From Anthoceros angustus (lineage: Eukaryota > Plantae > Anthocerotophyta), in contig MU008171.1 in NCBI GenBank assembly GCA_010909165.1, forward strand, positions 1,116,001 through 1,180,000: DNA of 64,000 nucleotides. The letters run 5' to 3'. The translations under genes and the position numbers were made by a program. A model generated the notes under the pieces. It was not told where the DNA came from, did no database searches, and saw nothing but the letters and a program-made list of their open reading frames with translations. Of this stretch, positions 1 through 64,000 are shown piece after piece. How positions within the stretch are numbered: position 1 is the first letter of the stretch; every line of letters begins with the position of its first letter.

Positions 1-703
1 TAGCAGGGAACACTTCCCATCTTATTAATGCCAGCCCTGGGTATCCATGGCTGATAGAGGCACAAATCCGACAAAACTGGTTAACCACCTCCTGGGGGTC
101 CGGACAGAGGAGGCTTTGAGGAGCTGTCATTTTGTCCTTCAAGGACTGTCAACACGAAGATAGATATGTGGATACAGTACTTACAATGGCGGGATATCGT
201 ACTTACGTGAAGAGGTTCCTGAGAGTCCTGGGGGACTAGGCAAAGGGTAAATTATACGTTCCTTAGAGATGTTGAGGTTGTGAAGATTGAACGAACATTT
301 TGATACCTACCCTTAACATGCCTTCTCTTGTGAATCGGTAAGAGACACTGCGCTCAGGGGCTGAATCTTACACTCGAAGACATGCAACTGCAAAGGACAT
401 CATGACCACTAGATTGGTGATGCAGCATGTTCCAATACGGCATGATTGATATAATCGAGCAAGACCTAATGGGGATGAAGGCGAGAGCATGCTTGGCTGA
501 GTCACAACGGACCGAGTTAACAATGACCGTCAGAATGGAGACAATAAATACATACCTGTGAGGATTTAAAGATGCCTGTATAAAGGTTTCCGGCACACCC
601 CTCGTGGAGCTGCCAGCTACAAGTCTACCATGGACGTAACAGAGCACCTTCCCAATGGCATTCTGCACCTTCATGAACCACGAACCAATGCTAAGTGTAC
701 CTA
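1..703 (-). CDS. Possible spliced exons of an unidentified gene, partial and unresolved
   Basis: The minus strand has plausible splice signals: acceptor TTTTAG near 704, donor CAG|GTATGT near 558, GTAAGT donors near 183 and 208, acceptor GACAG near 147. One open frame reads GTLSIGSWFMKVQNAIGKVLCYVHGRLVAGSSTRGVPETFIQ. I do not recognise the family and could not build a full model. Confidence 0.25.
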
Positions 704-869
704 AAAGGCTTCCTGAGGCTACCTAGACAAGTGCTTCCCTCTTGAAGGACTCACTTCGCTAACATAATACAGTACAGTTCGGCAGTCGGACTGAAGAATC
801 CAAATGCCGTCAAAAATGAATTGCAGACATCATTGTACACAACTATGGAATCATTTGTCATTTGCTGCA

Positions 870-3258
870 TCAGTTAGACCACACATGAACTAGCCCATGC
901 CTGTTTCCAGTGTAGATCTCATTCCTCTCTTCGTCGTAGAAGAGAGCAGTCACATCCTCCAGTGCCTCTTGGACAGAACTTCTGATGATGGAGGAGTTGG
1001 TTCGCGCTCGTGGGCTAATCCGCACACACGGATCATCAGCCCGTATTTTAGCCAGGCACTTGCCTGTGAGAATGTTGCTTATGTTGATAGAGCCCACTGC
1101 AAAACACATACCACAGATGAGATGATACACCATTACCAGCACATACCAGTACATAAGGAACAAGCAAAGTACAGCAAAAGTACCTGCACCATCTTCACAG
1201 TGGCTGTGCAAGTGAGCCTTGCAGTAGGAAATGATCAGGTCCTGTTCACTAGTGATGTATATGTTGTTCGTATTGCAATCAGGGTACCAGAGGAGGTGAT
1301 CTTCAAAGGACGTCACTAGTTCACCTCGGAAGTTCCACACTGCTACTGTTCGGTTCCGAAAGGTAAGGAAAAGTTGATTTTCGTAGAGAAAAATAAACGC
1401 CGACGGTGTCATAAACTCCGTTCTACTGACCTCTGTCAGCTGGGCATTTCGCACCTGCTCAATAAGCCACAGATTTCATAAAGCACTGCAAACATGTGAC
1501 ACCGTCTGTAGAGCCCAGCAAGATGAAAACTTACGTCCAGAATCTGCAGATTTTCATTCTCTTGCTTAACCAGCAACTTCTCATTGAACTGCTCGATAAA
1601 GTCAACCTTCTTATTCCGATGCAGAAGGTGATTGAACGCCTTCAAAACAGACCCATCCTCTATAGAAAGGATTTTAAGGGGTACATGACTCTGTGACCGA
1701 TCAAAGATCAGCAGCATGATCCCAGGGCTGATCAACAGACCACAAGAAAAAAAAAGGAGTCATGCCACTGACAAAAAATTTCAAAAAGAAAATAAAAGAG
1801 AACGCTACCTCCGGCATGACAACAAAATTCAATAGGGCACCTGATCTTGATTTCCTGGACATGTTCATCGGATATAGAGTAGAGCATAGTATAATTCTTC
1901 AGATCAAAAACCTTATAGATTCTGTGAGAAGAATGTAACCACCATCAGACTCTTGACAAAACTAGACAGCTCGCTGAGGCATACCAAACAATGGAGGAAG
2001 GAGATGTGGCTATACCGGTCTTGCGCAGAGTATGTGAGAACTTTTCCATTCACATCATCGAACTCTACAAAACCTGGCCATCTAAGCGACTCAGATTCAA
2101 ACAAAGGAAACCCTGCATCAGGCTGCCCACGCCTGATGTACCTACAAAAATGATACCACAGGACCACCAACAGTTAGTGATGCCAATTTCTTCCCGCTGA
2201 CTCTATCCACCCATTTCAGATGAATCTCAAACAACATGCAGGTTCCCAGAACCTACTCAATGGGGGTCGTTCGACATTTCAGAGAGCTGAAGTTGTCCGA
2301 AGCATATACAGAAACTGTGATCAGGGAGTCATTGTTCTTGTTGTAGAATAAACTTCTGATAACTTCATCAGAACTGATGTTCAAGAAGCAAATTCTCTTG
2401 TTGGTTTCTGCAAAAAAAGCAATCTTAGAACCTCCCTCACCACAAGGAGGCCATAAGTTGGATTAAACACCTGACAGGCATGACATACCACGACTAAAAG
2501 CCGCACATACACCAGAATGGGCAAGAGCAAAAACGGTGTCCCTCGCAGCTACAATCTCCACTATGCGAGAGCGTTTCTTCAGAAAGGGAAGCTTCAAAAA
2601 ATGATGGGCTTTGGGGTCGTGAGTGTCGAATTCCTCCTGTACAACCACAGAGCAAGAATGAGAGAAGCCCATGGCACATGGCAGTCGCAGCCCACAGGAA
2701 GCACAGCACACATCCAGGTGTGATTGGCCTCCATCCAAGAAACTGGGCCAGGCAGTTTGCAGGAGCACATGACCAGATTTGAATTTTAAAAACCAAACGG
2801 TCACATGAACATCAATTCAAGACCAAGTCACGTGACAATGTCCGAAAACTCCACTCCGATCACTTTCAGGGAAACGGTTGAGCAGGCTTCAGTGCTATGA
2901 CAGCAGCCACAACTCTTCCCCAGAAAGACCGACAAGAAGGAGCATTTCTTAACCGTCAGCAAGAGCAGCATGCAGCATGCAGAGTTCCGGCACCTCAGCA
3001 CACCTCAACCACAACAATTCTCACACCCAAAAGACGCGCACTCAAAACAGAAGCCCAGCACCGCACCTGCAGGTGAAAATTTCGAAATTTCTCCTGCGAG
3101 TTGGTGCGATTGAACGCCCAGTTGCCCGCACGACTAATCTCCCGCTTGAGCAGCTTTTTGACGCAGTTTTTGGAGTCGTCCGGGCGCTGCCGCTTCCCCG
3201 CCACGATGCGCCTGCCAGACGTGGGCCGCGGACTACTCTGAATTTTCACCTTATCCAT
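870..3258 (-). CDS. Conserved plant transducin/WD40-repeat-like protein, multi-exon (from memory similar to Arabidopsis At3g54190/At2g38630)
   Basis: Exon 1 is 3258-3067 (MDKVKIQSSPRPTSGRRIVAGKRQR...QEKFRNFHLQ) and exon 2 is 2636-2489 (EEFDTHDPK...IVEIVAARDTVFALAHSGVCAAFSR). Later exons encode CFLNISSDEVIRSLFYNKNNDSLITVSVYASDNFSSLKCR, LRWPGFVEFDDVNGKVLTYSAQD, SPGIMLLIF...KVDFIEQFNEKLLVKQENENLQILD and ALEDVTALFYDEERNEIYTGNRHGLVHVWSN-stop. Introns are GT-AG and no frameshifts were seen. Confidence 0.92.
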
Positions 3259-4485
3259 GGCGGAGCACGGGCCTCCGCGACCTGCAGCAAAGCCCGAGCC
3301 TCCAGGAGCCGCGCCCACCAGCCTCAGATCCTGCGCCTAAGCCCTACCGCTCTAAGCCCTAACACGGAGCAGCAGGCAGCAGCAGGTCCCGCGCCCGGAG
3401 GCCATGTGCCCCACCCTGGTGCCGCAACCCCGCGGCGCTGCAATTCAATTCCCCGCGGCCTCCCGCACCCAGTAGCCCGGCGCTGAGAAGCGCGGCGCAG
3501 GCTGGCGCGAGGCCCCGGCCCCAGCGGCGAGTCCGCGGCAGGCGGGCACAGGAGCGGCGCTCGCGTCCCCGCCAGCCCGCTGTACCGGCGCTCGCTCTTG
3601 CTCCCGCACCTGCTGCAGAAACCACCTGCAATGCGCGTCACACAACGCGGGGAGCGCAGGGCACGGAGCCGAAGCGCGGGCGGAGCGCGGATCCAGCGGC
3701 TCGAGGAGAGCAAGGCATTCGGGCGCGGTCGGAAAAGTCAGTGGCCGTCGCCGCGCATGGGGATGCCCCAGGCAGGCCAAACGGAGAGGAAGGAGGCAGG
3801 AGGAGGAAGCGGAGAGAAAGAAGGTATGCGAAAGAGGCGAGTAGCGGAGAAGAGAAAGAGGCCGGGCCGGAGAAGCTCGGTTTGAAATTGGTACATCCAG
3901 ACCAGTGGCAGTCTAGGGCTGGGCTGGGCAGCGGGCTTGAATACATAGGCCGGGCCCGGGCCCTGCCTCCCTGCCCCGCACCCGCACTATCGTCGTCAAT
4001 CACAACCCTCTATGCTTTCAAATTTCAACTCGCCTGTTCAAATTTACCGTGTCAACGTCCCAACTCCCATCCCCCCGTTACGTATTATAGCCACAAAGTG
4101 AACATTTTTTTGTTTTTTTAGAGGAACTGTACAAAGCTTTGCAAATGAAAATGTTGTTACATACTTGAATACCTATTCTATCAACAATGAAGAAAGAGTT
4201 CACGACCTGCCTAGACATAATTGCCCCTATCTCCCTAAACAATGTCAAAGAGCAAGTCCTTTCACAACTTAGCCTCTTATGCCGACAACATAATCTCTTC
4301 AGGCTGCCATCTACACACGAAATAGAAGAAGTTCAGAATTCAGTCATAGAGAAACTCATCAACATCAGCCCTATGCCCATATAAAATTTCCACAACGAAC
4401 TCACATAGTTCTCCTTACCCTGCAACTGGATATCTCTTCTACCATCAGAAACACGGCATTAAGCCTCTAGAGCACCAAATCGACC

Positions 4486-4998
4486 ATGTCCTCCAGCGTA
4501 AACGTGTCCAAAGAGGACAAATTCGATGGTCAGCAACAAAACTTTCCTATATGGAAATTTAGAATTACAAACATCCTTAAAGACCGCAAATTGTGGGCCT
4601 ATGTGGGGGGCCTAGGCAACCCTCCAGTCCCAATAGCCAGACCCACCATTGGAACACCACAGCAAAAAGAGGAATGGGAGGATGCCAACTAGCAAGCACG
4701 AAATGTGATCATCCAGGGCATGCGCTCCAGCAATGTCCAGCAAATTGAAAACACCAACAGAGCAGCGGATGCCTGCCAACAGCTACATGACATCTACGCC
4801 ACCACAGACATCCTGCACATAGTACACACCATTAAAAACTTCTTCGGGCTATGGATGAATGAAGGAGAACCCGTGGACCAACATACCATGAATTTCCGCA
4901 GTTGGAATACAAAATTCCAAGCAACAAGCTTCGCCATAACTGAAGACCTCTCCGCTGCCCTCCTCCTCTCCACGCTGCCAGAATCCTAGGTCAGCGTG
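4486..4998 (+). pseudogene. Ty1/copia gag N-terminal fragment (UBN2/Retrotran_gag_2-like), truncated
   Basis: KFDGQQQNFPIWKFRITNILKDRKLWAYV...EEWEDAN*QARNVIIQGM...AADACQQLHDIY...LSAALLLSTLPES* follows the copia gag pattern (F-x-G-x-N-F-x-x-W-K; LLxSLPxS). It has two in-frame TAG stops and is cut at ~4998 by an LTR-like insertion. Confidence 0.8.
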
Positions 4999-6024
4999 TG
5001 TGGTGGGAGGTTCCCGGGACCCCCGGAACCCTCAGCCCTGTAGCGGCCACACTTATCCCACTGTCGGTTAAATACGTGGGTTTCGTTCCACGAAGGAGTG
5101 GGGAGCCCTTCCCCGCGCGGATGGAGGTGCGCCCTCACGGTGACCTCTCGACTCTATTGACCTCCGTCAGGCCCGTGACTAGCGCCCCTCCTACCGGCGC
5201 CCTGCCTGCGGTGACCCACCCTAGGTAAGTCACACTACCCTACGCCGCGATGACTCCGGCGGCGCGGACCTACGTCGCGAGAGGCACCGCCCAAACTGCA
5301 GCGGCGACCATGGGGACCCCCCAAATCACCGTACAGTGGGCAATCCTCCCACCAGCGCAATTCCTACACTCCCTAAGACCCTTCTCGTGACAAATTTGGG
5401 GCCGCCCCCTCAAGCTCTTGTCACAGCCCTTGAAATTTCACCTTCCCCTCTCTTTTCTAGGTTGCTCTCACACTTTTCTTCCTCCTCTCTTCTCTTTTTG
5501 TCTTTTTCTCTTTTCTCTCTTGCTCCTTCCTTCTCCTCTCTTGCTCCCTATCCTCTCTAGCTCCTCTCTCGTCCTCTCTCGCTCTCTCTCTCTCTCGCTC
5601 TCTCTTCTCTTTTCTCTTTTCTCTCTTTTCTCTCTTTTCTCTCTCTCTTTCTCCTCTCTTCTCCTCTCTTCTCTAATCTACCTCTTCCACTCTTCCTAGC
5701 TAACTATCAGCCCTGGGCGCCCTCCTGGCCTCCCAGCAACTGCCTCAGATCATAGGGCAGTGCCCTCACGGACCTAGGCCAGACATTTGGCTGCAGGCGT
5801 CCGCGTGCTAGAATTTGCTAGGGGTCTTCCCTTCACCAGTCTGTCGCACCGTCACTACAACCACAATGCCGCTCCCTCACCGCTCGAACGCTACCCAGCT
5901 ACTACCTCCACAAGGAAAGGTTTGGGTCCCGCCCTCACCCTGGTCATCGCACCTCAAGACACTACCAGACACCATGCACCCTCACACGGTCACGCACGCT
6001 TGCGTAGCAAAACAAGCACACACA
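4999..6024. mobile_element. LTR-like element of ~1 kb with TGTGGT...(AC)CACA ends
   Basis: It starts TGTGGTGGG exactly where the copia gag stops. It ends AAGCACACACA (6024), and the duplicated copy reads AAGCACACCACA (~6569), the inverted complement of TGTGGT. The first ~100 bp align by eye to the reverse complement of 22140-22230. No clear TSD or PBS was found. Confidence 0.45.
5440..5697. repeat. Degenerate CT/TC-rich microsatellite tract
   Basis: About 250 bp that is almost entirely C and T (ctctctctct, ttctctcttt). Confidence 0.9.
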
Positions 6025-7043
6025 GGTCAGGAGAGCAAGGCATGACATTTTATTATGGGAGCTCCTCCCCCTCTTATAGGAGCTCCCCCAAACCCTAGCA
6101 TTAATTAAGTATGGTGGGGTAGGTGGGGTTGCTTACGGTTTTTAAGTAGGTGGCCTCTTAAAAGGTTCTTAACCTACCTCCTAACAATCCCACTAACCCC
6201 CTAGGGGTCTTAATGACCCATTCACTCCCCTACCAACTACCTGCCTACTTCTTCTTGGGCGTTGGCATGGCCAGGCGCCCTGCCACCGTCTTCCTCCTCT
6301 TTGCTGGGGGACTGTTCCCCGTCCGGATCTCCTCACTCATCGTCACGACAGGAACCTCCACACTTGTCTCGGCGATCTTGTTGTGATGAAGCTGGGCGCC
6401 CCCTCTTGCAGGCGCTCTTGTAGAGCAGCCTCTGTAACCTGTCTGCCACATTGCAATTACCTCAAGGCGGTTGGGTCTGGTTGCCCCCGGCAGACACCCC
6501 ACCAACCCTACCGGACACCATGCACCCTCACACGGTCACGCGCTTGCGTAGCAAAACAAGCACACCACAGTCGGGAGGCAAGGCATGACATTTTATTATG
6601 GGAGCTCCTCCCCTCTTATAGGAGCTCCCCAAACCCTAGCATTAATTAAGTATGGTGGGGTAGGTGGGGTTGCTTACGGTTTTTAAGTAGGTGGCCTCTT
6701 AAAGGTTCTTAACCTACCTCCTAACAATCCCACTAACCCCTAGGGTCTTAATGACCCATTCACTCCCCTACCAACTACCTACTTCTTCTTGGCGTTGGCA
6801 TGGCGGGCGCCGCCATCTTCCTCCTCTTTTCTTTGGGGGTGTCCCGTCCAGGATCTCTTCACTCGTCGTCACGGCGGGAACCTCCACACTTGTCTCGGCG
6901 ATCTTGTTGTGATGAAGCTGGGCGCCCCCTCTTGCAGGCGCTCTTGTAGAGCAGCCTCTCTGTGTCTGTCACCCTTGTGCAATTACCTCAGGCGGTTGGG
7001 TGTTTGCAGCGCACTCCTGGAGACACCCCACCAACCCTACCGG
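5968..7043. repeat. Tandem duplication of a ~540 bp unit (5968-6513; 6514-7043)
   Basis: Both copies start GACACCATGCACCCTCACACGGTCACG and end CACCCCACCAACCCTACCGG. Differences are largely 1-bp indels in homopolymers. Confidence 0.9.
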
Positions 7044-7213
7044 CTGGAAATCTCCTCCTCTTCCATTGGCTCCTCCCACACTGAGCCTTCCGCATCCATT
7101 TCACTCTCCAGGTCTTGAATCTCCGAAGCTGAGGGTCGCAATTCCTCCAAAATCTCCCTGTCGTCATCGTGGGGACCTAGCAACTTCATTGTCAACAAGG
7201 AACGCATCTCCTT

Positions 7214-7262
7214 AACACCATAAATTTTGAAGGGGGGGGGATATGCTCGATGGGGGTTTTTG
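7214..7262 (+). mobile_element. Putative left terminal inverted repeat of the Sola-like element
   Basis: AACACCATAAATTTTGAAGGGGGGGGGATATGCTCGATGGGGGTTTTTG aligns with the TIR at 13149 (AACACGATATCTTGTGAAGGGGGTGAATATTCACGAAGGGGTTTTCG). It interrupts a minus-strand reading frame (KEMRSLLTMKLLGPHDDDREILEEL...) at 7213. The matching right end was not found. Confidence 0.55.
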
Positions 7263-8152
7263 TGAATAACCGCTGAAGAGGGTTGGTAACCGGTCTAAAA
7301 GCTGTGGGTTCAGCTATTGTGTGGAAACTAAAGCGAAAAAAAGGGTCCGGCCCATCATACGAGTTTTCCGTTGGTATATATGCCAAGGGTGACCCAATTC
7401 CCTACACCGTTTGTTTCGCCAAAACAATACCCACAATGCACACCTGTTTGCCGGTCTAGCTCATCAAGACGACATTCGCGATTCCAACGCCACTATGTGA
7501 AGGTCATGAAATCTGACAGTTCAATCCATAAAACAAAATTGTGGGAAGAAAATTTCGTTTGCTCGGAGTTTAATGTGTGATCCTTCGCCTATTTGCGGTA
7601 CGGTGGCGAGGCAGGAGGGCGCGGCTGGCGGCGCCCCTCCCAGCTCACTCGCTGTAGCACATGCAACATGTTTGCTATCCACTTGGGCACCGCCTCGGAG
7701 AATGAAGTGGAACCGGCCAGTGGTACGGCGTGGCATGTTGCATGAGGGGCGGCCGGCGCCGCTTAATCGAAGGGCACATTCCACATGGTTGCTATCCGCA
7801 TTGTCGCCACTTCCTTTGGAATGAAATAGAATGAGGGGGGGTCATGTTGCATGCCGTGGTGTTGGAGACAAATACCCTAAACCGCGGGACTCACGCAACA
7901 TATTCACAGGACATAGTCCGTCAATATTCAGCCTAAAACAAGTGGTATGTGCAACCGCCATTGCAGCTTCTACAATTTCAGCTAAAGTTATGCACGAACA
8001 GCGACAAGAGGAATAGGGGGCGCCGGCCGACCGGCAACCCAGAGCCATGTACCGCGGTTTGGTTGTAAAGGATGGGCGTCATCGACACATGAAGTGGGGA
8101 CCCACATCCATACGACCCCTAATGACAATGGTTGAGGCTAGTCATCCTACAC

Positions 8153-11100
8153 TCAACAGCTAGTCATCCCCGAGTTCACGCCTTCGTCATCGCTTGGCCC
8201 AGCGTCAACAATATTGTCATCGCTATCCTCTGCGACACTTTGACTGGCTGGCTGTATGAATCCTCGCAATTCGCTCAATTTGTCCCTGATCGCCTTTTTG
8301 TCCACCGCATACAAATGTTTCCGGGCATTCAAAATAAAACCGTAATAAAGGATGACAGTATCATTCACATAGACCGCCTGTATGTTTTTGGGATAAAATA
8401 CCTTATTACCTTTTTTCCCTAGTGCCCGTCCATCTTGGTTACCTCTTCCTCGTAGTATATATTCCTCCACATACCGCCAGAATGCCTCAGATGATCATTG
8501 TCCGATACGGTGGATAAGAAAGTGAGGTTGTGGTGCATCCAACTTCACGTCCGTGACTTTCCCAATCTGAAGCATGCTCTGATGGTACGCTGCTCTTCCT
8601 CCTCAAAGACGGAGAACCATTTCCAAGGACGGTCCGAACAAGGCCGATGTGGTTTTCCAATAAGAATCCCCGTCTACCCAATTCTTCCCACCACTTGTAC
8701 TCTTGGCATAAGGTCGCATTCAAGTAACCCATCCTTCAAATGAGCCACACCTTCCGTTGGTGTCAGTGCCCCTGCGGTTCCTTTTTTATCCCGTGCACGT
8801 AAGGACATCAAAGCCTTCTTTGTTATGGCATCGAGGAACGAAATTTAAGAACTCCAAACCTGCCTCCGTTTCCCAAAGCGGAGATGTTGAATACTGCTTG
8901 CTCGATGATCGTGACTGTGCGCCGTTTGTCCTCCCGCGTAATTTTGAACTGGTGCTGGTATGACAGATTATTCAACTTCTTCACCGGCTACATTCTGCCC
9001 CGCTCAGACATATATATGTCCGGAACTGGAACCTCCACGGAACCTTCACCTGGAGAGGAGTATAGGCCTCCGCAAAATGTGTGCGACGGTAGCGGTGCGC
9101 TTCTTTGTGTTTCGGGCTTTTGGAGAAGCGGAAAACATCAGTCTATTTGGTCATGAGTGTGACCAACCAAGAGAATCCCACCTTCACTTTTTGAGCGTGC
9201 CCATATCAACGAGCATGTTCAGATATGCAAATAATAGCTGATTCTTGTTCTCCCGACATGTATTGTCAAGTTGCAAGTACAAAACTTTGGGCAGTACACC
9301 ATCATAGTTGTGGATGACATCTTGAATGACGTTGATAGTCAAATTGGCATCATTCCGGAGGTTTGCGTAGTGCAAAAACGCTCTGGCTTTGTGGGTGTAG
9401 TTGTGGATCATGCAACCAACCAGTGAACAGAAATGCGACATTCCTCGTCTAGGTTTTTTGGCCACCTCAACATGTGCGGTATCTCTGTCTTCTTCTAGTC
9501 CATGCCATCGATACATAGTAACATATACTTATGTGGTTCCACATAACTCTTGCTCCGGTGTTTTGTCATCTTTGCACGCTCTGCTAGGAGTCGCTCGCGG
9601 TGGGCGTCCAGTGCTGTTTGATATTTCTCTGCACATAACATATTCACAACATAGTTTTTGAGTCCCTTTACAGTTGACAACTTCCAAGATAAAAAACACA
9701 GTATGATGTCCAGCAATCAACGTTGCAAGCATCACCCTGCGGGATGTGCCTATGTCATTGACACCCCCAACTTCTCCTTCCTCAACCCCCTCCCCTCGCC
9801 CTATGATCGACAACAAAGGATATAATGGGCGGAACATATTTGTCAGGCACTTCCGGCGCTCGCGAGGACAGGGGCGCTGGCCAGCCGGCGCTCGCGAGGA
9901 CCTGTCCTTATTCCTGCAACCTCGACAGGGTAATAGCCGTGCCTTCGGCATGGCGAGGCCTAAGGCATGTGATAGGCACATGCATGGGTTACCCGAACGG
10001 GGTGCCGGCCGGCCGGCGCCCTCATGACCAGGGGAACCATCCACACATAATCCTAAGGACATATGGTACGAGACGTATGGTCCGCCCCACCTCAAAGACC
10101 ACATCGAAGCGGGGCATATTGACATAGTAGACATAACAGAATCGCCATTGAGGGTTTGGCCTACGGTCAACCACCCTCGTATCTTTGGAAAACATGGGGA
10201 TAAGGAAAAGAATGTTACTTACCTTGATCAACCTTTGAGATTGTATTTCGTATAGTTGTTTTCAATCCAGCGCAGAGCGAGCAAGTGGAGAATCTGTTGG
10301 ACTTTGGAATCTTTACCCTGTTGAAGTGCCCTTTCCATAGCTTCAAGAACCAGGCGTAAGTCACATACCGCTGTCCTCTTTGTTCACAATGCCGCCTATA
10401 TTCACCCCAAATTTCTAGTTTTGTGTATGTGTCGGGTAGGTTGAAGACCTCGATATTTGGAAGTCTCTCAGCCATGTTCAGGAAAGCATTGTCCATCCAG
10501 GCTATTGCACTTAAGGCATGGTGAGACTGCTGTTTTGGATTGACCTCATGGCATCCCACGGTGCATTCAGTATGACTCTACTCTTCAACTCTTCATATCT
10601 GCTGTGGCCGAGGCAATACACTCTTCTGAAGGCGCGCAAGCAGCATCGGAAAGGATCCGGCCCCAGAAGATGAGTAATAACTTTTGCGTTACCCAGCTCT
10701 TGTCGCACAACCTGTATGAGGGATTCCAAAAATGTTTCCTGCTCCTTGCCTCCCCATCCGTAAATAGCGATACCGTTGTTCACGAAACCTTTCTTTTGTC
10801 AATCTGTGGAGACACATCTGATTGCAACATGCCTTTCCGAAATCAATGTTGATGCTTTCCACTTCACATTTCCTCATTGGGACTCCCGCAGCTTGCCTCT
10901 TTTGGCACTGGACACTCGTAGCTTCTGCAGACACCAAAGTCTCACTCACTGTTTGGGGTGATAAGATGGCGGTCGCCGATCTTCGGGAGTGCTCTGGAAA
11001 TCGTCTGCCTCCTCATTCAGTCTATTGCCGCATTCTTGAGATGCGATGGTGAGTGCGGACTCCACCGCGATGAACAATGCCTCACGCATTCGGAGCCCTT

Positions 11101-11699
11101 GAGTGGCTTGGTCGCGCAGCCGCTGCTCACACCGTTGTTTGCATGGGGATCCCTCCAGGGCGGCATACCGGTTGAGATTTCTTGGTGTCCGTGGCAGGCA
11201 CCTCGGAATGGTAGGGGAGGCCGATAGCCGGCGATGTCGGCCAGGTCCAGTAATCGGCGCCGCTGGTATGCCATAGACTTCTACAGTCAGTAGATGATTA
11301 AATTCACAAATCCAACCTCCATGAGAATGCAAGTGAGTAAGCACACCTTCGCGGCCCGTAGTGCCTCGTGGGGAGCTGGGGATGTCTGTGGCAGAACATG
11401 CGGCCGCTTGGTGGGGCGTTCAGGTCCGCTCTTCTCCTCGTCCGTTGCACCTCGGGAAGTTCTCTTTCATATTGGGATTGAACCTCACCATCCGCAGTGT
11501 ATGCCTGCACAATCAAACGGGGGAATGAGGACATGTCTGCTCCTGATAACGCATCCAAGACGACGGCGTTCGATTGCAAAGCACTCTGTGACTGACATCG
11601 GCGTCGTCTATGCAGTGAGTGGCGAAGCATTTTGTTGGGCGTCTTCCGAGGTTGGACGGTGGTGGAGGGAATGAAAGAAGGCAAGGTTCCTTCCAACAT
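8153..11699 (-). pseudogene. Sola-type DDD transposase, intron-containing and disrupted
   Basis: N-terminal Cys motif KACCNQMCLHRL...CCLRAFRRVY, then WMDNAFLNMAERLPNIEVFNLPDTYTKLEIWGEY...FLKLWKGHFNRVKIPKSNRFSTCSLC. A GT-AG intron at 10222-9629 restores DQ-E-KYQTAL. The catalytic triad is IDGMD*KKTEIPH (~9500), LYLQLDNTCRENKN (~9260) and GFLLVGHTHDQID (~9150). There is one CAG>TAG stop and several 1-bp frameshifts. The conserved part spans ~8153-10950; the 5' start is uncertain. Confidence 0.75.
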
Positions 11700-12495
11700 T
11701 AGATAGGTTGGAACGTATTAGCCTTCAATGGAGGCCGTTTCCGGCATTACAGTCACCAACCATATAAGACCATTCTTCATGAAAACGTCGTTAAGTTCCT
11801 AATGTTTGCAGTGCAAGCAAGTAACGGGAAAGTCATTATGTTTGGTGATTAAAATAAACCCAAATGCAATGGGAGAAAGTGGTAGACGTTAAGCTGTATG
11901 TACAAGATGGCGGCGTTAATAATGTTCCTACCGGGGTTCGAACCCATCGGCTAGTAGGAGTAACCGGTAAACCCTAAATGTAAGCGCTTAAGCAGTGGAA
12001 ACCTGAACGGGGTACGACGAGGCGCTTGAAATAGCAAGGTTTTAGGGCCAAACAAAACCGGAGTGGAGCGCAACCAGTGATCACTCAAACGGCGAGCAAT
12101 TGACAGCTTTGTGCAAGAGGGAGCGGTGCGCGCGGTGTGGTCGCCTCAGAGGAGGGACTTCGGAACTACGAAGCGCCATCACTAACCCTAGATTGCAGCC
12201 CGAACGCGGTCAAATTGGGCGAGGGGAGCACGAACTTCTCAGCGCTTCTCAGGGTTCTCTCCATTTCCAAGTTTGCACTGCTTTGTGCACGAATTGACGT
12301 GTTTGTGGTAGAATTGCGGACGCTAATTAGCAGAGAAGGAAGGGCCCTATGAAGTGGCTTGTATTGAATTGCAGGTGATGGCGATGGGAAGAAGAAGCAA
12401 GAAGGATCAGGCGGCCGGAACCGGATCCCAGCTGTCTGAAGGCGAAAAGCGGCGGCAAAGCAAAGACCGTTGGCGAGAAGGCGCATGCCGATGAT

Positions 12496-13071
12496 TTGCA
12501 GGGAAGACCTCTGTCTTCGGGAGGACATGCTAGCCAGACGGCTGCAGGCGGGCCGCTTCCCGCAGGCGGAGGGCACTCGAAGTCGGGAAGCCTGGGTTCG
12601 GCGAAGGCAAGCACAACAAAATCAGGAGGCCATGGAGAGAAAGGGGAAAAGGGTGGGAAGAGGGTGGCTCCTATTCCATCCCCCTACAGTTTCGAGGAGA
12701 CAGTTTACATTCGACGCCTTGGAGCACAGATGGATGTAGTGAAGATCCTGGACAAGGATTGGATGGTTGTTCATGATCCTGAACCAGAAGACGAGAGTAC
12801 GTTTTGGACGCCTTTGTACAAGCTGTGGATTATGGGTTACAAGGATGCACTGCCAAATCAACGAGCAAGGGCAGGGTGGCTAGTGTGGGCAACATTGGAC
12901 ATGTCAAATAGGGATCTAGTAGCACAGTTACTGTGCATTACAAGGCCTCAAGAATTCGATGCGGTGCCCCAGGGTCCCGAGCTGTACAGAGCTTTCAAAA
13001 TCAGGTTCAACAACCTTGTTATCAAGAAATGCGAACCGAGCTTTTCTTGTTTGAATCGTGGAGCAATCTGA
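12496..13071 (+). CDS. Unidentified ORF inside the transposon island, probably continuing at 17374-17883 beyond the inserted element
   Basis: 191-aa open frame with a low-complexity N-terminus and a globular-looking part (TVYIRRLGAQMDVVKILDKDWMVVHDPEPEDESTFWTPLYKLWIMGY...YRAFKIRFNNLVIKK). No family recognised. Confidence 0.3.
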   Translation: MQGRPLSSGGHASQTAAGGPLPAGGGHSKSGSLGSAKASTTKSGGHGEKGEKGGKRVAPIPSPYSFEETVYIRRLGAQMDVVKILDKDWMVVHDPEPEDESTFWTPLYKLWIMGYKDALPNQRARAGWLVWATLDMSNRDLVAQLLCITRPQEFDAVPQGPELYRAFKIRFNNLVIKKCEPSFSCLNRGAI

Positions 13072-14440
13072 TAAACCTTACCCTATTTCGTTTTTTATGC
13101 TTTCCGCCTGACTCTGGCCTTTAACAGTGAGCGTTGTTCATTGTGCAAAACACGATATCTTGTGAAGGGGGTGAATATTCACGAAGGGGTTTTCGAAAAT
13201 ATCTCTGAAGGGGTTTGACATGGGTCTTGAACTCGTGGTTTTAGAGGTATGAATGAATATAAGGCGAAAAGAAGGGTGGAAATTCCTTTGAACCGGTGAT
13301 ACAAGGTCCATTTCATGCCGGTGAAGGGGTTATGGTGCAAGAGGTAACCCTATTTGGGGTGCATTTAAGACCCATGACAAGGGCCATTCTTTGGGTCCTT
13401 GGTCTTTCTCGCACAACAACCCTAAAGATTCGTAAAAAGCACGGTGATCAAAATTGGATGAGGCGAACCGATGGCGGGAGCAAAGCATGTCGAGGAGTAG
13501 GGGCGGCCGGCGCCTTCCTCATTGCGATGATGCCTTGCGAAGGCGAGTAGCAGCCCATAGCGGGATGTGTGTACAAAAGACTTTGGGTGTGGGTGGGTGG
13601 GTGGCTTCGCACACCCTCAATTGTGCCCAAATATAATCACATGGTTCGATCCACAGTGCAATCGATGAATGAAGAAAAGTGTGGGCAACGGTTCCCAACA
13701 TATCGCATAGAAAAACATGCCGCATGGCTCATCGTGTGTTGCACTGTTAGTATGCCGCAATGCCGAGCGCAACTACCACCACACTCCCACATGTCCTTCC
13801 GCATGTAATGGAAAAAGGCTTGAACATTGGAAGTTATTAAGCATGGGAAGTCTACAAGGGCACACAGAGAACAGCCACAACCAAATTCCTATCATGGGCC
13901 TAGACTCTTTGAAATATGTCTGCGCTTGGAAATGTGCACTCAAACTACGATTGAGCTTCACGCATAACCTCACCAATTGCCCGTTGAAGATGACCTAACA
14001 TTGAGGGTTTCCTACTCTTCGCGGACTCCACGCCATCATCTTCGTTGGGCACGACATCATGACCATCATCTTCACTATCCTCGGTGGCACTTTGACTCAT
14101 TGGTTGAATAAAGCCTCGCAATTCAATTAAGTTATTCTTGATTGCCTTCTTATCCACAGCGTACAAATGTTTCCGCCGTCAAGTTGAACTCATAATAGAG
14201 GATGACCGTTTGGTGAACAAAAACCTCTACTTACACGACAGTCTATTTCTACGACAGTCTCAAAGTAATGCTATGCTTCACGTTTTGGTGGGTACCTGAA
14301 CATGCCCATATATTCTTCGAGAACGAAGCTGCACATAGTACAGTACGAATGAATGAATGAAAATAGGTCCATAGGTGTTTTTGAAAATGTGTGCAACCAT
14401 GGCATGAGAGGAGTTTCAATATACACATCCATAAAGAAAC

Positions 14441-14556
14441 GGCCGGCCGGCGCCTTCCCAACAAGCCTTGTACATGGGCGCCGGCCGGCGCCTTCTAACA
14501 AGCCTTGTACATGGGCGCCGGCCGGCGCCTTCCCAGCAAGCCTTGTACATGGGCTG
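14441..14556. repeat. 37-38 bp tandem repeat x3 built on the palindrome GGCGCCGGCCGGCGCC
   Basis: The unit is GGCCGGCGCCTTC(C/T)(C)A(A/G)CAAGCCTTGTACATGGGCGCC. A degenerate copy lies at ~16450-16552. Confidence 0.85.
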
Positions 14557-14604
14557 CCATTGATAAAATAAAGAATTAGTGCTTCTCATGTGTTTCAACA
14601 TAGG

Positions 14605-14672
14605 ATAGTTACTCAAGTGGTTTGGAAACAATGTGTGGGTGAGTAGGTCATGGGTTCGAATCCTGTAGAGGC
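14605..14672 (+). promoter_or_regulatory. tRNA-like internal Pol III promoter (A-box/B-box) remnant; second copy at ~16590-16660
   Basis: An A-box-like TACTCAAGTGG (14610-14620) and a perfect B-box GGTTCGAATCC (14653-14663) are 32 nt apart. No convincing acceptor stem or anticodon arm. Confidence 0.35.
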
Positions 14673-17600
14673 ACAAAAAACTTCTTGTTGATTTTATGGG
14701 CGCATGGGCACGGCCATTTAAGGGCGCTAGCATGCCCCTCTATTGAGGCTGACTTGAGGTGTGCAGGATATATTCCACGACGGATCCATGGGTATGAGGT
14801 TTTGCGGATCTTGTGAAGAATTGACATTAGAGGCCCACCGCGGAGGGCTTGCAGTCAGGCAAAGGAGGTGTGTATCAACGAAGGACTCTTTGAAAGCGCG
14901 GTGGTTTCTTTGAATGCTCGTCGGTGAAGACCAAAGCGGGGAGGAGCGAAGACTCAAGGGCTTTGGGCGAGCGATAGCTTTGATGAGCAGGGCTGGGCGG
15001 ATTGAAATTTGGTCATCGTGATGGATTGAGTCCGCTCTAGCACCATGAGTCATGTTAGTCATAGAGAGTAGGTTTACGGTTCAGGCACCTAGATGTGCTT
15101 CTTCTCTGTGTTCGTAATAACTTTTGGACCCGTTGTAGTGAGGCAATTGATGATCTCATTTTCCCCTCTTCCTCAAAAACAAAGCGAAGGCGCCGGCCGG
15201 CCGGCGCCTTCCCTTGGATTTGTTGTCTTTGTGTGTTGGAAACGGGTTTTCATGATAACTACTCGTTGAAAAACAGTCGACCTTTCTTGAAAACGAGGCA
15301 AAACGCATATTTCGGGACTGTGTGGAATGTGCTAAGAGGGTTTCCATGTCACGAAGGGGTTGGATATTCACCCCTTGAAAGATATCGTGTTGCAAGGATC
15401 CGTGATGGGGAATGCATTCATAAGGGCGTTGTGTGCGGAAATCACCCAAGCGATGCGTGCAGAGGAGGTCATGGCGTGGCGCAAGAGCCGAGAAAGTGGA
15501 TGAGGCGAACCGGTGGCGGGAGCAAAGCATGTCGAGGAGTAGGGGCGTGCTGCTCATTGCGATGATGCCTTCTGGCGAGTAGCGAGCCCATAGCGGGATG
15601 TGTGTACAAAAGACTTTGGGTGTGGGTGGGTGGGTGGCCGCACACCCTCAATTGTGCCGCAAATATAATCACATGGTTCGATCCACAGGCGCAATCGATG
15701 AATGAAGAAAAGTGTGGGCAATGGTTCCGCCAACATATCGCATAGAAAAACATGCATGGCTCATCGTGTGTTGCACTGTTAGTATGCCGCAATGCAGCGC
15801 AACTACCACCACACTCCCACATGTCCTTCCGCATGTAATGGAAAAAGGCTTGAACATTGGAAGTTATTAAGCATGGGAAGTCTACAAGGGCACCGGAGAG
15901 CGCCACAACCAAATTCCTATCATGGGCCTAGACTCTTTTCGAAATATGTCTGCGCTTGGAATGTGCACTCCAAACTACGAATTGAGCTTCATAACCTCAC
16001 CAATTGCCGTTGAAGATGACCTAACATTGAGAGGGTTTCCTATTCTTCGCGGACTCCACGCCATCATCTTCGTTGGGCACGACATCATGACCATCATCTT
16101 CACTATCCTCGGTGGCACTTTGACTCATTGGTTGAATAAAGCCTCGCAATTCAATTAAGTTATTCTTGATTGCCTTCTTATCCACAGTACAAATGTTTCC
16201 GTCAAGTTGAACTCATTATAGAGGATGACCGTTTGGTGAACAAAACCTCTACTTACACGACGGTCTATTTCTCTGACGTCTCAAAGTAATGCTATGCTTC
16301 ACGTTTTTTGGGTACTGAACATGCCCATATATTCTTGAGAAGCTGCACATGGTAAATGAATGAATGAATGAAAATAGGTCCATAGGTGTTTTTGAAAATG
16401 TGTGCAACCATGGCATGAGAGGAGTTTCAATATACACATCCATAAAAAGCGCGGCCTCCCCAACAAAACCTTGTACATGGGCGCCGGCCGGCCCTTCTAA
16501 GCCTTGTACATGGGCGCCCCCAGCTTCTAACAAGCCTTGTACATGGGCTGCCATTGATAAAATAGTGCTTCTCATGTGTTTCAACATAGGATAGTTACTC
16601 AAGTGGTTTGGAAACAATGTGTGGGGTGAGTAGGTCATGGGTTCGAATCTGTGAGGCATGAAAAACTTCTTGTTGATTTTATGGGCGCATGGGCACGGCC
16701 ATTTAAGGCGCTAGCATGCCCTCTATTGAGGCGACTTGAGGTGTGCGGATATATTCCACGACGGATCCATGGGTATGAGGTTTTGCGGATCTTGTGAAGA
16801 ATTGACATTAGAGGCCCACCGCGGAGGGCTTGCGCAGGCAAAGGAGGTGTGTATCAACGAGAAGGACTCTTTGAAAGCGCGGTGGTTTCTTTGAATGCTC
16901 GTCGGTGAAGACCAAAGCGGGGAGGAGCGAGACTCAAGGGCTTTGGGCGAGCGATAGCTTTGATGAGCAGGGCTGGAGGCGGATTGAAATTTGGTCATCG
17001 TGATGGATTGAGTCCGCTCTAGCACCGATAGTCCAAGTTAGTCATAGAGAGTAGGTTTCACAGTTACAGTAGGCACCTAGATGTGCTTCTTCTACGTGTT
17101 CGTAATAACTTTTGGACCCGTTGTAGTGAGGCAATTGATGATCTCATTTTCCCTCTTCCTCAAAAACAAAGCGAAGGCGCCGGCCGGCGCCTTCCTTGAT
17201 TTGTTGTCTTTGTGTGTTGGAAACGGGTTTTCATGATAACTACTCGTTGAAAAGCAGTCGACCTTTCTTGAAAGCGAGGCAAAACGCATATTTCGGGATG
17301 TGGAATGTGCTAAGAGGGTTTCCATGTCACGAAGGGGTTGGATATTCACCCCTTGAAAGATATCGTGTTGCAAGGATCTGTGATGGGGAATGCATTCATA
17401 AGGACGTTGTGTGCGGAAATCACCCAAACAGTCGTGCAGCACAGGAGGGTCATGGCGCTGTGGCGCGCAAGAGCCGAGGTGCGGGATGAGGAGGAAGAGA
17501 AGGACAGTGAGAACGAGGAGGGTACTGAGTTTGGCCCGGAGGATGAAGACTATGGCCCGATACCTGATGTCCTCGGACAGTCCGATGAAGAGCATTCAGA

Positions 17601-17886
17601 TGCGCAGCAGGAGGACATGGATGCGGGGGTTTTCATGCCCTATGAAACCCGGCTGAGGGCTCGACGAGGTAGAGGCGCCGGCCGGCCAGCGCCGCCTCAT
17701 CAGCAGCGTCGAGGCCGTCACACGACCCCAAGCGGTTTGGAAGTTGGAGAGGGACCTGGGCGTGTCATGGCACATAGAGGTAGGGATAGGCAGGTAGGAC
17801 CTGGGTGTGATAATGTGTGTGTGTCCAGTGTAAGTGTGTGGGATAAGTGGTGTAGGCACCCTGACTGCATGCATATACTGTAAATG

Positions 17887-18066
17887 TGATGGCGTGAGTG
17901 TAGAGATAGGATGGCATCATGGCTGCATGAGCCATACGCTTAGAATACGGACAAGCATAATTAAGGCTCGTGGCGAAGATCTCCGGCGTGTGCGGGCGTG
18001 ATCACGGCCCTTGAATTCGGGCGGTGATTAAGATCGGCGGTGTAGGCTAAAAGTCGCAATCCGTCA
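17887..18066 (+). mobile_element. Candidate short 5' LTR of the methyltransferase-bearing retroelement
   Basis: TGATGG...CCGTCA near-perfect inverted ends 180 bp apart, followed by T-TGG (PBS-like position) and ~120 bp upstream of the gag frames. I could not match the PBS to a tRNA and there is no second LTR in the window. Confidence 0.25.
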
Positions 18067-18184
18067 TTGGGAGCGGATTGTTGATGTCGATTCAAGAAAC
18101 CATGGATCCAGGCGTTTTGCACTGTGTGTGTGATCCAGCGGTGGTGTGTGCATAGGAGGAGAGCCGCTCCAAATGGAGTGATTT

Positions 18185-21100
18185 TTGCACATCAACAATC
18201 CCCTTGCTGGTGAAGCCACACGAGGCAGCAACGACTCGAAGGGTTCGACAGAGGAGCCAAGATTCGGGCGGAAAACGGAGGACGCTAAAGTCGATGATCC
18301 AAAGACGGTGGACCATACAGATAAGTCCATGGTAGATTGCCGTGAAAGCGCTTTGGACTATTATTCTTTGTTTATGCGAGACCCATTCGAGTGGGCCAAC
18401 TGGCGGGCTGGAGCCGTGATTTGTGGCGCCTGGAATGAGGTGATCGACAAAGCGGCATGGTTGGCGGTGCGCGAGGAGGCCGACACCAACTTTGACGGAA
18501 TGCCTTATATAGTCTCTCGAAGGGGGAGGGATTGACAGCAATGGTGTTGCTACGGTCAGGCTGGATGAACGAAAGCACACCGAAATCGGAAGCATTCAAC
18601 CCTGTTGCACGACCTCCCTCGGTTCCCAGGACAGGTGGTCAGTTTGAGTGGAGTCACACTCCTATCAGATCCATTGATTTTGAAGAGAGTGGTGGTGGCG
18701 CCAGGATGGAGTATGAACCAGCGCCCAGCAAAAATGATGTGTTCACGGGTAGACACGGTAGTATGTCTCTGGCTGATTTTGAAGAGAAATTTAGGTGGGC
18801 GATCGATGAGATGGTGCTCAAATATAAGTCTGAATTCACGCCTGAGATGGCACTTAGAAAGATGAGCACATTTCTGGCTGGTGAAGCTTTAACTTGCTAT
18901 CGTGATAGTAAAGAAAAGATTTTGCAGGATGCTCATACTTCGCTGCGAATGAAACGGGCAAGGAAAGCTGCCAAGGTCGATGATGACAAACCAGGCTCAT
19001 CGGATTCATCCCAATCTGAGGTTATCACTTATCTGGTGGACGAAATGTTCGTCAAGTTTGCTGAGATGTTTCCAGTGGCGTCCATTGAGAAAATCCAGGA
19101 GTTGTCGAAGTTTGTGATCAAACCAAATGAGCCACTAAGATCTGCGTATCTACGACTGCGGCAGCTGGTGAAAGACACCAAGGTGAAAACCATGAGGGAA
19201 GCAGCGCAAATATATATTGCAGCCTTGCCAGGAAGGCAGAGGAGGGTGATCGCCAACTTTCTGCATATGTTACATGGGGCAGACTATGAGTTGGAGCAGC
19301 CTACGAGATGGCGAGAGTTATGAAAGGAGATCATCACCAATGCCTACTGGGAGGAGCACAATGTGGTCAGAGGACATGCCAGTACTTCGAACACCCATAA
19401 GCAGCATGGGAAGTCCCACTATCGCGAGCACGTGCAGGTGAACACTCAACACAGGGATTCGCCGTCAAAGGACCGAATGGCCCACAGTGCTGTGAGCTCC
19501 AAAACGTCTGACAAGTGTTTAAGATGTAAGGGGCCGCACAAGGCGTATGAGTGTGAGCATCGTGTTGGCGGGTCAAAAGAAAAAGAAGCTTGCAGGGCGT
19601 GTGGTAAAACCGGGCACACGGAAGCTGCTTGCTGGCAAGCCCATCCTGAGCTCAAGCCCAAGGGCCTAGGAGATCGAACAATAGACAAGCAGAAAACGGG
19701 TGTGAGTTACACTCGGAAGGCACTGCTGGGTGAGGTACAGCGGCTGCAAGAGCAGTTGGCCATGAGCGTAAGCATAAAGAAGGACACATGTGCGTCGGCA
19801 GAAACATATGATTCGGACGAAGATGTGTTTGCGTTGATGACGGAAGGGTCAAGTCAGATCAAAAGGGGAAGCATTGATTTCGGTAAGGATGTGAAAGTGA
19901 AGACTGGTGGGGGTAGGAACCAGTTGAGAATGCCCAAATCCTTCAGACAGATTCAGGACGAGGACGGCACCACACATCAGGAGGAGGTAGCTCCGAATGC
20001 AGAAATTCTGTTAGAAAAAGCCATGGATGCACCCTTGGTAAGTTTGCGTGACCTGGGAATTCGGGCACAACCGTTCAGACAAGCAATGCGGGCCTGGATT
20101 AAGAAGGAAGCCATTGAATTGAGCACGGTGTTTGGGCTTGTCAGCCTACGTGGTGACCATCTAAAACCAGCAGCCAGGGGGAAAGGTGGCATAGCATTGG
20201 TGAAGAACCAAGAACGAGAGGTCACTGTCAATGGCTTTGCACCGGAGTGTGTGCTAGTAGACAGTGCGGATCCGGTCTTGCCAGAACGGGTGCAAGAGGC
20301 GCTTCAACTGTATGGAGACAAGTTGAAGCCATGTGAGGTACGGATCACTACATCTGCAGGTACCAAAGAACAGGTGATGGGGATGACTCGCGATCCGATG
20401 CGGATAGAGTATAAGCGAGCAATGACGCATGTGGTGGAAGTGCACATGCAGTTTCGGATGCGAAATTATGATGTGTTGTTAGGAGCGGATGCCACGCATG
20501 GACCAGCCATGGGGGTGGATCCGCTGCACTCTGTGGCATTCTATAGGCCAAGATGGCGAGATGGAGATTTCACACATGTTGCCAGAATTCCTCTGGACAT
20601 GAGGAGGCATGGTGAAAGATCAAGAAGTATGCTGGCATTCACGGCGTGCGCAGCCGAAAGTGTTCACCGAGAGGAGGTGTGGGAAGAGACACAGGACCTG
20701 GCACGTCATGAGGTGTCGGAAGAAGGCACCACATCGAATGACATGTATGTGAGCTGTACACCACCCGTGAAGGAAGCTTTGGAAAGAGAGCGTGTTCGAC
20801 AGCAACAGATGCAAGTATGGCAAATCACCGGCAATTGCCCGGAAAGAAGTCTGCCCAAGCGAGCGATCGTAGGAGAGTCGGAGCTACGGATCGGTAACCA
20901 AGTGATTCAATGGCGTGCTCATGAACAAGGAATTCACCTCATGGAGTTGTGTTCAGGAATTAGTAGCGGGCTGGAGTGTGTTTCTACGATGTGGGATTCG
21001 GATACGGAAGTATACGTGTGTAGAGATTGATGAGAAGACTCGGGCGGTGGCCAAATCCAGGATTATCAAGCTACAAAAGATGTATCCGAGCTTGCTGAGC

Positions 21101-21192
21101 ATGGAAGCCGTAAGAGGGTGCCAGACCAGACTTCCCACTGATGTGATGTTGGTAGGAAAAGGGAATAATAGAAAGGATAGGTGATGTAGACT
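18185..21192 (+). mobile_element. Ty3/gypsy-like retrotransposon polyprotein: gag, 2 zinc knuckles, aspartic protease and N-terminal C5 DNA methyltransferase; 3'-truncated and frameshifted
   Basis: Gag core VFTGRHGSMSLADFEEKF...FLAGEALTCY...KPNEPLRSAYLRLRQL (18532-19323). CCHC knuckles CLRCKGPHKAYEC and CRACGKTGHTEAAC. Protease-like CVLVDS(G)AD...YDVLLGAD. MTase motifs start at 20929 (GIHLMELCSGISSGLECV|LRCGIRIRKYTCVEIDEKTRAVAK). No RT, RNase H or integrase follows. Confidence 0.8.
20929..21192 (+). pseudogene. C5 cytosine DNA methyltransferase domain fragment (motifs I-III), fused to the retrotransposon polyprotein
   Basis: Removing one T from TTT at 20981-20983 gives IHLMELCSGISSGLECVLRCGIRIRKYTCVEIDEKTRAVAKSRIIKLQKMYPSLLSMEAVRGCQTRLPTDVMLVG. 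One more shift at ~21160 gives GIIERIGDVD. This matches motif I (ELxSGI, the FxGxG equivalent), motif II (VEID) and motif III (LPxDV). The sequence breaks just before the expected motif IV (PCQ). Confidence 0.75.
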
Positions 21193-21559
21193 GACATCCT
21201 TTAAGGATGATCTTAGGTGAAGTTGCTAGAATAGAATTTACCAAGGACCAGACAGTAGACTTAGATGCAAGGTCTTAAATGCTGGCGGTAGGAAATAATA
21301 GAATATTGGAAAAGGTGACCTGTAGTAGGGTCACCCGAGGGAGGTTGTATGTGGAAGGCCTCCTATAACAAGAGGAGGATTTCACAAAATAAAGTATCAT
21401 GTCTTGCGCTTCCATACTCGCGAGTCCTTTGCCATTACAGAGGAATTTCGTGGTACCGTGAGCCAAGCGGGTAGAGAGGAAGTCGCGGTGGTCGAGTGCT
21501 TGGTGGAGGACTTGCTCGCAAGTGCCTAAACGAGTTGCTCCCCTTGTGAATGGTTGCCG

Positions 21560-22230
21560 TGAAATTGCTTTGCTTTGGGTGTGTGGCAATGCCCGTGGAA
21601 CTTGAGGGTAGACTACGGGAAAGACTCACAGGAGGTTCTCGCTGGGTGTCAAACTCATAGCAACCGCCCAAGGAAGAACTTCTTGGTGGAGGCCGACCCA
21701 GGCGGTTGTCTTGGGAAGGCAAGTCGAAGCCGATAAGCCAGGCGAGGTTAGAATAGGAGGAAGAGGATGAGGAGATGAGTAGAGGAATAGAGTGTAGGCG
21801 TTAGTGGAAGGCCACAGGCAGAGCCTAAGGGACGAATCCCAAATCTGCAAGTAAAAGGGCGCTCCCTGAGTGGAGAAGAGTGGTCTTAGAAGTAGGGACG
21901 AAATTGCGGTGTGGATCAGGGGGTCCCTGGGCGCCCGTGATAGGCTCCTCGCTGCTAAGGCAGGACCTGCAATTGTGTTGTGTCGTTGTAGGTCGGGATT
22001 GGTAGTTTTCTGAGCAAGGCAAGTGCACCGCTGAAGAGGGTGAGTAGAGGGCGCCTTACTCATTTAGAAGGCTGAGAAGGTGTGTCTCTGCAGGTAGCGA
22101 TCGGTTATCACAAGACCTCGAATTTTCACACAAGTCTCATGGGACGAAACCCAACGCGTCTGCGGCATAAGGGATAAGTGTACTGCTAGAGTGGGAGGAT
22201 CTCGGGAGCCCCGGGGTTTTCCCTACCACA
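21560..22230 (-). mobile_element. Diverged relative of the 4999-6024 LTR-like element, in opposite orientation
   Basis: The minus strand starts TGTGGTAGGGAAAACCCCGGGG...CACTTATCCC...TGGGTTTCGTCCCA, versus TGTGGTGGGAGGTTCCCGGG...CACTTATCCC...TGGGTTTCGTTCCA at 4999. Both share a CGCAATT...CTAAGACC block followed by a CT-rich tract. The inner boundary is uncertain. Confidence 0.45.
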
Positions 22231-23395
22231 TCTAGCAATATCAAAACATAAAATTCATTGTAAATTAAACTTAGGGGGAAAAGCTTGGTCTAAAGTTCAT
22301 TGAGCGGAAAGTCTTTAAAAAGATGTAGATACATCTCGAGCAAGAAGTAGAGCAAATAATAAACCATGCTTGGATGAAGATAGTTTGTGTTTGTTAGTTA
22401 TATAGTAAAAGACTGTGATTTGATAGGAGCGCCTTGGAACTCGGCCGAACTTGTTCGGCCCAATGGTACAGGGCCTCTCTGACACCGGCCCGCTGGTCGC
22501 AATAGCAGTTTTGGCTCTATAGAGCATGACTGTTGGGTCTGCGCTGTGTGTCATGTTAGTACTGACTACCTTGGGACCGCAGTGCCCGGCCCCGTCGTCA
22601 TGGTATTTGGACTAGTACAAGGAAAGACAATATGTGAAACGCGCAGCGTCAGCGTCGTTTGCGCGGAGAGACAAGCAGGATAGACGTATCTAATGCTCAA
22701 GTTTGTCTTAACTTTGCAACGCATTTAAAACGCCCTGCCAAACGTGTCTTGTACCACATCTTATTGCCCGTGAAATTGTAGTAGTGAGTGGGGTTCATTT
22801 TAGAACTCTACTCTAAAGTCACCACTTGCCCTTTGCACCCTCTACATTTGCTTGAGCTGTGCTCAATGCTTGGCTGCCCTCCCCCATCACCATGTACGCT
22901 CCCCGAAGGAACAGAGACATCCCAGAAATCCCTTGACCTTGTCCTGCTTGCAAGCCGCAGAATCAGAAGGCCCGCGCCGACATCTGGAGGAAGCATGTCA
23001 TCCATCATGCACGACTACGCACACAGGTGAGGCAACGGGTGTTCGACCACTATTTCCTTCTTCGCTGGCCTTGCTGGAAGCGTGATCACCACCCTGCTCT
23101 ATTGCGATGAACAAATCCGATCTACCAGGATTCTGAAGGTAGGGTGGAAAGGGCTCATCTCCAATCCCACAAATGTCCTCTGCATCGCTGCTATAGCCTG
23201 ACTTGCTGGCCTGGCCATAAGCTCCAACGGTCACAAAAACATCTGCTGGAATGTGGCCGTGTCCTCCACATCGACGTCGGCAAATGGCTCTTCTTCATCC
23301 GCATCAGCAGCTAGGTATAATGGTGGGAGAGGCCGGCTTGATCGAATTAGCTACACAAACACACAATTGGAAGGAAGTGACCATCACAGCCCTAT

Positions 23396-23700
23396 ATGGA
23401 TGCCTGTACCCCTTGTACTGACGGAATAAATCCGTCATGTCACAGGTCCTCAACTTATAGTATATGGCCAGTTCTACTCATAATCCACAATATACCTCCA
23501 GGGGTGGGGACTAAGCGGCATCGGATTCTCATGCCTATAGGGTATTATGATAGCTATCATAATACCCGGCCCGAAACAGATTGGCAACATGGATAGTTTT
23601 TTGGATCCTTTGCCGGAAGAGCTCAGCATTCTGTGGAATGGAACCCCGATGGTTGATCACTCCAAGGCGGTTGGGCACTTTGACTGTGTTTTCAAACCGC
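23396..23700 (+). pseudogene. CACTA/En-Spm transposase (Transposase_21/Tnp2) fragment
   Basis: CTDGINPSCHRSSTYSIWPVLLIIHNIPP and, after a frameshift, IIPGPKQIGNMDSFLDPLPEELSILWNG match the Tnp2 motifs TDGxNP...SxWPVxL...NLPP and IPGP...D..L.PL.EEL..LW. Confidence 0.85.
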
Positions 23701-23869
23701 AGCAACAGTCTGTTCAAGATGTCATCGAGGAGATGAATGCATATGCCATATATGGCTGTCAACCAGGCAATGCAGACGGTCATGTATGTGGCGTACTGCC
23801 TCCTCCGCTTCCTGCCACTCCGTCGGCAGAGGCAAGGGCACGGGCGCGGTCCTGGGCGCTGCGTTGGTA

Positions 23870-25215
23870 GGTGCTACCTTCCGCCTCTTCGGTTCCCTTC
23901 GGGTCCGCCGGGGCTCAACAGCTAGCGTCGTTGTTGGTGGCGACCTCTGAGTTGCAACCACCGCCTCGCCCCTGGTCGCCTCTTCTGCCTTGGTTGCTGA
24001 AGGGGCACCAGGAGGAGAGAAGCGGGAATGTCCTCCCACACTTCCCTGGGTGGCGAGGGGGTCCGTTCCAGACGTATGGAGTCTGGAATCCCCTCCCAGT
24101 CGTCCTCCTCCCGGACGCGCTTGCTCCGGACCGGACGGGCCTCAACCTCCTGCGCTCTTCCTCTCTCTCCGCCTCTGGTAGGGCGGCCAACCCTTTCCGT
24201 AGTGCCCGCTCCTCTTCCCCCTCCTTCAGGAGGTTCATGTGCCCCCACACATGAATGAGGAACGGCGACAATGTTGAGGGGGATGGCTTCTCGCTTCTCA
24301 GCTTTCGGGCCTCCTGGTTGATCCGGCGAAGATTATCCTGCCCCAGTCGGGGCGTTTCCCCTTCTGTAGTGAAGAACACTAACAGATTATCCCCAAGGTG
24401 GTCCAATGGAGAACGCATGCTTAACTTCACTGTACATGTGCGTGTGGAAATAGGAGAGATCAGGGCCTACCTACTACAAGTGAGGACCAAGTTGGCCGCG
24501 GCTACTCCCGCCGCCTCCCTCCACTGGTTCTGATCCCGCCGGTAGTGGTCTCTGCGTCTTGGCAGGCTCGCCTCCACGCCCTTCACTGGCCTCCCAAGCT
24601 TGGTCTTTGTTCACTAGGCGATCTCGGCCAGGTCCTTGGCCCTCTCTGCCTGCCTTCTTGCCTCCTCTACCTCTTCTTGGGCCGCTCCTCTCCGCCTACA
24701 AAGGTCCTTCGCCTTTGCTTGTGCCTCTGCAGCTTGTTTGTTCATCATTTGGAGCACTAACTATCTTGTTAGGCGGACTGGCCTCAGTTCGGCCGGGCGC
24801 TTCTCCTCCTCGACTCTAGCGAGGGTCTCCGCCTTTCTCTTGGCGGCTTGGGCCGCCTCCGCCTGGCCTTGAAGCTCCACCATTCGTCTTCTGGTGGCCT
24901 CCACTTCCTGGGCCTTCTGTGCCGTTCCGCAGAGACCCCAAAGCACTCCGTCCATGACGGCTGCGAGCACCCTCCTGGTCTCTTCCACGGCCGCCGCTGG
25001 GGAGATCCCCGTGAAGTCCGCCGCGGGCTCGGGTACCGCTCGATGCAGGACGCCCGGACCCTGATCCGGAGGCGGACTAGGGACTCGGACATTAGGACCC
25101 TCGGTCCAGTGTTGGCCGAGGCTTCCACCTCCTTAGCCCTCTCTGCTGCCTTCTTGCCTCCTCGCTTGCCTCCTCACTTGCCTCCTCGCTTGCCTCCTCA
25201 CTTCGCCACTCCGTC
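23870..25215 (-). pseudogene. Transposon-associated ORF with charged coiled-coil-like repeats; family unassigned
   Basis: Broken frames read MEETRRVLAAVMDGVLWGLCGTAQKAQEVEATRRRMVELQGQAEAAQAAKRKAETLARVEEE and KPSPSTLSPFLIHVWGHMNLLKEGEEERALRKG. This ORF is the template for the array at 27-30.5 kb. Confidence 0.35.
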
Positions 25216-25388
25216 AGCGTCGGCCTCGATTCCGCAAGAGAAACCCTTCGTTATTACGACGGCGGGAAAGCACTCGCCAGGCGAGGTGCACAGCAGTGGC
25301 CGCTTCTGGCCGGCCGAAGAAATAGCCTTCTCCCTCTTGCGAGGCTCGTGAAATGGCAAAACACGGAGGCGCGCCCCTTTCGCTGCTC

Positions 25389-28300
25389 GAGTCTGCATTG
25401 CTTACTCTAGCTTTACGCGCCCTTCGCTTGCTACTCTAGCCTTACTGCGCGCATGTGCGAGGCGTGGTTGCCGACCATCCAGGCAACCCTACGGTCTGGT
25501 GGGATGCCTCCCCCTCTCGGCCACGTCACGTGGCGCCTTGAAATCGCTCCAGTTACCTTTCTGGTGTCTTGTTGCGACTTACTGGGGTCTCACCTCACTG
25601 CGGTCTACTCCAGTGCGGTCCGTAGTCCTCAGCCGCCCGGAGCAGTCCGAGTCACCGCTACTCGGGTCGGTCAAGATCCCCCCATAGGCGCTTGGGGTCG
25701 ATCGTCTTCTTGCATCCGGTCTTATTTCCTTCTCGTCATTTCTCACTCCACTAACATAGCTCATTACCTTTCTAAGGGGAGAGCCTACGGTCCACATTGC
25801 CTTCGCAATATCGATATTCAGCTGAGTATAAAAGGGCACTGGCATGCTATAGATGGAAATTGCAGTTTATTCTTGTGTGAGGGCAATCCACGAATTACAA
25901 CGGACCAAAAGCAGCTATCTTCGGTTAACACTAATTTAACGGACATGCTTGCATGATCTTTGGGGGCGGGATGGGGATGTGCTCTTGCCTCCCCATCTTC
26001 TCGCATCGTTCGGACCAAGCGAAGTAAACAAACAATTGCAACAATGGAGCCTAGACCACATGGCCATTTGGATTACTCATATCACATGATGTCACTTCAT
26101 CGTGGACTCTTGATATGCACGTTTGCTAGTTGAGAGCTATGGACACTCGCGATGGCCAACTTCGGTCATTCCATAAATGTCTGAGCCTCATTAGAAGCGG
26201 GTTCGGGCTCCTCTTAGGGATGGGCTCGGGCATATTGGATAGGATTGTCAATGAGCCTAAATAACAAATTCGGGTCAAAATTTATAAACATTGTCTGGTC
26301 AACTGGTGCTCTCGTCAAAGCATACTCGTGATGTGTGTCAATATTCACCGGCCTCATTCTTGCACGTGGGCTACTTTCAGAGCGTCCTTAGCCGTGGCTT
26401 GAGTCTGCATTGCTTACTCTAGCTACGCGCCGCGCGCGTACTCTAGCCTTACTCGCGCATGTACGGGCGTGGTTGACCACGGGCAACCCCTCGGTCTGGT
26501 CGCCTCTTCCCCTCTCGGCCGTCACGTGGCGCCTTGCCAAAATCGCTCCCGTTCCAAAGTTACCTTTCTGGCGTACTTATTGCGACTTACTGGGGTCTCA
26601 CCTCACTGCGGTCTACTCCAGTGCGGTCCGTAGTCCTCGAGGCCGCTCGGGACCTCCACGGTCCATCTCCAGGGTCCTCCCTCAAGCTTTTGGGCGGACC
26701 GTTTGTTGGCCACCGCCAACATCTTCCGAGCGCTCGCTCCTCTCCGCCTACAAAGGTCCTTCGCCTTTGCTTGTGCCTCTGCGCGTGCTTCAATTTATTT
26801 GGAGCACTAACTTCTGTCTTGTTGGGCGGACTGGCCTCAGTTCCAGCGCTCTCCTCCTCGACTCTAGCGAGGGTCTCTGCCTTTCTCTTGGCTGCTTGGG
26901 CCGCCTCTGCCTGGCCCTGAAGCTCCACCATTCGTCTTCTGGTGGCCTCCACTTCCTGGGCCTTCTCTGCCGTTCCGCAGAGACCCCAAAGCACTCCGTC
27001 CATGACGGCTGCGAGCACCCTCCGTGTCTCTTCCACGGCCGCCGCTGGGGAGATACCCGTGAAGTCCGCCACGGGCTCGGTACCGCGATGCAAGGACCGC
27101 CCGGACCCTTGATCGGAGGAGGCCGGACTAGGGACTCGGACATTGGGACCCTCGAGTCACAGGTGTTGGCAGGCTTCCACCTCCTTAGCCTCTTCCTAAC
27201 TCCTTCTCCGCCTTCTCTTGGGGTCCGGGAGGTGGTGAGGTCGGGAGGTGGCTCGCTTACCCCTCTGGTTGGTGGCAGGGCCAGGCTCGGGGTGGGGTTG
27301 CTTCAGTGTCCCCGCTCACTGGGCCGCATCTCGCCGCCCTCCTCACTTGCCTCCTCCGGCCAAGGCTCAAAGTCCAGTATCGCTTGGTAGCGATGTTCCT
27401 CTCCACCATTCGTCTTGGTGGCCTCCACTTCCTGGGCCTTCTCTGCCGATCCGCGAGACCCCAAAGCACTGTCCATGACGGCCGAGCACCCTCCGTGTCT
27501 CTTCCACGGCCCGTTAGGGAGATACCCATGAAGTCCGCCACGGGCTCGGGGTGGGGTTGCTTCATGTCCCCGCTCACTGGGCGCATCTCGCCGCCTCCTC
27601 CTCGACTCTAGCGAGGGTCTCCGCCTTCTCTTGGGGTCCGGGAGGTGGTGAGGTCGGAGGCGCTCCCCTCCGTTGGTGGCAGAGGCCTGGGTGGGGTTGC
27701 TTCATGTCCCCGCTCACTGGGCCGCATCTCGCCGCCTCCTCACTTGCCTCCTCGCTTCCCGCCACTCGTCGGCAGGCGGGGGCCGAGGCATCACAGGGGC
27801 ATGGTGGTGGGCCGTCTTCCTCTTCTTTACCTCCCGTCTGCGGGGTTCGGTGTGGCGTCGTAGGTTCTTGGCTTAGCATGACCACCGGCTCCTCCTGGCT
27901 CCTTCGGCGTGGGGTGCTCGGTGGAGGGACTAAGAGGAGGAGGCGGGAATTTCTTCCCATATTCCCGGGGCGGGGGGTCCGTTCGATCTTATGGAGTCCG
28001 AATCCCTCCCAATCCTCATCGTCCTGGACCCTTTGGTCTTGGGGGCGCCTCCGCCTACAAAGGTCCTTCGCCTTTGCTTGTGCCTCAAGAGCGCCGCCCT
28101 TGCCGCCTCCACCTTCCTTTCACCTTAAGGGGCTCGGGACTACACCCCAATCTCCTCCGGCCAAGGCTCAAAGTCCAGTATCGCTTGGTAGCGATGTTCC
28201 TCTCCACGAGCGCTAGGGTTCCCGGACCTCCGCGCCTTCTTGGTGGCCTCCACTTCCTGGGCCTTCTCTGCCGATCCGCGAGACCCCAAAGCACTGTCCA

Positions 28301-31300
28301 TGACGGCCGAGCACCCTCCGTGTCTCTTCCACGGCCCGTTAGGGAGATACCCATGAAGTCCGCCACGGGCTCGGGGTGGGGTTGCTTCATGTCCCCGCTC
28401 ACTGGGCGCATCTCGCCGCCCTCCTCACTTGCCTCCTCTACCTCTTCTTGGGCCGCCTCTCCGCCTACAAAGGTCCTTCGCCTTTGCTTGTGCCTCAAGG
28501 TTTTCACTGCTCATACAGGAGCACTTAGCTCTGCCTTGTTGGGCGGACTGGCCTCGATTCGGCCCGCTTCTCCTCCTCGACTCTAGCGAGGGTCTCCGCC
28601 TTCTTGGGTCCCATAATTACGTGCCTCTCGGTCTGCTGTGGCTTGATGATCGACAACTCTCGCACTCGTCGCGCCGCAGCCGATTCGCGAAGAGGCCGCT
28701 CGTTATTACGCCCGGGGAAAGATAGCGCCAGAGCGAGGTGCTGCGCGGTGACGCAAAAGCGCATGGCCGGTCGAGAATGGCCTTCTCTCGGTGCTCTCCT
28801 TCTCCGCCCGCCTTCTTGGTGGCCTCCACTTCCTGGGCCTTCTCTGCCGATCCGCGAGACCCCAAAGCACTGTCCATGACGGCCGAGCACCCTCCGTGTC
28901 TCTTCCACGGCCCGTTAGGGAGATACCCATGAAGTCCGCCACGGGCTCGGGGTGGGGTTGCTTCATGTCCCCGCTCACTGGGCGCATCTCGCCGCCTCCT
29001 CACTTGCCTCCTCTACCTCTTCTTTACCTCCCGTCTGCGGGGTTCGGTGTGGCGTCGTAGGTTCTTGGCTTAGCATGACCACCGGCTCCTCCTGGCTCCT
29101 TCGGTGGGGTGCTCCGGTGGAGGGACTAAGAGGAGGGAAGCGGGAATTTCTTCCCATATTCCCGGGGCGGCGAGGGGGTCCGTTCCAGTCTTATGGAGTC
29201 CGGAATCCCCTCCCAATCCTCATCGTCCTGGACCCGCCTGGTCTTGGGGGGGCGGCCCTCCGTCTCCGGTGCTCTCCCTTCTCGCTCCGCCTCGGGTAGG
29301 GCCACCAACCCCTTCCGGAGCGCTCGCTCCTCCTCTCCCTCCTTCAGGAGGTTAAGGTGCCCCCACACGTGAATGATAAACGGCGATAGCGTGGGGCGCT
29401 TCTCCTCCTCGACTCTAGCGAGGGTCTCCGCCTTCTTGGGTCCCATAATTACGTGCCTCTCGGTGCTCTCCTTCTCGCCGCCTTCTTGGTGGCCTCCACT
29501 TCCTGGGCCTTCTCTGCCGATCCGCAGAGACCCCAAAGCACTGTCCATGACGGCCGAGCACCCTCCGTGTCTCTTCCACGGCCCGTTAGGGAGATACCCA
29601 TGAAGTCCGCCACGGGCTCGGGGTGGGGTTGCTTCATGTCCCCGCTCACTGGGCGCATCTCGCCGCCTCCTCACTTGCCTCCTCCGGCCAAGGCTCAAAG
29701 TCCGTATCGCTTGGTAGCGATGTTCCTCTCCACCATTCGTCTTGGTGGCCTCCACTTCCTGGGCCTTCTGCCGATCCGCAGAGACCCCAAAGCACTGTCC
29801 ATGACGGCCGAGCACCCTCCGTGTCTCTTCCACGGCCCGTTAGGGAGATACCCATGAAGTCCGCCACGGGCTCGGGGTGGGGTTGCTTCATGTCCCCGCT
29901 CACTGGGCCGCATCTCGCCGCCTCCTCACTTGCCTCCTCCGGCCAAGGCTCAAAGTCCGTATCGCTTGGTAGCGATGTTCCTCTCCACGAGCGCTAGGGT
30001 TCCCGGACCTCCGCGCCTTCTTGGTGGCCTCCACTTCCTGGGCCTTCTGCCGATCCGCAGAGACCCCAAAGCACTGTCCATGACGGCCGAGCACCCTCCG
30101 TGTCTCTTCCACGGCCCGTTAGGGAGATACCCATGAAGTCCGCCACGGGCTCGGGGTGGGGTTGCTTCATGTCCCCGCTCACTGGGCGCATCTCGCCGCC
30201 TCCTCACTTGCCTCCTCCGGCCAAGGCTCAAAGTCCGTATCGCTTGGTAGCGATGTTCCTCTCCACCATTCGTCTTGGTGGCCTCCACTTCCTGGGCCTT
30301 CTGCCGATCCAGAGACCCCAAAGCACTGTCCATGACGGCCGAGCACCCTCCGTGTCTCTTCCACGGCCCGTTAGGGAGATACCCATGAAGTCCGCCACGG
30401 GCTCGGGGTGGGGTTGCTTCATGTCCCCGCTCACTGGGCGCATCTCGCCGCCTCCTCACTTGCCTCCTCCGGCCAAGGCTCAAAGTCCGTATCGCTTGGT
30501 AGCGATGTTCCTCTCCACGAGCGCTAGGGTTCCCACCTCCGCGCCTTCTTGGGTCCCATAATTACGTGCCTCGGTGCTGTGGCTTGATGATCGACAACTC
30601 CTTGCACTCGTCGTCGAACGCCGATTCGCGAAGAGGCCATCGTTATGCACTTGGGCGCGGAAAGATAGCGCCAGAGCGAGGTGCTGGCGCGGTGGCGCAA
30701 AAGCGCTGGCCGGTCGAGAATGGCCTTCTCGGTGCGACGTCGTGAGTAACGGCCGGAGGCGTGCCCTTCCGTGCTGTAGTCCTGCATTGCTTACTCTAGC
30801 TTTACGCTGCCGCCGCCGCTTGCGTACTCTAGCCTTACTCTGGCGCATGTACGGGCGTGGTTACGACCGCGTACGGCAACCCTCGGTCTGGTCATGCATC
30901 TGTCCCCTCTCGGCCGTCACGTGGCGCCCCTTGCCAAAATACGCTCCCCGTTCCAAAGTTACCTTTCCTGGCGTACTTATTGCGACTTACTCCGGAGTGC
31001 AGTCTGGACTCACTGCGGTCTACTCCAGAGTGCGGTCCGTAGTCCCTCAGGCCGCTCGGGCGTCGTCACCTCTACTCGAGTGGTCCGAATCCTCCCATCT
31101 AGGCGCCCGATCGTCCCTTCTTCATCCGGTCTTATTTCCTTTTTCTCGTCTTATTTCTCACTCCACACTAACAAAAAAAAAAATAGCTCATTACCTTTCT
31201 AAGGGGGAGAGCCTACGGTCCACATTGCCTTCGCAATATCGATATTCAGCTGAGTATAAAAGGGCACACAACGCTGTGCTATAGATGGAAATTGCCAGTT

Positions 31301-31860
31301 TTATTGCTGTTGTGAGGGCAATCCACTGAATTACAACCGGACCAAAAACGACGCTATCTTTCAGTGTTAACACCTAATTTAACCGGACATGCTTGCATGA
31401 TGCTGGGCCGGGATGGGGATGTGCTCTTGCCTCCCACATCTTCTCGCATCGTTCGGACCAAACGAAGTAGACACAAACAAGCAATTGCAACAATGGAGCC
31501 TAGACCACATGGCCATAGCTGGATTACTCATATCACATGATGTCACTTCATCGTCCGTGGACTCTTGATATCGCACGTTTGCTAGTTGAGAGCTATGGAC
31601 ACTCGCGATGGCCAACTCGGTCATTCCCATAAATGTCTCTGGAGCCTCATTGAAGAGAACTGGCTGGGACTCGGGCTCCTCTTCCGGGATGGGCTCGGGC
31701 ATATTGGATAGGATTGTCAATGAGCCTAAATAACAAATTCAGTCAAAATTTATAAACATTGTCTGGTCAACACAATTGCCTCTCGTCAAACTGATACTCG
31801 TGATGTGTGTCAATATTCAACTGACCTCATTGCACGTGGGCTACTTGCTCTGGAACGTCC
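25389..31860. repeat. Dispersed ~1 kb direct repeat (25389-26398 and ~30778-31860) with a partial third copy at 26400-26640
   Basis: The copies share GT(C)CTGCATTGCTTACTCTAGCTTTACGC through TTGCACGTGGGCTACTT. A minus-strand frame at 31379-31720 (MTILSNMPEPIPEE...) has a broken counterpart in the first copy. Confidence 0.85.
27240..30560. repeat. GC-rich tandem and mosaic array; core unit ~256/279 bp interspersed with shuffled modules
   Basis: The core GGTGGCCTCCACTTCCTGGGCC occurs at ~24893, 26941, 27417, 28242, 28818, 29488, 29744, 30023 and 30278. The last four are spaced about 256, 279 and 256 bp; the longer unit carries an extra GAGCGCTAGGGTTCCCGGACCTCCGCG module. Confidence 0.9.
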
Positions 31861-31990
31861 TTTTGGCACGCTAAGTCCTGCCTCCTACCCTGTCGACTGC
31901 ATCACCAGTGCGTGATGTCCTACACCCCCATTTTGTCCTTAAATGCCAGTAGGGCATGCACACTACATGTACATTAACTACTGCGGTTTT

Positions 31991-32344
31991 TATTCCATTT
32001 GCCCACGTAGATGCCATAGCCTAGTGGTTGGCAGTATCCGCCCACACCGGTGGTGTGAGAGGATACGGCTCCAACTCGCTCATGCGGGAAGAAGGTACGG
32101 GAAAAAGTGCAGGCGGCATGGGCGGTGGAGTGTGGGGGCACAACCGGGCGTCTGTCGGCCGTCCGGCCGTCCATGCGAAACCGTTGGACCGCCTCACTCC
32201 GAACCCGGCCTCGCCTCTTTGGCCTTCCCGCAATGGTGTGCAAGAGACAAACAACGATTTCGCAAGTGAAGTCCTGCGTCTCTCGCCACGATCGACTTAC
32301 TTGCGTTTACATAGCGTCTTTGGGCTTGATCTTTTGTAGTAGTG
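31991..32344 (-). mobile_element. CACTA terminus and subterminal region; duplicated at 34603-34998
   Basis: TTTTGTAGTAGTG at 32332-32344 and 34986-34998 is the reverse complement of CACTACTACAAAA. Both copies have the same flank ACTACTCATGCTCC, so the direct repeat 31991-32490 / 34603-35158 includes the junction. Confidence 0.75.
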
Positions 32345-32386
32345 ACTACTCATGCTCCGATGGGCAAGATTTCATTGTGACCATAC

Positions 32387-33510
32387 TTAATGAAAATTCA
32401 ATAGATGGCATGGAGTATCGTGAGTCGGCCATAGCCGGGTTAGTAATGTCTTTGTACTCGGAGCGAAGGACATAACAATATGAAAACTAAAGGGACACAA
32501 CCGCTTGTTCCTACCATATCTATATGGTTTATTGGTGTCCACGCTCTTGAATCCGCTGAAATCATCATACTCGGTGGGCTGGTTGTAGTGGAGCACTAAA
32601 ACCAATGGATGTTGAAGATGAACGTCGATAGGCCCCCCACATCAAATTTGGCATCGAGGGTGTCTTTGATTTTCCCAAAATACTGGGACTCGCCTTCTCC
32701 CAGGCCAAACTTCCCACTGACCCAATAATCTTGGGTGGCACTACGCATTGCATCTTCTGTCATTGTTTGGTAGTGAAAGCCTCTGGTGTCCAACCCGCGG
32801 TACGTGTTCAGGGTTAACTTCGGATCACTAATGATGCTGCATATGTCATTGTAATCCGGCAGGTGCTGCCATCGGCCTTCCCGAACACCTGCATGGAGCC
32901 AATCCAATACTTCAAAGTATCTGTTAGGATGATTGGTCCGAATCGCCTGCATTGCTTCTGCATGGTCAAGAAAGTGCCAGTGCAGTCTGGTATGTTTGTC
33001 ATGGTCCAGTGTCCAGGGCGTAGCTTTACCGATTGGCTCCTCAGACTTTCAGTCGTAGTATCCAAAATTAAAAAGCTCGGCATGCTCTGCTTCAACACAT
33101 GCATGTCCCTTTCCATGGGGTCCATCCATCTAGCATGGACGATGCCATGACTTTCGACCTCATCTACCAAATGAACAATTAGATGTTGCATTGGATTCCA
33201 AATGCATGATGGGAAGTGCTTTTCGAGGTTGATCATGATGTCCACCACTTTGCCTTTCCATCTCGAGATATCTATAACATCAATTGATTTCTTGCAAATC
33301 GAGCGGTACAAGCCACTAAGTGCCACAAAGGCATTGTACTCTTTCCCCTCTAATCGACCTCGGAGCGCTATGGGCAGGAAGTACTGCATAAGGAGATGCT
33401 AGTCGTGCGATTTCAGACCTGTCACTTTCAGCCCAGTAAAGCATGTATGCAAGTTTGATCCAAACCCGGTTGGGGGCCTGATCCGGGATAACTCAAGCTT
33501 AACAGCTTCC
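32387..33510 (-). pseudogene. CACTA transposase C-terminal half (DUF4218 and DUF4216 regions)
   Basis: RIRPPTGFGSNLHTCFTGLKVTGLKSHD*HLLMQYFLPIALRG...LEKHFPSCIWNPMQHLIVHLVDEVESHGIVHARWMDPMERDMHVLK and SQYFGKIKDTLDAKFDVGGLSTFIFNIHWF. Contains stops and frameshifts. Confidence 0.88.
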
Positions 33511-33512
33511 AG

Positions 33513-33690
33513 ATGCACGTTGAAGTCAATAATTGTCAAGCATTCTGGAAACTCATGAGTGGCACACTTGACACGCACAATGCAAGGATAGATTTAGAAG
33601 ATTTAGACTCCAAGCCATGGTTCTGGGTTGTATGGGAAAATGAAGAACCACATTATCCACCGGCATCCTATGTGTTGCCACGAGTTGCCA
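33513..33690 (+). pseudogene. CACTA transposase middle segment, inverted relative to the adjacent C-terminal half
   Basis: MHVEVNNCQAFWKLMSGTLDTHNARIDLEDL...EPHYPPASYVLP matches the Tnp2 pattern DVMHIEKN...KD...ARxDL...PPAxYxL, which normally lies just upstream of the PxGxxSN/LKSHD segment. Confidence 0.65.
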
Positions 33691-36232
33691 ACTCCAGCTC
33701 CCGTTCTAGCTTTTGCAAAGTGGAGGAAGCGCGGCCCGAAAACTGCACTTTGCCCCCTTTGGATGTCTGCCACCTGGCGGCTGCACAACCCTAGATTGGG
33801 TTCATCATTCCAAAATCCTAATTCTATCTAAACTACCTATTTTCCTATTCTGACTGCTACTCCTAATTAATCGCTTGCTAATCATTTGATATATTTATTC
33901 CCTATCGATGAGCATATATAGTGGATATCCCCCCTCTATTCTAAATTCCCTTTTTAGCCGAGACGCCTTCAGCCTACCCCGGTAGTCTGCCCTTCCTCAT
34001 GTAGGACCTCGCATGATTAGATACTTTCTTTGCTAGAGCATGCCTATGCTAGAGCCAATATCATGCTGTGTCAACTATGCTAGCTGGAAGCCCGATCACC
34101 GGGGCATAAACTTTTAATTCCATTGAGCTGAACAAAATGGAGAATGGCCTTGGAGACAGTTTGAAACGAAAAAAGAGCATTGTGAAGCTTGTAAACTAAC
34201 AGCTAGACAAGCTTGACAAGCTTGACAAGCTTCTAGCTGATAGTAAACTACCAGCTAGAAGCGTCCGCAAAAAGTGAGGAAGAAGATGTATGTAGTCCTA
34301 TTACGAGATGAGAATTAAGTGTGACCTTGCTCAGCAACTCATTTTTTGTCGTTGTGCCTTTAAATGCTTATTGCAGTCTCCATACTTGCCCGGAGATTGT
34401 ATAGCTTGATTCGGAAGAACGCCCTCAATCCAAGCTGGACAATGAGCCATCTTTACTATGATAAGATTGAGCATACTTCTAAGTATGTGTGAGAGAAGAG
34501 AACAAACTCACCTTTTGCTATGAATCATTTGAATGTTTATTTCAGTCTCTTTATTTCGGCTCTAACAGAAGGAGGCTAATCATAGGACTGGCATGAAGGG
34601 CATATTCCATTTGCCCACGTAGATGCCATAGCCTAGTGGCTGCGGCCGTATCCGCCCACACCGGTGGTGTGAGAGGATACGGCTCCAACCCTGACACTGT
34701 CATGCAGGAAGAAGGTACGGGGAAAAAAGTGCACGGGCGGCATGGACAGCTGAAAGCGGAGTGTGGGGGCACAACCGGGCCGTCTGTGCGAAACCGTCCG
34801 GCCGTCCATGCGAAACCGGCAACCGTTGGACCGCCTCACTCCGGAAACCGGCCTCGCCTCTTTGGCCTTCCCCGCAATGGTGTGCAAGAGACAAACAATA
34901 AGACGATTTCGCAAGTGAAGTCCTGCGTCTCTCGTCAACCCTGATCGACTTACTTGCGTTTTACATAGCGTCTTTGGGCTTGATCTTTTGTAGTAGTGAC
35001 TACTCATGCTCCAGTGGGCAAGATTTCATTGTGACCATACTTAATGAAAATTCAATAGATGGCATGACGAGTATCGTGAGTCGCTGCCACTGTTAAGCAG
35101 CGGGTTAGTAATGTCTTTGTACTCGGGAGCGAAGGACATAACAAATATGAAAAACTAAGATCCCCACAATTAAGCACCATTGGCGAATCACTGCGGGAAT
35201 AAGAAACCTGCTCATGATAATAATTTTTTCTCTTAGCGATTGATGAGCACCAGTTTGAGATGAAGTCCCACTTGCATGCTCTATATGTAAAAAAAGCAAT
35301 GAGATGATGATGAAGATCCCACTTGTATATTCTGTGCACAAGAAAACTTTGCACAGGGTCAAGCCATTCTCTAAGGTTTATGAGGGAGATGTGTGTGCAG
35401 GGTCTAGGATGAGTAGGGCACACGAGATTGCAACAAAGTGGTCCATTTCAGGAATGTAGTGGCTGCATGTTAGAACAGCACGTGCTGGGTCGTGCTTCCG
35501 TGGTGGTGTTTAGTCCTCGTTCACGCAATTCTATTGACATTGTTGATTAATTGGTAGGTTGTTTCTCCTAGTACAGACATTTTATTGCAATTTATGTACT
35601 TATCATATGTCCCATGAGGGTCTTCCATCCTTCATGGACTTCAAAATTTTCTTCTCCTCCTCCTCTATCTAAAGCCTTGATTTTTATTTCTCTTATTATA
35701 TATATATATTTAATAAAATATTTAATTTTAAAATAACAATTTTACCAACCTTGTTTTTTTCTTATTTTTATTACAGTAAATATTTAAATTTCAAATTTCA
35801 AATTTTCTATTCACCCAGAACACCCAAAATCCTCCATTTTAAAGGACCTCAATTTGAGAGAGATTTCGATTACATGATCTATTGGAGAAGCTGGCCATAA
35901 TTGGACCTCCCATAGACAGATACAGGAGTGGTCCCTCCCCATAGGTCCGAGCTTGGGAAAATCCCCCGACCATACCCACAATACCTTCCGGGGGCGGATG
36001 GCCCATTTGTGACAAATCCATGTTTTAGCCTCATCGTTAGAAGAGAATATGGAGACTTTATAAAAAGAATGAGATGGGAAATCCCATCTACCCCGAGGTG
36101 AAAGGGGACAACTCACGACGGGGCACCCGCACTAATTAACCCTATAACCCCCCACCGCCCCCAAGATGTTGCCGTCCGAGATAGGGAAGGGCTTACTTAC
36201 CACTGGTGCCACCGATGCCGAGTCTCTAGCAT

Positions 36233-36620
36233 TCATGATCGTCCTAAAGATGGCACTGACCAACGCCCTTTGCAAGACGATAAAAACCCGTTACCTGAAA
36301 TACGCCACGACATTAGAAAGGGGGAGGCCAACCCCGCCCTCGTCGTTGTGGTAGGCCCTTGCACACTCCTTATGAAACGAGAAAAAACTTTACCCAAAGC
36401 CCCATGGGTTTCAATGGCAAAGGGGATGAAAATGTGACCTTGTTGCATGGGCGTGTACTTGTAAATCTTAGTTGCGCTCCCTTCCGCCGCCCAACCTTCC
36501 AGGGTTGATGATGACATGGTCGCTAACAAAATCTCTGGTTGGGTCTGTGACAACCACGTCCGCAACCGAGACCTCGTCCCCCCGCGTCAAGAAAAGGTCA
36601 GCTCTAATAGAGACGCCATT
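36233..36620 (-). mobile_element. 3' fragment of a CRE-like non-LTR retrotransposon (restriction-like endonuclease domain)
   Basis: IRADLFLTRGDEVSVADVVVTDP is the R-x-D...D-V-x-x-x-x-P motif of the PD-(D/E)xK endonuclease. After a frameshift it continues AAEGSATKIYKY...HIFIPFAIETHGALGKVFSRFI. Confidence 0.7.
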
Positions 36621-36626
36621 GAGCAG

Positions 36627-36707
36627 AGTATACTGCCGCTCCTTGAAAGGGCCAGTATATTGTCGCTCCTTGAAAGGGCCAATATACTGCCGCTCCTTGA
36701 AAGGGCC
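36627..36707. repeat. 27-bp tandem repeat x3
   Basis: A(G/A)TATA(C/T)TG(C/T)CGCTCCTTGAAAGGGCC x3, directly at the 5' truncation point of the CRE-like fragment. Confidence 0.9.
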
Positions 36708-37809
36708 GGTGAGAAGACCGGTCTTCTCTTACTACCGTACCCCAAGGGGTGATTCGGTGTTAATTAATTAAAATTAATAAAAGTTGAAAATCCAGAAATT
36801 ATTATACTTAAAATGTTGAATAGGTAAAAATTTATGAGTTTATGATGCCGAAAATAAGAAAACTAGGGTTTGTGTGAAAAATTAGGGTCTATTTAGGGGA
36901 GGTCTATACATATCCATTAGTTTTATATATATACCTATGTATTTTAATAAATGTTGAAATTTGATAAAATTATTTTTTGTAAACATTAAAAATTTTGAAA
37001 AATATAAATATTTATGTTGAACCTTAATTTTTTTCCAAAATAATTATTTCGGCATTATCCTGTTGAACCACCCCTCGGTGTACGGTACATATTAATAATA
37101 TTTTTTAATTGTGTTATATTATATCATTTCTATGCTGTTAGAATTTTTATTTCGAGTTTTTTCTTCGAGCCGAGTTAGCTCGAACCGAGTTACATTATTC
37201 ATTTACATTATAAGAACATCTGAGTTTGTTAGAGCGGTTTGAGTGAAAAGATCCTAGTCTAATGTTATTGGCAGACAGACTTGAAGTTCTTGCTAGCTGA
37301 CCAACTGGCCGAGAGCCGGATGTGGAACCTGAAAGCACAGCCAGTTACCTCCTGAATACTTCAGAGCACCATAGCAAAGGTGAAAAATATTGGCTGAAAG
37401 CACAACCGATTTCCCCCCTCCTGTGTACATTTTATAACACCATTGTTCGACACGAAACGGTGAGACCTGGAGCAAACTGGAGCTTACTCACATCTCGCAA
37501 CTAAGCGGACCAGTATAATAGTGAGGTGCACACCACCTCAGACAAATCCAAATCCCAAGGCGTGTCAAGAGGTGAAAGAAGTTGCTACGCTTGGAGCGAT
37601 GCAGTCAACAGACCATCAAGCTACAATGCAACGGGAGATACACAAACTGGAAACAGGATCCCAGTACGCATAAACATTTCCTCTGTATTTCATACATTAT
37701 CATTACGATGACGTGCCATTGTCGATGGACACTGGAACAGCCCGAGGCACAACAAAACATGTCGGGCGCAGAATCGATGTCTCATGAAGTAAAGCCCGAT
37801 GCTGACCCT

Positions 37810-38770
37810 CTAAGCTCCTGGAGCAGCACGGCTGCCTGCAACCGCGCCGGGTCCTGGCAAAAGAGGCTCTCGTTGTGCAGCAGAGGCAGCCCGAGATCTG
37901 CGGCCTGATGAGGAAACCATGGTGTTAGTGCCTGATCAATCGATGAGAAGACTTTCGCAAGTGTCAGAGCTTTGCAATAGGAGCTACCAAAGCTCACCTA
38001 AGTAGGCCATGGACGCGATCAACAGCATGGATAGCCCGGACACAAGCAAGTCGGATCCGAACACAATTCCTATCAGCACGAGTCCGTACGTCGGCGCAAG
38101 AGCCAAAATGGTGAAAGCAAGGATGATGGACAGTAGCCCGCTGACCAAAACGGCCGGCCAGGAGCTCATTTGCCGCACTTGGCATGCCATGAGCAGCTTC
38201 AACACTCCCTGTGAGCACACGCACGCAAATTATTGCCGGTCTCACGTTGCGGTCTCATCGACAAACTGCTCACAAACAATCCAAGAGAAAGGAGATGTGA
38301 CAAACATGAGCTAGAAACCACCCGGCGAGAACGAAGAGGAGCATCGTCCCGCCTGCGATCGGCTGAAGGAGCATCCATATGCCGACACCGAGATGAAGAA
38401 ATCCGAGAAGCAAGAATGAAGTAGTTCCCGGCGCGCCGCAGACAAGCAGGAAGTGAAGAAGCGAAACCGCGCCACTGAGAACCAGCAGCCATGCTATGAG
38501 CTGCTCCACAGCCAAAGCAAAGACGATGGGGAACACGATGCCGACAACTCCGACGGCCACGAAAATGGCTCCGAAGATGGTGTAGTAGAGTGCCAGCCTC
38601 TCCAAGTGCTCCTCTTCCACATCCGAGGTGAGCGCTCTGATCGGGATATTGATGTAATACGTCTGCCTTTCCTCGGGAGGCACACCGGCGGGGACATCTG
38701 CTGCCTGCGTCGGGGACGCCGTGCCCGCCCCATAGCCGGACTGATAGTAGCCTTCCTCCTTGGCTGCCAT
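37810..38770 (-). CDS. HdeD/DUF308-family multi-pass membrane protein, 3 exons, 256 aa
   Basis: Exons 38770-38306, 38208-37998 and 37904-37810 (GT-AG, phases 0 and 1) give 771 nt in frame. The core IFGAIFVAVGVVGIVFPIVFALAVEQLIAWLLVLSGAV...LGVGIWMLLQPIAGG...LAGWFLAHGVLKLL...WPAVLVSGLLSIILA...IGIVFGSDLLVSGLSML follows the duplicated DUF308 helix-pair pattern of E. coli HdeD. Confidence 0.8.
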
Positions 38771-39650
38771 GATCGATGCTTAACCCTGCGCTCCTGCCGA
38801 TCCTCCTCAAATTGATATGCGCTGATACCTTTCCTCGCTTTGCCCCCGCCTTAGCAGCAGCAGCAGCAGCAGCGATTCAGCCAAAGAGTTTCAGGGACAA
38901 TGCTTTGAGGACGCACATGGCATCCACCAGGCTTGCGAGCCGAGGGTGAGAGTGTCGGCCTCCTGAAAGCACAACGTACACACGGGACATGTGGACAGCC
39001 ACGTGTCTGCTTGCCCGGACTGTTATGTGGTAGAGCCCTTCATGCACGCCGACTGTGGCCAGCTGTCGCCTCCTACCGGCTAGTTTTGTGCTACAGATGC
39101 CGAGTCAAACAATGTTCACTGGCTACAGACGGTCGCAGTTCTCGGTGCCCTAAATCATGTATTAACGTTCTCAAAGAGGAGCTGCGCACACCCCAGTCAC
39201 TATTCGTTACCACCTAGAGACTTGTCACCTGTTTGTCCCCCACACCGGAAGACTGGATCAGTAGTGTGAAAAAGTATCAATCAATTCACTCCACCTGCAT
39301 CTGCCGATCTAGACATACATACTGTATCAGCCGCCCCGGGGTTGAGATGCGGCGTAAAGATAAGGCCCTCAAAGTTGAAGTCTGAAAAAGATTTTCTGCT
39401 AACGAATTGTCGTCCAGCCCAAGCTCTATTGAGGTACTTACATCAAGTTGCCCCATAAGTGACACCTAGAAGTTGGAAGGACCTTGAGCAAGCATGCCAC
39501 GTTGCTGCATACAGGCCAGCATATTTCTGGGGCTTCTGCATGAGCTGTTGCTTCATCTGGGCCCTTCAGAGAACAGAAAGATTCTTCCCATGAGAGCCCA
39601 CAAAGGGACCTATTTCAGAGTGCTGAAATGAGACAAAACACTTCAAGTTC

Positions 39651-40979
39651 CTAAAGTTCAAAATCGTCATCTTTGAGAGCCGCCTCTCTTGTAGCTTCCT
39701 CCTCCTCTTCATCAAGCACAAAGTAGGGGTTGTGAGGAACCGGGCGGAACTTATAGCCCGTGAATAAGTAAAATGCAAGAGTGGCCAGCTCCTCCGCAAG
39801 GTCGCTTGTCCAGTGATAGTTGTAAGTCGTCACCGTCTTGAGCGCAAAAACTACAATGCGCGTGAAGTAGATGTAGCTCACCACAACAATATAATACTGC
39901 CGAAACAAGGTGAGCTTCACCACATTTCTGGCAGCCTTGCCGTCTGTCTGAGATGCTTCTCGAAGATGCTTTATCGACCAGACGATGGGGAGCAAGACTG
40001 CACAGCAGCAGATGAGGTCGAACAAGAGAAATACTTGCCTCCACGTCAACCAGCTGCGGTTTGAGGCAGGCCCCGTCTCTTCAATCACAATATTGGCTAT
40101 GTTTGCCATGACTTGTAGGGGAATAACCACCATGAGAACCTTCTTTTCCTTGTCCTGCAGAAACGGCTTCAGAAAGGACCAGCCTGTACCGATCAGCACA
40201 ATGACTATGAAGAGCATCACTCCCCGGAAGAAGCCGGATATGGTATAGGCAATATCCCATCCATGGGGTGTCCCAGTCTTCTCCACATAAGATTTGTCAG
40301 CCGCCTCGAACATCAAATTCAACACTTTTATGAAAACCAAGAGCCCCATGAGCAGATGGATGGAGTGGGCTGTTTCCTTCTGCTTCAAGCAGACGTACAC
40401 CCAGACGACGAACAGCACGACATAAATCGTGGCAAAGGAGAAATAAAGAGACGGCAGCTGCGTCTGACCTGCAGGGAGGTAGCTTTTCACTCCCTTCACC
40501 AAATTGTACATCTCAGTGGTGACCTCCATAGATACGTGGTTCTCCTGGCAGTTAGAAAACATAAGCGTATACTCATCTGCTTCGATGCTGGCATTATAGG
40601 AGTAAGGGAACTGGGCCACATCCTCCAGCCGGAACAAAAGCTTGACATGCTGGTTATCCAGCAGGCAGTCATTGGGATTCTGCTCCTCATCCACCAGAAC
40701 CTGCAGACGGGCCTCCCCAGTGATGAGGAAAAACCCCATGGAGTGGGCGGACGCAGCTGGAGCATTGCCCGCCGTCTGCACCTCTAGACTATTGAGAATG
40801 ACATCCACCCGACCCTGGGAGCCGAAGCCGAAGGTCTCGAACACTATAATGTTCCGGTTATCATCCTTGATACTGGAGTGCACGATGTCGGCATTGCAGA
40901 GCGGCAGGAGCGCAAGCAACAGGAAGAAAGCCAGTCCCAAGCAGCCCGGAAGCGCGGCTCTCCCACCCCCGCCCCCCAT
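39651..40979 (-). CDS. CAND6/CAND7-like lung seven-transmembrane receptor family protein (GPR107/GPR108 type), intronless
   Basis: A signal peptide (LAFFLLLALLPLCNA), a lumenal domain (FETFGFGSQGRVDV...EYTLMFSNC...MEVTTEMYN) and a 7TM part with IVLIGTGWSFLKPFLQDKEKKVLMVVIPLQV, KAARNVVKLTLFRQYY and TGYKFRPVPHNPYF. The start is taken at MGGGGG; the ORF track extends upstream to 41021. Confidence 0.93.
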   Translation of the reverse strand: MGGGGGRAALPGCLGLAFFLLLALLPLCNADIVHSSIKDDNRNIIVFETFGFGSQGRVDVILNSLEVQTAGNAPAASAHSMGFFLITGEARLQVLVDEEQNPNDCLLDNQHVKLLFRLEDVAQFPYSYNASIEADEYTLMFSNCQENHVSMEVTTEMYNLVKGVKSYLPAGQTQLPSLYFSFATIYVVLFVVWVYVCLKQKETAHSIHLLMGLLVFIKVLNLMFEAADKSYVEKTGTPHGWDIAYTISGFFRGVMLFIVIVLIGTGWSFLKPFLQDKEKKVLMVVIPLQVMANIANIVIEETGPASNRSWLTWRQVFLLFDLICCCAVLLPIVWSIKHLREASQTDGKAARNVVKLTLFRQYYIVVVSYIYFTRIVVFALKTVTTYNYHWTSDLAEELATLAFYLFTGYKFRPVPHNPYFVLDEEEEEATREAALKDDDFEL

Positions 40980-41491
40980 GGCTCGGGGGCTACCGATGCG
41001 CAAAACCTGAAGCATGCACAACGCCGAGAAACCGTGAGGAGGAGCTGGGAAACATCACATTGCAACCCTTCCACACCAAATGGCGACGTGTCTGGGCGGC
41101 ACATCAACTGACGAAGCAGGTCGGAACAAATCCGCATCTGCAGAGCCAAGCCAAGGAAGGCAAAAGCACAGCCGCATCAAAGCAGCAACCTAGTAACTTA
41201 CGCTTGCAGCAAACCGGCGAGGGGATCGACCTAGCCAGTGCCCTGCAGCGACAGGTCGGGAGACCCAAACCCTGTGGCTTCGCCGACACTTTCTCCGGTT
41301 GGAGTGGGAAAGCCAAGAAGCTTCTGCCCTGTGGGCTGCTTAGTTCACAACTTCAAAATCGTCTCATAGATTCTTGCGTCCAACTCTGGAAATTGCTCGC
41401 AGGTAGACTATTACCCGGCCTGCCTGCCTGCCGTAGGTAGTTCAGCTGCAGGCAATATACCTACCTGTATCTTTTTAGCGGAATACATAGA

Positions 41492-41531
41492 CGTCATTCC
41501 GTCATTCCGTCATTCCGTCATTCCGTCATTC
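41492..41531. repeat. 8-bp tandem repeat (CGTCATTC) x5
   Basis: Read directly from the sequence. Confidence 0.9.
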
Positions 41532-42373
41532 AAGATAAAAAGGAAAGCAGCTGGGAGATTCTTAGCTAGAGATTCTGGCAAACAATATAATAAAAAAAGG
41601 AAGAAGTCTCTTATAGTCCATCTGGACGGAATTTTATTGTTATGGGACTCCGTATTTAACAACTTGTACCATGGTGTGCTTGAGCTGCTTGCACTAAAGG
41701 TATCCACTCCCTCTAGGCATCCTATCTAAGTATCCATCTAAGTGCTCGATGTTTAACAGCGGATCTTCTTATAAATGTGTGTCCATTTGGCTGAGAGCTT
41801 GCGGAGATCGACCAATGCGGCACCCTATATAGGAAAATCCAAGAGGTAAGTGGCTAACCTTTATAATATCCTCACAAACTTAGTTGTTTTGTTAGTGGAA
41901 GAAAATCTTCTTGTGTCTTGTCTCACAAGTTACTAAGCAGGTTTAATATTTTCAGGTTATTAATAAAAAATTTAACTTTAAGCTCTAAAAAAAACAGTCA
42001 GTTGATATTTGTGATACCAATTGAACAACTATGGAGTAGGTTCTATTGAATTTTATAAGCTTTCGCAATTTACTTACTAACCTAATATATGTCCTTAGTG
42101 GACTTTAATAGAGCTTCTTTTTCTTTTTATGTTCATTCTTCCAAACCATCATCCATAATAAAGTAATATTTCATCCATCAATCATCTCGAGAGCTTTTAC
42201 CTTAAAACCCTTAAGAGGCTATTCACAAGTCATATCAAAGATATCAATCAATGATTATTAAAATAATTTCTATGACCTTTTGCAAAAATGAGCTATCCTT
42301 TGTATCGGGAGCTTTATCTATATTTTCGTTAATTTCCTAAATGTAAAGATTTCATAGTCTTCATCCTATTTTT

Positions 42374-44332
42374 AAGAAAGATCGGTCGTCTTCTTACAAA
42401 CCTAGAACTTTAATTTGAAACCCTAAGGGCATCACTGGACTAGCCATTTAGCTACCATTCTGAAATGGTGGAAATTAGGCTAAACCGCACTTCCAGACAG
42501 CCGCTGATTTATCTGTCTGGTTCATTAATGCCGCTGATTTGTCTGTCTGGTTCATTAATGTAGCGCCGCAAATCGCGAATAGCTCGTTTGAGAACCGTGC
42601 GATACATTACCTTTGTATGTTGAACTATCGTTGTTGGATGAAAACAAAATAACTACTGTATCCATGTGCCCATTCCTAACATGTGTTGAACCATCATTGA
42701 ATACGCTCATTGAGGCCACTCAAATAGGGAGCGGCTATGAGAAAGTGGAAGACAATGCGTTATGCTTCTTGAGTGATGAGAAAATGATGATATGTTTGAT
42801 GAATGGAGTTAGGCTGTTACCTTTCCATAGCTGGCATGCATGCTGCCTAACTAGAGCTCGCACAAAGTGTGAGTAACTTTTCTCCAAACGGATTGTAAAG
42901 AATTACATTTCCGTTCAATCTAACTAGGCAAAGCTTACATGGCATATGATAAGGTGAATGGTGATGGGCATACCGAACATAGCTTCATAGGATGAACCAC
43001 CAGTGTGGTGGTGCCATAAACAAAACTGTGTGGTGGTGCCATAAACAAAACTTACTTTCTTATTCAATGTGTTCTAGAAATGTGCAAATTATGGCCCTTG
43101 CGCACATCACTTGGGATGACATCATAAGATTTTTTTGAGCTTGTTGCGTATTTCCATGCGCTGATCGACCACCTCATACGAGCATCCTGTCCTCCAATCT
43201 TCGAGACCTGGCTTCCATAGTTTCTATCCCCGCTCTGCTGGACTTATTCCATGTACAAGTAAGTGCGGAGATCCGGCTCCTCCACGCCTTCCACTTGGAC
43301 CATTCCTGCACATCTTCCTTTTCTCTCCACCTGATCTTTATCCGCCGGTATCTGTATGATGACATTGTTAACCGTGCCTCAAAGTTCCACTTTCCAAAAT
43401 TCTGCTTTGCCACTAATCTCCTTGCCCCTATGGATGCTCATGCGTTGTGCTTATCACCTCTTATTCCTAAGCAACTGGAAATCTGGGTACTCAGGACTCT
43501 CCGGCATAACTTGGTGTAGCGCCTCCCTTGCCATGCTTCCCACAAACAGCTTTCGGTCTTCCTTACGGTTCACTGCAGCTGCTCTAAAAGACCTTTGTGG
43601 CCGTTTGTCCCGTTCTCTCGACCTCACTCCGTGTTGTTTAGTGACTCCCTCCCTGTCTATGATCCCCATCTTTCGTAGGTTCTGCTTTTACAGATTATAG
43701 AAGTCGAGGTTCTCATGATAGCCTGTCGTCATTCTCTTACGGTTCGGCCAAAGCACCCTGCCCATCCTTCTGCTGGCTCACCGTCGGAACAAGACCCTCT
43801 CTCTCTTGACCTACCACTTAGCACTTTGTTTTTCAAGACCATTTTCAAATCCATGCAGGGACGACTCCAAGCTGTGCACTTTCATGGGACTAGCTCGCCG
43901 CTCGCAATATCCCTCTTAAGCACATCCTTGAAGCTCTTTCCGATGTTCCACTTGACCTGGATATGCTCCTCCACAAGCTGCTCAAACGTTAGGTTACTCT
44001 CAATAGCTTGGAAACCTCGATTCACCAAATGCGTAGTTCGGTAGCTTCCACGAAGACCACCTTCCTCGACTTAGTTCAAATTGCAATCGACTCTCTAGAA
44101 GTCTTGGATTATTCGTAGCATACCTCCTATATGCCTTTTCTTGAGGAATTGAGCAAGCCAATCACAAGAAAAAAAGAAAGATTTGTCGTCTTCTTACAAA
44201 CCTTGGAACTTTAATTTGAAACCCTAAACAAAACGCACCTTCTTGTTCAATATGTACTAGAAATGTTCAAATTATGGCTTCTGCACACATCACTTGGGAT
44301 GACATCATAAATATTTTTTTTGAGCTTGTTGC
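42374..44332. repeat. ~160-bp diverged direct repeats (42374-43147, split by an insertion; 44174-44332) flanking ~1 kb of degenerate sequence
   Basis: Both copies share AAGAAAGAT..GTCGTCTTCTTACAAACC..GAACTTTAATTTGAAACCCTAA and ACAAAAC...CACATCACTTGGGATGACATCATAA...GAGCTTGTTGC. Confidence 0.8.
42427..43016. mobile_element. ~590-bp MITE-like insertion with a TAA target-site duplication (PIF/Harbinger/Tourist-like)
   Basis: The filled site is CCC-TAA|GGGCATCAC...GTGGTGCCA|TAA-ACAAAAC; the paralogous empty site at ~44222 is CCC-TAA-ACAAAAC. The TIRs are short and imperfect. The right end is duplicated as a 25-bp repeat (43003-43052). Confidence 0.6.
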
Positions 44333-45972
44333 ACCTCTCTTTGAAAGCAACAAGCACGGCAGCCATTCTTTCAGGCACGTGAGTCCGAGCGCTTTCAATC
44401 AAAAGGATTGATGCATGCAAGGAACCTTTTTGATGCATGTGAGGAAGGTTGGGGTGACTACATGCTTGACCCCAACCCCGCTCTATTTCACCTACGAGTG
44501 TGGTGATCTTCCGGGTTGAAGCCCATGTTTTAGTTTTGTTTGTGGTCTGAAGAGCCATTGTGTGTAGGGTTTGTCTTTTGTTTGGTCCGTTGGTGTATGC
44601 CTTGCGATTTGTCTTGCAGCCTTGGCCTCATGTTTCATTCTTGAACTTTTCAGCTCTTCCGACATGCCATGCCCACTCTATTCCCTCGCGGCCACCCTAT
44701 GTAGTTGTTGTCACATGTGTTTGTTGATTAAGATCTATTGCACCATAAGAAATATTTGTTTGTTTAGGTAATACATAAAGTCCAGCTTAACAAGATACTC
44801 TCCATATATAGACCGTGCCACTATCACGTCCTTCATCTTAGCGAGAATGTTGTGATCTTTATTATTACACAAACAAGAAATAAATACAATTTTATCAAAA
44901 GAACAATGAGCCATTGTATAGTCACTGTGTCACAAACTCATGTCTTCAGGTCCATATGCATCTTCTTTCTTCTTCTGAGCGGGTGAAAGCAGTCAGCACC
45001 TCCAATGCATGGGTTGCAGGAGCCCAATTTGCAAGTACTCCGTGCCCCGTCCTGCATCCATCCATGACCGATCCCTTCAAGTATGTATGTACTCGGGTTG
45101 GCTGCCGCTTGTGGTGTGCGATATTGAAACTTTTTCAAAGCCCGTGGAATGAAAGAGGGCGTCGTCCTGGTAATTGTGCTGCGGAGCACACAGCCTAGTT
45201 GTTTTGGTATTTCTATTATAATTAATTAATTAATTAATTATTAAATAACATTTAAATTGTTACATAAGCTGGGAAACGCGGTTAGGCGTTTTGGGGTTTA
45301 TGGGATACATGTTGTGCTCACGTTCCACTGAAAAAGAAGGTACCCACATAGTCTACACTATGTGAGAGATTGAAATGAAGTTGGAATACCGACGAGGTGA
45401 CGAGAAGCGGTTGCTCGGAAAGGTATGCGGACGGAGAACGGGGTGCAGTAGATACTGCACGGTAATAACGGGGTGGTGCATACGAGGCAGCTGTAGTATT
45501 GTACACGGTACTGTCATTGGGCATTTGGCGCAAGCGAAGAGTGGAGGCACGTAGGCCGTACGATGAGTGCGCCTGGGCTTGGGGCAGAGGCGGCGAAACA
45601 AAGCGCGGGCCACGTAAAGGCCGGTAGGCGGCCCTTGGAATCCGGCGATGTTGGGAAATCCGAGAGGACTTTGACTGTGGATTTCACTCGCTCATCTCAT
45701 TCACCGAGCTCAACTCCCGCCCGCGGCGCTTTGCGTGCCTGCGTCCAGCTTGACTGACTGACGTTGCGACGCGCACTTCCTTGCCACCGAAGCGTCTGCG
45801 TCTTCGCTCGCCTTGCCCCGGGGGACTCTGCACTGTACCCACCAGTGTGCGCACAGTGCGGGCGCGCCGAGGGCGAGCTGCAGGTGGAGCGGGACGGCGC
45901 GGGACGTGGATGGGCACGGATCGGGCGTAGCGGAACAAGGTCGGATCGGAGACGCCCAGCTGCGCCGCGGAG

Positions 45973-47771
45973 ATGGGGGGATGGTGTTGCTGCGCCGTGG
46001 AGGAGCAGGACCGGAAGAACGTGGAGCTTCCGCAGGCGCACCCCGCAGGCAACGGTGCGCAGAACGCAGGTAGGCGGGGCGAAGGGATCTGGGATGGGGA
46101 TTCGGGGCAAGGGCCAGGGCCGGGGCCGGGGCCGGGGCGGGCAGGGAAGGGAAGGGAAGGGAATTAGGGTTATGCAAGGCCATTCCCGGATCTGGGGAAT
46201 GCGACGCGGGGCTGTGCTTGCCGGCTTGCTGCTCACCGGATTCCTGATGCAGGCTACCAGGCGGGGCCCAGGCGGGACAACGCGCCCCCGGCAGCTGCTC
46301 AGGCCCGGGCGCAGCCCATCAATGCGCCCGCCATCGGTATCGATGACATTAGGGAGGCCACTGACAACTTCGGCGGCAAGGCCTTGATTGGGGAGGGCTC
46401 CTATGGCAGGGTTTATCTCGCCAATCTCTCGGATGGCCAGGTGGCTGCCGTCAAGAAGCTAGATGCTAGTAACCAGCCGGACCAGGAATTTCTGAACCAG
46501 GTGATGTGCGGGGGGGCAGGGGGGTGCTCTCGGGCTTGCTGGCCGGCCTTCTTCTCCGGAGTTGTACGCCGCTTTTCCGGGGTTGAATTTGGTCTCTTTG
46601 GTGCATGGCTGCAGGTGGCCATGGTCTCCAGGTTGAGAAATGAGAACGTAGTGGAGCTAGTGGGGTATTGTTTGGATGGCCAGCTGCGTGTGCTCGCCTA
46701 CGAGTACGCCACTATGGGGTCGCTCCACGACATTCTACATGGTACAGTAGCGTAGCTGTCCGGACCTCTGCATTGATGGCTTAAGTTACACTTGAGGAGA
46801 TTGGTGTCCATGCAGGTCGGAAAGGAGTGAAGGGAGCGCAGCCGGGACCTGTGCTGGACTGGATGCAGCGAGTGAAGATCGCTGTTGGAGCGGCCAGGGG
46901 GCTCGAGTATCTTCATGAGAAAGTTCAACCCGCCATAATACATCGGGATATCAAATCCAGCAACGTCTTGCTGTTTGATGACTACACGGCGAAGGTTGCA
47001 GATTTCAACCTGTCCAACCAAGCTCCTGATATGGCTGCCCGTCTCCATTCTACTCGTGTTTTGGGTACCTTTGGCTACCATGCCCCAGAGTACGCGCTTG
47101 CTCCCTCCTCCGCTTCTTGGGAGCCTGGAGTCACCTTTCGTAGTCAATGTCTTCGGTCGGTCTTATGCCAAACAGGTTTGTTTGATGACGTGATATACGT
47201 AATGTTTCAGGTACGCCATGACAGGGCAGTTGACCCTCAAAAGTGATGTTTACAGTTTTGGGGTGGTTCTATTGGAGCTTCTCACTGGCAGGAAACCTGT
47301 GGACCATACTATGCCGCGCGGACAACAAAGTCTTGTCACATGGGTCAGTCCTAGTCGCTCATCATCCTGGGATGTGCACGATGGCAAACATTTCTTGTGT
47401 CTCACGATTTCTTGTGCAGGCAATGCCGAGGCTGAGTGAAGACAAGGTGAAACAATGTGTGGATCCAAAGTTAAAGGGAGAGTACCCTGCCAAGGCTGTC
47501 GCCAAGGTAACCACCCCGAGATCTTTGCATCGGAATCAGATTGATTGCTTTTGGCTTTATCAAGTGGCTTCATCTGAAACTTCTTGTGGTTAACTGCAAA
47601 GGATTTTTCTCACTTTGTCCCTCTGTTGGGCAGATGGCGGCAGTCGCTGCCCTATGTGTGCAGTATGAGGCCGACTTCCGGCCAAACATGAGTATTGTTG
47701 TTAAAGCCCTGCAACCTCTTTTAACGACTAAGCCTGCTCCTTCAGGGGTTGCAGGCCCTCCTCATGAGTGA
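45973..47771 (+). CDS. PTI1: PTI1-like receptor-like cytoplasmic kinase (RLCK-VIII), 7 exons
   Basis: Exons 45973-46069, 46253-46500, 46615-46741, 46816-47089, 47211-47343, 47420-47506 and 47634-47771. Motifs: N-terminal MGGWCCC (lipidation-type), [124 protein letters not shown]. Confidence 0.96.
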
Positions 47772-48840
47772 CGGTTGTTGCATGGTCGGTGCAGGAGTAT
47801 GTACGTACTGAGAAATATGGTCCACGGTTTTTTTTAACAACCATCCGTCTTCTATGGGAAGCTCGCTGCGAATAGGGCTGCTTGATGTTTGCCCTCGAAG
47901 TCTTCAACTCGGGAGAGCAGGATGCAGATGGTATTAAATCGGGTACCTGGAGATGGAGGGATGCATTTGGTTATGTACTTAGTTTTGGGGTTGGTATCCT
48001 ACGAGATTGTCATCGTTCCTTGTAGCAATGGTGTGGTGCTAGGTGGCCGTCTTTCTAAGATACGAACCGAGAGGGTTGGGATCTCCTGCGAGATGAGGGT
48101 CATCCGTAGAAGGACTTGGAATGGTGGGGGAGTTGCTTACTGCCGTTCTGGTTTTCGCATCCTACAGCCAGTATCCCAGGTCCATGTATTTGTGTTAGAG
48201 AAAATTTTTTTGTCAAGTCTGAGCTGCTTGAATAATGCGCGAGTGCAGTGCTGGCTGCCAGCGATTGCAGGGCTTTTTCCGGATATGCACTGTTATAACT
48301 ACTGGAATATCCAGCTGCCGATTGTGTAAGCCTGGCAGTCCGTCCCATGTTCAACGCTATTAAAAGATACATATAACGTGACTTCCTACTCCTGTGCTCT
48401 GTTTTCTCGGTCCCTCGCCTTGTTGTTGGCACCATTCCCTTCGTCCCTGGCGTTATATGTATGTAGGTCTTTGAAGTCGGAAATGTAGGCTCTCTGGTTT
48501 CCATCACCGTTGAATCTGCCGGGGTCTGGGCCCTACAGGCTACCTGGCAGACCAGGCTGGGCGAGTGGTGATTGGTGGCAACCGATCACTCATATCAGGC
48601 ATTGCCACACACTTTTCCCGACCCGAGCTAATCACATCACTCGGCGAGAACTTGAATGGAAGGGAAGGCAGGTTGCCCATACTTGTCATGTTTACACTGT
48701 TCGGGTTACACATTTGGCACGATTTCATCTTGGGAAGCATCAGGCTTGTGAATGCAGATTTCACGGCTAGCGTCTGAGCAGAAAGGAGCAATGCAGGAGC
48801 GGGCAAGTTAAGCTCCATGTAGCATCCCGACGGAAAGGCA

Positions 48841-50070
48841 ATGGCGGCGACGACAGCGGCCTGGACCAGCTCTCCCAACAGACTGCACCAACCCTCCTCC
48901 TGCCCAGGCAGACCCAAGCCCCGGATTCTGCAGGCGCAGCAGAGCAGGCGGAGCAGGCAGCTTTCCCCGGATCACAGACTGCGGGTGCGGGCCAGCAGCT
49001 CCGAGGAGGAGATAGCAGAGGGCAGCAGCTGGCGGTGCAGGCGCAGGGAGGTGGGGCTGATCCTGGCCGCCGGCATCGCGTCGTTCGCGGCTCCTTCGCG
49101 GGCCGGAGCAGAGGAGGAGGAGCAAGAGGCGGAACCAGCCGGACCGGCCCCGAACCTCGGCCCGGACACCACCATCACGGACCGGGTGTTCCTGGACGTG
49201 AGCATCTGCCCCAGCGCGAGCCGTGCCGACCGCACCCTCGGGGACGCCTCACAGATCTGCTCCGACGGGGAACCTCTTGGCAGGATCGTGATCGGACTCT
49301 ACGGCCGGCAGGTGCCCCAGACGGTGGCCAATTTCAAGGCCATGGTGACGGGCGCCGCGGGCTCCTCCTATGAAGGCTCGATCTTCCACCGCATCCTCTA
49401 CGGCCAGTACATCCAAGCGGGCCGGCAGGGCTCCCGGGACCGCGGCGAGGTGACGAGGCCCCGGGCCCTGGATCGGAACCCCGAGACCATCAGCGCCAGC
49501 TCCTTCAAGCTCCGCCACGTCCGCCCCGGCACCGTCTCGCTCTGCCTCGCGGAGAACGACGACGAGGAAGAGCTCAAGCTCAGCTCCGACTACCGCAACG
49601 TGGAGTTCCTCATCACCACAGGTGCGATTCTCTTGCCGCCGCCTCTATCCAAACATTGTTCTTGCCGCTGCCGGTGCTGAGTGCCGCCATGCGCATGCGC
49701 CGCACGCAGGGCCCGGGCCGGCGCCGCAGTTGGACAACGGCAACATAGTGTTCGGGACGGTGCTGGAAGGTCGCCTAGCCCCTCTCCCTCTCCCTCTTCC
49801 TGCCTGGTGCTGCACTGTAACCCCGGTGAGAGCGCCGGTTGACGCTGCTTGCGCTGTGCAGGCCTGGACGTGATTGCCAGCATCGCCTTGGTTCCCACCT
49901 ACAAGCCTAGCGAGAGGATTCGGCAGTTCAATGACATCGCAGAGTTCCTGGGAGACGATCGCGCGGCCAATGCTCGCAATTTCTGGAACCGGCCGCTCAA
50001 ATCCGTGGTCATCAGCAAGTGCGGTCTTCTGGAAGTTGCTAAACCCTCACTGCCCCCCGGCCTCCCCTGA
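48841..50070 (+). CDS. CYP28: Chloroplast thylakoid-lumen cyclophilin (CYP28-like PPIase), 3 exons
   Basis: Exons 48841-49621, 49710-49769 and 49862-50070. A bipartite transit peptide with an RRRE twin-arginine motif and AxA site, then ITDRVFLDVSIC...LGRIVIGLYGRQVPQTVANFKAM...NVEFLITTGPGPAPQLDNGNIVFGTVLEGLDVI...ARNFWNRPLKSVVISKCG. Confidence 0.9.
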
Positions 50071-50342
50071 ACTTCATATTGGAAAACCGCGACTGAGAAA
50101 ATCAAACGTCTGCCTTTCCATTCTTTCAAGTCTATTATTGCGTCCCTTTGGTTGGCAGCTTCCTAAAATGTGACACATTCAAGCGCCTTTCACAACTGGC
50201 GACGAAATGAACTGCGCAGTGAACAGTGAAGAAAGGGTGGCACTATTTTAACCTTCGAAATTTTTATTGATTGGAGAAGCCCATCTATAAGAGGACAACC
50301 AAGGGGACCCTGAGGGTCGAGGTGAAAAGGAGATCCCTACTG

Positions 50343-52851
50343 AAAGTGACCCACTGCATCCATGATATCATGCACGGGAAGAAAAGACGGCCTACAAACT
50401 AGGGAAGTAGAGGAGGATGCACCACTTGCTGTCGCTCCTTTGTGGATGATCACCGTAGGGGGCCCGTTGAAGAGCAATTAATATTCACTGTCTGAAGAAT
50501 GCCATAAAGTAGGAGAGTGACAGCCCCTCTCTGTACCTGCGGGCATAATATGCCTTAGCACAGGACTTTAGAAGTCTCGCCCCATCGGACTACCGTCTCC
50601 GCAAAGGACGAGGGAAGGAAGAAAGAGAAACGGGAAGGAAGATCGAAAATGTATTCTGAGCTAATCAGACTCTCAAAGACCTTAAGCTTTCACAATGAAG
50701 ACAACAAAAGGGAAGGCGCCTTCACCATCGTAATAAATGTCGCAATCACGAAAGCGCAATCCCGATCGAGTGGTGCAATTACAGAGCACTATTTGTCATT
50801 GATGATGGCACCAAAAAATCCACGACGGGTCTCCTGGGTTTTGATGTCCGAACCCGACGTCCACAAGACCCGAACGGATCACTGCGGTTTCTAATGGGAC
50901 CAACCTGTGTAGAAACAGTTACGTTTATGGGTCCCACACTGACAAACGACGCAGTAAGCCGAGCATGAAGGCGCAGTTTAACGAGCAAAAGAGAAGTGAA
51001 AGATGAATAAAAATAGTCATTCCCTATCTTTCCACACCCAACGGTGATTGCTCAGTCCATTTTGTCTTCTTCATTATGAAAGGCTCATCAGTGATACTTA
51101 ACTTTGATGTTCTTACGCTACCGGTGCTATATCCACCCTCTACATCCCGATAGCTGAAGTTATGGAAATCAACCCTATATGTAGTGTATTGCGCACGATG
51201 CCTGATGCTCCGCCCATCATGGAGGCATTGGTCATCAACATCGCACGGTGCAGGGATGGCTCACAAAAGAAGAATATGATATCCTGTATGTGAATCTCCA
51301 TTGAGCATCCCTTACAAAAGGTTCTTACGATAACCAAGTGTGAATGTCTTGTCGAGGAAATTTCCACTATATCCTAACAACCGATGAAGAAGGCTCCTCC
51401 ATGGCAACACCTGTGAAGAGGCCAATGAAATCACTACAACAAAAATTGAAGCGTAATGTAATATTTGTGGAGCCATCATCAACATTAGAAACATGATCAC
51501 TATCTCACATGACATCCATGAGAGACTTGAAAGAACATCCAATGTTGCACTAACTGTAAAGAAGAAATTGAAGCTTAGCATCATCCATAGTGTGAGCACA
51601 AGCGCTTGCATGCATGAAGCAAAATTGTCAAAGTGACCCACTGCATCCATGATATCATGCACGGGAAGAAAAGACGGCCTACAAACTAGGGAAGAGGAGG
51701 ATGCACCACTTGCTGTCGCTCCTTTGTGGATGATCACCGTAGGGGCCCGTTGAAGAGCAATACCACTGCTCAAGAATGCCATAAAGTAGGAGAGTGAGCC
51801 TCTCTGCGGGCATAATATGCCTTAGCAGGACTTTAGAAGTCTCGCCCCATCGGACTACCGCCCGCAAAGGACGAGGAAGGAAAGAGAAACGGAAGGAAGA
51901 TCGAAAATGTATTCGAGCTAATCGACTCTCAAAGACCTTAAGCTTTCACAATGAAGACAACAAAAGGCGCGCCTTCACCATCGTAATAAATGTCGCAATC
52001 ACGAAGCGCAATCCGATCGAGTGGTGCAATTACTGCACTATTTGTCATTGATGATGGCACCAAAAATCCACGACGGGTCTCCGGTTTTGATGTCCAACCG
52101 ACAAGAACGAACGGATCATGCGTTTCTAATGGGACCAACCTGTGTAGAAACAGTTACGTTTATGGGTCCCACACTGACAAACGACGCAGTAAGCCGAGCA
52201 TGAAGGCGCAGTTTAACGAGCAAAAGAGAAGTGAAAGATGAATAAAAATAGTCATTCCCTATCTTTCCACACCCAACGGTGATTGCTCAGTCCATTTTGT
52301 CTTCTTCATTATGAAAGGCTCATCAGTGATACTTAACTTTGATGTTCTTACGCTTATATCCACCCTCTACATCCCGATAGTCAAGTTATGGAAATCAACC
52401 CTATATGTAGTGTATTGCGCACGATGCCTGATGCTCCGCCCATCATGGAGGCATTGGTCATCAACATCGACCTGCGGATGGCTCACAAAAGAAGAATATG
52501 ATATCCTGTATGTGAATCTCCATTGAGCATCCCTTACAAAAGGTTCTTACGATAACCAAGTGTGAATGTCTTGTCGAGGAAATTTCCACTATATCCTAAC
52601 AACCGATGAAGAAGGCTCCTCCATGGCAACACCTGTGAAGAGGCCAATGAAATCACTACAACAAAAATTGAAGCGTAATGTAATATTTGTGGAGCCATCA
52701 TCAACATTAGAAACATGATCACTATCTCACATGACATCCATGAGAGACTTGAAAGAACATCCAATGTTGCACTAACTGTAAAGAAGAAATTGAAGCTTAG
52801 CATCATCCATAGTGTGAGCACAAGCGCTTGCATGCATGAAGCAAAATTGTC
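50343..52851. repeat. Tandem duplication (50343-51629, 1287 bp; 51630-52851, 1222 bp)
   Basis: Both copies start AAAGTGACCCACTGCATCCATGATATC and end GCATGAAGCAAAATTGTC. The second copy is shorter through many small deletions. The junction has AAAG(C)TGACC microhomology. Confidence 0.92.
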
Positions 52852-52935
52852 AAAGCTGACCAGGAGAGCAAGAAAATGAGAGCCTTTAGGGCACAAGGAT
52901 GCCATGTATACACATGGCCTTTAATCATGAGCGTT

Positions 52936-53320
52936 TTAATCATCCTCTCTTATTATAATAAAGATCTTGATGAGTCTTAGACATCCCAAGACCTGGTTCG
53001 TGAAAGATGCCGGCCATTTTGTCCGATATGGAACCATGGCTTGGGTTAAAAAATGGTGCAGTATTTTACGAACAACACCATAGCATAACAATTTCTGCAG
53101 TTTTGCTATTTCCATAATGAGACATCTCGTGTCAAAAACACTAAGAAGGTCGGCACAATGCAGTTGGTTTTGGACTCTCTTAAAATACAAAAAATGCAAC
53201 AAAATGTGGCTCACGGTTCCGTTCGGCGCTGAGTGAAACTGCAACCGTAGTTTTTGTCAGCGGGTCCTAAGTGGGAGAGAAAATTTTTGCGCTGGTTATT
53301 AAATCATGGGTTTCTATGGG
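52936..53320 (-). pseudogene. Possible degenerate L1-type LINE ORF2 C-terminal (zf-RVT-like) remnant
   Basis: FSLPLRTR*QKLRLQFHSAPNGTVSHILLHFLYFKRVQNQL resembles the LPxxxRL...ETxxHLLxxC...W pattern but lacks the cysteines. Confidence 0.3.
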
Positions 53321-54444
53321 ATAATGTGAGGCCCCTCGATGTATCGTGCTAGCTAAATATGGAGCACTGCGGATGTACTATAAACACAGATCCATAGGTG
53401 ATGTACTGGAAAAAATCCATTTTTAGAAGGAGGTCCATCTCTCCGCAAATCGGCATAGTGATGAGGAACTGCCATTGTGAAAGGCTTTTCATATGCCTTT
53501 CACAAGATATACAACAAAGGCAAAGTGCGGTCATGGTAGCTATTAAGAAGGTTGCACAAGCCTAAAAGAACGAAACTGTGATTATTCATTGCTCCAGCGC
53601 CAAACAAAAGGGATAAGTCGCCCGGTCAAAACTACGAATGTGGCAATGTGTAAAATGTGTCCTTGCTGGGTTGAGTGAAGAGTTGGCTGCATTTTCAAGA
53701 AAATTTAAAAGAGCCAGCTAGTTGAACTATGCCTGGAAACTAGCTGGAAATGAAGCAGGGTTGAGAGGGTTGTTGTTGCAATATGCGATTGGATGCAAGA
53801 TCAAGCTAGTGGTTGACATAATGTTCAATGAGCAAGGAATTCTATAAAACCTTAAATCCGTGAAGAGATGAGGGGAAGGGGGGGTTTCCATCATGTAAGT
53901 GTTCAGTAAGTCATATAGTTCAAATAAAAATTATATTTTACTATTTTTATATTTTATTTGGTAATAGGTTTATCTAATTTCTTCCGTTTTTACTCCTTAA
54001 ATCTTTAAAAATTTTCCCTTTTTCTTTATTCATCTTGGTTAAGTATGGTAAGTTTTCAGCACATTTGCACATAAGAAAGTCTACATAACTAGTGTCGGTA
54101 GGTTTCACTATGTTTGAGCTCATTGCATGATTTTTGAACTTGTGTAAAGGACATAGCTTCATGATTTAATTCAAAGCAGGACAATCATGATGGAGGGTAT
54201 CACAAGTCATAAGTTTGAAATTCCAAAATATTTATTAAATAAATTTATAAAAAGAATGTATGAACTAAATAATTCTAGAATATCATGGAAACTTCTTCAA
54301 GTACAGCATAGTAGCTTCTTGTTATATTCATGAGCTAATCTCTTCAAAATATTAAGGAGAATACTTTATGTATGTCATAGTAGGTTTTTGCTATAGTTTA
54401 TGAGCTAGATTGCTCAAGATATTTATAGAGTACCATTGAAGAGG

Positions 54445-57400
54445 ATGGGTCCAATTTTGGAAAATACAGATTCAGCTGAAATGAAGGTTAATTCAGGTTG
54501 GTTTGTAATTGATTTAAGCTTTTCCGTGCATTTCAAAATTTTGTCGCAGAATCCTAATTAAATCATATTCACAATTAGAACCGGCTATTGAAGTGAAAGG
54601 AAGCAGTATACAAGTTTTTGTAAGAGTACGTCCATTATCTAACGATGAAGTACCAAAAGGCAGTTGCGTGCATACAACAAGCGATGAGAAGATCCTTAAA
54701 GTAAGTATCAAAATTATTTGGCATTAAACATATCATAACTGGATATGGATTAAGTTTTTAACCTCATTAACACAAAACAGGTTACAGAAGTGGGATTTGG
54801 ATATAATATTACCACAAGCTCATTTCAAGTAAGATTTAAACAAAAAATAAGCACATCGTGTTTGAATTTGTCTTGAACATTGCTTGATGTTCTTTTATGG
54901 ATTTTCTCACCAGTTTGATGGCTGTCTTGGTCCTCAAATCACACAAGATCAAGTCATGGACAAATGTAGAGTATATCGACTTCTTGATTCTGTTTTGGAA
55001 GGCTACTCATCTACCATTATGGCATGTGGCCAAACTGGTTCTGGCAAAACTTACACTATGTGTGGGAGGGAAGAAGTATGTTCATTAAAAGTGCACAAAC
55101 CCATAGAAGAAAACAAATTTCAATCATACACATACAAACTCAAATTAAGCATACATTAAATATTTATATATTGGCAGACTACTATACAAAAAGGAGATAT
55201 GATTATGGATGCACATGGCGATGCAAATGGTATTATTGCAAGATCAGTTATTTATTTATTTAAGGCTATGAAGAACCGTTCCCAAACCAACAAGACATAC
55301 TCCTTAAGAGCATCTTACTTCGAAATCTACAATGAACAAGTATTTTATTGTACTTATATAATAGCCTTTTTAATGCTTCAATATTTGCTAGATAATAAGT
55401 TAAAAATATAGTTTCTACTCAAATGCCATATTCTGATAAAGAAGAAAGACAGGTGAATGATCTATTAAGGCTAGATTGTGCACCAAGGGACGTAAAGTGG
55501 AGTACAAAAGATGGCTACTATGTAGAGGACTTGCTTCTTGTTGACTGCGAATCTCTTGATGATGTGTTTTCTGTAATGAATGAAGGTTCCAAAAATAGAA
55601 AGGTACATACATATATATCCTCTTAAACCTTGAGAAATTATCATTTAGTATTTTATATAAGAACCTAACGACTCATTGATCAACATGGCAGGTAGGGTCA
55701 CATGAAATGAATAAGGATAGTAGTAGAAGTCATTGTATTATGACATTAAATGTGGATTCCTCGGTATGGATAAATGACAAAACACCAATTAAAAAATATG
55801 GTAGAATGCTATTTGTCGACCTAGCTGGAAGTGAACGCCTTAAAAAAAGTAAAAGTGTTGGAGAGATGTTGAAAGAAACAGGAAATATTAATCGTTCACT
55901 CTTCACTCTTGGAAAGGTATGTATATGATATCAATGAGGACACATAGAAAAAAAGAATTTTGAAGTCCACTAGTCAAGGTCAAACATGTAAAATATGGGA
56001 GCTCATGATATTGGAAAATAACTTCTTTATTCAGTAAGAGGTAGAAGTAGTTCCTTACGACATATGTATCTTATGCAAAATCAAATTCTAACCAGGTGAT
56101 ATCGGCGTTAAGTGAAGGAAAAAAAGGAGATGTAGTGCCATATAGGTACTTGTTGCACTTAAAATGAATGATCTTTATAAATGTTCTCGTCTTCCGCATT
56201 GTTTTAGTGTAGATGGAGTCACCCATCTCGATTTGTTACATCAGCAAGTCACACTGCCTATTTTAAGAATATTGGACATTTTAAAAATATCAGATATTGT
56301 TACATCTAGTGATGTATTTCATGCTACTTATTGGTTGATAATATATTACAGGGAAAGCATGCTCACCAAGTTACTTATGGAAAGTTTGGGTGGTAATAGC
56401 TTGGCTCTCTTGATTGCTTGTGTTTCCCCTTGCACATTAGCTTTGGACGAAACTTTAAGCACACTACATTATGCAACATGTGCAAAGAAAATTATCAATG
56501 CCCCTACCATCAACATGGATGCTCGAGATAAGGTATCAAAATGCACTTCTACGGTTTTCCTAGTGTAGAGAATGTAACATGTAATAAGTTGTCTTTGTTC
56601 TATTACTAGATGTTGATGCTTCTCCAACAACAAATATTCCAATTGAAGGAAGAGAATTTTACACTTAGATCTAGGTTAGGACTTCCTGCTACGGGTGAAA
56701 TACCTCCAGAAACGCCTTCCTTACAACACGGAAGATTTTATTCCACTCCTCAAATTCAAATGAGTACTTCTCCACAACAAAAGCCTAAGCTTCCACCAAT
56801 TACAGGTCTAAATAATAGCTTTCCGGGCACATGGAATCATGGACAAAAAGTGTGCCCTAATTCTTGGAAGGACAGATATTTAAATAAACAAGTAATATAC
56901 TTTTTCTCAATCTTTATTATCCAAATTTGGATTCATTTTTATAGAAAACTTTATGAATTACACAGAAAAACTATGTAGTTCTAAACTTCTACTATATATA
57001 CCTACTATGCAATTTTCAATTATTTTTCTGCATTGATGTTTTCCTATGTACATTAATGCAGGGCTACAGTCGATACTCTAGAGGGATACACATCTACCTC
57101 ATCGGGGAGTGGTTACTAAAGTTTTGACCTATTGCAGGACGAGAGGGTACTCATGCTTGAAAGGGATCATCGAGATAGACGCGAGTACTTACATAAAGCT
57201 AAACCTTTGCAAGGAATTCCTTGTAGTTGGTCTAGGGATGCTCTTGAGACAAACATGGAATTCACAAAAGGGACCAAAGGGTGTGACACTGGTCGTTTCA
57301 TGAACTCATTAGATCCTAGACAAACCGAAAATATGGGAAGAGAATTTTTTAATGAAAAGACTAGACGACTGCAACAATTTAATAGAAGAAACAGAATTTC

Positions 57401-57566
57401 TGTAGATCACTTGAGTTCCAGGACAAATCCAAAAGCTGTACAAAGTGTCTTTTGCTCCAATAACCATGGTGAATGGGAACAAGGCAGCATTACTGTTAAT
57501 CAAAATGCGTTTATTCGACTCTTGGAGTCTACAAGCCCTGCTGATGAGAATATGATAAATTATTAA
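54445..57566 (+). CDS. Kinesin motor protein, KIF12/kinesin-16-like, multi-exon
   Basis: Exon 1 (54445-54496) splices in phase to [20 protein letters not shown]. Motifs: P-loop [24 protein letters not shown], switch [12 protein letters not shown], switch [55 protein letters not shown]...[10 protein letters not shown] short coiled coil and a C-terminal tail end at 57566. The subfamily call is from motif resemblance only. Confidence 0.85.
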
Positions 57567-60500
57567 ATGATGGGAACAAATTGGAAGATGCAATTACCTT
57601 TTCTATCCCCAAGCGTTGCAAGACTCTTTGATAAACTATGCAACTATGTATGCTAAAGCATAATTTTTGGTTTATTAAAGAAATTGTATATACGCAGGAG
57701 AGAAAAATGCTTATGTTTCATATCTTATGTACAAATACAATTCACTACAAGGAGTTAATATTGCCATGTACAAGGTTACTTTAATGACATTATTTATTCA
57801 TGGACAATTCGAGTATTACTCTCTTTGAGTATATGATTCATGAGAAATAACTTAAGATATTGAATACAATAATTTAAGATTCAAGATTATTGGGGCAGAT
57901 TATCTACATTTACTCCAATATAAACAGACTTCTTTCGCTAAATACACAATGTAATACTCTTCAAGTACGTCCTAGATCAAATGCATGGATGTGTACGCCA
58001 GTACTTCTCATGAGTGTGCAAAACTTCTAGTAAGAATTGTTCTCTAGCTCTGTTAATTCATATCCATAACTTCTCTAAAACTCCTAACATAACTTATATT
58101 TTACGCAGGTGGAGAAATCAGAAAGAAATTAAAAAAAATCCCCAAATATGTATTCAAATGTTGAAATAAAGGTATGACAAACCTGCACCAAAATATATGA
58201 TAACCAGAATGTTGTGTTTTTTTGGATTGTAATAATGTCAATAAGTTTCCTTGTTCAGTTTTTGTAATGTTTTTGGTAGGTTGGAAAAAGAGGTGAATAT
58301 AGGTGCATGAGTTTCCATTGGGTTCTTTGAGAAGTAATTCCTTCTTGGACACCTCTCTTCCATGGCAAGCTTTGTATTCGTATTCATATGTCTTTCAAAC
58401 TTAGCGGATGCTCACTGGTCAAATAAGGGTCCGTTTCACGGACATATTTTAGTTGGGTCTTAGGTTGAGTCTAGTTGCTTTAGAAATAAAACATTTGGAT
58501 GTTTGATTCCCTATTTTCTTGGGGTTAGCCAGATATGTGTCATGATGACACACAATGGTGCCAACCTGCATTGTTACATAACACACAAGCACCAACACGC
58601 AACAGGCACCTTATAATAAAAAGTGTGCAAAACAGACTTTCTTAATACTGCTGATTGGAAACACGCCTCAACACCATAGAACCAGAATGCAACATGTTCC
58701 CGCGTCACATGAGGAAAACCAGCTTTGCACATATCATGTGACTCCAGTGTTAGGGGCAAACCTGATTTTCCCCAGAAGCAAATTCTTATATATAAGATCT
58801 ACCATGCGAGCATTGAATGAATGGCAAACATAAAACAATAGTAAGTATGCTTAGGTTTTGTAGGTCACAAGGGAGCTGTGAAAACAACTTGATATTGTTT
58901 CCCTTAGCCACGTTCTTCAAGTCACAGCCCTAGGCTTGTGCCTCATGGAGTCCAGCAAGTCCCTCCACCATCTCACACCATGCCCGAGATCATGTGCAAC
59001 TTCACACTTATACAGTCAGCATCGAACTATGCAAATGCACCACCACGGATGCTTCAATCTCAGAAAATTACACACAGCACATGGGGTGTTGTTAGCACGA
59101 GCATGACCGCTCTCTAAGCAGTGTAAAAGATTTCCTAAAGACTGCCCAGCAACGTGAACAAGGTGGCTTACATCCTTAGCAACATTCATTGTGTCCAGCT
59201 TCCACCTCTTGCCGCCGTCCATAGTGAATTGGGTTTGAAAGATCTGCAAGCCTCATGAAAGCCACCCACCGCTAGCGCCATTACATCGTCATTTGGAGTC
59301 CACGCTATTGCAAGTAGGCTGAGAGTGGCCTCTACGGTTACATACAAGCCCTAAACAAGTCGTATAACTAAGCAGCAGTTGTATAAACTAAGCCTAGTTC
59401 AACAGTAATTCTAGCTTTTGTTCGAATTCACACAAAAGCAATGCTCAACACTAGACATGAATGACAACATACTTACTTACATCCTGACATGTGCCACCTT
59501 TGCACCAAGGAGTGGAATCAGAAAAAAAATATTATTTCTTGTGGATTTGTAACAAAGCTATGATTATAATGAATGTACAATTATTATTTGCTGACATTTC
59601 ATTAAAAATATACAATTATGTACGGAACCAATGAAGATGATGGTTGTGACCCAATTTAATCTTTTTTACTTTAGTTTATGGTATTAATGAACATAATCTC
59701 TTTCACACCCCATGCATATGTTTAGGGTTAATCGTTGACTTTAGTATCAGACATAATACATTAAGTGGATTTTATTAGGTACTATGTACTTAGAATTCAA
59801 GTTAGTTTAAAAATAAGACGTGGGATTCTTAATATGTGAAAAAGGACAACATTGAACAAACAAAGTATTTTGATATGGTGCAACACAACATTATTTTCAT
59901 GTAATCCCGACTGATTAGTTCACGTTTAGCCCTAAACGTTATACCGGATTACCCTATTAAAATATTTCTAGGTTTAATTATTACTGTAAATTAAACTTGA
60001 ATGTTACTCTATAATGAAACCTAATTTTAAATCATCCTAATAAAAGGGGATGAACTCATGGTCTCTACCAGTAATTTTGCACAATCATCACGTAACCAAC
60101 TTTCTAATATTGCGCAGGCGCATCAAATGTTGGCAACTTTATTTTCAATTGCTCTCACTGTTGATTGACGACATGATATGAAATTAGGTTTTATTTATCA
60201 AAGAATATAGAAGTATTTTATTGAGCGAAAAAAACGATGGGGAAAAACCCATCCAGCATGGGACAATGAAGGTGAACCTCGAGGGTCAAGGTCAAAAATA
60301 GCGACTAAGCCCTTACCTAAAGTTACCTACTACTCCTAGAACATCATATGCAGGAAGAACAAATGGCCTGCAAATGACGGAGGAAGAGAAAGAAGCGTCA
60401 CTTGCCATCGCCGCCTTGTGAAGGATTGCCGTCGAGATGGCCCTTTGAAGGGCAATGGAGACTCACTATCTGAAGTAAGCTGTGAAATAAGAAAGGGAAA

Positions 60501-60584
60501 CCCGCGCCATGCCTGCAGGCGTGGTAGGACTTGGCACATGTCATGCCGTGTGATACTAATCTCTGCAACTGGGTTTAGTATTTG

Positions 60585-60852
60585 ATTAACATTAATTAAT
60601 CTAATTACTTATCTTTAAGTAAGTAATTAGTGTTAATTAATCTAAAGTGCTTATGTTAATTAATCATTGATTAGTGTTAATTAATCTAGGATGCTTATGC
60701 TAATTAAACATTGATTAGTCTTAATTAAACATGGTTAGCAATAGCTAAGTGGATAAGCTCAAGTAATATGCTTTGGCATATTCCTTGCATATTATAGTGT
60801 ATTCTTGGGATACAAAAGCTAAGTGGATAAGCTCAAGTAATATGCTTTGGGG
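60585..60852. repeat. AT-rich degenerate ~44-bp tandem units plus a 33-bp direct repeat
   Basis: TTAGTGTTAATTAATCTA...TGCTTATG.TAATTAA.CATTGA x2, and GCTAAGTGGATAAGCTCAAGTAATATGCTTTGG at ~60744 and ~60818. Confidence 0.75.
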
Positions 60853-60899
60853 ATGGTGTTTGAGCATCTTCGGGACCTTTTTCTCCCTGAAGACCCATT

Positions 60900-61125
60900 C
60901 AACGCCTTTCCGCTGCTCTTTTTCCTTCGCTGCTGCCGTGGCACGGGGGGAAACGCCTCATCGGATCTCTCAAGTCCTTTCAGCTAGCAGGCTCATCGCT
61001 ATGGACAAGCCTGCCCCGGGCTCTGACGTGCGTCCACTCACGGTTGGGGAAGCCTTCATGCGGCTCCTTAGCCCTGCTATTGCCCTTCAGTACCGCTCCC
61101 TCCTCCAACAGTACCTTAGCCATAG
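60900..61125 (+). mobile_element. Reverse-transcriptase N-terminal fragment of a CRE-like non-LTR retrotransposon
   Basis: FAAAVARGETPHRISQVLSASRLIAMDKPAPGSDVRPLTVGEAFMRLLS matches the CRE-clade RT pattern RLIAxxK...VRPIAVGE...RL. It is truncated on both sides. Confidence 0.7.
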
Positions 61126-62265
61126 CACGCTGCAATAGAGCAGAGCACAGAGTGGACAGGGAGTGTGCTTGACGGTCACAGAAGGTGTGGACCACCCTAT
61201 CGCAGAGAGAAGTTTTCGCAAAGAGAAGAATTCATAGAGAGAGAACAAATTGCGGACACTAGCCTGGGGTTGACAGTGCCAAGGAGGCACCGGGGACCGG
61301 GGACAAAGAGTCCCCAACCCTTACATACAAAGTTTTAGCTAGTTTATCTAAAATTTTAGTTTTAATTTTATTTATCTAAAATTTTTCTTATAACTTTATT
61401 TTATAATTTACTATATTTTATGGGAAATATTTCTCCTCATTTGAGAGTAGAAAACGCTGCAGCTAGATAGTTGCCCAATACACCATGAATTTAGGGGCAC
61501 AATGGGATATGATTCCATAGTGACAACAAAGGAATTACGACCAAACAGCTTTTAGAAACTTGGGAGCTTGCTCTCAAACCTCTATCATAACTTTCACATT
61601 ATTGACTCACCTTTTTTTTAATACAAATAATTCAATAAAAATCTATAAATACACAACAAAGCCCGCTGCGCCTCTCCATCATCGAGCATGCGAGGATAGG
61701 GTACCTAATTAACGGACACTGGAACAACATTTTAGTCTTTCTGTAAAGAAAGTAACGTGTGAGTCTGGTTGTTGGTTTAAGGGGGTCAAAGACCCTACAT
61801 TGGTAGCACATACCTCGAGTATGTACCTACGCTACATACTCGGCAAATCCACCCCTCTCGATAGAAGCAGAGATCTCGGACGGGATTGGGTTAACGGGTT
61901 GGAGAGCACGCTATTTTACTGCGCACCTAGTCCGACTCCTGTACGTGGCACTGTAGTAGTATTAGACACGGCCTCCGGACGACACTGTGGAGGCGTGGGC
62001 GCAGATTTGCGTGGGCCATGTTGCCCCCAGCCATTGATAAATGCAGCGGGGCCTGTTGGCGGGGTTAGCGGGGGATGCACCAGCATGCTAAGGCATGGCC
62101 GCTAGGGTCCGGGGAAACACACCAGAATCTCTATCGGGATCTTAACGTCATGTCATCGCCAGCGTGCTTGGACCTACGTAGTGCTGGCTCTCGCGGTTGT
62201 AGGTTTTGAAGCCCGTGATTCCAAAGCTCAACTTTCTCCGGTTGTTATGTTGACCTGGAGGAGAA

Positions 62266-64000
62266 ATGTGGGAACGTGCAGCGCGAAGGTATGGGTGGGC
62301 TCTGAAAGTCCTATGGTTTGCAGTTCACGCCGGGTGCATTGGGGGCCTATTGGCTATCGATCAAGATGTCCGCCAGAGTGTGTTGGATCGGAGCTGGTAC
62401 TGTTGCTGTTTCGAGATAGTCTTTTTGCTGGCTTTGATTGTACTGAACGCAAAGCACAGCTGGACCTGATGGCGTCTCTTTTGCATCAGGTACGTAGTGG
62501 TGTATGTCGTCTTGCTCCTCATCACGACTGTTCTGTACCTCTACACTGCAGGATCGTCTCCCGGGTAGGCCAGCCAATCTCTGCTTTAGTTTTCCATTTG
62601 AGGCAGTATGAAGGGCTTGAGATGTAGGTTGGGTCTGTTTGTGCTGGATACTTGAATTCCGACATCTGGTGTGGCCTTTGGCAGCTATGTTGTGGACGTG
62701 ATGGAGGAGGATGGCACGTTTGAAGAAAGCGTGAAGGCTGCACAAGAAAGGACCTCAGCGTGGTGGTATTGAAAAATTTCATCTGTCATATACTTGGCTG
62801 CATGTAGATACTTGGTGTGAATGGCTGGCCTCTGTATGGAGCCAGCCTGGAATGAAGTCCATGTATTTGCTTTTGACTTCACCTTTGGAAGTCAGGATTA
62901 CAGCACACTCCGCAACTTCATCATATGGATCAACGTCTGGAATCAATCAACAGGAGAGGTTGGAGAAAAGTGCTGGCAATGGGAGGCACGTGTCTGGTCC
63001 AGTGTCGGAGACCAGCCCATTGCTAGGTGGAAGCAGTAGCAAGCAGTTCAGAGTTGCAAGCTCTCCCGAAAGAAGCTCTCCTTTAGATCCTCATGTTCTA
63101 CATGACAACAGGTATCTTGCGAGCATGGTAGATGAAGTTTTCTTTGTTACTTACATGTTCATGCTGCTGTGTAGATCTGAACTGGTATCGTGTCGCCTTG
63201 TCATTGATCAGATAGACCTTTTTTGCACACCTACGAGGTTATGGTGTACTGGAGCATGCCTTTTGCTGATTGATCTCGAATGTCGTCTTGTCCCAACAGT
63301 TGGCGCTGTTCATATTGTCGTGTCTTGCAGGTATGTCAGCTAAAGCTTGTCATTTTGAAACTTCACAGATGTTCCTTTTGCGATAAGATGGTGTGACAGA
63401 TGTCATGCTGTTTTGATGCAGCCATTGCGCACCAAGCACTGCCATGACTGTAACAAATGTGTGCTTCGTTTTGATCACCACTGTGTGTGGTTGGGTACTT
63501 GTGTTGGACAACAGAATCATTGTAGATTTTGGTAAGCATGTTGGTTTACGTTTTCCAGAGCAGTATGACACCGTAGTGCAGTGGGAGCAGGTTGATGGCT
63601 TTCAACAACTCAGGGCTCATCGTGTGCTGTTATGGTGAATGTACAGGTGGTTTGTAACAGGCCAGACGACGTTGTGTGCCTGGACAACGATTCTCTACTT
63701 CATGTCTTTCAGCAAGAAGAGCTCGCGTGAAGGGTAAGCTGTGACCGAAACGTTCACATTGCGATTAGGTGAGGGTCCTCTAACTCTATCATCGACGTCT
63801 CATGACTATGTGGTGCAGAATCCCAAAGGGCGCCATTTTGCTGGTCGTGTCTGTGTCTCTTCTGACGTGCCTGATGTTTTTGGTGACGCTTCTGGCATTC
63901 CACACGTGCGTCTTCCCCCACCTTGCCCTCTTTGCCTTGATAGTCACCAAGCTTCTCACTGACTTTTTCAACTTGATGCGGTCCACAGCTACATGGTGGT
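62266..64000 (+). CDS. DHHC-type protein S-acyltransferase (PAT10-like), multi-exon, runs off the window end
   Basis: Spliced exons give [32 protein letters not shown], then [11 protein letters not shown]|[37 protein letters not shown] (DHHC at ~63473), then [12 protein letters not shown]... and [10 protein letters not shown]|YMV. Splice sites are canonical. Confidence 0.92.

Follow-up and report, generated by a model that had tools for sequence, protein, structure and literature searches.

The forward-strand stretch from 18185 to 21191 is very probably the 5' portion of a Ty3/Gypsy retrotransposon in which the Gag-protease frame runs stop-free into a DNMT3-type cytosine methyltransferase; the copy is truncated and belongs to a new subfamily of Gypsy elements that carry DNMT3. 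What is new here is a conserved feature of one clade of its relatives, where, as read from the sequences, a single in-frame stop codon followed by CAR-YY(A), a readthrough signal of the tobacco mosaic virus (TMV) type, parts the methyltransferase from the reverse transcriptase (RT). Our best overall explanation, a truncated Gypsy-DNMT3 element from a family whose intact members likely release the enzyme by cleavage in the particle and likely methylate cDNA with it, is in our judgment probable.

The window is the whole 64,000-nucleotide stretch of DNA that was analyzed; P-numbers and L-numbers are working labels for related proteins and metagenome loci, respectively, and P0001 is the window ORF open from 19324 to 21027. 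Open stretches at 18185–18705 (+), upstream of the gag core, could hold a gag N-terminus, and are without a homologue among the 86 related proteins searched. The gag core itself (18706–19320, +) was identified by its likeness to P0124, a gag relative that aligns with 18706–19818 at 43% identity (E 3e-83), together with a weak Pfam match to Retrotrans_gag (E 0.02, three main window pieces). This likeness lapses in a short disturbed stretch at 19300–19323 (+), which ends in an in-frame TGA at 19321 and has the same reading frame before and after it. Two zinc knuckles follow at 19516–19632 (+), a pair also present in P0124 and P0125: the first (CX2CX3HX4C, 19516–19554) has the same spacing as in these two proteins, and the second (CX2CX4HX4C) occupies 19591–19632. 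The aspartic protease, with its Asp at 20260, spans 20179–20610 (+) and is about 51–56% identical to that of P0124 and 46% to that of P0125; the Gly of its D-[ST]-G motif is absent, and further whole codons are also gone. In the relatives, the protease matches Pfam Asp_protease_2. A linker (20611–20907, +), stop-free from the protease to methyltransferase motif I, leads into a C5 methyltransferase of the DNMT3 type, of which the N-terminal quarter is present at 20908–21191 (+). Its motif I lies at 20944, it reaches the beginning of motif IV, and its frame is broken near 20980 and 21155. P0125 aligns in one frame from the knuckles through the protease and linker to motif I (19507–21021), and in another with the next methyltransferase piece (20960–21160, E 2e-11).

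The gag core, two CCHC knuckles, protease, linker and methyltransferase are thus all present on the plus strand where the original prediction had put them. Its description of a polyprotein broken only by 1-bp indels needs correction, as whole codons are missing from the protease and there is one in-frame TGA. A gag with zinc knuckle followed by an aspartic protease, an arrangement expected of Ty3/Gypsy elements, is found in the window copy. Pol is absent from the window, so the copy's Ty3/Gypsy membership depends on homology in gag, protease and DNMT. With 21 long relatives as queries, tBLASTn detected no RT, RNase H or integrase in the window, the best match outside 18.7–21.2 kb reaching E 0.078. 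The assignment as Gypsy-like is sustained by this homology and by the RT of the relatives, which is nearest to Ty3 among solved structures, although the three pol enzymes themselves are missing from the window.

For the methyltransferase, a profile of 340 positions was derived from the domains of 26 relatives (one of the 27 gave no motif) and compared with 1940 six-frame ORFs of the window. Two element ORFs matched, with E 3e-16 and 7e-4, followed by a next best at E 2.3. With the break read through as X, the match scored 88.5 bits against at most 3.4 bits for 1000 shuffles, and when the third piece was added it spanned profile positions 3–88 of 340. Motif I opens the window domain, an unpermuted order unlike that of DRM, and the window's IGDVD aligns with LGEVD/LGHVD of the relatives, directly ahead of motif IV. 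The start of a C5-methyltransferase domain, proposed earlier as motifs I–III, is therefore matched, but the domain ends before the catalytic Cys; that residue (motif IV), ENV (VI) and RxR (VIII) are cut away in the window copy and kept in the relatives. The original prediction had looked to PF00145 and protease profiles for confirmation, and neither PF00145 nor any Pfam protease family matched the separate window pieces. PF00145 misses P0125 and P0127 as well, and most of its matches on relatives start at profile position 38 or later, a region largely absent from the window copy. The window's 90-residue piece was placed without support in a DNMT tree, a word-indexed search yielded no long relatives of P0001, and the single-sequence fold prediction had a pLDDT of 33.5. 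An adenine/N4 methylase type for P0002, raised by ESM Atlas clusters at 0.88–0.90 only, was taken as a loose Rossmann-fold lead and set aside. Viral contigs gave six weak phage methylase matches with query A2 and zero with P0125.

P0001, searched against 1.84 billion representatives, retrieved 41 proteins at E ≤0.001, and the protease-DNMT part of P0145 retrieved 23; a metagenome scan added 40 loci, many of which are about 90% identical to one another and represent copies, or repeated assemblies, of a single family. The intact relatives are Gypsy elements with the order gag, protease (PR), DNMT3, RT, RNase H (RH), integrase (IN) and PHD finger. P0193 presents protease, DNMT, RT, RNase H, integrase and PHD in a single ORF of 2300 aa, and the longer metagenome loci show the same domain order. 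In L026 and L007, direct repeats of 342 and 307 bp flank the coding region as ordinary two-LTR ends. P0125 and P0127, the closest relatives reaching that far, continue from the protease into motif I in one frame, and the distance from the protease Asp to motif I is 228 aa in the window, 218–286 aa in six of seven relatives and 423 aa in the seventh. This junction and the order of the relatives bear out the earlier placement of the methyltransferase between protease and RT as part of the polyprotein.

Judged by sequence and predicted fold, the relatives' methyltransferase is of the DNMT3 type and unpermuted, with the motif order I-IV-VI-VIII-IX-X. Compared with solved structures it matches DNMT3C/A/B at E 5.5e-10 to 4e-8, and DRM-type enzymes at 2e-4 or weaker. 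The predicted fold of the L008 domain (pLDDT 95.8, 34 rows) retrieved DNMT3A/B/C from the PDB at every one of ranks 1–10. GWPCQ is kept in all six domains examined, as are ENV and RxRxxW in the relatives, and dN/dS values of 0.10–0.13 (three pairs) indicate purifying selection on the domain. Within this family, the window copy groups with P0124–P0127 as a subfamily of its own, apart from a Marchantia-containing clade which bears the stop codon.

Between DNMT and RT, 20 loci were examined, 15 of which keep a shared frame while 5 are frameshifted. The stop occurs at the matching place in 14 of the 15 same-frame loci; the exception, L036, has a stop before the DNMT instead. Across its 2418 codons, L008 has this stop as its sole internal one. 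The sequence contexts are TAG CAG TTA (L008, L011), TAG CAA TCA (L016) and TAG CAA CCA (L002), with TAG TAG CCA in the decayed L018. The largest family, 24 of the 40 loci that matched an anchor and at most 17 distinct copies, has CAA CCC after TAG (16) or TAA (8); it thus reads CCC, not YYA, and presents an in-frame ATG two codons after the stop. Excerpts of two papers (PMC3542737, PMC2754532) give UAG-CAR-YYA as the type I readthrough signal of TMV, which also works with UAA, and describe the layout found here: a single in-frame amber followed by CAR-YYA, with no stable 3' structure needed. No RNA structure was found 3' of the stop (z from -1.5 to 0). Counted over the 11,155 codon starts of these elements, CARYYA is present at 26. 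The second codon varies between Leu, Ser and Pro yet stays YYA, and since the triplet is kept while the amino acid changes, between elements near synonymous saturation (dS 1.4–1.9), the comparison points to constraint on the nucleotides after the stop. In the RT tree (fast search), the elements with the stop group with Marchantia P0166 in a single clade (SH-aLRT 100), in which the stop is likely leaky and would allow readthrough. Three proteins, P0145, P0165 and P0133, terminate after their DNMT.

Whether this arrangement extends to the window's subfamily is evenly balanced, the stop site lying beyond the cut of the window copy and the subfamily outside the stop-bearing clade. Only slightly less probable is that this subfamily makes an uninterrupted polyprotein (or regulates elsewhere), so that DNMT is not singled out at the level of Gag relative to RT. 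P0193, without a stop between DNMT and RT, is an example of such a single ORF, and the authors of PMC5890265, in an excerpt of the peer-review file, state that a single ORF encodes DNMT, RT and RNase H in Klebsormidium; the clustering of the window with P0124–P0127 points in the same direction. On the other hand, P0133 ends right after its DNMT while likewise falling outside the stop-bearing clade. The layout of L036 is excluded for the window, with no stop ahead of its DNMT.

A Gypsy polyprotein assembles the particle and is then cut by its own protease. Mechanistically, this established biology suggests that the DNMT would be cleaved from the polyprotein inside the particle, hence beside the cDNA; its likeliest use would be to methylate the element's new cDNA de novo before integration. 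Readthrough of the stop would leave Gag-PR-DNMT as the major product, with RT-RH-IN-PHD made at a level of a few percent. Because the stop sits after the DNMT, the enzyme would then be packaged into the particle at the level of Gag. After cDNA methylation, insertion would be guided by the PHD finger.

We regard cDNA methylation as the use of the DNMT as a proposition with equal chances of being right or wrong. A less probable but serious alternative is a different role, in which the enzyme binds DNA or RNA, methylates host chromatin or the site of insertion, or helps the element to limit itself. Several such roles are listed by the authors of PMC5890265, and in the accessible part of that paper the Klebsormidium domain showed no activity in yeast, a result they called inconclusive; in addition, CpG observed/expected within the element (0.72–0.78) is like that of the neighborhood, with no depletion that singles the element out. 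Against another role stand the catalytic motifs kept in the relatives at a dN/dS of about 0.1, a position in the particle-forming polyprotein that brings the enzyme to the cDNA, and the de novo CG activity of DIRS-borne DNMT3s (same excerpts of PMC5890265). Going beyond cDNA methylation, one can draw the complete picture of a so far undescribed land-plant Gypsy lineage that carries a de novo DNMT3 in its structural polyprotein, obtains a methyltransferase at capsid stoichiometry through TMV-type readthrough and inserts pre-methylated DNA at chromatin chosen by its PHD finger, the window representing a further subfamily in another early-diverging plant; as a whole, this picture is tentative and rather unlikely to hold in every part.

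The window copy ends at 21191, just short of the catalytic motif. At 21192, in place of the element's remainder, starts a 1039-bp LTR-like segment of another family (21192–22230, +) with TG...CA ends and TATA-like and AATAAA motifs. A second unit of that family, at 4999–7194 (−), has start, promoter-like and end motifs in common with it, and local scores between the two units are 58 and 64 versus shuffle maxima of 35 and 26. The segment shows no target-site duplication and no TGG after it. It was rejected as the element's own 3' LTR, since its likeness to the DNA upstream of gag amounts to one 10-mer, and a simple nested insertion was discarded too, with the DNMT remainder missing after 22230 and the flanks differing. 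These differing flanks and the missing remainder fit a scenario in which the 3' half of the copy would have been lost by insertion of an LTR element and then recombination or deletion. The paired LTRs foreseen for the element were not found around the window copy, nor were a primer site or a target-site duplication of its own; Rfam gave no match over 12–32 kb, and the window has no DNA-level match to the 40 metagenome loci. With motifs IV–X, RT and integrase missing, the window copy can show no function of its own and is unable to methylate anything, so the methylating activity once suggested for the element is unsupported for this copy.

Indels outnumbering substitutions are a pattern of unpolished long-read assemblies. 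Six duplicated pairs in the window differ by 238 indel events versus 118 substitutions, and the element's own lesions consist of frame changes and lost codons, plus the one TGA inside the short disturbed stretch; the small indels of the window copy may be assembly errors. A stronger version, in which the copy is young, its small lesions arose in a long-read assembly that was left unpolished and the 21192 junction is possibly a misjoin, the plant itself holding an intact element, is improbable. Besides the excess of indels, it draws on the fact that the breaks are frame changes rather than nonsense, though 69 codons are one deamination from a stop (counted in stretches cut at the breaks). However, the junction coincides exactly with the initial TG of the recognizable LTR-like unit, of which a second family member exists in the window, as an insertion would give, and a nearby host gene is open over 467 codons.

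That the methyltransferase-like stretch is a separate insertion, for example a piece of a host DNMT3, or a chance likeness is an idea with next to no probability left, for all that PF00145 is silent on the window pieces and three quarters of the domain are missing: the protease-DNMT junction and spacing recur in independent relatives (P0125, P0127, P0145, P0166, P0193 and the metagenome loci), which rules out the insertion that other copies might have revealed, no stop or intron lies between protease and motif I, and shuffles reach 3.4 bits versus 88.5. Given the profile match, the shared junction and an Asp-to-motif-I distance like that of the relatives, the methyltransferase is, at the level of sequence, an integral part of the element.

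Elements of this kind, Gypsy-Dnmt3, have been described in Klebsormidium only, according to the accessible text of de Mendoza et al. 2018 (PMC5890265). KnitGypsy-Dnmt3 of Klebsormidium nitens shares the Gypsy domain set, an intronless, unpermuted DNMT3-type domain within the polyprotein and purifying selection, and the kinship in kind proposed earlier is upheld; the likeness is by description, protein searches having returned no named Klebsormidium sequences. The differences are several (PMC5890265, in part): DIRS-like repeats there, ordinary two-LTR ends in our relatives L026 and L007; a C-terminal PHD finger in the relatives here, the word 'PHD' being absent from the accessible text of that paper; DNMT and RT in one ORF there, a stop (one clade) or one ORF (P0193) here; and a host that here is probably a land plant. 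On this last point, the prediction of land-plant-like flanking genes agrees with the GPR107-like gene at 39.6–41.0 kb, for which the named proteins among the best 120 matches are all from land plants (Selaginella 64% identity; Diphasiastrum, Riccia and Marchantia 62–63%). A quick tree of this gene (39 rows, with no algal and no named hornwort row) places it outside mosses, ferns and seed plants, near the base and beside liverworts (support 81). The likeliest host is an early liverwort or a hornwort, with a lycophyte less likely; a streptophyte alga, in which case the window would extend nothing into land plants, is improbable.

The extension of Gypsy-borne methyltransferase elements to land plants is real. 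P0166 is Marchantia polymorpha MARPO_0091s0058 (PTQ33208.1, 'hypothetical protein, partial'), with the order PR-DNMT-RT-RH, and is about 33% identical to the DNMT piece of the window; it belongs to another subfamily, its protease being 26% identical to that of the window. Its gene model lacks about 310 bases that hold the stop in the nearest relatives, as if a predicted intron skipped the stop. No paper found names this gene or protein, and Marchantia is not mentioned in the accessible text or searched supplements of PMC5890265. PMC12344493 and a preprint (bioRxiv 10.64898/2026.05.21.726589) say 'streptophytes' in the portions available, citing PMC5890265; the supplements of these two later works may list land plants. 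The EpiLTRs/DAM-LTRs of that preprint likewise are LTR elements joining a DNA methyltransferase and a chromatin reader, but their DNMT is sister to DNMT4 and they carry DAM and a chromodomain; in the available portion, the preprint calls them distinct from the streptophyte Gypsy-DNMT3. The relatives here combine a DNMT3-type enzyme with PHD, and have no DAM or chromodomain family match. Retroelement frames separated by a stop are known from Tca2, SIRE1 and MuLV (PMC2194720, in excerpt), where the stop stands between gag and pol or pol and env; in our relatives, the putative readthrough stop comes after Gag, protease and DNMT. The literature searched, which covers few subscription journals, contains nothing on land-plant Gypsy-DNMT3 elements or on readthrough after a retrotransposon DNMT, and the accessible portions of PMC10952607, PMC6453930, PMC9033089, PMC6317226 and PMC11982613 do not mention such elements.

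Since 2018 it has been asked why retrotransposons carry an enzyme that normally silences them, and the single enzyme assayed from the plant lineage showed no activity. The question can be put to the test with the Marchantia relatives, in a model plant that can be transformed, and with intact elements such as L008. For annotation, the stop accounts for gene models that terminate, or are spliced, after the DNMT, and tallies of DNMT3 in bryophyte genomes, which include element copies, call for caution. For the elements themselves, a stop after the DNMT predicts that in each particle DNMT greatly outnumbers RT and integrase, as would fit an enzyme whose substrate is the whole cDNA.

The window carries five host genes, encoding a DUF7899 protein (873-1475, minus strand), a DUF308 membrane protein (38273-38779, minus), a GPR107/CAND7-like receptor (39651-41054, minus), a protein kinase (46168-47246, plus) and a cyclophilin (48823-49680, plus). 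Two LTR-like units of one family, diverged from each other, lie at 4999-7194 (minus) and 21192-22230 (plus), and within the former roughly 550 bp are duplicated in tandem and there is a tract rich in A and G. Immediately upstream of the DNMT3-bearing element is a tandem duplication of about 2 kb (13451-17491, 92% identity), with a third, weaker piece near 8160-8359; the ORFs tested gave no Pfam match. Further downstream, a cluster of GC-rich repeats of 250-1100 bp each (24000-31850) is flanked by Transposase_21 (23541-23867, plus; E 1.5e-5) and DUF4218 (32817-33398, minus; E 3.7e-13) fragments, both typical of CACTA-type DNA transposons.

Across six duplicated pairs from the whole window, indel events outnumber substitutions (238 versus 118), an excess that suggests uncorrected assembly errors in the repeats. 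Without reads, frameshifts in elements of this genome should not be read as a sign of age.

Among the relatives of the element, the metagenome locus L036 holds a GC-rich element (440-8755 of that locus) whose two ORFs, 975 and 1795 aa long, share a frame, and its stop (TAG GGG TGC) lies upstream of the DNMT; the two ends of this contig repeat each other over 127 bases. The Marchantia protein P0166 (PTQ33208.1) is a retrotransposon carrying a host-gene annotation, and its gene model leaves out the region where its relatives have the conserved stop.

A second domain layout, RT-RNase H-DNMT3-integrase-PHD, for which a literature search found no paper, occurs among P0168-P0186, P0197, P0201 and P0203; it was present in 12 of 16 proteins in one domain scan, ten of them with a PF00145 match. 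Its members include a Haematococcus lacustris protein and Chromochloris zofingiensis Cz02g39130, the latter also having a G-patch. The DNMT is thus found at two positions among related Gypsy elements, including those of chlorophytes.

Follow-up and report, generated by a model that had tools for sequence, protein, structure and literature searches.

HdeD of Escherichia coli is an acid-resistance protein of the inner membrane, encoded in the acid fitness island. In plants, the rehydrin TrDr3 of the moss Tortula (Syntrichia) ruralis is reportedly its counterpart, as described by Peng, Oliver & Wood 2005 (Plant Biol 7:315). That bryophytes have an HdeD-like gene and higher plants lack one is therefore no new observation but already known, and such plant proteins carry the JGI annotation 'uncharacterized membrane protein HdeD (DUF308 family)'. 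The work on TrDr3 is cited in three papers (PMC4124477, PMC4445806, PMC5861431); this desiccation-stress-related transcript has been called the 'orthologue' of HdeD and, in a later paper, 'moss-retained'. Its homologue in Bryum is expressed at a high level in dry tissue and after 2 h of rehydration, and at a lower one by 24 h (PMC4445806). As for E. coli HdeD, acid resistance is reported at high cell density only, and the role of the protein is poorly understood, with phenotypes that vary with the method (PMC5861431).

The window analysed here is a stretch of 64,000 nucleotides of the hornwort Anthoceros angustus (assembly GCA_010909165.1, contig MU008171.1, positions 1,116,001 to 1,180,000 of the forward strand). 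A sequence-only reading had placed in it, at 37810-38770, a spliced gene for an acid-resistance-type membrane protein of the HdeD/DUF308 pattern, and had ascribed it to an old horizontal transfer from bacteria into this plant lineage. The best explanation, which we hold with good confidence, is that the window gene is the nuclear hornwort orthologue of a streptophyte-wide family of DUF308 (HdeD-like) membrane proteins. A streptophyte-wide distribution with a vertical tree, shared introns and a tail motif was not found in the literature examined, nor was a proposal linking DUF308/HdeD to horizontal gene transfer in plants in the literature searched; the supplements of the Anthoceros angustus genome, a 2025 survey of plant domains and a 2025 review of horizontal transfer do not mention the family.

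Comparisons with full-length proteins were made with P0001, a transcript-derived protein of the hornwort Nothoceros aenigmaticus that stands in for the full-length window protein. The plant protein and E. coli HdeD (b3511) share a six-helix DUF308 core, which is colinear from end to end, a common framework of Gly and Pro residues, and polar residues at positions in TM4 and TM6. However, the K-12 record and P0001 are only 24% identical (185 aa, E 3e-6, BLASTP), the E. coli protein has neither the N-terminal extension nor the tail motif, and the polar position in TM4 is occupied by His in the plant proteins, unlike in E. coli HdeD. The gene context also differs, being hdeAB-hdeD-gadE in E. coli and a CAND6/7-type neighbour at the window gene. 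With regard to TrDr3, mosses (Physcomitrium, Ceratodon) hold members of the clade to which the window gene belongs, although the latter is a hornwort-type orthologue. TrDr3 most probably belongs to the same streptophyte DUF308 family, judging from paper titles and the moss members rather than from the TrDr3 sequence. The closest non-streptophyte relatives among the matches listed are proteobacterial DUF308 proteins of 190-200 aa (Parvibaculum, and Steroidobacteraceae and Xanthobacteraceae MAGs), which are 34-40% identical to the Chlorokybus member. They are encoded by intronless genes, have short termini with a PLL tail in 0 of 162, and were never a supported sister of the plant proteins in trees.

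The window gene and its transcripts

The gene lies on the minus strand and comprises three exons with 256 codons, as established by translation with the boundaries verified base by base (Table 1). The window exons were searched one by one, and the full-length tests were run on the orthologue P0001. Translations of the three exons align with residues 1-159, 160-229 and 231-257 of P0001, with no gap at either junction; identity is 77% for exon 1 and 80% for exon 2, and this Nothoceros protein is the closest relative of the window protein. The transcripts were checked with contigs of four public runs, which represent four organisms and as many studies, placed on positions 37500-39100. The contigs of all four runs omit exactly 93 nt and 97 nt at the two predicted introns, and the ends of the skipped segments are CT..AC when read on the plus strand and GT..AG when read on the coding strand. 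The X1 contig has 0 mismatches to the window, and those of the other three runs are about 93-95% identical. Since the introns are skipped in all four runs, both this species and three of its close relatives have the spliced transcript. Thus, translation, transcript contigs and the P0001 alignment bear out the three-exon, 256-aa gene that had been claimed, and both introns are spliced out exactly as predicted.

Table 1. Positions in the window of the gene, its parts and the next gene upstream
Feature	Position	Strand	Details
Next gene upstream	41021..39651	-	intron-free ORF of 456 codons; N-terminal CAND6/7 domain and seven-transmembrane GOST domain
5' untranslated region, minimum extent	38771..39100	-	unbroken coverage by contigs of X1, X2 and X7
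(GCA)n/(TGC)n microsatellite	about 38853..38873		in 5' untranslated region
Spliced gene	38770..37810	-	3 exons, 256 codons
Start codon	38770-38768	-	ATG
Exon 1, coding part	38770..38306	-	155 codons, phase 0, final codon His; acidic N-terminal extension, TM1-TM3, most of TM4
TYYINIPIRAL motif	38662..38630	-	conserved; exon 1
EHLERL motif	38611..38594	-	conserved; exon 1
CGAPGTT loop	38440..38420	-	exon 1
TM4 His codon	38308..38306	-	conserved; last codon of exon 1
Intron 1	38305..38209	-	97 nt, GTTTGT..CACAG, phase 0; His/Gly boundary within TM4
Exon 2	38208..37998	-	70 codons and first base of Gly codon; TM4 end, TM5 from WPAV on, TM6
TM4 Lys codon	38199..38197	-	exon 2
TM6 Asp codon	38052..38050	-	exon 2
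Intron 2	37997..37905	-	93 nt, GTGAGC..ATCAG, phase 1; directly after TM6
Exon 3, coding part	37904..37810	-	basic, disordered, putative cytosolic tail, and TAG
REPLL motif	37872..37858	-	exon 3
Stop codon	37812-37810	-	TAG
3' untranslated region, minimum extent	37617..37809	-	contig pieces; same-species contig runs on below 37500

Among the coding differences from the congeners that were listed, 18 of 20 are synonymous and 15 of 20 fall on the third codon position (P = 1.7e-4), far from what chance would give. The G+C fraction is 0.56-0.66 in the exons and 0.46-0.49 in the introns (0.49 in intron 1). The gene is transcribed, both of its introns are removed, and its reading frame is under purifying selection. 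The ORF upstream of it on the same strand, with its CAND6/7 and GOST domains, is a typical plant gene, and the genomic context is nuclear and eukaryotic.

These data bear on the explanation that the gene entered the hornwort by a recent, lineage-specific transfer from bacteria, or that bacterial DNA contaminates the assembly. Such an origin would agree with a family that is mainly prokaryotic. However, two spliceosomal introns are removed in the transcripts of four species, the neighbouring CAND6/7-GOST gene is of plant type, the closest relative is found in another hornwort (77%), the position in the tree is vertical, and the bacterial proteins nearest to it reach only about 35% identity. Contamination and recent transfer are refuted by the introns, the neighbour gene and the tree, and the probability left to them is negligible.

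Relationship to HdeD and other DUF308 proteins

The Pfam DUF308 model (PF03729) has a gathering cutoff of 25 bits, and the exons scanned separately each fall below it, exon 1 with 22.4 bits and exon 2 with 17.6 bits; P0001 scores 38.8 bits, and 15 of the 16 full-length relatives match. The HdeD equivalog model (NCBIfam NF007577 / PRK10209) has 190 positions and a curated cutoff of 189 bits. It matches exon 1 at positions 10-116 (17.6 bits) and exon 2 at 119-185 (28.6 bits), in colinear order, and P0001 at positions 11-183 of 190 with 46.4 bits against the cutoff of 189; the Chlorokybus member scores 36.7 bits. A Parvibaculum 'HdeD family' protein (HEX7774930.1) is 35% identical to P0001 over 174 aa (E 4e-29).

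Judged by its exons and by P0001, the window protein is a clear member of the DUF308 superfamily that is colinear with HdeD and is not an HdeD equivalog, and its six-helix core is homologous over the whole length to prokaryotic DUF308/HdeD proteins. The hydrophobic core of HdeD pattern noticed in the sequence-only reading is supported by the DUF308 matches, the colinearity with NF007577 and the six helices of the P0001 model. Filing of the gene as HdeD proper was rejected, since the equivalog cutoff is not reached (46 vs 189 bits). For the same reason the label 'acid-resistance-type' was overstated; moreover, even for E. coli HdeD the role is described as poorly understood (PMC5861431).

Distribution, inheritance and origin of the family

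A word-based search with exon 1 returned 27 proteins, of which those with names come from Ceratodon, Physcomitrium, Selaginella, Riccia and Diphasiastrum; the Physcomitrium and Ceratodon members are about 60% identical to the window exon 1. An exhaustive profile search of 1.84 billion representatives (E <= 1e-3) gave 2417 hits, about 20 of them at 130-290 bits, followed by a continuum of proteins of about 190 aa at no more than about 94 bits. Taxon labels were obtained by cluster look-up for about 40 of the best 150 of these 2417 hits. Labelled land plants are Nothoceros, Diphasiastrum, Selaginella, two species of Riccia and the fern Ceratopteris, and labelled streptophyte algae are Chara braunii, Spirogloea, Mesotaenium, Closterium (several paralogues), Netrium, two species of Klebsormidium, and Chlorokybus. 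Together with the named proteins of the word-based search, the land-plant orthologues thus represent hornworts, liverworts, mosses, lycophytes and a fern. All labelled hits outside the streptophytes are prokaryotic, namely Parvibaculum, Mesorhizobium, the haloarchaeon Halorientalis and IMG metagenome 'HdeD' entries, and one unlabelled neighbour has a densely bacterial gene context.

No non-streptophyte eukaryote, chlorophytes included, occurs among the approximately 40 labelled hits of the best 150 of 2417, nor among the hits longer than 255 aa in these best 150, all of which were looked up. Seed plants are likewise absent from the named hits, despite the heavy coverage of angiosperm genomes in the databases. 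In a word search with divergent algal members, the matches among up to 8000 candidates were all bacterial HdeD from metagenomes, and no further eukaryote was among them. A GTDB scan with the plant motifs CGAPGTT and FLLLGxLHL gave 85 pattern matches and 0 confirmed relatives, and a GTDB scan with a tight bacterial alignment gave 556 proteobacterial relatives, which are not sister to the plant clade in the 164-row tree described below. Among eukaryotes, the family is likely to be absent outside Streptophyta. A horizontally acquired gene would be expected in a single eukaryotic clade and widely in prokaryotes; among the about 40 labelled hits of the best 150 of 2417, those from eukaryotes are all streptophyte, and prokaryotic hits are abundant.

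The streptophyte proteins form a clade in all three trees. Its SH-aLRT support is 86 in a quick tree of 144 rows with all streptophyte rows included, where 26 rows stand on one side of the branch, and 98 in a quick tree of 164 rows, with long-branch rows taken out and named Proteobacteria included. In a careful tree of 79 rows (LG+C20+F+G4, PMSF), the clade has a support of 100/95 and appears in 100% of 200 bootstrap trees, from a bootstrap that had not fully converged. Chlorokybus and then Klebsormidium are the first branches within the clade of the careful tree, followed by a group of Chara, Zygnematophyceae and land plants (99/95), in which Zygnematophyceae and land plants form a group of their own (100/91); Zygnematophyceae are supported with 96/71 and land plants with 97/86. 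The window protein and that of Nothoceros are joined (99/94) by very short branches. The branching within the clade matches the species tree, indicating that inheritance within Streptophyta was vertical. The family is older than the divergence of crown streptophytes and has been inherited vertically ever since.

The proposed horizontal transfer into this plant lineage is not supported in its hornwort-specific form, given a streptophyte-wide vertical clade, while an old bacterial origin at or before the stem is plausible. Broad orthologues across eukaryotes and Viridiplantae with a vertical tree had been named as the pattern that would speak against a transfer; the family is indeed broad and vertical in Streptophyta, but no chlorophyte or other eukaryote is present among the labelled hits.

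Outside the clade, the branching is not stable. A single unlabelled bacterial row is its sister in each case, P0100 in the 164-row tree and P0085 in the 79-row tree. Nesting of the clade inside a defined bacterial donor group was not found in any of the three trees (144, 164 and 79 rows), and the best scorers against the algal profile (Steroidobacteraceae, Xanthobacteraceae and Methylocapsa) are not nearest to it in the 164-row tree. No special closeness of cyanobacteria to the streptophyte clade was seen in the trees.

The last result concerns a possible endosymbiotic transfer, in which the cyanobacterium that gave rise to plastids would have been the source of the gene. Nothing specific favours this source beyond the prokaryotic character of the family and a photosynthetic host. 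The closest named proteins by score belong to Parvibaculum, Mesorhizobium, Steroidobacteraceae, Xanthobacteraceae, Methylocapsa and a haloarchaeon, and not to cyanobacteria; moreover, a chlorophyte member is missing among the labelled hits, and the N-terminus is acidic, unlike a transit peptide. An endosymbiotic origin is accordingly very improbable.

The introns provide a further record of the history of the family. Those of Klebsormidium occupy other positions than the introns in the window. The Chara locus is a single ORF of 251 codons with a normal tail and appears intronless, and the deposited 357-aa Chara model looks wrong. Intron turnover could give the same pattern of unshared positions. 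Physcomitrium has introns at both positions found in the window and one more near the N-terminus, and both window positions are also common to Closterium. Positions common to Physcomitrium, Closterium and the window indicate that both introns date back at least to the ancestor of Zygnematophyceae and land plants. That deeper lineages have no intron positions in common fits, if weakly, an intronless ancestor, as a bacterial origin predicts.

Two explanations for the origin of the clade are to be weighed against each other. The clade would most simply have arisen by one ancient bacterial acquisition at or before the streptophyte stem, and this is the origin towards which we lean slightly. Alternatively, DUF308 may already have been present in an earlier eukaryotic or archaeplastid ancestor, with later losses in chlorophytes, seed plants and elsewhere. 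Ancient vertical descent of this kind would account for a clade that reaches the deepest streptophyte branches, follows the species tree and stands outside every defined bacterial group in three trees, and loss does occur, no seed-plant member being present among the named hits. However, the labelled hits, including all those longer than 255 aa among the best 150, contain no non-streptophyte eukaryote, the next-best hits are prokaryotic by name or gene context, and the unshared introns (those of Klebsormidium, the intronless Chara gene, and those of Zygnematophyceae and land plants) fit an intronless ancestor. Ancient vertical descent thus seems possible and rather doubtful, and a single bacterial acquisition at or before the streptophyte stem is somewhat preferred to it.

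Terminal additions, structure and possible function

The streptophyte proteins differ from their prokaryotic relatives at both ends. The first hydrophobic segment starts at residue 56 (median) in streptophytes and at residue 22 in prokaryote-type proteins, and the C-terminus lies 45 residues (median) beyond the TM6 motif as against 27. Among 27 streptophyte proteins, 21 have a P-[LIFM]-[LIFM] motif, usually [RKH][EQ]PLL, within their last 40 residues, as against 0 of 162 prokaryote-type proteins; it is also found in the window protein and in the Chara ORF. Its retention in lineages from Chlorokybus up to the window is noteworthy for a disordered tail, and the core that streptophytes conserve reads [RKH][EQ]P[LF][LI]. 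A second conserved sequence, TYYINIPIRxL...EHLERL near the N-terminus, is present from Chara upward and is not found in Chlorokybus or Klebsormidium. An N-terminal extension of about 55 residues and a basic C-terminal tail with [RKH][EQ]PLL are therefore streptophyte-specific additions.

The extension and the tail motif, which had been described as eukaryote-like additions with a dileucine-like sorting motif, are real, but the motif does not fit the canonical signal. The window tail reads A-Q-R-E-P-L-L, with Gln at -4 and Glu at -2. The canonical acidic dileucine signal [DE]XXXL[LI] was rejected for it, the residue at -4 being Gln and the acid standing at -2 instead. Plastid targeting was rejected as well, as the acidic N-terminus is unlike a transit peptide. 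Seven Lys and Arg residues lie on the side of the N-terminus, the TM4-5 loop and the tail, and 0 in the other loops. By the positive-inside rule, this distribution suggests, with moderate to low confidence, an N-in/C-in topology in which both additions would be cytosolic.

The AlphaFold2 model of P0001, built from the family alignment, consists of six long helices (residues 57-88, 92-114, 121-139, 145-169, 176-200 and 203-239) with a core pLDDT of about 90 and two disordered tails. The window exons align without gaps across this core, in keeping with six transmembrane helices, made up of repeated 2-TM units, in the window protein as well. A weak internal repeat signal was detected between exon 2 and residues 83-149.

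Conservation was compared between 19 streptophyte and 145 prokaryote-type rows. Both groups have Gly residues in every helix, a Pro that ends TM1 and a Trp that starts TM5. One position inside the predicted TM4 helix holds His in plants and Glu, Asp or Gln in prokaryotes, with a Lys or Arg four residues past it, and a position in TM6 holds Asp in plants and Asn or Asp in prokaryotes. The window protein retains all three polar positions (TM4 His, TM4 Lys and TM6 Asp).

In architecture, the P0001 model resembles the succinate-acetate channels SatP/YaaH and the UreI channel of Helicobacter pylori, which likewise have six helices running up and down in three hairpins of two transmembrane segments. 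These are its best natural matches in the PDB, with a Foldseek TM score of up to 0.54 by target. The VIA Z values of 9.7 for SatP (163 residues) and 9.3 for UreI (152 residues) lie below the level of about 13 that is given as noise for helical bundles, and a designed six-helix barrel outscores both (Z 14.7). Neither protein has sequence similarity to P0001. The resemblance is one of architecture only and does not argue for membership in these channel families or for a channel function. Foldseek against the PDB with the P0001 model gave no hit at E <= 1e-3 (best E 0.1 or worse), a sequence profile search of the PDB gave chance hits only and no related solved structure, and the proteins retrieved from the Atlas, whether by features or by shape, were all either bacterial DUF308 proteins or unrelated transporters.

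A tentative model of function can be derived from these features. The helices may form an up-down six-helix barrel, for which confidence is moderate to low, and the His and Lys of TM4 could, together with the Asp of TM6, constitute a titratable site. With such a site, the protein might act as a small pH- or ion-responsive protein, similar to a channel or transporter, under desiccation, rehydration or acid stress. The tail motif may be a short linear signal for endomembrane sorting or the binding of a partner, and would in this way set the location or the partners of a protein residing in the plasma membrane or in endomembranes. Taken as a whole, an N-in/C-in six-helix barrel with a titratable site, a pH- or ion-responsive channel- or transporter-like activity and a location set by the tail is a conjecture that we regard as rather doubtful, in which the number of helices, the topology and the conserved residues are better founded than the activity and the location. 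Still more speculative, and in our opinion unlikely, is a scenario in which a single bacterial gene, captured at or before the base of Streptophyta, gave rise to the whole clade, gained introns, a cytosolic N-terminal extension and a [RKH][EQ]PLL sorting tail, served in the endomembrane system as a pH- or ion-responsive six-helix protein similar to a channel that aided tolerance of drying and rewetting, and was lost as seed plants emerged. If this scenario were true, the gene would provide a membrane component for the early streptophyte episode of horizontal gene transfer discussed for plant terrestrialisation.

What had been suspected to be a domesticated bacterial gene has become a defined and testable family, whose members range from Chlorokybus up to ferns, with none seen in seed plants. 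A prokaryotic Pfam family plus introns is by itself insufficient to call a lineage-specific horizontal transfer, and the family is so far a candidate for an ancient transfer from bacteria to streptophytes rather than an established example. It is also useful as a marker of genes lost as seed plants emerged. The family is tied to the desiccation and rehydration response of mosses, and its conserved tail motif, like the His, Lys and Asp positions in its helices, offers a direct target for mutagenesis.

A transcript contig that would span the DUF308 gene and its upstream neighbour

The gene that adjoins the DUF308 gene upstream encodes an ordinary plant membrane protein, in which an N-terminal CAND6/7 domain (PF21904) is combined with a GOST seven-transmembrane domain (PF06814). 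The same-species transcript contig X1, which is 3577 nt long, reaches about 200 nt below window position 37500 and extends about 1960 nt past position 39100, and therefore would span both the CAND6/7-like gene and the DUF308 gene. Just the two introns of the DUF308 gene would be missing from it. Such a contig over both genes could be due to read-through transcription, overlapping UTRs or a merge of the two tandem genes during assembly. The DUF308 gene also has a trinucleotide microsatellite in its 5' UTR; as a repeat, this microsatellite was left out of the transcript-read comparison.

Features of the DUF308 locus and additional DUF308 paralogues (P-numbers, proteins from the family searches)
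Feature	Window position or protein	Strand	Remark
Microsatellite (GCA)7	38853-38873	plus-strand reading	inside the DUF308 gene 5' UTR
CAND6/7-GOST ORF	39651-41021	minus	intron-free, 456 codons; adjoins the DUF308 gene upstream, same strand
X1 transcript contig	about 37300-41060		same-species transcript
Closterium spp. extra paralogues	P0055, P0171/P0196, P0037		
Riccia fluitans paralogues	P0043 vs P0010		

Gene models and paralogues in other streptophytes

The Chara braunii orthologue can be read as a single unbroken ORF of 251 codons (L004:3001-3756, BFEA01000101.1) with a normal sixth helix (TM6) and the tail RQPFL. The deposited 357-aa model, GBG68480.1 (P0033), leaves the frame of this ORF after TM6 and looks mis-annotated. 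In the 1208-aa Spirogloea muscicola protein SM000152S01570 (P0030), the profile search confined the DUF308 part to residues 998-1204; this entry is probably a product of fused neighbouring gene models rather than a genuine multidomain protein.

Within intron 1 of the Klebsormidium nitens gene (DF237567.1), the beginning of the following exon recurs as a degenerate second copy (L002:4285-4485) that is 45% identical at the protein level and looks like a decayed exon duplication. Several streptophytes carry extra DUF308 paralogues, which are divergent and long-branched, and one of those in Closterium has a Pro/Gln-rich N-terminal extension of about 200 residues.
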